Counted from the first letter of the whole stretch, positions 1-63,858 are shown. The stretch is 63,858 nt of DNA, filler included, from Reclinomonas americana ATCC 50394 (GCA_048213135.1; 5 parts of 4 records of this genome joined end to end with filler, not necessarily neighbours in it), one strand, 5' to 3'. Notes: a model not told the origin generated them from the sequence alone. Numbers and translations: made by a program.

Positions 1-32
1 CTCCTCGTGTCACTCGTCGTCTCCTCGTCGTC

Positions 33-82
<50 letters not shown>

Positions 83-203
83 GCACTTCTCCCCTCCATC
101 CCTTCTCCATTTATCCTTTTCCCCTTTATCCCTCTCTATCCCTTCCCCTTCCCCCTATCTATCCCTTCCCCATTCCCCTCTCTTATCCCTTCTCTTTTTG
201 CAG

Positions 204-2771
204 ATCCACCAACGACCGCGCCGCTGGCATGGCCTCACCGACTCGCCTCCGCTCACCATCCCCGTCCCGCCGCTCGCCCGTGCGACTCATGTCGCCGACG
301 CACGAACGCCGCACGCCAGTGGCGTCTTCCACGTCGCCCATTCGTGTGCGTCCTCGTCCGTACGAGTATGGCACGAGTGGTGGCGTGAGTACTGGCGGAC
401 GTGTCGGCGGCGGTACCTCGCCTGTGTCTGCCGTGGCCGCGGCTGGAGGTGCCGGCTCACCCACTGCACGTGGCTCATCAACATCTTCCTCTGCTGCGAC
501 TTCGACGACCATCACCATTGCGCAGATGGTAGGCATCACATAATGCTGCTTTGAATCTCCTTTCCCATTTCTCACTCTCCTCTTTTCTCCCTTCAGCAAT
601 CACGCTCTGCCTCTGCGCGCTCGCCAACCCGCCGCGCCATGCCGGCCTGGAAGCCACCGTCACACCAGGTGGATCGCTCCACACTGTCGCCCGTGTCGCG
701 TGAGAGTGCCGTGGTCAGTGCCGCGACACCGACACGCGACTCGTCGCGTCGAGTGGTGTTTGATTCGACCGACTCCAAACCGTCAGCGGCCGCTCGCCAG
801 TCACCAGTGTCGTCGGCCGCGGCTGCCATTGCCGAGGCGCGAAGCCGCTCACCCGCTGGCGTGTCGCCATCACGAAGTCGCTCGCCGCTGGTGGGTCGGC
901 CGTCGCGCCGCCAGGCTGCTCTCGGCCCCGTGCCGACTGTCCTCCGTTCCGCCTCTTCGTCGGCTTCCTCGTCACCGGCTCGCTCGCGTGTCGAGTCGCC
1001 AGTGGGCTCGGCGCGTCGGTCCGCCGCCCCTGCCGCCGTGTCTCCCACCGCAGGTGGAACTCCGGCGGCAGCCGCCTTCTCGCCCGTCGCGGCAAGTGAG
1101 TCGATTGTGGCGGTCCACAACCAGGTCACACCGACGGGCGAGCGCGCCAGACCCTCGCCCGACACGGATCTCGTGCTGCAAATGGCCGAGCCGTTGCCGG
1201 GCAGTCCGCGTCGCAGCCCGCCCGCCGTCAACAGCAGTGTGGCAAACGGCAGAGTGCGACCACGTGCGCCGTCACCGCTGACCGCCACCACCATCCCCAC
1301 CAATAGCAGACTACCGATTCGCGCACTCTCGCCGATTCGTCGCCTGCGCCCACTGGCCGCCGCGTCGCCCTCCAGTTCGCAATCGTCGTCTCGCGATCCA
1401 TCGCCGTCCTCGGCCTCGGCTCGTCGCCCATCGCCGGCTCGCCGACCATCGCCCGCCACGCCGACCGCCTCCAATGGTCGCTGGGCGTCGCCGGTGAATG
1501 GCCGACGTGAGACACGCGAGCCGTCAGGGTCGTCAGGGTCGTCGTCGTCATCGTCGCGCACCAGTGTGTCGCCAATGCGCTCGACAAACTCGGTGCCGTC
1601 GCCCTCGGCGGCCTCGGCTGCCGCTCGCCGCCGCTCCAACTCGTTGGTGGCGCACTCGTCGCCCAACGCGTCGCCACTGCGCACGCGCCACAGCGAGCAG
1701 CAGTCGCCGATGCGACCGCACTTGCGTCGTGGTGCCGACTTGCTCAACAATGGCGGCAGTGTGGGTGGTTCGTCGTCGATGGGCTCACCGTCGTCATCCA
1801 GTGTGGCCATGTCGCCGGCCACGTCGGAGCTTGTCAGTGTGACGGCGAGGACGGCGATTCAGGGGTCGCCGGCGGGGAGGAAGACGGGAATGGATGTGGT
1901 GAGCAAAAGGGGGGAAAGGGGGTTAAAGGGAAAGGGATGGGGGGGGGGGGGGAGGGAGAAGAAGGAAGGGGAGAAGGGGGAGAGTGATAGGAGAGGGGAT
2001 GGGAAAGGAAGTGAGGCAGAGAGAGAGAGAGAGGAGGGAGGCGGGAAGAAGAAAAGGAGAAAGAGAAAAGGTGAGCTGAAAAAGAATGGGACGGCGAGGG
2101 TGAGTGCGTGAGAGTGCGAGAGTGCGAGATTGAGTGTCTGTGCATGCGTGAGAGAAAGACGCAAGCTGAACAATGAAAAAAGGAGGAAGAGAGAGAAAAG
2201 AGGAGAGAAAAGAGGAATTGAGGAGAGTGAAAGGAGGGCGAGCGGAAGAAGGAAGCAGAATGGGAAGCAGAAGATGATGTGTATGTTTGTGGCTGTGTAC
2301 AACAATGCACGAGAGCGAGCACGGTTGAAGAGAGAAGAGATGCTGGCATGTACGTGTGCGCTCAAGAAACGAGGAATTTGATGCAATATGATGAAGGGAG
2401 GCAGGTGGCGAAGTAGTTTGATGAGGGAAGTAAGTATGAAAGAGCTATAGACAAGAGAGAGAGAGAGGAGAGGATTAGTTCAGCCGTTGCATCCCACTTG
2501 TCCTTGTTCCCATTCTTCATTTCTCATCACCTTCTCCATGCAGCGGAGTGTGGCTGCGCGTCGCTCGGCCGCCAATGGATCTCCACTGCCTTCGCCGGTC
2601 GGCCGTACGGCTCTAAGCCCGGTTCCGTCCCGGCGAAACAGTCGAATCGGTGCAATGGTGCACGAGGCGTTGAGGTGAGCGTGTGTGTGTCTTTTCCCCT
2701 CGTTTTGTTGTGCCATACTCGCATGTTTATGTATCGATTGTCGCAGCGCTTCGAGCAATGGTCGGCGGTAG
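204..2771 (+). CDS. Ser/Arg/Pro-rich low-complexity protein (5' partial)
   Basis: Exons 204-528, 597-1898, 2544-2674 and 2747-2771 are joined by GT-AG introns with consistent phases (0, 0, 2) and end in TAG. Many SP/RSP motifs; no recognisable globular domain. Confidence 0.7.
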
Positions 2772-2939
2772 AAGGTAACCAGCAGTGTGTGTGACTAATT
2801 GTTATACTTGTGTTGTGAAAATTGAATGTATGCGAATGTGGAGATAACAAAACAACTTCTTCTTTTTCATTAATCAAAACACTCACTACGTATGGTACAC
2901 GGTGGTGAACCACAAACACAAACAAACACATTCACAATC

Positions 2940-5540
2940 TCACGACACAGTCAGTCGCGGCAACTGGGTCGACGATTTGCCTCCACCGCTGGCGTCGGAG
3001 GCGTGCGGCGACGAGCGACTCGATCCCACCGACGAGCGCGAGTGAGTGCGACTGTTGGCCTTGGGCGGAGTGCCGGTCTCGCTGCCACGACTGCCGCCGT
3101 CGTCCGACGTTTGTCGCTGCCGTGCGGCACGAGCCGCCTCCAGATGCATGCGTGCGAGGGACGAGTCGGAGGGCAGGCGGCGATGTGTGCCTTTGCGGCG
3201 ATTCGCGCGAGGTGGCTCGGCGAGAATCACTTCGGAGGGTGAGTGCGGCACCGGGGAGATGCGAGTGTGACTGTGTGTGGCGGGAATTAAGGAGAAGGAG
3301 GGAGGAGGAGGAGAGGGGGGCAAAGGTGAGTGGAACTCACGTGGCTGGCGAGCCGACGGCGTCGGGGGAGAGCAGGCGGTCGTCGAAGCCCTGCGGGGAG
3401 GAGGAGGGATTGAGCAGGGGGAGGGAAAGGGGAAGGGAGGGAAACAAAGAGGAAAGAGGGAAACAAATTGGGTGAAACACATCGAGGAGACAAAAAGCAG
3501 CAAAGAGAGGTGCATGTTCTCAACAGGCAGGAGGAGAGAAGTAATCGCACAGCAGGGCAACAACATCAAAGAGGCACGATGATGGTCAGCTGGGGATTGT
3601 GTGTGTGAGTGTGAAAGGGAGACAGAGGCGGATGTTCTGAACCAAAAAGCGAAGAGGATATACAAGAACAATCAAATCTCAATGAGGGCAGAAACATCGA
3701 AGAAGAGAGTGATCGATTCCTCCTATGATCGCCCAACTCACCACCACTCCTGTCGTTGTCCGCCTCCTCGCACGCACAGGTGATGCAGCTGCGCAACAAA
3801 GTGATCAGTGCACACGCATCATCGGTTGCGCAGGCATTGCGACAAACATGACGAACCTTGCTCATCGACCTTGGGCAGCACAAACGACACATCGGTCGAC
3901 CGCTCTTTCGAGCTCACATCGTGTGCTGTTGCGGCGAAGAGTGAGGGAGACTGGCCAACGCGAACAGAGCAGCCTTATCTCACTCACCATCGGCGAGCGC
4001 CTGTCGCAGCGGAGTGATACTCATCGGTGGCGAACCGATATTCACAGTTTCTGGAGGGGAGGGGCCAGTTGGTGTGAACGGCGTGGTCGGTTCGTGTGCG
4101 GCGAGGGTCTCTCGCAGTGCGGCTAGCACTGCATCGACGCGACAGTTGATGGATCTGTGTACAAGTGAACATAATTGCAAATCGTACGTCATCCTGCAGT
4201 CCACGACACGCACCTTATTCTGGCGTCACCAGCGCGCTCCATGTCCACATCGTCACCCACAGCCGCACTGGCTGCTGCTGCCGACGCACTACCGCCAGCT
4301 TCATCATCGTCATCATCACCTGCACCGTCGTCTGGCAAAGGCAGGCCACCGAGCAGACGCGTGTAGTGCCCATCGACAGCTGCAGACAGATCGCCCGCCG
4401 CACCTCCCAGCCACGCCTGCACGAGACTGCCAATGGTCTTGCTCGCCTGCTTCACCATCGAGTCCAACGATCTGGTGGTCCGAGGACAGTGAGGAAACGA
4501 AAAAGCACGGACGCTCTTTTGACGAGAACACACGCAACACAAGATCTGCGTGTGCACGCTCAGCGATACTGCCGTGCATCGTCCGCGCCAACTCGGCGTC
4601 GGCAGTGGATGCTAATAGCTGGGCGCGCAGTTCGGCATTCTCTCGTTCCAACTCGATGATCCTGACCGACGACGACGAGTCGTGTGATGAGCCAGCACCA
4701 CCTGCGGTTGGTGAGTGGATGAGTGTGACATGTCTCTCACGTTAGCGAGAGCCATTAGAGACACGCACCGGCCGCCAGTTGTGACTGCAAGTCCTCAATC
4801 ACTTGCCTGTCGCGCTCCTTGTCGGCCATGAGCTCCTGCACGCGGTCCACCAATCGAAGGGCGTATGTCTGCATAATACGGCAAAGTGAGTCACTGATGC
4901 GAGAGGGTGAATGAGAGACAGAAAGAGAGAGAAAATACGAGAGAAGGGGAGAGAGAGAGAGAGTAAGAGGAAGAGACAGTGCAAGAGGAAGAGAGAGAGA
5001 GAGAGTGCAAGAGAAAGAGAGAGAGTGCAAGAGGAAGAGAGAGAGAGACGAAGTCCATAAGAGAGAGAATACAAGAGAGAGAGAGAGAGAGTACAAGAGA
5101 GAGAGAGAGAGTGTGTGTAAGAGGAACAGACAGTGCAATAGAAAGAGAGAGACGGAGTGCAAGAGAGAGAGGGATAGAGAAAGAAAAACGCGAAGCGAGA
5201 AGAACAAGTAGTCGATGAGTGTAAAGCAGATCATTGGCCAAGGAAACAAGACCAACGGGACTGCAATCCAAGCACTTGCCTGATTACCAACTGTCTCTTC
5301 CTCACGCTCGCTAACACAAGCAACAGAGGTGCTACAGCTCTCTTCTAGCATTCGTGTCGCTTCACTTAATCACGCGCTTGACACAAACAGACTTTCTACG
5401 GCTCCCAACCATCACTCATGTCTCTGAGACGAGGCGATGGACACTGCGTAGCCTGTGTTTGCGAAACCACTACAGCCACTGCCCTGTTCTCTCTTGCTGC
5501 AGTCGTCTCTCACGATATCGTTCTCAGTCGCAGATTGCAG

Positions 5541-5575
<35 letters not shown>

Positions 5576-8181
5576 TACACTTATCCTCTTTGCCCGGCTG
5601 GAAACCAATATCATTGTATTATCTCGCTCACTCTGTCCCCTCCTTCTCCTCCTTCCCTCATCCCTCCCCAATCCCCTCACCTGCACCACGGCCTGCGCAT
5701 CGGCCAACTCGCTCGTCTTGAAGCGATGCTTCTCCAGCGCCTGCTCCAGCTTCTGCACTCGCCTTCGCACCTTGTTGAGTGACGCTCGCTGCGGGGGGAA
5801 ATATCACACTCTCGTCAGCTCGAACACATCACCCTCGCCACCTTCGACACCACCACCAACACAAACCTGCGCCTTGGTGCTCTTCTCGGCATCCTTGCGA
5901 GCCTGCGCCAGCTGCACCATCTTCGCGTCCAGCGCCTTGGTCAGCTCGGCACGCTGCTTCTCCAGAGCGGCCTGCTGCGGCGTGGAGTCGAGGAGTTGTC
6001 GCTGGAGGCGCAACAGCTCCTCCCGCTGTGCGTGCTCCTGCTGCTGACTGCGTTCCATTTGGTCGGCACATGCCATGGCCTTGCGCAGCAGCACCTCCAG
6101 CTCGTCGCGCTCTGCGTCCATGTGCACTTCGCCGTCTGCCGCGGGCGGGTGCGCTGCTGCTGCTGCTGCTGCACCGGCCGGCGAGAGAACATTGGACGAC
6201 ATTAACGAGGGCGGCACAGAGGCGGCGCGCGCCGACGGTGAGCCAGGCAGCGGCTCCAAGTGGCGCCGACTGGCGGACAAGGCACGCGATGGCGACTTGG
6301 CCGGCGGCGGCATCATGTGCATCGGGCTCACAGGCAGATAAATCGAGGGGATGGAGAGCGGTGACAGTGGCGACCCCACTCCACCACCACCACCACTCGA
6401 GTCGCTGGCCGGCGGCGGCGAGGCCACGATGATCGGCGCCGGTGCGCCGCGTGAACCGTGGCTCGTGGCGCCGGGGGAGGAGGTACTCGTGGTGGTGATG
6501 GTGGTGGTGGATGGTGGCGATCCGCGTGGATCGTGGNNNNNNNNNNNNNNNNNNNNAGCTCGACGCCCAGGCCCCCCGCACGCACCCCGCCACCCGCCAG
6601 CGCATCTCCGCGGCCGCCGCCGCCGCCGCCAGCGCCAAACGCATCCCACTCGACGCCTCCTCGGCCATGCTGCACCCGCTCGCCGGTCTCGGTCCACCCA
6701 TTCCCTCGTCGACGCGCGGCAGCCGACGACCACACTCGTCCAACGTGTCGGCCACGGCCTCGACGCGCGCCATGGCCTCGCCGTTTGCCACCGAGCCTCC
6801 CGACGCCCACTCCCCCGCCAGTCTCACACAGTACGAGGCCGCCACGGTGTTGCGCCAGTACAGTCTGTGGCGGCGCAAGTTTGACGGNNNNNNNNNNNNN
6901 NNNNNNNNNNNNNNNNNNNNNNNNNNNNNNNNNNNNNNNNNNNNNNNNNNNNNNNNNNNNNNNNNNNNNNNNNNNNNNNNNNNNNNNNNNNNNNNNNNNN
7001 NNNNNNNNNNNNNNNNNNNNNNNNNNNNNNNNNNNNNNNNNNNNNNNNNNNNNNNNNNNNNNNNNNNNNNNNNNNNNNNNNNNNNNNNNNNNNNNNNNNN
7101 NNNNNNNNNNNNNNNNNNNNNNNNNNNNNNNNNNNNNNNNNNNNNNNNNNNNNNNNNNNNNNNNNNNNNNNNNNNNNNNNNNNNNNNNNNNNNNNNNNNN
7201 NNNNNNNNNNNNNNNNNNNNNNNNNNNNNNNNNNNNNNNNNNNNNNNNNNNNNNNNNNNNNNNNNNNNNNNNNNNNNNNNNNNNNNNNNNNNNNNNNNNN
7301 NNNNNNNNNNNNNNNNNNNNNNNNNNNNNNNNNNNNNNNNNNNNNNNNNNNNNNNNNNNNNNNNNNNNNNNNNNNNNNNNNNNNNNNNNNNNNNNNNNNN
7401 NNNNNNNNNNNNNNNNNNNNNNNNNNNNNNNNNNNNNNNNNNNNNNNNNNNNNNNNNNNNNNNNAAAGAGGGAAAGGGTGAGGGAAGGGAAAGGGGGACG
7501 GGGGTGGATGGTGGTGACAAACCTCGCGTTCGGGTGGGGAGGAGCGGCGGATGCCGGAGTTGGGGCGCACTGATGATGAAGGGAAGGAAAGGGGGAGGAG
7601 TGAGGGAAAGGGTGGAGGGCAAAGGGTGAGGGTGGAGGGGTGGGCGTGGAGAAGGGTGGAGAAGGGTGGAGAAGGGTGGAGTATAGAGGGTGGAGAAGGG
7701 AGGGCGGAGGAGAGTGGAGGGTAAAAGGTGGAGGGTAAATGGTAGATGGTGGAGGGCGGAGAAGAGGAGGATGAGAGGGTGGAGAGTGGTCAATGCAGAG
7801 AGAATTGCTAGAGAAACTCACTAACCTGTCGTCTTACAAGTGTGTGTTTGTGTGTGCATGTGTACGTGAGACAGAGATGAATCCTATCGCGCAGCTGTCC
7901 CTCTCTCCCCATTACCACACTCACCCCCACGCCCAGACTTGCCACCACCTCCTGTACCCAGAATCGGCTGCGAGGCCGACGACAACAGCGCCGGATGCAA
8001 CAACGACGACGGTGGCGACTGCGACGGCAACGAAAGCGACGTGCCCGCCGGCAACACCTTGGTGGCCTCCAGCGTGGCTCCGGCCGCCAACAGCAGTGTG
8101 CTGGGTGGGTGGCCGTGCGGGAGCACCAGTTGTTGCGTGTGCAGCATGGGTGGTGAGGAGGCGTGGAATCGGGCGCTCACA
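2940..8181 (-). CDS. Large coiled-coil / low-complexity hypothetical protein (multi-exon, 5' end lost in gap)
   Basis: GT-AG-bounded exons encode heptad-like segments (ELEVLLRKAMACADQMERSQQQEHAQREELLRLQRQLL; RRRVQKLEQALEKHRFK; LVDRVQELMADKERDRQVIEDLQSQL; IIELERENAELRAQL); TGA at 2940-2942. One exon piece (6557-6887) is assembled in the opposite orientation. Confidence 0.6.
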
Positions 8182-8238
8182 CTGCAAAAGGGAATGTGAG
8201 GCAAAGGAGGGTGAAGGGAAAGAGGAAAGAGAGACTGT

Positions 8239-8277
<39 letters not shown>

Positions 8278-9026
8278 CGTTGATCGCCTTGTTGCTTTCT
8301 TTCTTCTTCTTCTTGTTCTTCTTCCTCGTGTTCTTCTTCTCCTTCTTCTTCTTCTTCTTTTTCTTCTTCTCCTCTCTCTCTCTCTCTCNNNNNNNNNNNN
8401 NNNNNNNNNNNNNNNNNNNNNNNNNNNNNNNNNNNNNNNNNNNNNNNNNNNNNNNNNNNNNNNNNNNNNNNNNNNNNNNNNNNNNNNNNNNNNNNNNNNN
8501 NNNNNNNNNNNNNNNNNNNNNNNNNNNNNNNNNNNNNNNNNNNNNNNNNNNNNNNNNNNNNNNNNNNNNNNNNNNNNNNNNNNNNNNNNNNNNNNNNNNN
8601 NNNNNNNNNNNNNNNNNNNNNNNNNNNNNNNNNNNNNNNNNNNNNNNNNNNNNNNNNNNNNNNNNNNNNNNNNNNNNNNNNNNNNNNNNNNNNNNNNNNN
8701 NNNNNNNNNNNNNNNNNNNNNNNNNNNNNNNNNNNNNNNNNNNNNNNNNNNNNNNNNNNNNNNNNNNNNNNNNNNNNNNNNNNNNNNNNNNNNNNNNNNN
8801 NNNNNNNNNNNNNNNNNNNNNNNNNNNNNNNNNNNNNNNNNNNNNNNNNNNNNNNNNNNNNNNNNNNNNNNNNNNNNNNNNNNNNNNNNNNNNNNNNNNN
8901 NNNNNNNNNNNNNNNNNNNNNNNNNNNNNNNNNNNNNNNNNNNNNNNNNNNNNNNNNNNNNNNNNNNNNNNNNNNNNNNNNNNNNNNNNNNNNNNNNNNN
9001 NNNNNNNNNNNNNNNNNTCTCTCGTC

Positions 9027-9090
<64 letters not shown>

Positions 9091-9434
9091 ATTCTGCATT
9101 CCACATCGTTCTCTTTGCCTTTTATCAGCTTCTGGTCTTCTTTCCTCTCTTGCTCACCCTGCAGCTCGTTTCTCGTCTCTCACTCTCTCCTCTGCATCAT
9201 TCTCATGCTCTTTTGATCTCTTCTTGTCACCCGTTTCTCATCCTTTCATCACTTGTTCACTCTTGCAGCATGTTCTCTTGCCTTTCTCTTTGCCTTTCGT
9301 CTGCTTCTTCTCACCGTTCCCTCATCGCTTCCTTTCTTGCCTTCCTCTTGCCGCTCTCTCCCCCTTCTCTCATCCTTGCCTCTTTGCCTTCTCCTCATCC
9401 TCATCCCCCTCTCTCTCCTCCCACTCATCACAGC

Positions 9435-11066
9435 ATGTCCGTCGACCTCGTCGTGGCCTACTTTCGCGAAGACCTCCGCTGGCTGCGCCGTCTCCCGCCC
9501 ACCACCTCCGCCCGCACGCGCATCTTTGTGTACTGCAAGGGTGGCGCGGAGGCAGTGGCGGCTGCCGAGGCCGTGGCACGTGCGGCTCGCTATCGCCTCT
9601 GTCGCGACAGTGTCGACGATGAGGTGGCGGAGGAGGATGGTGAGCGGGCGACGATCACGATGCGCGTGTGCGAGTTGGAGAATGTGGGCATGGAGGCGCA
9701 CACGTATCTCACGCATGTGCGACGGTGTGTGACGGGGCGTGTGAGGCGTGTGGCGCCAGTGACGGTGTTTTGTCAGGTGCGCTGATTAGGAGAAGGGGGG
9801 TAGTAGGAGAGCTTGTCTCGGCGAGCGTTTCTTATCGAGAACTGAAGAGAGAATGTGTGCGTAAGGAGAACTACCAGCTACGCTCCTCCTGCTTTTACAA
9901 GCATTCCTCCATCTCCAAATTCCACCCTTTCCATGCTCTCTGTTTGTCGACTCTTTCCCTCCACCAGCATGCCATCATCTGCAGTCGTCTGCATCTTTTG
10001 AGATCATGAGAGTCGTTTTCTTCTCCACACATGCTCTCTGTTTGTCGAGTCTTTCCTTCCACCAATATGCCATCATCTGCAGTCGTCTGCATCTGTTGAG
10101 ATCATGAGAGTCGGTTTCTTTCCACCCACCGACTTGCATCATTCTCCAACCCCTTCTTTGCTCACTGAGCTCTCGTTCTTCTCCTGTCTTTCGTCATCAC
10201 CTCACGTTGCTCAGCTGCGCTGCTCACTCCACTCTCCTCTCCCCTTCCCTCCCCCTCCCCCTTCCCCTTCTTCCCATCCCCAGGGCCACCCCTTCGACCA
10301 CGCACCCTCCCTCAAAAAATTCCTCGGTGAACTCTCCACCGGCACCACCACGGTTGCCGACTTTTGCTGGCTCGGCTTCATCATCGACACGGACGACGAT
10401 CGCGGCCACCGACTCTTCACGCAGTGGAGCAAGAACCGCGACGGCCGCGAGCTGCGCACCGACCTGTTCCATCCGGCGCTGTTGGACGGCGAGCCGGCGC
10501 CGCCAATGCTGCACTTCTATCCGGGCGCCAACTTTGCCGTCGCGGCCGAGCGCCTGCTCTTCCGCTCGTGCGAGTGGCTGGAGCGGGCGCTGGAGTTGTC
10601 GGTCACATTTGCCGACGGCGCGCACTGCTTTGAGCGGTTGTGGGATCGAGTGTTTGGGTGCAGGGGGGTGGATCCGGCCGAGTTGGGCGGCAAGCTGTGC
10701 AAGTACATGAAGCCGGTGCGGAGGTTGATGGATGCGGAGACGGGAGAAGCTGTGGGAGAAGGCGGTAGTGGATCAATAGGAGAAGGCGGCAGTGGATCAG
10801 CTGGCTATGGAGACGGCGGGAGTGCGGCGACGGGAGAAGGCGGGCATGGCATTGTATCAGCTGCTCCTGGAGAAGGCGGCAGTGGATCAGCTGGCTGTGG
10901 AGACGGCGGGAGTGCGGCGACGGGAGGCATTGTATCAGCTGGTCCTGGAGAAGGCGGCAGTGGATCAGCTGGTTATGGAGACGGCGGGAGTGCGGCGATG
11001 GGAGAAGGACATGGCATTGTATCAGCTGGTCCTGGAGAAAGCGTCAGTGGATCAGCGGATGCGTGA
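9435..11066 (+). CDS. DUF3431-family protein with C-terminal Gly/Ser repeats
   Basis: Exons 9435-9776 and 10284-11066 (phase-0 intron). Motifs LVVAYFREDLRW, ENVGMEAHTYLTH, TVFCQ|GHPFDH, GANFAV and AHCFERLWDRVF match DUF3431 hallmarks. Confidence 0.8.
10755..11060 (+). repeat. Coding tandem repeat, about 78-90 nt unit (GEGGSGSAGYGDGGSAATGEGGHGIVSAxP), about 3 copies
   Basis: Repeated ggagaaggcggcagtggatcagctgg...ggagacggcgggagtgcggcga...ggcattgtatcagctg, in frame with the DUF3431 ORF. Confidence 0.9.
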
Positions 11067-11239
11067 GCGCATTATTTGTCATGAGCGACGACTGCGACTC
11101 GACTGCGACTGGCAATCTCCTGTCTCGTCGGGAAGGAGACAGCGTGCCTGTGACGTGTGCTGGCCTCTTCGGAGCACCTAAAACGGTTGTCAAGTTCGCT
11201 TTACAGAACAATTTTTCTTCGGCATCAGTAAACGCAGTG

Positions 11240-19593
<8,354 letters not shown>

Positions 19594-20551
19594 TGTCGAT
19601 GCACGTGAGAGCAACGTCGACGAGTCCTGCGTGTCTTTGTTAAGTCGAAGTTGCATGTGAAGGAGGGAAATGCGGGCTCAGCTGTCGTTGAACGTACTTC
19701 ACTCCACAGCAGCGAGTCAAGCTCTGCAATTCGCCCGCAAAAGCTCTCGCGATTGCATCCGGTTTCATGGCAAAAGCTGAAAGGGAAGATGACTGTTGGA
19801 GAAGTAATTATGTGTTTATATATTGTTGGTGTGCCAAGGTCATGTCTGCAAGGGATTTGTGGGCGTTTATCGCATTATTGGAATGTGGTGAATGAAGTGT
19901 TTTGTTTGTTTGGGTTTGAGCAGTTGCAACTCTCGAACAGCGGAACCGCAGCAACAGTTGGGTCTCCCAGGAATCCCGCCAGGTTGCTGGCAGCGGAGCC
20001 GGAGGGCAGAGAGGCTGCCACCAAGAATCGCACGTCTAACATCCACAGAAAACATCGTAACCACCCCGATGCTGTTGACTGCGTCCGATGCCGCTGGACA
20101 GCTGGTCAGCGCCAGCCTCCTGAGCATGCCTACCTGTTCCCCCTCCTTGCAACTTGTCGTTCAACTGCACGCAGCATTCGATTCAAGAGCTTTCGAAGCG
20201 CTGTGTTCCCAATCCTGCACTTTCCAATGCAAGATCCGTCACTAACTGCGTGAATTGCGTTGCCACTCGGGCCGCAATCCACTGCCGCTGGACAGCTGGT
20301 CAGCGCCAGCCTCCAGAGCGAGTCCACTTGCTTGCAGCTTGTCGTTCAATCCCTAGACATGCGATGCAGCATCTGTCAAAGCGCAAAGAACCAATCTCTG
20401 CACGCGTCTCGACTCAAGAGCTGTCGAGGCGCACATTGCTGCACCAGAACCAAAGCCTGCGCTTGTCGCTCAATCCCGCTGCGATCCACAACTTACCCTT
20501 TTCTTATTTTCTCCAGTCAGCACAACTGTACATTCCACACCATACGCTCAC

Positions 20552-21622
<1,071 letters not shown>

Positions 21623-21674
21623 CGGTAACCCTCTTCACACTCTGCTCTTCAGCCAACAAGCAAAGCAGCGACAC

Positions 21675-22247
21675 ATGGCCTCATCATCACGACGCAGCGG
21701 CGGCGGTGGCGGTGGCGGTGGTGAGTGCCTCGGAGAGAGAGAGAAAGAAGAGGCAGTGAGAGTGTGACATGGCAAACCCTTGTGTGTGTGTCCGCGTCAC
21801 GCTCTATGTTCCTTGTGCATGTGCTGCGTCAGTGTGTGACTATGCGCGGCTTGTGGCGGATAAGGCGTTGACAGGCGTCTCTCCACGTGTGTGTCTGGAT
21901 TTTCCGCGCACGCACTGTCACTCTCTGTCTCTGCTCATGCACACATGCGTCACTCTTCTCCTCTCTCTCTACTTGCATGCACACACACACACACACGAAC
22001 GTGCTTGCATCGGAGAAGCGCACAGTCGCTCTTTTGTTGTTGCTGCAAGTGTGTGTGTCACGCACATTGGCCATCTCGTGTTGGACTCTCTCTCTCGCTT
22101 TCCTCACTTTGCTTTTGTTGCAGGTGGTGGTGGTGGTAGTGCACGTGGAGCTGCGGGTGGGCATCAGTATGTGACCAGCGCGGATGTGCAGGTGCGTGTG
22201 TTGTGATGTGTCATTTTGTCTTTCGTGCATTGTGGTTGATGGCGTGC

Positions 22248-22335
<88 letters not shown>

Positions 22336-22555
22336 AGCGTAGTACGACGTAGTTAGTTAGAGAGTATGATACGGCGGTATCGTCTCGTGCGCCGCGATAT
22401 CCTACGAGGGTAGGTGGTGAGTGGACGAGAGANNNNNNNNNNNNNNNNNNNNGGTACGGTCGGGGTCGGGGTCGGTCGTACGTAGTAGTGTACGTACGAC
22501 GCGGACGGTGTGGTGGGTGTGTGTGTGTGTGTGTGTTGTTTGTTCGTTTCGTTCG

Positions 22556-22653
<98 letters not shown>

Positions 22654-25600
22654 GTGTGTGAGCAGGTCACGGATACGTTTGAGAAGATGAATCTGCGCGA
22701 TGATCTGCTCCGCGGCATCTACAGCATGGGTGAGTGAGAGAGAAGAGTGAGGAAGGGCGAGAGCGAGTGTTGCATTCACTCTCCGTTTCCTTGGTTCGTC
22801 GTGTTCCACTTGCTCCTTCTTCGTTGCTGGCTTTCGCTTCATGCAATCGCTCGCTTATCCTGTCCTTTTCCCTCTTATCACATCGTTCTTTCACTGCCCC
22901 CACCCTTCCCTTTTTCGTCCCCCTCCACCATTCCACTCACACCACCTCTCTTCTCCTTTCACCAGGCTTCGAGCGACCGTCGGCCATTCAGCAACGCGCC
23001 ATTCGCCCGATCGTCAAGGGCCGCGACGTGATTGCGCAAGCGCAAGCCGGCACAGGTGTGTGTGTGCTTCCCTCAACTACCCACCCTTTCCAACCGTCCC
23101 TCACCCCTCCTTTGCAACGCAGGCAAGAGCACTCTGTTCTGCATTGGCGCCCTCCAAGCCGTCGACAAGAACCTCTTCAAGCCGCAAGTGCTCATCATGT
23201 CACCGACGCGCGAGTTGGCCACGCAAACACAAAAGGTGTGCCTCGGCCTCGGCGATTTCATGAACATTCAGGCGCATGCGTGCATTGGTGGCAAGAACCT
23301 CGGCGAGGATATCCGTCGACTGAGTGCTGGAGTGCAAGTGATTTCGGGGACTCCCGGGCGTGTGTTTGGTGAGTGGGGGTCGTGAGGGAAAGGGGGATCG
23401 GAAGGGTAGGGAAAAGAGGGATTGTGGGGTTGAACTCTCGTTCTCTCTCGGTGCGTTGCACTCTCGCTCTGTCTCGGTGCGTTGCACTCTCGCTCTGTCT
23501 CGGTGCGTTGCACTCTCGCTCTGTCTCGGTGCGTTGCACTCTCGCTCTGTCTCGGTGCGTTGCACTCTCGCTCTGTCTCGGTGCGTTGCACTCTCGCTCT
23601 GTCTCGGTGCGTTGCACTCTCGCTGTCTCTCGGTGCGTTGCTCTCTGGCCTTCTCTCGGTGCGTTGCACTCTGGCCTTCTCTCGGTGCGTTGCACTCTGG
23701 CCTTCTCTCGGTGCGTTGCACTCTCGCTCTCTCGCGGTGCGTTGCACTCTCGCTCTCTCGCGGTGCGTTGCACTCTCGCTCTGTCTCGGTGCGTTGCACT
23801 CTCGCTCTCTCTCTCTCTCTCGCTCTCTCTCTCTCTCTNNNNNNNNNNNNNNNNNNNNNNNNNNNNNNNNNNNNNNNNNNNNNNNNNNNNNNNNNNNNNN
23901 NNNNNNNNNNNNNNNNNNNNNNNNNNNNNNNNNNNNNNNNNNNNNNNNNNNNNNNNNNNNNNNNNNNNNNNNNNNNNNNNNNNNNNNNNNNNNNNNNNNN
24001 NNNNNNNNNNNNNNNNNNNNNNNNNNNNNNNNNNNNNNNNNNNNNNNNNNNNNNNNNNNNNNNNNNNNNNNNNNNNNNNNNNNNNNNNNNNNNNNNNNNN
24101 NNNNNNNNNNNNNNNNNNNNNNNNNNNNNNNNNNNNNNNNNNNNNNNCGCCTTCTCTCGGTGCGTTGCACTCTCGCCTTCTCTCGGTGCGTTGTACTCTC
24201 GCCTTCTCTCGGTGCGTTATGCTTTCTCTTTCTCTCATGCGTTATGCTCTCTCTTTCTCTCAGTCTCTCAATCTCTCTCTCTCCCCTCACTTCCCCCTTT
24301 CCTTCATGCTCATCACCCTTTCCCTTTCACAGACATGATTCAACGGAGAAACCTGGAGACACGCAATCTCAAGATGCTGGTGCTCGACGAGGCCGACGTG
24401 ATGCTCGACCACGGATTCAAGGAGCAGATTTACGACATTTACCGATATCTGCCGGAGAAGACGCAGGTGCGCCAACCATACGTGATCACCACTCCCCCTC
24501 GTTGAGTCTCTCACACCCATCTTCTTCTTGTTCCCATGTAGGTGGTGGTCGTCTCGGCCACCATGACACCCGAGGTGTTGGAGATGACGGACAAATTCAT
24601 GACCGACCCCGTGCGTGTGCTCGTCAAGCGCGATGAACTGACGCTGGAGGGCATCAAGCAGTTCTTTGTCGCCGTGGAGAAGGAGGAGTGGAAGTTTGAC
24701 ACGCTGTGCGATCTGTACGACACGCTGACCATCACGCAGGCCGTCATCTTTTGCAACACGAAGCGAAAGGTGAGGGTGGTGGCAGGAGGGGAGAAGGAGG
24801 GAAGGAAGGGGAAGGGGGCGAAGGGGAGAGGAGGCGAAGGGAGGGGGGAGGAAGAGGGAAGGAAGAGGGAGGAGGAGAGTGGAATTGAGTGGGGTGGAGA
24901 GGAGAGGAGTAGAGTGGAGTGGAGTGGAGAGGAGTGGGGAGGAGAAGTGTTGAGAGGAGAAGAATGGAGTGGAGTGGAGTGGAGTGCAGTTGAGCGGAGT
25001 GGAGTGCAAGGAATGGAGTGGAGTGGAGTGGAGTAGCGAGGTGAAGAGAGGAGATTAGGGCTCGCGGGAGATGATACGAAGAAAAGTGGCATGTGAGGAA
25101 GAGTAGACTGAGAGGTATCCGAGGATTGGTGACTTGATGAGAACGAGTATTGGCGAGAGAATGACAGGCGAGCGTGTTTTGTGGCGTAAAGATGATGAGG
25201 AGAGAGAAGTGCGAAGATTGTGATGTTCATCTCACCCTTCTCTCTCTCCCTTCTGCAGGTGAACTGGCTGACTGACAAGATGCGCGAGCACAACTTCACC
25301 GTGTCGTCAATGCACGGCGACATGCCACAAAAAGAGCGCGAAGACATCATGTCGGAGTTCCGCGCCGGCAACTCGCGCGTACTGATCACCACGGACGTGT
25401 GGGCGCGTGGTATCGATGTGCCGCAGGTGTCGCTGGTCATCAACTACGATTTGCCGAACAACCGTGAGCTGTACTTGCACAGGTGAGGAGAAGGAGAAGA
25501 AGGAGAAGGGGGAAGGGGAAGGGGAAGGGGAAAGAGAAGGGGAAGGAGAAGGGGAAGGAGAAGGAGAAGTGGAAGGAGAAGGGACGAGATGATTGAGTTA

Positions 25601-25843
25601 TGGGTGTTTCGGCATCCTGGGAATGGAGTTGGGAGATGAGCTGCCTGTCATCTTATGAAAGAAGAGGTGGAGAGCAAGTTTGCAAGAGGCATCTTGTTTG
25701 TACCTGCGTGGGTGGTGAGAAAGGGACTGCAAGTGAAGAGAAATGGCGTCTAGAGTGAGCTGCTTGTGCCCATCTAGAAGTTTGAACGGAAGGACTCAGA
25801 GGAGCAGGGTATCTCTGTGCTGCTCTCTTTAGTCTCTCTCCCT

Positions 25844-25941
<98 letters not shown>

Positions 25942-26218
25942 GTCGTCGTCGTCGTCGTCGTCGTACGTCGTCGTACGTACGTACGTACGTACGTACGTAC
26001 GTACGTACGTACGTACGTACCGTACGTACGTACGTACGTACGTCGTACGTACGTACGTACGTNNNNNNNNNNNNNNNNNNNNNNNNNNNNNNNCGTTCGT
26101 TGGTCCGACCGTACCTACGTAAGTTAAGGTTAACGGTAACGGGAACGGTACGTACGAGGAGGACGACGGTAGGTACGTCTCGTGTCGTCGTCGTCTCTTC
26201 TTCTCTCTCCTCCTCCTC

Positions 26219-26255
<37 letters not shown>

Positions 26256-26536
26256 CCTTCTTGTCGCCCATATGTCCTATTGAACTCACATTTCCTTTCC
26301 CCTCTCTTTCCCTCTCTCCACCACAGGATTGGTCGCTCCGGTCGGTACGGTCGCAAGGGTGTGGCCATCAACTTTGTCAAGTCCGACGACGTCAGCATTC
26401 TGCGCGACATTGAGCAGTACTACGCCACGCAAATCGACGAAATGCCGATGAATGTGAGTCGGCAGAGTGTGCACAGGGGGATAGCTGAGTTGATGCTGAT
26501 TGCTCTTTTATCGTGCAGGTGTCGGATCTCATCTAA
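21675..26536 (+). CDS. EIF4A3: Eukaryotic initiation factor 4A-III (exon-junction complex DEAD-box helicase, DDX48)
   Basis: About 10 exons: [146 protein letters not shown] and GRSGR fit eIF4A-III rather than eIF4A-I. Confidence 0.95.
23445..24240. repeat. Intronic 26-nt minisatellite (ctcggtgcgttgcactctcgctctgt), at least 17 copies, interrupted by a gap
   Basis: The core gtgcgttgc recurs every 26 nt from 23451 to about 23789 (14 copies), plus 3 copies after the gap. No unique spacers. Confidence 0.95.
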
Positions 26537-27388
26537 TGGGAGTGGGGGGTGGCTGTGCAACTCTGCTGCGGATCTGCCTTTATCCAATGTTTGTGACATG
26601 CTGTGGTTTTCCTTTCGTCTCCGTTTTTACATTGTGCGCTGTTTGTCTTCATCGTTATATCTCTCTCTTTGTTCTCTGTCTGCATTTCTTTTGCCACTCG
26701 TCGTGTTGCGAAATGGAGGCTTCTGCTGTGGATTGTCAAGGGTCGGAAGGGGGCTTGTGTCGCGGAGAGAATGTGTTTCCGTATGGGATGAGAAGTGTGC
26801 TGGGGCATGCTGTAATTGCATGTCCCGCGTCGGTTTGCCAAGCAGCTGAATGTGTCAGATGAGTGCAGTTGAGTTGCAACTGCTTCCTCGAGATCGTTCG
26901 TAGTGGGAGGCCAGCCTACTTGCTTGTCACGTCGGTTTGCCCAAGCAGCTGAATGCGTCAGAGAGCAAGGAGACTGAGAGAGAGAGGGGGGAGGAGGAAG
27001 ACATGCGAGGCAGTGTGTGAGACAGAGAGATGGAGAGAGAATATTCGCAAAGAGTGGATCGTTTGTATCGGGAGTCCAGCCTCCTTTCTCGTTCCCCGCA
27101 GTTCTTGTTGTCACTGATATGGCTCACTCGGAAGGAGCACAGCTGTTCAACCTGTACCTCCAGAGGTGCACAGGCTTGCAACAGGGAGATCATTCTCCGC
27201 GTCCTATTCGCCTTGGAACAAAACACTTCATCCAACATTAAACGTCCACAAATCCCTTGCCGAAAAGACTAACACACAGCGGCGCTCTGTACTCTGTTCC
27301 CTTGATCCCTGGTTGTCCACCAAGTGAGCAAAAGGCCGGAGTCTCGACAAGAACCTTCGATCGTCCCACACGTCCTGTTCTCTCTCAC

Positions 27389-30300
27389 ATGCGCACTGGA
27401 GCGCTCATTGAGTCTGCCACCAGCAGCAGCACTCACCAGCATGTTCCACCACGACGCATCCGCACTCTCCTCCCGCTTCTCATCCTCATCGCAGTCGTCA
27501 CATTGACCGCCACACTCTTCATCACCATGCGCATCTCCTCCTCATCACCACCACCATTGTCCACTGCCACTTCCACACAACAGTCTGCACAGTTGGATCG
27601 CCGACGGAACCGACGTGGCGAGCAGAGTGCGTTTGATGTGCCAGCGGGTGATGACAGTGATGACATAACGGGAGAGGGGAGTGATGACAAGGAAGCAACG
27701 CCTTCTTCCGTTCCACAACAGCAGTCGTCTGTGGAGGTGAATGAGGAGGTGTATGACTTGGGCGGAGATGCGGTGATGGCACTGGTGAATCGTGCGCCGG
27801 TGTTTGCGGTGAAGGCGGGAGTGGAGAATGTGTTTGCGGTGTTGCGACACATGGCGGCGCGACGGCATCCGCTGTTTGTGCATGATCGGGTGGTGATTCG
27901 GCCGGGTCGATTGTCGTATGTGCCGAAGGAGGTGGGTGGAGGGGAAGGGGAAGCGAGGGGGGGAGGGTGGGGGGAGGGGGAAGGGGAGGGAGGGAGGAGG
28001 AGGGAAGGGGAGGAGGAGGAGGGAAAGGGGGAAGGGAGAAGGGAGGGAGGAAGAGGGAGAGAAAGAGAGAGACATCGGGCAGGGAGAAGTGTGTGAGAGA
28101 GACAATGGAAAGGGAGAAGTGAGAGTGTGTGAGAGAGAGAGAGAGACGGAAAGGGAGAAGGGGGGAGGGGAATAGAGAGGGAAGCGAGTCCAAGAGAAAA
28201 AGACACCGAAGGGAACGAGTATTCTCTGTTTTTCCCTGCTCTCTTCTCTCCCTCTCTTTCTGTCTCTCTTTTGTCTCTCATTCTGTCTCTCTTTCTGTCT
28301 CTCTTTCTTTTTCTCTTTCTTTCTCTTGTCTTCTGCAGATGCTGAGGAGATGAAGAGAGACACAGCAGATACGGGAAGGTGTGGGACAGGGGTGTCGTAA
28401 GAGAGGGGAAATCGAAGGGAAGCAACGTGTTTCCTGCCTCCTCTGTTGTTGTTGTCTCTCTCTCTCTCTCTTTCGTCTCTCTCTCTCTCACTCTTTCCGT
28501 CTCTCTTTCCGTCTCTGTTTCTGTCTCTGTTTCCGTCTCTCTGTCTGTCTCTCTTTCTGTCTCTCTTTCTTTTTCTCTNNNNNNNNNNNNNNNNNNNNAA
28601 AGCTTGAGACAGGTGTGTCGAATGGGAGGGGAAATCGAAGGGAAGCAAAGTGTTTCCGGCCTCCATTGCTGTTGTTATCTCTATCTCTCTTGGTCTCTCT
28701 TTTCCCTTCACTTCTGTGGATGCTGAGAAGATTAAGAAGACACAGCAGAGGCGGGAGGGTTTGAGACCGAGGTGTCGAAAGAGAGAGAAGGAAAGGCGAA
28801 GGTAAGTCAAGAGAGACAAAGAGGAGAAGTGTGGGAGAGACAGCGGGATTTCTGGCCAGCAGAGAGTGAGAGAGAAAGGGAGAGAGAATGAGATTTTCTC
28901 CATCTCATGCTCATATTGCCTATGTGTCTCCGTCCTTCCAAGTCCTCGCATTTCACTCCTCCTGCCACCCTCCGTCTCGTCCTCTCTCTCTCTCTCTCGC
29001 TCTCTCTCTCTCTTTGCTGCACATATTACGTTACTGAATGTGAAACCGAGTCAATGAGAAAGGCCTGTGTTTGAAGATGCAAAAAGTAGAGGAGAGAATA
29101 TGAATCGCTGATGCTGCGCAAAAAAGCGATCGACGGCTGGAGAGATGGACAGAGAAGGGAGTCTTCCACTTTCTACCTATCTTGGGGTTTCACTCTCCTC
29201 ACCCCTTCCCCCCCTCTCTCTCCCCCTTCTCCTCTCCCCTCCCGCAGATCCAGCGCGAATACTTCTGGGACAACTTTGACTTCCTCTACGAGTCCGACTC
29301 GTGGTCACCACGGCGGTGCGCGGTCACCAACTGCGCCTTCGAGTGGGACTCGCGTCTTCACCCGTCGGAGGAGAACGCCGACGCCCCACCCACCGACGCC
29401 TACATTTATCACCAGCGGCGGTGTGCGGCGCTGGTGTTTGACCATGACCTCGGTGAGGATCCGCCTTCCACCGATCTCGACAGCGTGCGGGCGCTGGATG
29501 TGGTGATGCGCAACGAGCCCGACCTCGTCACCAAGCTGGTCGACGAGACGTGCATCAAGAACGACTTTATGACGTCCGACACCGACCTATACGTCGGTTT
29601 CGATCAGCGCGCCTCGGTGCTCGCCACGCACATGTTTGACGTGGACCGGCAGCTGCGACCGGTGACCGATACGAGCACGTGGCATCGTGCCTTTGCGCGC
29701 TCCGTGTGCACGTGGACCGACCAGTGCACGGCGCGTGAGCGGGACTTTCTCACGGCGCTGAGCAAGGAAATGGATGTGCGGTCGTATGGCGACTGTGTGC
29801 CGACGGCCAAGGCGGGGAGGAGGGCGCGGGAGGAGGTGTTGCGCGAGTGTGGGTTTCTGTTGGTGTTTGAGATTGCCGAGGTGCGGGATTATGTTTCGAG
29901 GAGGTTTTTTGAGGTGAGCTCGAAGGGAAAGGGGGGAGAGGGGGAAAGGGGGGAAAGGGGGAAAGGGGGAAGGGAAAAGGGGAAAAAGGGGAAAAGGGGA
30001 AAAAGGGAAGGGAGAAAAGTTGAAGGGGAGGGGGAAAAGGAGAATGGAGAAAAGTGGAAGAGAGATAAGGGGAAGGGAGAAAAGGCAAAGGGAGAAATAT
30101 AGAAGGGAAAGGGGGGAAGGGGAAGGAAGGATAGGGGAAGGGAAGGGAGAGAATGAGAACAAAGACAAGGGATTGAAAACAGAGAGAGGAAAGAGGAAGA
30201 GAAGTCAATAGAGATGAGTTGCCATGTATCTGATTGAGGGTGAGGGAGCGAGGGTATCGTTGGAGGTGGCGCAGATTATAAAACTGAGAGGGAAGAAGGA

Positions 30301-31642
30301 AAATCGAGATGAGTGAGATAGACAGGTTGCGCTCTTTAGTTCTTCTCTTTCTCGGTATGAAGAGAACCTCGATGACGAGTATTCCTCATCGGTTGCGCAT
30401 TCTGTTTTCTCTTTTATCGTCTTGTCTTCTTTTCATCTGCTGCATGCCAAATGCTCTCCTTTCTTGCCCTGCGGAGAATCACGATGAAGTTTCTGCTTTG
30501 TCTGTATGTTGATGGACACGCCTTTCCGCATTCTCTTTTCTGCTCTCTCGCCAACTTTCTCTCTTCATCATCTATATGCCAATCGTTGCGCTCCTTTCTC
30601 TACCTCTGCTACGTCTGTATGTCGATAGCAAACCTCTTCTCTTTCTCTATTCTCTTTTCTTCCCTTCGTCCCCTCGTCCCTTTGTCAGTCGCTTTATCGT
30701 TCTTTCGCTCTCAGTCTTGCTCACCGGTCTCACTCGTCTTTCTCATCGACCCTCAGTCACCTTCTCTCAGTTCTCATTGTTGCTCAACTTCATGTCCTCT
30801 TTCTCCTCTCTCTTTTCTCTGTTCTTCTCCGTTCTACTCTGCGTTAAAGCTTTCTCTCGCTGTCTGCTCGTCGACCTCACTCTTCTTTCGTTCTCTCTCG
30901 TCATCTCAGTCACTGTCGACTTCTCTCATTCTCCATTGTTCTGTGTTCTTCTCCGTTCTCCTCTGCGTTAAACCTGTCTGTCACTGCCAGTCTTGCTCGT
31001 CGATCTCACTCTTCTTTTATTCTTTCTCGTCATCTCAGTCACTGTCGACTTCTCTCATTCTCCATTGTTCTGTGTCCTCCCTGCCATTCCCCCTCTCCTC
31101 TTCGTTTCCTTTCCATCGTTTCTCTTCTTTCCTTCTCCTCTCTTGTTCTTGGTGCTTTTCTCTCGCCTCTCATTTCCCCTTTCCCTTCTGCCCACCTGCT
31201 GACCAGCCCGCTTACATTCTTCTGTGTCCTCCTCTCGCCTCCTCTTCTTTTGTTCTCCACCCCTTCCCCTCACTCTCCCCTCTTGTAGGCGTTCGAGCAC
31301 CCCGTCATCCTCGTCTACTATGGCGCCCCCAACGTGGCCACATTCGCACCCGTTCCGTGGTCATTCATCGACGTCCGCGAGTTCCCAAGCGTCAAGGAGC
31401 TGGCGCAGCGACTGCGAGTGGTGGCCACCGACGACCGCGAGTACGAGTCGTACTTTTGGTGGCGAGCCGACGCTGTCGAGCCACCCGTGGCCTTCATCTC
31501 CGAGTCGTTTCTGCAGTTGGCCGAGCGCAGTGTGACCAACACTCCGTGCCGAATCTGCCGTGCCGTGTCTGACATGCGGGCGGCGCGCGCCATGCTGCAG
31601 CGACTCGGTGTGCTGGATCCGAGGCGTGACAGTTTTGTTTGA
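27389..31642 (+). CDS. GT10 alpha-1,3-fucosyltransferase-like type II membrane protein (degenerate donor-binding motif)
   Basis: Exons 27389-27931, 29248-29913 and 31289-31642 (phase 0, 0). N-terminal TM segment LLPLLILIAVVTLTATLFITM. GT10 C-domain: VRSYGDC...GFLLVFEIAEVRDYVSRRFFEAFEHPVILVYYGAPN...SFIDVREFPSVKELAQRL...YESYFWWR...CRIC. Confidence 0.8.
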
Positions 31643-31815
31643 TGTGCATGTATATATATATATATGTGTGTGTGTGTGTGCGCGTGTGTGTATGTATCTG
31701 AGCGTGTTTGTTTGTGAAGCATTCCTTCTCCACCCCAAATACTGATCTCATTCTCTCCCTCTCCTCTCTCTCTCTCTCCTCCCTCCCCTCCTCTCTCTCC
31801 TCCTCTCTCTCTCTC

Positions 31816-31915
31816 NNNNNNNNNNNNNNNNNNNNNNNNNNNNNNNNNNNNNNNNNNNNTTAATTAATTAANNNNNNNNNNNNNNNNNNNNNNNNNNNNN
31901 NNNNNNNNNNNNNNN
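31816..31915. other. Artificial contig-joining linker
   Basis: N44-TTAATTAATTAA-N44, exactly 100 nt, with stops in all six frames. Confidence 0.97.
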
Positions 31916-34900
31916 CGTCCTTGAACTTCACGGCGTTGGTGCCAATGTCGGCCGTGTTATCCGCGGCGGCCTTCAGCAGCGTGCCCACCTGCACAAACGT
32001 CGAGACGGTGGCCGATGTGCAGCCAGTAATTGCGCCACCCGTAATCGTGCAGGTGCCATCCGACAGCGTTCCCACGTTGACCTGGCCGGCAAAGTAGGCG
32101 TCCTTGAACTTCACGGCGTTTGTCCCGACGTCAGCTGTGTTATCCGCAGCGGCTTGCAACAGCGTGCCCACTTGAACAAATGTCGAAACAGTGGCCGATG
32201 TGCATCCGGTAATGACGCCGCCCACAATGTTGCATGAGCCGTCGGTGAATCCACCAGTGGTACTCAGCTGATCGTCACCGAATGAAATAACGCCGCCGAC
32301 AGCATCAATGTCAATCGTGGGCGGCGTGGCACCGTAGTTGATGGTCAATATGTGGTTCGCGTTGGCACCGAACCGCACAGACCCTGTGCTTGACGTGATT
32401 CGCGGAATTACCGGTGCAGCAGTCAGCGTCATCGATGACGCGCCGGAGAGGACGAGTGATGTCGATGAGAGGGAACCGGTAGTCGCGAGGTTGTCGTCGC
32501 CGAATGAAATGGTGCCTGTCAACAACAAGCGTGAGTATGCAGAAATCTCACAGAGTGCGACACACTCGCTGTGTGGCTGTACGTTACCGCTTACGCGATC
32601 GAGATCCAGAGTGTATGGATTGCCGGGGATCATGCGCAGTGTCTCATCTCGGTACAGGCCCACGTAGAAGCGCGGGGTCTGCATATTGAAGTGCTGGTTC
32701 GCTGCAAACACGTACAGCACAAAGGAAGAGCGTAAGACCGTCCATCTTCTTCGCATCCGCGTGTGTGTGTGTGTGCCAGCGCGCGCTCACCATTCCAGTA
32801 CATAATGTCGGCCGTCATGTTGGAGTACGTCTGTCCGTAGAACACCAGATTGGCGCCATTGACGTCCACCAAGTCGGTGCTGCCGCTGCCGAGTCGCAGA
32901 CCACCCTCGGAATCTAGAGAGAGCAAAGTTGAGCAGCAGGATGTGGCGGGGAAAGAACTCACCACCACGCACCGACAAACACCGAATTGGCACGCGCGGT
33001 GAGGCCGGTGGTGGTGCCAATTCGGATATCGGGTGCCGCAAGCGTTGCCGCTGTCGAAAAATCGCCAGCGTACGTGCCAGCGCGCTGCGTCAATGTACCG
33101 GCCGAAGTGCCGATAATGTTGATGTTGACTCCATGCGCATTGATGGTGCTGGTCGGCGTTCCAGAGTCTCCCAATTGCAACAAGGTACTGGCGTCGATTG
33201 TGGTGCTGGTTCCACGCGCCGAGGCGATGGATGGTCGCCCGAGAGTGATGATCGGCGAGGAGAGATCGGCGCGCACCATGTAGTCGGCGCGCAACGTGCC
33301 GCTATTCTCCGTCACAGATCCAGTGGCCGGGCCCAGCAAGCTAATGTGTACGCCGTTGGCGGCAATGTCGGTGGTGGGTGTGCCCGAGTCTCCCAAAGTG
33401 ATGGTCGTAGTTGCATCCAGCGTCGCATCGTGTGCTCTCGCTGTCAAGCCTGTCGCCGTGCCAAAGGACAGCGAGTTCGACGCAATGGTCGCCGAAGTCT
33501 ACAACGATATGGTCACAGGTGTGAGTGATGAATGTGCGTGTACTCATGCGTGTGCGACAGGGACGCAACTGCAAAATCGGCGGCAAGAGTCGCGCCCGCC
33601 ATGCTCAACGTCGACAGTGTGCCAGAGCGACCGACACGGATCAGGCTCACAGCGTCTGCATCAGGGGGGAAACGTTGGTCGACATGGCCACAGAACTCGC
33701 TGAACGAATGCAAGCAACGAACCGAGAGTAATCTGGGAGCCCGTCAGCGAACCCGACGTTCCAATGTTGACAATTGGCGAACCAACTGTGGTGCTGACAG
33801 AGAACTCCATATCCAGCACGGTGCCGCTGAACGATATGGCACTAGCAGGATTGCCAATGTTCACCGTCGATGCTGCAATTGTGCCAATGCCGATGGTGCC
33901 TGCCGGTGCACCGGTACCCGCGTCAAACATCCTGCGTAGGTCAGAGGTCGTCAGCTATAACTCAGTCAGTCTCTTTCTCACTGGTTGATGATGCCAACGC
34001 AACATGTCGCCACCGTGAACCGTAGCATCCTGGCCGCGGAAAAAGGTAGTCGAGGCGTTGATTGTTGTCGAGGAGAGAGGGTCACGCTTGATGACATATG
34101 GCAGGGAGGCACCGCCACCACCATCGTTACCGAGGAGAAGAGTGTGAGTTGTTGAGCCAGCATCAAGGCCTGCCGGGAAAGAGAAACGAGCAGGCGTGAG
34201 TCAACACTGGTTCGGCGACATATCGCGCAGAGCACATGCTGCGCACCTGGATTGAGTCGCAAGTACTGCTGAACATTCATGTCCAAGTAGCCGGCTGCTC
34301 CATTTTCGGAGCGAATGAGAGTGGTGCGGACGCTGCCGCCCAAGTGAGACTCGCCACTGACATCGATGTTGAACTGGAACTGGGAAAAGCCGGCGACAGT
34401 CAACTGCAGAGCAACACGGTGAGAAGGAACGAACGAACAAACAGAGCGATGATACGAAGAAAACAATGACGCACTGCCGAGCGAATCGTCGCAGTGGCTC
34501 CGTGCGTGCCGATGCTGATATTTGTGGCAGTGGCACCGATGGACATGGGCTGCAGTATTATTTCAGCAACAGCTTCTTCAAGAACTCAAAGGCCACCGAG
34601 AGGGAAGCGCACCGCGTTCAAGGCGTCAATCATCATGGCAGAGACACTGTTCAGGGTCACCGTAGACTGCGACTGGACGGCCACTGCACCACCTGCCGCG
34701 ACATTGAACGTGGAATCAAACGAAAACGTCGTTGGCCCGCCCTCAAGAGTCAACTGGCAGCACAAAAAATTGAGTACAAATGAGCTCATGCATCACGAAA
34801 GAGACACACAAAAATCACCTGTCCGCGTGCACCGGCAACGCCTGTGGAAATCACAATGTCACCATAGAGGGGCGACGCCGTGGTGGCACCGTGAATGGCA

Positions 34901-37900
34901 GACTCAATTCGGAGAGCAGGTGCCGCGGTGGCTGTGGACAGCTCTGACGCATGCCGAACGGTGATGGTCCGAGCCGGTGAGCCGATCTTGATAATGTGAT
35001 TGGCGGAAGCCACGGATGAGGTGCTGCTGAGCTGCATGATTGAATCGACATTGAACAGCGAAGCGGTCAGCGAGACCGTGGCGGCTGCGTGGCCAATGGT
35101 AACGGCCTTGGTCGGTGAGCGTCCGAGTATGACGCTGCCCATGTTGCTGCCGGGTCCATTGCCGCCCACCAGCACCACGTCGCCACCAGTGGCCAATGTT
35201 GTTGACTGGCCGGCGAACACCAGTTCGTAGGTGGTGCCCACCACGTTTTCACGAGACACGGTAAGCGCCAAGGTCGGCTGTCCTGCAAGAACGAGCATGG
35301 TGTTGCCAGTCTGTAGTGTCAAATTCTGACCACTGGCAGAGCGCACAGTGGGCACCACAACCGCCGTCGACACCGTCACATCCTGCAGGGCTGCAAGCTG
35401 TGGTCGACAATCACAGCGTGTGAGCAGTGATATCGAGGCAAATGCATCACAGCGGAGGAAACAGCACGCAACTGTGCCTTGCACAGTGGTTGGCTTGCCG
35501 GTCGCACCAATCGTGATGCCTGTCAACGACGAGTCGACCGTGCCAATCGCAATGGTGGTGGCATCGAGAGAAAGCGAGTTTCCGTTCACGGTGACAACTC
35601 CGCCCTGAATGGCAATCTGTAGCAGCCCCGCATCAGCAAACATCCCGACAACCACCACCGCCGCCTACTACCACCTACCGTGTTGGTGCTCCGAGTTGTC
35701 GTGCCCAAGTACAGCGCGCTGTTCGTGCCAAGCCCGGGCGCAATCAGCAGACTCATGGCAGCACTGTTGTCATCGTGTGAGCATATGTCACGTCGTGCGG
35801 ACGTGAAAACAGAAACTGTTTTCACCTGCCGAGTCGATCGGGAGTCTGCATGGTCAACAGTGGAGAGACTGCGCCAGTGCATGTCGAGCACGACAGCACA
35901 AACACATTGCCGGAGCTAAAGAGCGTGGACGAAAGAGTGACGGTGCTGGAAAATGTCGCCGCTCCGGTGACCTGCAGGCGTTTCGCATCTCATGAGCACC
36001 ACCGCCACCAGCGATGCCGACGTGAGACATGCAAACGCACCGCCAGAGTCGACTGCGCGGCCAATGCTCCGCTGATCCGCGTGTTCGGCGACGACAAGAT
36101 TGTCGACGTGGATGCCGTTCCACGACCCACCACCACCTTGTGACACACAGAGAGTGTGTGAGATCGTGGACAGCGCGTTAGACCACGATCGGATGACACA
36201 CACACACACACCGTCGTGCCCGCTAGTGTACCAAGCAGAATATCTCCATCGGCACCCATTGGTCCGCCAGCAGTGGATCCGGCATCAATGTAGCTGATCG
36301 CTCTTGTCAGTCGCACAGCACAAGGGCGAAGCACGCGATCGTGAATAATAGAAACGCAACATGGAGCCGCCGACAGTGTTCGACTGTGTGGTGTTTTGTC
36401 CGCGCAGACTCGTCACGTCACCATCCCCGACAGCTTGGTCAGGGCGACGAATGCGTACTGCAGTGCCACTGGACGCGAGCAACGAAATCTGTGGGGCGCA
36501 GTCTGCGTCAGACTGACAGCTCACGCAGGAAGCACATGCAGCGACAACCCCGACGAACAATGCCAGTGGATGACTGTAGCGAGAGATCCGTGGCCGCTTG
36601 CGAAGAGACCTGATTGGCAGTGAGCTGACTCACGGAGAGCGTCCCCGCCAGTGAAAGCGATCCCGAAAATGTCACATTCTCGGCCACCACCAGCTGCGCC
36701 AATCGCGTGGTCAGCTTCGCACAAATGTGGTGCACGATGAAAACACGCTTGTCGCACCGATCCGAGCACACGCGTCACACGACCCGAAGATCCGAGCTGC
36801 ACCTCTAGTGCCGCATTGGATCCGCCCGTCACAATCACAATGTTGGAGTTTTGCGAAGACAGGCGCAGTTGGTCGCGCCCATTCACCTGCACACTGATGC
36901 CTTGCAGCACCACCTGTAACCAAGCGATAAGTGCACGCACAACTGTCTGCGTATGAGGGGACGCGCAACTTGATTGGTGCGGAATGAGGCGGCGCCGAGT
37001 GTCAAATTGCCATCCGCTGCGCCCGACGAGCTCTGTCCAGCCTCCACCCGCAAGTCGAGCCCCACGCCATTGATTGCCGGTCGTGTGAGCGTGAACCATG
37101 AAGCAGAGGTAGTGCTGCCTAGCTGGAGAGCGTCGATTGATGGCACCAAGAGGCGGCCGTTGAGAAGACTCAGGGAGTTCCCAATCGATGCCGTGCCGCT
37201 CACGGTAAGCGACGCCGCGGAGAGCGCTCCCGACATGGTGACAGTCGCCGATTGAATCGAGGTGGCACCCGCGGCGTTGCCAATCTGCACGTCGCCTCGC
37301 ACGGAACCCACATACACGGCACCGGGGGCAGACGAGCCTGGACCAGGGTCCAACGCTCTGCCATGCGCCAACAAATTGTCAGTAGATGACACCAAGTGGC
37401 ACAGAATAGACGGAAAACTCACACATCGCCACCGACACCACCGGTCGCCTGCTGGCCTATGATGCTGATCCGAGTTGCAGTTGCCGCAGCTGCGCGACTA
37501 ATGACACTGCCAAAGCCAATTGGACCCAGAACAATGCGACCCGTTGTCGGTTGCAGCGTCAGGTCGGTGCTGGCAGCAGTGGCAATCGACGGAGTCTGCA
37601 CACCGCCACTGGCCACCAGGAGACTGCTCATTGACACTGCGCCGTTGAGGGTGACGGTGGCAGAAAATGTGGCCGCTTGGGAGAAGGTGGTGGCGGCATT
37701 GAACGTCGACTGTCACAGGCGATTCAGAAGAGCGCAGTCGACATCACAGGAAGGAATTACTCTCCGGACAACGTACCACGCCAGCCACGGTAATCGCGTT
37801 GCTCGCACTACCCAGCGTTACGGAGCCGGCAAGAGACGTTCCCACGAGCAGAGACGTACCAGCGCTAATGGTCACTGTGCTGCCGAGAAGGGTCGTCTGC

Positions 37901-40900
37901 GAGAGCGCACACGGATGTGAGAATTGCTCGCTCCGTGAATGCCATCATCATACGAGAAATTCTCACCGTCGTGGACGACGCACTGCCCAGCGCAACACCA
38001 CCGCTGTTCTGGCCGACGCCATCGACACCGCCCACGACAGTCACGCTACCGCCAGACTGCCCCGAGCCGCCGACAATGGTCACCGAGCCACCCACGGATC
38101 CTGCGCCACTCACAGTTGCACCCTGCAACCACAACGTGCCAGCAGGGCCGGAGGCGGTGGTTGGGCTGGTGCGCTGCACGACAAATTGAGTGGCATCGCT
38201 TGCGCCCAGCCACACTGTCGGTGGTGCGCTTCCCGATGTGGCTTGCGCGAGAACACGAGTTGCTGCCGAAAGTAGCAGATTTCCGCCATTGATCTGCAGC
38301 ACTGGCGAGTTCACCAGTACGCCACCAGAACTCGTGGCCTTGCCAAGCACGACTTGCGACGCAGTTACCGTGCCGAGTTTCACGGCGCCCTCCTGCGACG
38401 CTGTGGCTCCCGTTCCGCCATCGACATAGCTGTGTTGACAAGCACCGCGTCAGTCGACTGCTTGCGCAACCCAGAGAGGAATCGCTCTCACGCAACATGT
38501 CTCCGCCTGACAGTCCCGTAGCACCCTGCTGACCAACGTACATTGTGTCTCGGCCGGCGAGCGACGAGTGCGGTGGACGAGCAATGGTGAGAGGGGCGTC
38601 GTCGCCCAGCCGCAAGATGCCACTCGTCGGCACCAGCGCGAGGTCTCTCGGTGTGCCACTCGCCGAACGCAGCAGATTGCTCACCAACACGTTGCCGGAG
38701 ACCGTGAGCGCCGTGCCCACCGACAGCTGCACTCATTGCTGTCAGACACACGCTATAGATTGACAGAGAAAAAGAATGGCTGCTTACCGTTCCGGGAACG
38801 CTGACCGCCGACGAGGATGCTCCAAGCGTCACCGCGGGCGACGATACCACCATCGATTGTACTCCGCTCACCGTCACCAATTGCGCACCGATACGAACCT
38901 GCAAAGAGACACAGATCGAGTCAGACAGTACTGGCGGCAGCGTGCGATTCCAACACTTTTGATACCTCCGTCGAGACGTCAGTATCGGCACCAAGCAGCA
39001 GTCGCCCATTTGCGCCACCACCGCTTCCCAGTGCGGGTGTGATTCGCAGATCGCCCCCCACCAGTGCTCCACTGCCAGTTGGTGCTGAACGTGACAGCAC
39101 AAACTCGGCGCTCCCCACACCACCCAGCGACAGCGTGCCACCATCGTTCTGGCCGACAGTCACCCGGCCGCCGACAGCCACATCCAACGAACCAGCAAGC
39201 CGCGTGGCGGCGGCTGACACGAGCAGCGTTGACGCGGCCTTGCCAATGACCGTGGTGTCGGCGGCTGTGGTTCCCAGGTACAACGTGCCGGCCGACCCGG
39301 CACCCTTGCCAGCATCCACGTACCTGTGGGGGCAGATACACCAAGTCACACAACAAGACAGTGGACGCACAGGAAGGGAATCGGTGCTCCACTGCCACCA
39401 CGCACATTGAACCACCCTGCTGGCCCACGCTCTGCACGTCTTGTCCGACCAGGTACGTGTCGAGACCGCTGGCACTCGCAGCCGCTGTTGGTCGCGATAT
39501 GCGGAATGCTCCCGAGGTGGATGCCGTGCCGAGTCGAACACGGGCACTGGCCGCGTCGAGAATAATGTCGCCAGTCGCGGCACTTGTCAGCGTACTCGTG
39601 AGAGTGCCGTCGAACGAAAGCGCGCCACGCAGGGTGGCACTGTTGGCCACCGTAAGCTGCCAGTGCGCATTTACCGTGAGTCAGCAGATGGTGATGCGCG
39701 GAGGAGTGCACACAAGAGGGTACCACTCACCGGCGACACGACAGTGACCGTGGAACCCGAACGACCCACAGTGACTGGGCCAGAAGTCGCTGCGGTTGCA
39801 ATGGTAACGCTCGTCGTACCATCCAGCGCAATCGTGGCGCCCTCGGCTTGCACCTGTGGTGGGGGGGACGCGAATCAATTGAGAGAGTGCATTGACGGTG
39901 ACGAGACGCGAGCGCACAGTAACAAACCAACTGAGTGGTGGACGAGCCGAGCCAGAGAGTTGCGCTTGTGGCGAACGCACCAGTGCCACTGGACGGCGCA
40001 ACGCGCAAGTGTGCGCCAATTACATCCATTGCCACGGGCGTCGGGCGAGTGAGCACAAACACCGAGGCAGCCGTGTTGTCGCCGAGCAGCAATGAATTGG
40101 CCGTCGTCGACGCCACAGCCGTCGAGCCGACAATGAGCCGCGTGTTGACCTACAGCAGTTGCGTGAGAGTCAAGTCTGTGGCGCGCTACTTGTTTCCAGC
40201 ATCACGCACCGTGAGGTCACTTTGCGATGTCAGGCCTGCAGAGGCCACCGTGGGCACAGCAAGTAGCACAGTGCGCGTGTGCTCGGTGCCGATTTTCACA
40301 TCGCCGTGCACCGTGCCGCCGGCGCCAGCATTTAGCAGTCTGCGCGTTGTTTAGTGTACGATCAACTCGACAGAGGTGCAGACGACATGTGTTAGCGACG
40401 CACAGTGGACCGCCACTGCCGGCTCCGGTGGTGCTTTGACCCGAAACTCTGGTAATGGACCCGTTGACGCTGTCGGTGCGCGCGGGTCGGCTGATCTCAA
40501 AGTCGGCAAGAGCGCCCACACGCAGCAACTGCGTCTGTGACGCGCGCAAATCCAGCGCAGGCGAGCCCGACAGTTGGTCAATGGCCGACATGGAGAGCGA
40601 CTGCGCCACTTGCAGCTGCGACACACACAGACAGCAGAAGCAGGGGCGTTTAGTGAGAATTGTGTGGAGTAAACAACAACAACAGAAGCAGGAGTAGCGT
40701 ACCGATCCGACAATGGAGACACTCTGTCCGGAGCTGCCAACAATAACAGTTGGAGCGGTTGCGCCGATGAGCAGTGTGCCTGCCGAATCCAGCACCGTCT
40801 GCACACGCGACGTGACGGAAACCTGCGCGCGACGCTCCCACTGTGTGAACGACGCAAATATGATAGAATTGTACGACTGTTGACACGCACTTGCGAGGTC

Positions 40901-43415
40901 CCGGAGGTGGAACCGATGGAGATGTTGCCGGGTGAACCCCCACCTGCTCCCGCGCCGCCTGCAAGCACCAGATCGACACCGACGGCAGACGCACTACCAC
41001 TTCGCGCGGGACGCGAGAGGACAAATTGTGACTGCGCCTCGGTGCCGAATTCCAGGCGACTGCCGCTATTGACAATGCTGCTGTTCGTCAGGGTGCTGAT
41101 TGTGGCACCTGCCGTAAATGATGCGGGCGCAGAGAATGTCGCAGGTGATGCCACCGTCACCGATCCGCTGGACACACCGAGCACAATCTAGGGCGACAAT
41201 CCGTGTTCGACAGAGTGAGTAAAACAGCATGAAATACGGTGACAGCAACGACAAAGGTTGCAACACACCTGCCCGGCATTGACAGTGGCCAGTCGCACGA
41301 TTCCAGCGCCAGCAGGACCGGTACCTCCATCCAGAAGCCTGCGAGGAATAACAAGTCAGGAACTCCCCCTCCAATACAGAGAGAAGATAGCGAGACGTAA
41401 CAGATCGCCACCGGCGCCGGCATTCGCCGTCTGACCCGCAACGCTGAGAGCAGAGGCGGAGGATTGGCCGTTGACGGGTGCGCCAAGTGTGATAGTGGCA
41501 CCGCCTCCACTGCCGAGCACCAAGCGTGCCGAGCTGGGGAGCAGAGTCAAGTCGACACCGGCAGCAGAGGAGATTTGCGACACGGTGAGGGCGTCATCAA
41601 TCTGTGACGCGGTCAGCGTGAGAATGCAAAGGAATGTGTAGACAAGCACATGGGCGCGCACCGTGGTGGCCTTGGTCAGTCGGATTCGGCTGCCACTCGT
41701 GGTGACGGTGAGTTCCCCGGTACTTGCACTCACAGACATGCTGGCGTTGAAGGACACGGCAACCAGATTGAGGCGAGCACTCGCCGATGGATTGGCAGTT
41801 TGCGCTGTCAGCACAGCGTCGCCACTGCTCGACTGCACCGAGACACCGCCGGCAAAATTAACGGCACTCTCGAAACTGAATGTACCCGACGCCGGAATGG
41901 AGAAGATGCGGTTGCGAGTGGGACCGAGGAAGGTGAGCGCGCTGGCGTCGGCCACGATGCTGTAGAACTGCGACATGTCGGCACGAATACCAATCTGCAT
42001 CTGGCCAGCAACCGCTCCATCGCCGGTTCCAGCAGGACGAATCTGTCGTGCAGATGAGTGGAACTATGACAAAAGTTGACAAGAGGTGAGAAAGAGCAAG
42101 TGCACACACCTGGAACAACCGTGTGCGTGCTTGCACAACACCCGAGAGTGTTGGGCTGTCGCTCGCTCCCGCTTCGATGTAAATGCTGCCGCCTGAGGCA
42201 CCCGTCACAGAGCCTGCCAGAAGAACACATGGTTTAGCGCGGTGTTCGACGGACGACAATCCGGCCTGCACACTCATTCACTCACCAGCCCCGCCCTGAA
42301 GACGCGTGTCGCCACCCGGGGAGCCGGCGCCGGCGGTGAGCACAAGTGAACCGCCAGCTGATGCCGCCGCTCCCTGTGCTGCCGCTGTGAGAATCGTGTC
42401 GAAAATAGAAGTCAAGCATCTCACAGTCACGAACCCGCGAATCCTGGCCAGAGAGAGTGGTGGTTCCGCCTACGCCGCGCAGCGTTTGCACTCGTGTAAG
42501 TGACAGAGGCACGCCCGGAGTGTCATCCAGCAGCTCCACGGTGGACGTCATGAAGCGCATGCTGGTCGTGGTGGTGATGGTCGACGTGCTATTGGTGCTG
42601 CCAGAGTTCGTTTGCAGCAACCTGCGCATGTGCACGCTGCATGTCAGCAATCGCGTCTGATCACGCAAAAAAATAAGGGAGCGACACGAAGAGTCGACGC
42701 ACGAGCGGCCAGTTTTTCCATCCACCATCGGCAGCGACTGTGTGGTCATCGTCTGCTGCGGCAAAAACGCCAGCAGCGTCTGTTGTCCGCGGGTCAGAGT
42801 GAAGCTCTGCAGACCGGTGCTGGCCAACCGGAACGACGTGGAGTCATCGTCGGCTACACCCGAGGATGTGGACGATACAAAGACCACTGAGGAACTGGTT
42901 GGCGATCGAATGGTGATTGTGGACGGTGACGAAGGCGATTCGACACTTATTACTGGTGCCGAAATGACCTGCGTGGCCTGCAGAGTGGCGGCCGTGGCCG
43001 AGCCTGTGGGGCGTAAGGAGAGCGAGTGAGGAGACACGGGGGAGAGAAGAGAAGAGAATGGGAGTCACAAACCCGCCACCGACAGACTGGAGATGCGAAC
43101 ATCCGGTCGCGCCAGCAAGAAAAGCACGATTCCCAGCATTGCCCAGAACAGTACCACGTGCACCACAAATACAGTGACCACGACAGCATCCTGCCGTGGT
43201 CTAGCACGCACACCGCACTGATAGAGGGCGCGGCGCCACCAGGCGGCCTTGGGGCTCTTGGGCGCACTCTGCAACTCCAGCGGCGACGACGGCTGTGCAT
43301 CTCCAAACGGCGCCGACCTCGGCCACGCCGCCCACGTGTCGAGGTGCGACGGCGGCGACATGGGCACCTGATACATGGCCGACTGCGGCGGCGCTGGCCC
43401 ACCCAACGGCACCAT
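31916..43415 (-). CDS. Giant type II membrane protein with fibre/adhesin-like Gly/Ser/Thr beta-repeats (about 41 exons, about 2,900 aa estimated; 3' truncated, 5' possibly truncated)
   Basis: A chain of exons separated by about 40 GT-AG introns of 50-90 nt; the junctions I checked keep frame. Pro-rich N-terminus, one TM segment (AVVVTVFVVHVVLFWAMLGIVLFLLA, about 43110-43190), then repeats of RP...GQ...GGDl.lDAG.G...G.V.IG, and a C-terminal 60-aa tandem repeat. Confidence 0.8.
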
Positions 43416-43416
43416 A

Positions 43417-43516
43417 NNNNNNNNNNNNNNNNNNNNNNNNNNNNNNNNNNNNNNNNNNNNTTAATTAATTAANNNNNNNNNNNNNNNNNNNNNNNNNNNN
43501 NNNNNNNNNNNNNNNN
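43417..43516. other. Artificial contig-joining linker
   Basis: N44-TTAATTAATTAA-N44. Confidence 0.97.
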
Positions 43517-44213
43517 CCACTGCGATCAAACTCCGCCTCCACAGCGCCCGGCAAATGCACGCCTGCCGCCGCCTCACGCTGACCACCAGCGCGCCGACCC
43601 TGCAACCGCGCGCTGAGCATGGCCAGCGCGCGCGATGCTGTGGTGCGCGCTGGCGGCAGCGGCGGCAACGCCGGTGGCTCTGGCGTAGTGGCCGCCGTCG
43701 TCGACATGGACGGTGGCGGCGACGGCGACGACGACATGAACGACGATGTGCCAGTGACTCCCGACATGGCCGACGAACGCCGCTGCTGCTGCTGTCGTCG
43801 TGACGATCGCCGCTCACCGCCTCGTCTCACCATCACCTTCTCATTCNNNNNNNNNNNNNNNNNNNNTCCTCCTCGTAATCACCATCATTATCCATGGTGG
43901 CGTGCGTCGTGAATGGCTGAAACGGTGCGTCTTCTCCCTGTTGCGCAGTGGGCACAGGCAGTGGACGCAGTCGCCACGCACGTGGTCGCGCAGACATGAG
44001 CTGAGCTGCGATGGACTGCTGCTGCTGTTGTTGTTGCTGTTGCTGGGCAAATTTGGACGGCGACGATGACGATGATGATTGCGAGAAGTGATCGGGAGAG
44101 GATGCGAACGATGATGCATCCTCTTCCTCTTCCTCCTCCACTTCTCGCTGGTGTTGTTGTTGCTCAAGTGCTGTGTGATTCTCGTCAGAGTCGTGTGAGG
44201 AGTCGGCGGGCAT
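43517..44213 (-). CDS. Hypothetical low-complexity protein, N-terminal part (3' truncated)
   Basis: ATG at 44213 (MPADSSHDSDENH) with poly-E, poly-S and poly-Q tracts. An open frame continues past a 20-N gap to the scaffold end. Confidence 0.5.
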
Positions 44214-44452
44214 GGAGAGTGTGGTGAGTGGAACCGCCACTGGCGCCGACTCTGTGACAAGAATGAGAGAGAGAGAGCGGTGAGTGAAAGTGCTCACTAA
44301 GAGAGATAGAGAGAGTCAGACACACACCGTCTGCCACGCTCATTGCGTTCTCGCGCCTTGTGTGTGTGTGTGTTTGTGTGTGACAAAAAATCAGACAGAA
44401 GTTCGCCAGCGTTCACTTTGGCTCACTCTTTCCCCTTCTCTCTCTGGCCCTC

Positions 44453-46173
44453 TCAGTCCGCATCTGGAATCGGCTGCATGGTGGCCCATTCGCGAAGAAG
44501 TGTGTCGCTCGGGACCACCAGGAACAGGCAACTTTCGGGATCAATGTCGAGGCTGTCGACGGCGTCGGTGCGTACTTGGGCTTCGACCTCGCCTGCGAAT
44601 GTGCATGTCAGAATGAAGCGACGCGACTCTTCTCGCTCTCCTTGCGCAAAACACGCACCTTCTTGCAAGTACAGAATCAACAGACGGCGACCGCTGAACT
44701 CGCAGCTCAGTCGCGACTCCTGAACAAGCCGATCGCGGACCGAGCCGAGGTACTGCCGCCGGATAAAGTAGAAGAATTCCTTGTCGAACTCCAGCCGCCC
44801 GTCGCCGTCGCGGTCTACACACAGTGTTGCATATGTGTGTATGCATGCAGATGGGTGCAAAAGGGAAAGGGCGACTGCACGCACCTGCCAAGTAGAAATC
44901 GAGCAGGATGTTGCGCTCCGACACGGCTCCCGACGAGCCGTGCACTGTGTCGAGCAGGTGAGCGCGACTTGTCGAGGTGCACGAATCATCGACACACGGA
45001 CGCAACTCTTGTGATGTAGCCGCGCCAAAAACTCCTTGCTCTCCTCGAACGTGAGCCATCCATCGCCATTGACCTGTCATGACGAGCGTCACGTTACAGC
45101 GACACGCAGGCACAGAGACGGGCAAAGGCGCAACATCTGCTTCCTGGAACTCGGCTCGTTTGCGCTCCCAGAACGCCTGCCGTGCACGCATACAAGTCAG
45201 CAAACGCGCAGGCATGAGCCATGTATCACAGAGAAGGAAGGACCTTGGATCGCAGCTGATCGCGCGCCTGTTCCATCGTCACTGGAGCGCCTGCCGATAT
45301 CGGGGTCATCGGTACCTCCTCGGACTGCGACGGGTGGATCACTGCGACGGCACGAGTGAGTGGCGAGCACGCACGCGGGCAAAGAGGGGAGAGGAGCAGC
45401 GCGCGCGCGCAACTGTTCCACATCTCATCCAGCGACTGATCGTCGGTCTTCTTCGCCGTCGCAATGTCCATGAGCGTGTCGCGAGCCAGCAGCCACTGGA
45501 ACAGTTGCACACTCTGTGACCGCACAGCTCAGACAACGATCGCGTGGAAGAGACAGAGTGAGCAGAGAGACCTCGCCAATCTCCAGCTCGCCGTTGCCAT
45601 TCGAGTCCAACATGTGCACCAGCTTGCGCGTCTGTTCCTCGTCCGGAGGCGGACCACGGTTGTGTGCTGGAGAGTGCATTGTGAGCGACAGAGAGAGGCA
45701 CAGAGAGAGAGAGTGACGGAGAAACCGCCATTCACCTTCCCAGAATGCGGAGAGAATGGCGTGGACTTTCATTGGTGACAGTGTGCCTGTGCCGTCCACG
45801 TCAGCGTCCTCGAACAACTGTCACACAGAGAGAAAGAGAGGGTGAGTGAATACACACATTGGCATTGCATGACGTGCACACTTGCCTGCACGACAAAGCC
45901 AAAGAACGAGTCGCATGTGAGGTACTCGCGCAGAGTGCGGCCAATGAGCGGGTGTGCGAACACGCTCTTGCACTGTGTGTGTGGAGTGAGCACAGTGCAA
46001 TGTGAGAGTGAGAGAGTGAGTGAGAGAGAGACCTCAGCGGGCAGTTCCATTTTGTGCTCCCAGGGTGCTCGGAAGCGATAACACACGCGCAGTGACTCAG
46101 CCTTGCGATGACGTACGCGGCGTGGTGAGCGCGGGTTGCTTCCAGATCGGCTGCGTGCTGCGGCGGCTGACAT
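44453..46173 (-). CDS. EF-hand calcium-binding protein (4 EF-hand loops)
   Basis: The spliced model gives loops DVDGTGTLSPMK, DSNGNGELEIGE, DVNGDGWLTFEE and DRDGDGRLEFDKE; the last two form only across predicted introns. The exon structure near the 3' end is uncertain. Confidence 0.75.
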
Positions 46174-46567
46174 TCTTCTCTCCCTGCTTGCTCGATTGGT
46201 CGATGATGTGACGAACGAGAAACAGGACGCAAGTGTTGTCAGACGTGCGCCACGACTGGTGGTGTTCTCTCTTGCGTGCGTGTATGAAGTATGATAGCGC
46301 TGTGGCGGCCTTGTGTTTGCGAGCTGCGAGATTGTTGACGTCGACGTCCGATATCGATATTGGTTTCGCCTTGCTTGCGAGAGAGTGGTGAGCAAGTTCT
46401 GCCTACTCGCGCAGGTGCTTGAATGACCGCTAGATGCAGTCGACATCCGGCTGGAGAGAGAGACACGGATGCACAAGAAAAACGAGAATGACTCACATCG
46501 CGATCGGAAAAATGTTGCCGAAGGGAGCACAACCGCGAGCTCTGGAAGGCGACGACAGTAGCAGTAC

Positions 46568-48424
46568 ATGCGTTCTCCGTACATGGTGTCAGGAAGACCA
46601 GCAGCTGAAGTCGTGCGACCAGCCGTCATGATCGGCGAATACCGGAGTCGGATCGATCGACGGCGAGTTGAAGTGCGGTGGATTCCACGCAGCACTTTCG
46701 ACTTGCAGCGCGCAGCGGAGACGAGAACACCAACAATGTTACTCTCTCTGCGCACCCAAACCTCTGCCTTCAACGCACTTGAATCAACTGCACCCCACTC
46801 ACCAGAGTTGTGCAGGGCAAAACCAATTTTCACGCGCGTTGACACCGCGGCCGCCGGTGCGTCGGCCGCCATGCAAGTGCCACACCTGGTCGAGTCCATC
46901 CATCAGCACCTTCTTCACGCACTCGCGGAGCAGGATCGCAAGACAAGAGCGCTGGTGTTGCGTTTTCCAGCAGTTGTCCTCGACATTTGCGAGCCGGTCG
47001 TCGATGTCTCTGGCAAGGCCATCGATCTGATGTATGCGATCTGTGAGGCCGCCGGCTACATGCCATACACCAAGCATTGTGCTTGCCAGTTGTTCCTGCA
47101 GACCACGTTGCGACATGCGGAGGCTGCACTGTCGAATTCGTCTTCTGCTGCTGCAAGTGGCAAGTTGTGCAATTGCCGATAGCAATGGTCTTCCACGTGC
47201 ACGTGGTGCCTGCACTGACGCGCGAGTGATCTGTGCACAGACATGACATACCTGGTCGCAAGAAGCGCTCGCGAGGACGTGATGCCGACGAGGATCGGCA
47301 GGTGCAGAATCCAGGGAGTGCCAGCAGATCATCGCAGCCGCCGCGACTGAACTTGCAGCTCGCGGCAATCGCCTGCGTGACCATTGCTCGCAAGGTGAGC
47401 AGCTGTGGAGCATTACTCTCTTGATCACCATGCTACTGTGTTGCTGTGTGGATGTAAATTGTTGTTTTTGTTGTCCAGATGCACGAACCGCTGTTGGATT
47501 TGGAAACGGAGGAGGACGAGAAGAAGCTGGCATTGTACGAGCACTTCTCTGACTTGGCTTCCAACCTGTGCGACGGTCACTTTAGTGCCAAGGACCTGCT
47601 GCGTGCTGGTGAGACATGAACAGGCGCAGCTGCTGTCCTTGACATTTTCACTCACGATGCTCCAGAGTTGGAGACACTGTCGCTGCTCAACTTTGCCTGC
47701 CACCTCGTCACACCGTGGGATTTCATCGAGGTGTACGTGTCCGTGATCAGGTACCACCACTGCCATCGCTTTCTCTTCTCTTCGCCGCCACCGGTTTGTT
47801 CACCCGTATCGTTGGCAGTATTGGTCAGAGCGAACTGGTTTTGCGCACGTGCGACTTGGTTCTCTCCAAGTGCATGCACCAGCGCATCATGCGGTGCGCA
47901 CACACCACGACAGTCTTCGCGTGACACTCACTCGCACTCACCTTCAAACCGCAGCAAAACACTGGAGATCGGTCCGAGCTCGCTGCCCATTGGTGAGGCG
48001 CCGTGCCTCTCTTCTCTCTCGCTCGCGATCGCCCGCACGCCATTCTCACCGCAAGAGTACACACGGGTGAGCAGAGCTGTTCTTGGACCAGGAGACGTTC
48101 ATGCCACTGTTGGCGTCGGCGTGCATCTCCGCCGCCTGCACCCTCATGTACGGACCGGCACATGCAGCGTCAGTAATGGGATTCGGTATGTCTTCATCAC
48201 TGTCAGATGGCTGCTGTTGCTGCTGTCACTGACAAATGCACGCACGCACAGTGTGCACGGCGTCTGGGTGCGACACTGCCAACGTCAGCACGCTCGCCGA
48301 ACTGCTGATGAGCAACGGCATCGGCATTCAGCACCCACTGCTGCTGCCGACGCCGCCCGTATCCCACCGGCGTCGCTGCACTGGCGCTGATGACGATGAT
48401 GATGATGATGACGACGACGAGTAG
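46568..48424 (+). CDS. Divergent cyclin (cyclin-box fold, D-like)
   Basis: AIDLMYAICEAAGYMPYTKHCACQLF...LQLAAIACVTIARK|MHE...FSAKDLLRA|ELETLSLLNFACHLVTPWDFIE, then PLLASACISAA and an acidic tail ending in TAG at 48424. The start codon is uncertain. Confidence 0.7.
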
Positions 48425-49364
48425 ATCACCACAGTGTCGTTTACCACCCGAATGTGTGCAGTGTCAGCGGGAGTAGGGGGAAAAGGCACACGAAATACAG
48501 ACACACACACTGACAAGGAGGCGACGATGCACGCAGAGACTGCAACAGTGGCAGCGGATGCTTCTGCACGCATCGACATGTAACACACACTCGAGTAGAA
48601 ACTGGCGGTGAGAGGAAAGAGAGAGAGAGAGAGAGAGANNNNNNNNNNNNNNNNNNNNNNNNNNNNNNNNNNNNNNNNNNNNNNNNNNNNNNNNNNNNNN
48701 NNNNNNNNNNNNNNNNNNNNNNNNNNNNNNNNNNNNNNNNNNNNNNNNNNNNNNNNNNNNNNNNNNNNNNNNNNNNNNNNNNNNNNNNNNNNNNNNNNNN
48801 NNNNNNNNNNNNNNNNNNNNNNNNNNNNNNNNNNNNNNNNNNNNNNNNNNNNNNNNNNNNNNNNNNNNNNNNNNNNNNNNNNNNNNNNNNNNNNNNNNNN
48901 NNNNNNNNNNNNNNNNNNNNNNNNNNNNNNNNNNNNNNNNNNNNNNNNNNNNNNNNNNNNNNNNNNNNNNNNNNNNNNNNNNNNNNNNNNNNNNNNNNNN
49001 NNNNNNNNNNNNNNNNNNNNNNNNNNNNNNNNNNNNNNNNNNNNNNNNNNNNNNNNNNNNNNNNNNNNNNNNNNNNNNNNNNNNNNNNNNNNNNNNNNNN
49101 NNNNNNNNNNNNNNNNNNNNNNNNNNNNNNNNNNNNNNNNNNNNNNNNNNNNNNNNNNNNNNNNNNNNNNNNNNNNNNNNNNNNNNNNNNNNNNNNNNNN
49201 NNNNNNNNNNNNNNNNNNNNNNNNNNNNNNNNNNNNNNNNNNNNNNNNNNNNNNNNNNNNNNNNNNNNNNNNNNNNNNNNNNNNNNNNNNNNNNNNNNNN
49301 NNNNNNNNNNNNNNNNNNNNNNNNNNNNNNNNGGTGGGGAGGACGGGGCAGGACCAAAGTTAGA

Positions 49365-51210
49365 TTATTTCAGCTTGCCACCCGGAAGGCCACCCGACTG
49401 CTCCGCGAGCGCGTCGTGCTTGGCCTTGGCGTCGTACTGCGGCGCGAGGCGGCCGTACTGCACAATGACGTCCTCCGGCTTGAGGTCGCGCTTCTCGAAC
49501 GTGCGGGTGAGGATGTCACGCACGCCGTCCGAGTAGCGGCGCTGGGCGTCGAGGGTGGTGCCAGAGTAGTGCGGCGTCAGGGCGTGGTTCGGGGCATTGC
49601 GCCACGGGTGGTCAGCCGGAGCCGGCTGCGGCCACCACACATCACCAGCGTAGCCGGCCAGGTGGCCGGACTGAGAATGCCAGAGTGCGTCAGCGCGCAG
49701 AGCAAGTGAGAACACATGAAACACTCACAACACCGACCTTCAGAGCCTCCACCAGGGCGTCGCGCTCCACAATCTTGCCACGGGCAGTGTTGACGAGGTA
49801 CGAGCCGCGCTTCATCTTGCCGATCAGAGTGCGGTTGAACAGGTGCTCAGTGGCGTCGTGCAGCGGGCAGTTGATGGTCACCACATCGCAACTGTATTAA
49901 TGGTGAGCGCACAATCGACAATATCTTGACACAGCGACGCACGCGACGCAACGTCGACACGAGCTCATCCAGGCTGACGTAGCGGGCGCCGAGTTGCTTC
50001 TCCGTCTGTGCATCCAGACGGGCGTAGTCGGAGTACAGCAGCTCCTTGCAGTCGAACGGCTTCAGGCGCTCCAGCACACGGCGGCCAATGCGACCGGCAC
50101 CGACGGTGCCGACCACCTTGCCCTCCAGATCATAAGCGCACGGGTACACACCGACAATCGACGCCACGTGCCACTGGCCAGAGACGATCTGCTTGTAGGC
50201 GGGGATGTAGTTGCGGACGAGAGCGAGAATCTGCATGACGACGTGCTCGGCCACCGAGACGACATTGCAGCCGGTGACCTCGGCCACTGCACAACCGTCA
50301 GGCTCGTGCATGCATGTACAACACACACACGCGTGCACACATACGCGTACCGGTGATGCCGTACTCGCGGCAAGCGTGCAGGTCGACGTGATCCGACCCA
50401 ATGCCTGCCGTGATCGACATCTTCAGCTTTGGCGACGCCTCAATGCGTGCCCGGGTAATGTACGCCGGGTGGAAGGGAGTCGAGATGACGACATCCGCGT
50501 CCTTCAGCTCCTTGTCGAACTCAGAGTTGGCGCGGTCCTTGTCGGAGACCACCACAAAGCTAACCCGCCGCAGCAAGTCAGCAGCGATCGACGCAACGCA
50601 GAGAATGACACGACGACGTACCGGTGGCCACGGCTCTCCAGGAACTCACGGATGCCGAGCGCATTTTCGCGGCAACCCAGCAGGCGCGGGTTCTTGGCGG
50701 CCTCAGCGCCGGCCTCGTAGAAGCTGTGCGCCAATGAGCAGTGAGCGTCATAATGCGGAGATGATGGGCAGAGAGAGGGGCTCACCAGCCGACAATCTTT
50801 AGCGGCTGTCCCGACGACAGCGCCGCCAGATCGCGGTGCTTCGACGAGAAGTTGCGCACAGAGCTGTGCCGAGAGAGTGAGTGAGTGTTTGCCATGCGCG
50901 TGTGTTCATTTCCACCGACCGCGCTCACGTGACCCCACGCGCTTGTGCATGAGCGCTCACCGTCACTCCCTGTATGCCACTCGTGTGCTCATGCTCTCTG
51001 TAATGTGTGTGCAGCGTGGCGATGCGTGCATGCATCTGCGTGCCGAGATTCTCGTGTGACATGCGGAGAAAATCACTTGTCTCGGCATTCTTCGTGTTGC
51101 GCACAATGTGTTTCTCTCTCCCTTCCGTTCTCTTTTCTGTGCAAGAGATACTCTGCGTGTGCAACAGAGAAGAAGGCCGAGACAACTCACCGGCTCAGTC
51201 GCGCCAACAT
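49365..51210 (-). CDS. FDH: NAD-dependent formate dehydrogenase, predicted mitochondrial
   Basis: [95 protein letters not shown]. The spliced N-terminus MLARLSRSVRNFSS resembles a mitochondrial presequence. Confidence 0.95.
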
Positions 51211-51733
51211 GACGGGAAACGAGTGAAAAACTTTCGATGTTACGTGGCAGCCTGTGATTGTCTCTCATTGGCCATGATCACCTCGTGGCTAACCACCACG
51301 ACCTCCGCAACTGCGGCATGAACGCACACCTTCGATTCGCTGATTGCGCGCACCACACACCACACTCTCTTTCTCGTCCACAAAGAGCCTGACGACCCAC
51401 GCCAAATTGCTTGTTTTGTGTTTTGTACTTCACGTCACACACACCGACACATACCGCAGACACCACACATGCACGCACAGCAGAGAGAAGCAAGCAAGAC
51501 GCATCCACAAGCGACAGACATGACGAGCAACAATAACGAGAAGAAAAAACACAGCCTCTCAGAAAAAGAGCTGTATTCCACTCCCCCTCCCCGTCACCCC
51601 CCACGCCCTCCACTGACAAGTCTCCGCATCCCACACACACGCGCGCACACACACAGCGCCTGCCAGCACGCAGGCAATCCTCCCTATCGTTCCACCCAAT
51701 GCAACATGCTGCGGACGGGCAACGTCGATGTCC

Positions 51734-52280
51734 TTATCGGAACTGATGATTGATCACACACAAACGCACACAGAGGCAGAGAGAGAGAGAGAGACACACA
51801 CAGGGGAGAGCGTCAGCGTGCTGCCCAGTTCAGTCACTCTCCCACAAACGTCGCGAAGAATTACCTTCTGGAAGCCAATGTCGTTGGCGTTCTCCTTGAA
51901 GCACTGGCGGCAAATGCTCAGGCCGTACTTGCGGATCATACCGTGGCCGTTCGAGCAGATGCGGCTGCGAGAGAGGGCGTGGGCATGTCAGGAGACATGC
52001 ATGGCCGACCATCAACACCAGACTCTCGTTGTGCGTGCGCGTGCGCGCGTGTGTGGACGGTAACGACAGAAACACACTCACCAGCAGCGCGAGCCCTCGC
52101 CGTACTTGCGGGGATGAGTGTTCCAGATCTTGCTGTGGCCCTGTGTGAACGGCCACAGTGAGCGACATGCACATGGCACTCTTACACACGCACACACACA
52201 GACACGCGCGCGCACAGCCAACCACACGCGCTACACGAACTCACTCCACCCAACACACACACACACGCCACACTCACCAT
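51734..52280 (-). CDS. RPS29: 40S ribosomal protein S29 (uS14)
   Basis: Four exons, the first being the ATG alone: [56 protein letters not shown]. Confidence 0.95.
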
Positions 52281-52588
52281 TGTGCGATACGCGACGAGTG
52301 CGCAGTGAGACGAGTGATGTAAGGTAAGGGACAAACGACAATTGCTCGCCGGCGACTGTCCCACACTCTCACACACACACACACACACAGACTGAGCGAC
52401 ATACACACACAAGCGCGTTATGTCGAGTNNNNNNNNNNNNNNNNNNNNCGGAGAAGAAGAAGAAGGAGACGGAGAAGAAGAAGGAGGAGAAGAACAAGAA
52501 GAAAGAAGAAAGAAGAAGGAGAAGAATGAGAACAAGGAGGAGGAGGAAGAAGAAGAGGAGGAGGAGTGTGAGAGAGATCCGCATGTAC

Positions 52589-53302
52589 CGGTGAATCTGC
52601 TGGTTCTCGTGAAAATACTGCAGACCAAGCAGCGCCTGCTTCATAATGGCCGCGATAATCCTCTCGTCGCGGAAGCCACCGGGCGACACTTCTCGCAGCA
52701 AGTCCAAACAGGAACCTGCACATTACACACGCACATGAGAAGACAGACAGACAGACAGAGTTCCTCCGAAGGCGCCGAAACGGAACAAGGCATGCACATG
52801 CATTTCCACACGGACGACTGCTCATCTCTCTCTCTCTCATGTGTGTGCACATGCGCGTGTGTCTCACTGTGTGTGTGTGTGTCAGTGTGTGTGAGACTCA
52901 CCGCCCTCCATGAGCTCCATGACCAAGTACAGATTGTTTTCGTGCACAAACGAGGCATAGTACCGGACCAAGTTCTCATGCGAGTTGGCACGCATAATGG
53001 AGATCTCTCTCTGCGCACAAACAGAGAGACAGAGTCAGCGCAACGAGAAAAGGTGTGTTGTGCGCGAGATGTCCACACACACACACACTGACCGTGATCT
53101 CCTCCAGGTGATCGGCGAGCTCCACGTTGACCTGCATGATGGCCACCTCATCGTTGTTGGAGAGTGCAGAGGACACGTGTTGTGCGGCTGCTGCGCTGTC
53201 CACGGGAACCACTCGCGCTCGCCACACACGAGCTTTCAGGGACATGCCAATCGGCTCGAGAAGCTGGTACCCGAAGGTCCGCGCAGGCAGGGCTGCGGGG
53301 TT
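52589..53302 (-). CDS. STE20-family OSR1/SPAK-like kinase, N-terminal exons (contig in flipped orientation)
   Basis: YQLLEPIGMSLKARVWRA...EVAIMQVNVE...|REISIMRANSHENLVRYYASFVHENNLYLVMELMEG|GSCLDLL...LQYFHENQQIHR. The phase-2 end (cac cg) joins the + strand exon at 53643 (a gac atc aag) to form HRDIK. Confidence 0.85.
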
Positions 53303-53642
53303 NNNNNNNNNNNNNNNNNNNNNNNNNNNNNNNNNNNNNNNNNNNNNNNNNNNNNNNNNNNNNNNNNNNNNNNNNNNNNNNNNNNNNNNNNNNNNNNNNN
53401 NNNNNNNNNNNNNNNNNNNNNNNNNNNNNNNNNNNNNNNNNNNNNNNNNNNNNNNNNNNNNNNNNNNNNNNNNNNNNNNNNNNNNNNNNNNNNNNNNNNN
53501 NNNNNNNNNNNNNNNNNNNNNNNNNNNNNNNNNNNNNNNNNNNNNNNNCTCTTCTTCTTCTTCTTCTTCTCCTCCTTCTCCTCCTCGTGCTCCTTCTCCT
53601 TCCCCGCCTCGCCTCTGTGCGCTCACACACGCACACATACAG

Positions 53643-55317
53643 AGACATCAAGGCCAGCAACCTGCTGGTGTCCAAGGAGGGCGTGGTGAAGCTGTCGGAC
53701 TTTGGTGTCAGTGCGTGGTTGGTGGACTCGGGCGATCGGCGGAAGCAGCGACAGACGTTTGTGGGCACGCCGTGCTGGATGGCGCCAGGTGTGCATGCTT
53801 GCGCACTCCTCTGCTGGACACGGGCTCTTGAGCTGACGTTCTGTGCGCAGAGGTAATGGAGCAAACGCGAGGGTATGATTTCAAGGCCGATATCTGGTCG
53901 CTGGGCATCACGGCGCTCGAGTTGATCAATGGACGAGCGCCGATGCAGGATCAGGCGCCCATGAAGGTGCTGATTACGGTGCTCCAGGGGCCACCGCCGA
54001 CGGTTGAGTCAACGGCCACTCCGGAGGTGGCGGCAGGCGTGTCCAAGTATTTGAGAGATTTTGTGGCTCAGTGCCTGCAAAAGGACCCGGCGGCGAGGTG
54101 CGTGTTGGTGTGCTGCGGGGAAAGAGAGCGAGAGAGTGAGAGAGAAACACGAGACTGATACTTGGCGTGTCGGGGCGGCAGACCAACGGCGGCACAGTTG
54201 CTGGGACACAAGTTTGTGGCGTCAGTCAAAAAGCCTGAGGCCGTTTTGAGGGAAATTCTCGCGCACTCGGCATCCTACGCGGAGCGTGTGCAGGTGGGGC
54301 TCATTCGCCGTTCCTACGCCTCGTTTCCATGCATCTCACTTGTTCTTAAACAGCGCATGGTACGAGAACGGGAGGAGCTCATTGCACGGCAAGCAGAAAT
54401 GGTGCCGTATGGAGCGCCGCCCGTGTCGGCCGAGCTGCTGACCGCGTTGCCGACTGTGCCTGATGGTGAACTTGCCGTCTCACTCACGCAATGCCTCCCT
54501 GTCGTGTTGTTCATCGAGCTTGTGTGTGTGCGTGTGGCAGAGTCGTCGCTGGTCACCATTGGTCGCAATTCGTTGAGAAAACCGGAGAGCATCGAGTGGG
54601 ATTTTGATGACGAACCGCTGCCGACCGCAACTGCTGCGGCGACTGCTGCTGCTCCAGCAGAGGGCGGAGGCAGCGGGTCGGGTTCTTCTGGTGCGCCAGC
54701 AGCGATTGCGGTGCCGCCGATTGTTCTCGGTTCAGCCGTCGACGACCGGTCACCGGCGGTGGAGGCGTCGTCAGCAGCCGTGGCTGCAGCCCCGGCTGCG
54801 CCCGCACATCCGCCAGCGTCGGACGACGATGGCACGGAGGCTTCTCGGGTTCGTGAACATATGCACATGTGTTTGTGCATGAGAGAAGAAAACTGTGCTC
54901 ACACGTACTCGTTTTCTTAGGCGGAGCGTGTGGTCGAACAGCGCGGTCGGTTTACGGTGGAGACCATCGAGCACCCTGCAGGGGGACGTGACGGCGAAGG
55001 GGGAAGTGCTGCACGAGATGCACCTCCAGAAGCAGACGCACCACTGGAGAGACCTCACAGTTGTGTGTGGCATTTGCGTGCCCTCTTGACTCTCTTCACA
55101 GCCTGCTGATCCCCTTCTCTCTCTCTCGCTGCACAGTCAGCAACACCCCTCCCAGCAGTCCGTACGTGACGCCGGGCGGTGGCGGCGATGGACCACACCA
55201 ACCATTCGCACTGGCACCATCAACAGCAAGTGCAACTGCTGCCGCCGGCGGAGCTTCTGGTGCGGCCGCGAAGCCGCCCAAGGCCAAGCCGTCGCCACTG
55301 CCCGCCGACATTGCACC
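53643..55317 (+). CDS. STE20-family OSR1/SPAK-like kinase, C-lobe and tail (3' truncated)
   Basis: RDIKASNLL...[11 protein letters not shown]...[36 protein letters not shown]...[20 protein letters not shown]; the tail carries EWDF and GRFTV motifs. Confidence 0.9.
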
Positions 55318-55417
55318 NNNNNNNNNNNNNNNNNNNNNNNNNNNNNNNNNNNNNNNNNNNNTTAATTAATTAANNNNNNNNNNNNNNNNNNNNNNNNNNN
55401 NNNNNNNNNNNNNNNNN
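55318..55417. other. Artificial contig-joining linker
   Basis: N44-TTAATTAATTAA-N44. Confidence 0.97.
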
Positions 55418-55439
55418 GGTGTTGCTCGTCGCTCACTAG

Positions 55440-55861
55440 GGCAGCTGAAGGAGTCGTTGGCGGATCTGGAGAGCGCGCAGCGAACGGAGCCAGCGAATCA
55501 GCAAGTCGCCGCCGAGCTGCTGGCCACTCGCAACGCCATTGCTGGACGGTCGCGTGGTGCAGCTCCGGCGGCCAAGCCGGCCACCGCCCCTGCTGCTCCT
55601 GCTGCTCCTGCTGCGTCTGCAGGAGCCGCCAAGCCTGCACCTGCACCAGCGGCGCCACCAAAGAAGCGCGTGGTGATTCAGGAGGTGGAAGAGGACGAAG
55701 AGGAGGCAGCATCGGCACGGTCGCGAGCCGCCGCCGCCGCCGCTGCCGCCTCCGCCCCTGCGCCGACACAAAAGCGCGAGCCAGCAGTTGTGGAGGTCAT
55801 CTCCGAGTCGTCATACGAGGAGGAGACGCACGAGGAGGAGGAGGAGGAGGAGATTGAGGAG
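55440..55861 (+). CDS. Downstream exon of the RPAP3-like gene (contig in flipped orientation)
   Basis: AG/GT-bounded exon. QLKESLADLESAQRTEPANQQVAAEL completes TPR3, followed by KKRVVIQEVEE. Confidence 0.65.
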
Positions 55862-56294
55862 GTATGTGGGCTGTGGGGGAGGCCACACCACTCCTGCGTT
55901 GCTCATTCATCTTCCTTTCGANNNNNNNNNNNNNNNNNNNNNNNNNNNNNNNNNNNNNNNNNNNNNNNNNNNNNNNNNNNNNNNNNNNNNNNNNNNNNNN
56001 NNNNNNNNNNNNNNNNNNNNNNNNNNNNNNNNNNNNNNNNNNNNNNNNNNNNNNNNNNNNNNNNNNNNNNNNNNNNNNNNNNNNNNNNNNNNNNNNNNNN
56101 NNNNNNNNNNNNNNNNNNNNNNNNNNNNNNNNNNNNNNNNNNNNNNNNNNNNNNNNNNNNNNNNNNNNNNNNNNNNNNNNNNNNNNNNNNNNNNNNNNNN
56201 NNNNNNNNNNNNNNNNNNNNNNNNNNNNNNNNNNNNNNNNNNNNNNNNNNNNNNNNNNNNNNNNNNNNNNNNNNNNNNNNNNNNNNNNNNNNNN

Positions 56295-57859
56295 GCGGCG
56301 CACGAGCGCCTTGACGTAGCCGGCGTCGTAGCCGAGCGACGCATTGCAGTCCTCCACCGTCTGCGTGTGCACGCAACGAGGTGAGCAGTGAAAGACAACT
56401 TGGTCAATGTGCAGCAGAAAGAGGAGCGAACCTCGGCAAAGCGATCCATCTTCAGGTATGCCGCCGCGCGATTGCCGTGCAGCACTGCGAGTGTTTTCAT
56501 CGGCTACAAGAATAGTCAGTCACTCTGATCGCTTTCACCAATCCGGACTCTCCACACACACACCTTGTTGATCACCGACGTGGCCTCCAGAATGGCATCG
56601 CTGTACAGCTCCGCAGCCAGCCGCGAGTCGCCCTCCTTGAACGCCGAGTTGCCCTGCTCCTTCAGGCGCTCCACAGAATCGAGGCGCTCACGATCCCGCC
56701 GCTCTTGCTCCTGCACCTGCCGTGTGAGAGACCGTGCATTACCCCACAACTCAAGTTCAACAAGCACGCACCTCCTGCTTCTTCCTGCGCGACTCCAGCT
56801 TGGCACGATGCCGCTGCGCATCCTCTCGCTCCTCCTCGGCCTCCACCTGCTCCAGCATCTTGTCCACATCGACCTTGTCCCACTCACGGTACTCGGTGTA
56901 CGTCTTGGGCTTCTTGAACTCGCTCTTGGGCTTCTCGGCCTCCACTGCAAGGGGTGCGGGTGCGGGTGCGGCAGCCGGTGCGCCGTCGCTGACTGTGAGT
57001 GGGGGAGAGGGGAAGGGTGAGAACGCGAGAAGTGATGGGAGACTGTGATTAGCGAAGCAGAGAGTGAAGAGAAAGAGAGTGGGGAAGAGAAGGGAGGGCA
57101 AGAGCTGGAGAGACCGACTGAAGAGCTCAGTGAGCCAAGCACAGACTGACAGCGTGCAGGTGACCTTCTTTCGAGACGGGAGAGTAATGGGGATGAGCTT
57201 GAGGTGAGATTGAAGACAAGTACAGAGTGACAGCTTACTGGTCCAGTGCAATGGACACAGCAAGTGGGAGAGGGAGAGGCAGAGTAGACTGCGAGTGTCT
57301 GAGGGCGAGAGAGTGATGGGGATGAGCTTGAGGTGAGATTGAAGACAAGTGCAGACTGACAGCTTGCTGGTCCAGTGCAAGAGAGACACAGTTAGGGGAG
57401 AGGTAGAGAAGAGTGTGAGGGCGGGAGAGACTCAACATCCAGGCAAGCGGCCGGCCAAGTCCGCCAGCTGCTGCACAAAGGCCTCCCCAGTGGCCTCAGT
57501 CTCCGGTTGCATGGCCTGTTGTGGCTGCACCTGATGCCGACTATCACCAACATGCACAGTGCGACTGCCACGCACAGGCGGTGGCGCTGCACCAGCCTAC
57601 ACACACACAATCACACGTCATCATCATCATTCATCAGTCATGTGTGTTGTCTCTCTCTCTCTGTGTGTGTGCTCACCAGTGACGCAGAGGTGGCAGGCAC
57701 TGTGCGCGAGGCACCTGCTGATCCACTGGAAGCACCCTTCTTCTTGGCGGCTTGTCGTCGTTTCATCTCGTCTTCCCACTGGAAGAGATCCTCAAACTGT
57801 GAGCGACGCAGCTCGGCGTTTTGCCGCACGTTGGCTTGAATGCGCATAAACTCGTCCAT
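56295..57859 (-). CDS. RPAP3: RPAP3-like TPR co-chaperone (R2TP complex), N-terminal part
   Basis: MDEFMRIQANVRQNAELRRSQFEDLFQWEDEMK, PPPVRG and YREWDKVDVDKMLEQV match the RPAP3 N-terminus. TPR clamp: LKEQGNSAFKEG...YSDAI...LHGNRAAAYLKMDRF...DCNASLGYDAGYVKALVRR. Confidence 0.8.
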
Positions 57860-58409
57860 TTGTGTGTGAGTGTGTGCAAGTGCTTCTCTCTCGCGCGCGC
57901 TGTGATCGTTTGTTGAAGGGGGCAGTTTTGTCTGGTGATTTTCGCGGCAGTTTTCACGACGTTGTTTTTTCTCGACGTCGTTGTGTTGGAAGGTGAGTGT
58001 AATGCTGTGTGCTTTGTCTGTAGAGCGTATCCAGTGCTGCAGCTTCGTGCTTGTAAGCGCGAGGAAATCGAATTGACTCAACTGCAACTTCGACGTCGAC
58101 GACAATATTTCCAAGCTGGAAGTGCGTGCTGGCTTCCAGCGTGCCAGCAGGAGCATGGAAACCACTCTCGCAAGCTGCACTGTAGTCAAATCCATCATCC
58201 CGCTGCGTGCAGGTTTCGAGACAACTCGAATTCGACGCTTGCTGGCCTGGAAGAATTGATCATTCGAACGCAAGCAAGCAGCCACCAAGCTGCTGCCGAT
58301 ACCACAGTAGGTGTGTCGGTGACCGCCGTCGGCTGCGTGTTGTCAATCCAGTCTAGAGCATCACCAAAGAACACGCGACCTTCGAAACACGCATGCAGCG
58401 CAGCGTTCA

Positions 58410-59478
58410 TCATCTTGGTGGCGTCGCGTGCGCCACAAACAGCGACAACACTTGTTCTACGGCGGTCCAGGTGAGAGCGGCGGCGGCCGAGCGTTTGAGC
58501 ATGCGCGGCACGAGGCCAGCAAAGAGGCCGGCGAGCATGCCGCGATCGCGAATCAATTGCTGCGCGCAGTCCCAGTACAGCTGCGGGGTGACGCGCGTAC
58601 CCAGCAGCTGCACGCGCGTGCGTAATGCATCAAACGGCTGCGTGACACACGAGGCCACGGCACCCGACGCAAAGCCCGCGACAGTCGGCGCCAATCGCCG
58701 TCGCCATCTATCGCCTCCTTCCACCGCGTTCGTCGTTCGATGATTGTGAGTGCTGGCGAGCGCCAGTGACGAGTAGCTGCCGCCGCTCAAGTGCCGCAAC
58801 AGCACCGAGTACGATGCCAGCGTGATGGCCGAGTACGGAGCATCGCGCAACTGTGTTGTCAGTGAGAGACGCACGCGGCAAGGAGTGAAGCGCGCAGTGA
58901 CGCAACGACCGTCGGCACCAAGCCAGCGACCATTCCCCGCCACCCGCGCTCTCTCAGCACCTGTCGCGCCACCTCACGCATGCTGGAACCCTCGGTGCCT
59001 CGTCGCGACTCGTTCTCCAGTCGCGTTTTGATGACGATCAGCGGCATTGTCAGCGCCGCCGCAATCGTGCGACTGGCAAAGCCCGTGACAGCAGTGACGC
59101 TCACCGGCAGTGGCGACGAAGGCGCAATCGACAGAAGCGATCGAGAGGCGTCGGAGAACACGCGCACACTGCCAAAGTAGAGACCAGATCCGGGCACAAT
59201 CCGCAGCAACGTCGGCACAGTGCCTCGCCTGACGCACACACAGAGTCAGTTGACGTTATGTACACCAACACAGTGCGTGCTTACCAGAGAGCACGGGTGC
59301 CGCCTTCCCTGTACACCGCCTTGGCCACGTCCCACAGACGCACTCGCTGCTGCTGTTGTGCAGGCGAGGTATTGTGCGCGGCAATTACGCGTGTCTTGAG
59401 CACGTCGAAGGGCTGCAGAAGCACGCTGGTCACAGTGGCGGCGGCGGAGCCCGAGAGCACCTGCTGCACGAGCGTCAT
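58410..59478 (-). CDS. SLC25A38: Mitochondrial carrier, SLC25A38/Hem25 (glycine transporter)-like
   Basis: Three exons and three carrier signatures (QPFDVLKTR, MPLIVIKTR, QPFDALRTR). RIVPGSGLYF, LRDAPYS and PRMLKRS fit the SLC25A38 subfamily. Confidence 0.8.
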
Positions 59479-59541
59479 TGCAAAGAAAAGTCCCACACGA
59501 CGCTGTTGTCCCACGACAACTTGATTGAGCTTCTTGTTGAA

Positions 59542-60178
59542 ATGGACGACGACGACGTGCATGTGGAGTTGGCTGATCTGCAGTACTATGAGGTGCGTGC
59601 GACTGCGCGCAGTGAGCTCACCTCGTTGTGCGCACGCGCGCGCGAGGTGGTGCATGCCATGTCGCTCACTCTCACTCCCTCTCTCTCTTGTTGCGCAGCG
59701 TGCTGTGACACACGGAGCAGCTGCTGCTGACTCGGACGACGAGGGCAGTGTGGATGGACGCGCGCCTGTGTCGAGCGCGGGTCCGTCGACCCCAGTTCGG
59801 TCCTCTTCGCAGCCTGGTCACGTGACCTCGCCCATCCTGGCGCACCCGACCACGCCCTCTCGTCGTGGTGGTGCGCCGCAGCAGCCGGGCTCTCCCATGT
59901 CGCCTGGGGGCGGCGCAGGCATGGACATGTCGCATGTCGTGCCCACCTCGGCACTGGAGATTGCCGTGGATCGCTTCCTGCGCTCACTGCAGGAGGCCAT
60001 TGCACGGGGAGACACGCATGAGTGTGCGTTGTTGTACGAGCATGAGTTCCAGATGCTGACGGAGAAGCATTTTGCGTCGACCGAGTGGCCGCACCCCGAT
60101 TGCGCCCTGGTGCGCTCGATTGCGCGTGACGATGCCATTTTTGAGATGTGCTATCAGATCCTCTACTACCGCCATCTC
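59542..60178 (+). CDS. EIF3L: Eukaryotic translation initiation factor 3 subunit L (3' truncated)
   Basis: LLYEHEFQMLTEKHFASTEWP...DDAIFEMCYQILYYRHL matches the eIF3L pattern YE..W.KLTERFF...WP...D.VF..LY.ELYYRH. One intron after MDDDDVHVELADLQYYE. Confidence 0.8.
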
Positions 60179-60278
60179 NNNNNNNNNNNNNNNNNNNNNN
60201 NNNNNNNNNNNNNNNNNNNNNNTTAATTAATTAANNNNNNNNNNNNNNNNNNNNNNNNNNNNNNNNNNNNNNNNNNNN
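60179..60278. other. Artificial contig-joining linker
   Basis: N44-TTAATTAATTAA-N44. Confidence 0.97.
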
Positions 60279-60286
60279 TTTTGCAG

Positions 60287-63200
60287 ACATTACCAGGTTT
60301 GTTCCTCAAGGTTCTCAACGCCTTTCTTCACCACAGGTGCACTGTCATGACGTACCACCCGTCGTCCAACTCGCTCAAGTACGTGCGGGACAGCTCACCG
60401 GCCGACATTGAGAGTGCCAAGGTGCTGGACGTCATCCCCATCTTTGAGGTGTGTGGACGTGTTGCGTTGTGTGCCGAACGAGACGGATTGCGCGTTCGTC
60501 TGACGCACGAGGTCGTGCAGGGCACGCTGGATACGGGTCACATTGAGTGGGTCAAGGACATTTTCTCGTCTCTTGGCGCCTTCACCAAGGTCCCACCGTC
60601 AATGGCCAGCGCTCCCATGCAGTCCATTGTGTATGCACAGTTTACTGCTGCTGCTATGCGTGTGGTGGCTATGCTGGCGCGCAAGCACACCATGCTGTTG
60701 AGCCGCTTCCTGGGTGACGGTTGGTTTTCTCGCTTCCCTCTCATTCTCGCTCCGTGTGCTTGCGTGACGGTGCTTACCTGCTGCTGTGCACAGGACATCT
60801 TCGGCAGTTGGTGGCTCTGGCCACGCAGCCGACACCTTACCCCAAGACTGTCGTGACACTCGATCTGGAAGAAATGTCGGCGCGCCTGCAGGAGCGCATC
60901 GTAGACATTTCGCTTGGTGACATTCCTGGCGTGCGCGTCCTGCTGCGGCATCGTTGCGTGTCCAATCCGGTAGTGTGCTGTCACACTGGCCTGTTTCTCA
61001 AACATCGTGTCGACACAGAGGAGCCTCGTTTGGTCGTGCTCCGACCGCTGTACATGGCCAGTCAGATGAATGTGGCCATGGTCAATGTGGGGCGACCGTT
61101 GAGTGCGACTGCCGTCGTCGAGGCCGACATGGTGTATGTGATGTCAACGGAGGAGCCGTCGGCATCGGAGATCAACGGGCATGTGGTGCTGCTGGACGGA
61201 TGCACTGCCAAGGTGGCCGACAAGGTCCGTTGCTTCATGTGTCCACTGGCGCGCGTTATTGGTCCTATGCTCACCGACTCGATGCCGTAGATTTTGACCC
61301 TGCAAGAGGCCGGTGCGCTAGCTGTGGTGTGCTCGCCGCTGCGTGAGGAAACTCTGGTGGAGGACGCACACTCGTCGTCGCTTCGTCTTCCGGTGTTCAT
61401 CACCAACGAGNNNNNNNNNNNNNNNNNNNNGTCACCGCATCCGTACGCCGACAACACCGACATCAAGCGCGAGCTGCATGTGCCGGAGGCGCGCGGATTG
61501 CACATTTCTTTCGATCCACGTTGCGCGACGGAGAACGGCTGCGACTACCTCACCTTCTGCACCGATCCCGAGTGCGAAGTTGTGCTGAAGAAGTTCACCG
61601 GCCCCTCGCGCAAGTTCGTAGCCTTCTTCGTGCCCTACAATCGAGTGTGGATGCACTTCAAGAGCGACGCCAGCGGCAACGACTGGGGCTACAAGTTCTT
61701 TGTGCAGGGTTCGTGTAGTGTTATCAACTTTGTTGCTTGTTGCCTTGCCACTCACGTGTCGACTTTGTGGCGCAGGCATTGGATGCGGTCCGAAGAACGA
61801 TGCACAGGCGCTCAATCAGCCGAACATGGACTACGGCGTACAACTCTTGGGCTTGCTCCTGAAGCAGGTGCACCGATACCATCACATTGTTATTGCAGAG
61901 GACCTTGTGTTTGCCATTCTGCGCTGCATTCCGTCGGCGTCGGGTGAGGCCAAAGTCCTGCTGGTGGAGCGTGTCACCGAGCTTCTGTCTGCCTTTGAAA
62001 AGTGCGTGCCACTCGCGACTCTTCTTCAATTTGTCGACGTGCTGACACTGTTGGCGTTGTGCGAGTAGGTATCGCGCCGACGGCCTGTCGTTGTGGGTGC
62101 TCGATCGCATTCAGCATCTGGTCACCCAGCGATACGAGGAGGAGCGTCGAACAAAGACGCTGGTGCACTCCAAGTACTTCCAGGCTCTCTGCGACTTGGT
62201 GCTGGCCTGCGTGCACCTGCGAAGAGCTCGAGCCGCCGCCGCCGTCGAGCGGGACTGGAGTCAGGTGGCGCTCATTGAGCAACGTTGCGCTGATTGCTGT
62301 CGTGCCCTCTCGAGTGTCACCCTCCCCTCACTTCCATGCTTGTCGTGTGCAGAGTTTGCCAGTGGGCGCACGGGCCCGGCATCCGGAGAGCTGATCTGCT
62401 GCACCGACGATGTCGCAGTGGTCGACGCAGAGGTACGCGATAGTTTACACTGATGAGATTCGTTTACGCGAGTGCTCATTCGAGAGCGGACAGCGTGTGG
62501 TATGTACCGTTGGCTTTGGCACGGTGCGGTCGAGTGCATGCATCACCAGTGGTCGCTGGTACTATGAGGTGGAGTTGTTGTCGGCGGCCGATGTCGAAGT
62601 CGGTTGGGTTACGTCGAAGTTCAACCCCAAGTCGGTGGTGCGTGCGATGACTGTGATTGGCGTCAGTTCTGTGCTTTTGTGTCTCACCGCCACCCCTGTT
62701 GCGCAGTTGTCGCGTGGCGTCGGCTTCGATGTCCATTCATGGGGCTTTGATCCGACCAATGTGCGCTTCTGGCCGGCCAGCACGCCTCGGGTACGTCACG
62801 TGTTCTTTCTCGGGCGTATGTGCGTTGCAGCTGATTGGTGATATAGATGCAAGGCGGCAAAGTGGACACCACCGGTGCTGTGATCGGGTGTGCAGTCGAC
62901 TTTGAGAGCCGCAGGATGACCTGGTTCATCAATGGCGATCCGACCGACTGCATTGTCGAGGTCGGTGGTGTCAAGTTCTGCGTGTGTGTTTGGTTTCCGT
63001 TTTTGCTCATTCGCACGAACAGAAATTCGACGCTCCCGAGGGACTCTACCCCGCAGTCACTGTCCACGAGCGTGGAGTGGTTCTCATCAACCAGGGTCAG
63101 CGCCCGTTCCGGTTCGCGCTCTCCCTGCATCCCGTCTCGCACACGTGCGCTCACTCACTTATCAACATATTTGTAGGCACCGATCTCCGCGAGGATTCGT

Positions 63201-63858
63201 GCCGCTGGTGGTTGATCCGCTGCCGGAGATTGGTGAGCAATCGTGTCCGTGCACTCGATTGTGCTTGCATCTCGCACTCACTCTCGTCCCCCACAGTCGG
63301 CACTCAATGGTACCACAAGCTGGCTGACCTGGCGGACCTGGCGCGCTCGTTGACAACTGGCGAGCCCATTCATCCGCTGTTGCTGGAGAAGGCTGTGGCC
63401 AAGGAGGCTTTCACCCACGGTACTGTGACTTGGCAAGTCGGTTGTCCAGTGCAGCACGTTCGCATCGGTTGACACGTTTGTCTCTCTCTCTCCCTATCTT
63501 ACCGCAGAGCCGACGCGCATCCTGTCGAGACCAATGTCGACCACAGGTGGCAACACGGAGCATCTGCAGCGCGTGAGCGAAATCAACGACTCGGTGTACA
63601 CGGCGACTCGCTCGAGCAACGTCGACATTGTGCTGGAGCTTACCATGGAACGCGCATACATGGTGTGCGAGGTGGTGCTTGACGCTGAGACGTTGCGTAG
63701 CGTGTGCGTGAGAGAGATGGTATGCGTTTATCCCGTGCGCCATGCTGACCTGGGTCTGCGTGTGCAGGTGTGCTGGTGGCGTACCCGAGTGCACATATGT
63801 GCTCGGCAGCACAGGTTTGTGGTTTTCATTTCGATTTGTTGTTGAAGCGACGCATCAT
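60287..63858 (+). CDS. Internal fragment of a large HECTD4-like protein with PA-like, CUB-like and SPRY domains
   Basis: Many short introns. PA-like: INGHVVLLDGCTAKVADK|ILTLQEAGALAVV. CUB-like: SPHPYADN...ISFDPRCATENGCDYLTF...HFKSDASGNDWGYKF. Linker HSKYFQALCDL. SPRY: SGRWYYEVEL...VGW...GVGFDVHSWGFD...VIGCAVDF...WFING...LYPAV. No HECT domain is visible in the window. Confidence 0.7.

Follow-up and report, generated by a model that had tools for sequence, protein, structure and literature searches.

A single gene, predicted here to lie on the minus strand in 41 exons, fills one small scaffold of the intron-rich, GC-rich eukaryote Reclinomonas americana ATCC 50394. Its best explanation, which we hold to be probable rather than secure, is that it encodes a very large type II membrane protein of a rare, vertically inherited family of microbial eukaryotes, and that the product forms a long surface fibre. 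The scaffold (positions 31916–43416) belongs to the window, by which we mean the whole stretch of 63,858 nt that was analysed; it is internally free of Ns and is flanked by N spacers at 31872–31915 and 43417–43460.

The gene was modelled by splice-aware dynamic programming on the minus strand, with training on the same sequence. The first output contained 40 exons and 2,938 amino acids, without a stop codon. Two revisions were made by hand: a concealed in-frame intron of 60 nt was inserted, and an atypical 40 nt intron was exchanged for one of 61 nt. The final model (31916–43415, −) has 41 exons and 40 introns of 43–95 nt (median 68.5 nt), and comprises 2,911 codons with no stop, closely matching the original prediction of one spliced gene with about 40 introns and about 2,900 amino acids, open at its end. 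As the reading frame is still open at the 3′ scaffold end, the gene product is at least 2,911 amino acids long. On the 5′ side the frame reaches the scaffold end, with a single base preceding the ATG at 43415.

In the version of the predicted model with 39 introns, all 39 were GT..AG, the donor consensus was mostly GT[G/T]NGT, the acceptor carried C at position −3 in 33 introns, and 34 would introduce a stop or a frame shift if read through. GC content was 0.61 in the coding sequence versus 0.53 in the introns, with a GC3 of 0.67. Individually the splice sites are predicted ones, the last three introns above all. The splicing pattern is nevertheless supported as a whole, because the spliced model is colinear with an uninterrupted relative of 2,608 amino acids from an ENA assembly, designated P0014, which was recovered as a cluster mate and has the same layout. 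That this relative is one continuous ORF opposes the earlier alternative of several separate genes.

By blastp, the model and P0014 were 28.5% identical over 1,931 colinear columns (E 1.4e-71); without composition adjustment, the alignment extended over 2,388 columns at 28% identity, from the membrane helix to about residue 2,300. Three further proteins, P0002, P0015 and P0016, match P0014 exactly over part of their length, and their ends run into non-homologous sequence; we read them as probable genomic pieces of the P0014 gene, and P0014 as its spliced form. Four informative boundaries in P0014 (541|542, 841|842, 965|966 and 1442|1443) all coincide with introns of the gene, as mapped by eye through the alignment, three of them matching the first model and the fourth only the revised one.

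The original prediction had described a proline-rich head, one transmembrane helix and a repetitive, beta-prone ectodomain, and this layout was borne out by the translation. The head (aa 1–76; 43188–43415, −) is proline-rich and basic. It is followed by a single transmembrane-type helix (aa 77–102; 43110–43187, −), located by Kyte–Doolittle analysis and by alignment with the P0014 helix: only one stretch, around aa 82, exceeded 1.8 in a 19-residue window, and the matching place in P0014 behaved likewise. A cluster of Arg and Lys residues lies directly N-terminal of the helix and fits the positive-inside rule, from which the head is predicted to be cytoplasmic. The head may be incomplete, given that about 340 residues precede the helix in P0014. 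An upstream signal peptide or extra helices may also belong to the gene, although P0014 has neither.

The membrane-proximal ectodomain (aa ~103–446; 41728–43109, −), which aligns to residues ~372–745 of P0014, is Ser/Thr-rich and loosely repeat-like, with a Gly-rich stretch and five introns. Over the whole ectodomain the most abundant residues were Ser (13.3%), Thr (13.2%), Gly (13.0%), Ala (12.2%), Leu (9.5%) and Val (9.0%), and Cys, Lys and Trp were nearly absent from the protein. A type II layout combined with a repetitive, beta-prone ectodomain is most naturally taken to mean an elongated surface protein with a membrane anchor. The N-terminus would then lie inside and the C-terminus outside the cell, with the short proline-rich head in the cytoplasm, one helix as the anchor, and some 2,800 beta-prone residues, rich in Ser, Thr, Gly and Ala, projecting from the cell.

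Most of the ectodomain is an array of a ~115-aa repeat (33442–41727, −), detected by iterated HMM search and internal BLAST. Thirteen copies were found at E ≤ 1e-7, with two further marginal copies; P0014 contains 14. Internal BLAST of the protein returned 155 off-diagonal HSPs at E ≤ 0.01. The recurring module named in the original prediction was confirmed: ..GQ....GGD / xYVDAG.G....G.v.lG occurs seven times, embedded in the ~115-aa repeat, where it forms the junction of successive copies. Introns recur at equal positions of the repeat: three fall at position 104 (phase 2), three at position 36 (phase 0) and two at position 21 (phase 0). We propose that the array expanded through duplication in a genome with introns and would form a long, stiff stalk or fibre.

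Beyond the array, an exon at 32973–33498 (−) carries a second repeat type with a period of ~74 aa, identified by internal BLAST at an offset of 74, where 102 columns aligned with 38% identity (E 3.6e-22, composition adjustment switched off). Two short exons (32588–32913, −) then encode, in the gene model, an aromatic-rich, non-repetitive segment, and the last exon on the scaffold (31916–32515, −) follows.

A profile of the ~115-aa repeat was searched against 1.84 billion protein representatives. It returned 13 matches, comprising 12 relatives, which were 24–52% identical to the predicted protein and look like fragments of eukaryotic genes with introns, and one spurious Bacteroidota-type protein. 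Several of the fragments begin where the xDAG exon does or diverge past '..G-T/G-V', sites of recurrent introns in the gene. P0014 and the fragments P0001–P0007 and P0009–P0013 share with it the order of parts, from a head of low complexity through one helix, whose H..LFW core is conserved, to a Ser/Thr/Gly/Ala-rich ectodomain; for P0014 the likeness extends to the ~115-aa repeat, the colinear alignment and the intron positions. P0014 differs in its longer head and in a short Cys-containing tail directly after the repeat array, whereas the R. americana protein continues for at least 600 residues, with the 74-aa repeat, the aromatic-rich segment and a phage-like exon.

A Pfam search of the 16 longest exons, of P0014 and P0001 and of the 22 members of A3 returned no family at its cut-off, and NCBIfam gave no match. 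No PHROG family was reached at E 1e-3 (the best, at E 0.0019, were families of unknown function), and no PDB match was found for the repeat stalk. We found no name, Pfam family or solved relative for the P0014 family. From these sequence comparisons, we place the repeat stalk in a eukaryotic family that is old, unnamed and inherited vertically. A long vertical eukaryotic history is indicated because intron positions are common to a relative of only 28% identity and recur between repeat copies.

This history bears on the earlier suggestion that the gene was domesticated from a viral or bacterial gene, which stood only as a local phage likeness of the last exon and was not supported for the gene as a whole. 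We regard it as very improbable that the entire gene is a domesticated fibre or adhesin gene of a phage, giant virus or bacterium and gained spliceosomal introns later. Apart from the last exon, the observations in its favour are an alignment of P0014 to one viral locus (30% identity over 214 columns, with an E-value of 0.003 against only 80 loci) and faint leads to DUF2345, a triple-stranded beta-helix of the gp5/VgrG kind (protein Atlas score 0.79; Pfam E 3.2, 8 bits). Against it, the repeat profile detected no viral or prokaryotic relative among the 1.84 billion representatives, and two IMG/VR scans with P0014 and an exon of the gene were empty. The repeat HMM scored 9.3 bits on phage fibre ORFs versus 5.6 bits on shuffled ones, which we judged not to be above the controls, and hhalign against a phage fibre gave a probability of 0.06. 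The shared and recurrent intron positions weigh on the same side.

Giant repetitive surface proteins, such as bacterial beta-helical adhesins, trimeric autotransporters and eukaryotic mucin-like giants, have very long, low-complexity, beta-prone repeats and hold a distal module off the membrane anchor. The R. americana protein is like them in both respects, but no such sequence family was matched in Pfam, NCBIfam or PHROGs, including models of beta-helix or solenoid adhesins (pectate-lyase-like, autotransporter and haemagglutinin repeats), which gave no Pfam or NCBIfam match at cut-off. It is set apart from giant adhesins in general by its N-terminal eukaryotic type II helix and its 40 spliceosomal introns. 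An AlphaFold monomer of the full module of a relative reached a pLDDT of ~80–86 over residues 80–230, with no DSSP secondary structure in the repeat, and neither Foldseek nor VIA-align found a fold match for the repeat part of that model.

Composition of this kind would also suit a protein that is no binding fibre but bulk structural material in the covering of the cell (a wall, scale, theca or glycocalyx layer), whether it stays anchored or is released later. The extreme richness in Ser, Thr, Gly and Ala, the near absence of Cys, Lys and Trp, the long and monotonous repeats and the conservation of the family in several environmental eukaryotes are all consistent with such a role. We nevertheless consider it unlikely: one anchor at the N-terminus, together with a separate module at the far end, agrees with a fibre that projects and bears a tip, and there are few sequons for N-glycosylation (12 within 2,833 aa here; 3 within 2,236 aa in P0014), though neither point is decisive. 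A long surface fibre or adhesin is the most likely function, and we infer this, together with topology, fibre shape and oligomeric state, from the features of the sequence. Such a fibre would bind something external, which may be a substrate, other cells, prey bacteria or virions.

The outermost part of this putative fibre on the scaffold is a different module. The last exon (aa ~2712–2911), characterized by motif and profile comparisons, contains two tandem units of ~60–70 aa with the motifs I-S-F-G-D-D and D-N-T-x-D-[VI]-G-T-x-x-x-K-F-K-D-x-Y, the second unit being interrupted by the scaffold end; the true tip would therefore lie beyond it. Within the predicted protein the motif pair is confined to this exon. 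Fibres and spikes of marine tailed phages have tandem shaft units of the same length with F-G-D-D and D-N-T-x-D-[LIV]-G-[TSA]-x(4)-[FW]-K-D-x-Y, and the exon is 29–43% identical over 55–190 residues to such proteins (Prochlorococcus phage P-HM1 'fiber', a putative tail fiber of Roseobacter phage CRP-603, and the IMG/VR loci L056 and L083). In pairwise alignments with phage fibres the two motifs occurred in the same order, spanning up to residues 2–175 of the exon. The matching module lies toward the C-terminal, distal end of the phage fibres, as it does here.

At the scale of whole collections the likeness to phage proteins is borderline. A tblastn search of 50,697 phage records gave three matches only, all in tail-fibre genes of two phages, with E-values of 0.6 and 5. 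In IMG/VR, 183 stretches were confirmed to carry the two motifs, including tail-fibre or tail-spike genes; the best scored 51.2 bits, and the E-values of this search are relative to the candidate stretches only. Two viral ORFs that we examined matched the PHROG tail spike phrog_4636 at 1e-86 and 3e-27; the parts responsible lie C-terminal of the repeats shared with the exon, and nothing on the scaffold corresponds to them. A profile of seven phage fibre segments, which had not been selected for likeness to the window, scored 10.9 bits at the same place, compared with a maximum of 9.4 in 500 block shuffles.

PDB searches with queries of the last exon taken from the window alone found nothing, and its single-sequence AlphaFold model had a pLDDT of 41, too low to use. 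The mixed profile A4, three of whose five rows are phage sequences, reached 6EU4 at E 1.4e-6 and 8I4M at E 4e-5. The former is the depolymerase gp42 of Acinetobacter phage AS12, according to the accessible part of PMC11058221; the latter is the fibre gp28 of cyanophage P-SCSP1u, of which the N-terminus only is described as clearly resolved in the accessible part of the corresponding paper (PMC10575957). Both have a D-N-T-x-D-L-G..[FW]-[RK]-[DN]-x-Y element near their C-terminal parts. The predicted protein differs from phage fibres in lacking a phage N-terminal attachment domain, and from phage fibre genes in being encoded by a spliced, GC-rich gene for a membrane-anchored product. No Pfam match to the peptidase S74 chaperone was found in the last exon at E ≤ 1, its expected site being beyond the scaffold end.

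The joins that lead to the last exon score poorly. The intron between the two aromatic-rich exons (32702–32790) has donor and acceptor scores of 3.1 and 3.7, among the weakest in the model, and the next (32516–32587), which leads to the last exon, has scores of 4.1 and 7.0 and is in frame and stop-free. As these two introns are the lowest-scoring and one is in frame, the last exon could be a separate gene or be joined differently. Its phage likeness might then reflect no common descent with the gene body, arising by chance or by convergence of Gly/Thr/Asp-rich beta repeats, or from a neighbouring-gene, misassembled or contaminating exon. The collection-level statistics, the empty PDB searches, a profile score only 1.5 bits above the best shuffle and the absence of such a module at the end of P0014 point the same way, yet several observations make this explanation an improbable one. 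Two separate motifs recur in the same order over ~170 residues, and every annotated or tested member of the 183 matching viral stretches is a tail fibre or spike gene. The exon has a GC content of 0.58 and a GC3 of 0.69, like the other exons and unlike the 80 viral loci that were kept (median GC 0.40). The scaffold is gap-free, and the frame is open upstream through the preceding exon.

A bolder proposal is that a free-living microbial eukaryote has, anchored in its plasma membrane, a stalk of more than 3,000 aa that consists of a eukaryote-specific repeat and ends distally in a module descended from tail fibres of marine tailed phages. Phage host-recognition hardware would thus have been co-opted across domains, either as a decoy or to seize bacteria, whether to capture prey or to handle symbionts. 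The phage-derived module would have been resident long enough to acquire the GC content of the host and to become, through splicing, part of a gene of 41 exons. We regard this proposal as quite doubtful.

The present value of the gene is as a well-delimited lead, of which the functional reading is the inferred part. The analysis defines a giant, conserved and undescribed family of surface proteins of microbial eukaryotes, which has no name, Pfam model, solved relative or confident predicted fold, and which is exceedingly rare in public data, with 12 fragmentary clusters among the 1.84 billion representatives. The repeat array is itself a record of intron history, with copies that share intron positions beside copies that do not have them, and could serve in studies of how repeats expand and how introns are gained or lost. 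Should the distal exon really derive from phage tail fibres, it would represent an unusual fusion of phage receptor-binding architecture to a eukaryotic membrane-anchored stalk, and a phage-derived tip would bear on how protists recognize bacteria or viruses.

The scaffold at 31916–43416 was taken whole, without an internal gap, and its minus strand carries a ladder of stop-to-stop open pieces, all rich in Ser, Thr, Gly and Ala. A plus-strand gene was rejected, as only short antisense ORFs were present there. Exons were joined by a dynamic-programming chainer, iteratively trained on the same sequence, which combined codon log-odds and a length prior with weight matrices for donors and acceptors, and admitted GT..AG introns of 35–400 nt. 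The raw output held 40 introns; the first of these (118 nt, within the head) was discarded in favour of an open ATG frame, leaving 40 exons that encode a stop-free protein of 2938 aa. The model was then revised at two places, guided by comparison with P0014, a homologous environmental eukaryotic protein of 2608 aa. A 60 nt intron, which preserves the frame, holds no stop and had for that reason been overlooked, was added, and a 40 nt intron was re-placed as one of 61 nt, whose donor (GTTCGT) is typical. In its final form the predicted model comprises 41 exons, 40 introns of 43–95 nt (median 68.5) and 2911 codons and is colinear with P0014, bearing out the original prediction of a single spliced giant gene with about 40 introns. 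In the 39-intron version of the model, read-through of 34 of the 39 introns met a stop or a frameshift, donors were GT[G/T]NGT-like, position −3 of the acceptor was C in 33 of the 39, and GC3 was 0.67. The frame is still open at the 3′ end of the scaffold, and extends to the 5′ end too.

The window consists of several short scaffolds chained together, with spacers at 31816–31915, 43417–43516, 55318–55417 and 60179–60278, each made of 12 bases flanked by 44 N on either side; genes that adjoin the giant gene here are thus not its neighbours in the genome. The scaffold DNA is GC-rich (0.57–0.62), and numerous assembly gaps lie inside the window's scaffolds. Microsatellites such as (CT)n and (CA)n are abundant in intergenic and intronic DNA (1–600, 4758–5369, 11515–14009, 17160–19393 and 30376–31300), where they yield long spurious low-complexity ORFs in several frames. 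The genes on the remaining scaffolds are ordinary eukaryotic ones. On the scaffold before the giant gene, two ORF pieces at 29104–31642 (plus strand) matched the C-terminal domain of glycosyltransferase family 10 (fucosyltransferase; E 2.5e-7 and 4.9e-15), and look like a spliced fucosyltransferase gene. Other exon-sized domain matches were to a D-2-hydroxyacid dehydrogenase NAD-binding domain (49850–50422, minus), which judged by eye resembles formate dehydrogenase, to mitochondrial carrier repeats (58413–59817, minus), to EF-hands (45428–45820, minus) and to a SPRY domain (62395–62838, plus). The search for paralogues advised at the outset was run within the window, and gave zero matches beyond scaffold 31916–43416.

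The predicted protein begins with a basic, Pro-rich head (aa 1–76). Kyte–Doolittle hydropathy exceeds 1.8 at one stretch of the protein only, where a predicted helix was set at aa 77–102, and the ectodomain that follows is 52 % Ser, Thr, Gly and Ala, with Cys, Lys and Trp nearly absent. Head, lone hydrophobic helix and ectodomain composition are as originally described. When the protein was compared with itself in chunks by BLAST, 155 matches at E ≤0.01 lay off the diagonal, and an iterated HMM defined a repeat unit of ~115 aa, with 13 strong copies in the window protein, or 15 including two marginal ones. The recurring GQ..GGD/YVDAG module that had been read from the sequence was recovered seven times, and corresponds to the junction of consecutive units, in which ...GQ....GG-D is followed by x-Y-V-D-A-G. 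A second repeat, of ~74 aa, fills the exon at 32973–33498 (minus strand). Self-comparison with hhalign found no sub-repeat within the ~115 aa unit, and hydrophobic autocorrelation gave a weak lag-2 signal only (0.07 and 0.12). Introns recur at fixed positions and phases of the unit: in the scored copies, position 104 in phase 2 three times, position 36 in phase 0 three times, and position 21 in phase 0 twice; mapped by eye, the position-104 phase-2 intron was present at all seven motif sites. The array therefore grew by duplication of intron-bearing DNA within a eukaryotic genome. N-glycosylation sequons are few despite the Ser/Thr-rich ectodomains (12 per 2833 aa in the window protein and 3 per 2236 aa in P0014), and their scarcity may reflect selection against N-glycans.

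Family databases gave nothing above threshold, whether the 16 longest exons were compared with Pfam, 12 of these with PHROGs, or two with NCBIfam. Word-indexed protein searches found nothing outside the query's own cluster, and JGI metagenome pattern scans with P0014 and with a 213 aa exon returned no relative. Among 1.84 billion representatives, an HMMER profile of five repeat-bearing exons matched 13 proteins. One was an unrelated bacterial-type protein of 1710 aa, without BLAST similarity to the gene model. The other 12 were fragments of 76–514 aa from environmental assemblies that carry the ~115 aa repeat and terminate in hydrophobic, Cys/Phe-rich junk, which appears to be the mark of a prokaryote-style gene caller entering introns. 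The fragments share 24–52 % identity with the window protein, a spread that implies the existence of several related organisms. Intron content differs among the relatives: one fragment, P0001, is continuous across the GGx/YVDAG junction, at which the recurrent phase-2 intron of the window gene lies, and another, P0006, enters junk inside a stretch that is a single exon in the window (comparisons made against window 37967–38429 and 39324–39405). In the Atlas, a repeat exon lay near hypothetical clusters labelled Chlorophyta (score 0.95, a lead only). The parts of the literature available to a search for a eukaryotic tail-fibre-like membrane giant held nothing pertinent.

P0014 was found as a mate in one of the clusters, and is encoded on a contig of 8135 nt. 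It comprises a low-complexity head of ~340 aa, a single helix and 14 copies of the repeat unit, and at E ≤1 neither a Pfam family nor a relative among PDB sequences was found for it. The spliced model aligned colinearly with it (E 1.4e-71, 28 % protein identity) from within the helix to aa ~2300. Three of the shorter relatives (P0002, P0015 and P0016) match stretches of P0014 identically yet diverge at their ends, which suggests that these are genomic pieces and that P0014 is a spliced message; the homologue would then be expressed as a single ORF. Four informative boundaries in P0014 fall on introns of the window gene when mapped by eye, three of them already before the homologue-guided revision and the fourth once it was made. 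Introns common to proteins at 28 % identity speak for a eukaryotic gene that is old and was inherited vertically.

The original prediction also raised the possibility that the gene was domesticated from a virus or bacterium, and for the stalk, as we term the repeat ectodomain, the sequence evidence argues against such an origin. The repeat profile found no viral or prokaryotic relative among the 1.84 billion representatives, and pattern scans of the viral collection IMG/VR with P0014 and with a 196 aa exon were empty. Comparison of the repeat profile with a phage fibre gave an hhalign probability of 0.06, and the repeat HMM performed no better on phage fibre ORFs than on shuffled sequence (9.3 versus 5.6 bits). 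The sole hint tying the stalk itself to phage fibres was a match between P0014 aa 1873–2068 and a viral fibre locus (L055:3274–3810), the two being 30 % identical across 214 columns; its E-value of 0.003 refers to a set of only 80 loci, and the match is too weak for use.

The last exon (31916–32515, minus strand) is where the suggested likeness to phage tail fibres was partly borne out. PHROGs gave sub-threshold matches (best E 0.0019), and the Atlas placed the exon near Uroviricota clusters (0.92, a lead only). A tblastn search of 50 697 phage records gave no match at E ≤0.01; relaxed to E ≤10, it gave three records from two phages, each of which lies in a gene annotated as a tail fibre and aligns with one and the same part of the exon. 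In pairwise alignments spanning up to exon residues 2–175, the exon and the phage fibres have two elements in common, I-[SN]-F-G-D-D and D-N-T-x-D-[LIV]-G-[TA]-x(4)-[FW]-K-D-x-Y-x-x-G, with their order kept. Scanned with patterns from a mixed alignment, IMG/VR yielded more than 613 stretches; tblastn against the copy in the window confirmed 183 of these, with E-values relative to the candidate stretches only. After local rescoring the best loci reached 51.2 and 49.7 bits, which is borderline for a collection of the size assumed for IMG/VR, by rough arithmetic. Two viral ORFs of at least 978 and at least 1354 aa matched PHROG tail spike and virion structural families (1e-86 and 3e-27). To lessen selection bias, a second profile was built from seven segments of phage fibres that a phage query had retrieved; on the window protein its top score fell at the same place in the last exon (10.9 bits), a value reached by none of 500 block-shuffled proteins (maximum 9.4). 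A profile mixing window and phage copies reached two solved phage proteins, Acinetobacter phage AS12 gp42 (6EU4) and the cyanophage P-SCSP1u fibre gp28 (8I4M). PDB queries built from the window only (the last exon, and a two-copy profile derived from it) were empty and reached neither structure. A true kinship between the last exon and phage fibre shafts is more probable than not, though short of proven.

The matches to viral loci are confined to the last exon, and this exon could alternatively be a separate gene; in the predicted model it is joined to the stalk in one stop-free frame. The exon has a GC content of 0.58 and a GC3 of 0.69, as in the other exons, against a median GC of 0.40 across the 80 viral loci; recent contamination or a misjoin is therefore unlikely. 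Two of the viral loci, L083:2149–6210 and L056:1408–4341 (both plus strand), hold phage fibre ORFs whose first ~60 aa are identical and which lie downstream of a conserved structural gene. Both ORFs carry several D-x-x-x-D-L-G..F-K-D-x-Y units followed by long N-T-[AT]-[VI]-G-rich repeats, and look like a widespread marine phage fibre type.

The fold of the repeat was modelled with AlphaFold2 as a monomer of P0001, whose 283 aa include a complete, intron-free pair of repeats, on an alignment of 22 rows. The model had a mean pLDDT of 70.9, rising to ~80–86 at residues 80–230, a region in which DSSP assigned no strand or helix. Foldseek searches of PDB and BFVD and VIA-align searches of 48 161 chains left the repeat unmatched, with matches limited to the helical read-through tail, and the repeat profile gave one chance-level row in a PDB sequence search (E 1.2). 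For the last exon, a single-sequence model fell short of the quality needed for a structure search. A repeat chain with no hydrogen-bonded structure of its own could be a single strand within an intertwined oligomer.

Our analysis describes one predicted gene, whose product combines a single anchor helix with a very long ectodomain of repeats and a distal module of a different kind. The family is conserved, and its member P0014 is apparently expressed. The basic residues that precede the helix, and the lack of a signal peptide in P0014, suggest an N-in/C-out topology. The ectodomain would form an extended, probably oligomeric stalk, holding the C-terminal module tens of nanometres off the membrane. 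By analogy with phage fibres, the distal module may bind something, with the true tip lying beyond the scaffold. Alternatively, the protein may be a bulk component of the cell covering.

The gene as a whole is most probably not a domesticated viral gene, and its distal exon is phage tail-fibre-like. It represents a new, unnamed family of membrane-anchored repeat giants of microbial eukaryotes, and this repeat family may serve to study the gain and loss of introns within repeats.
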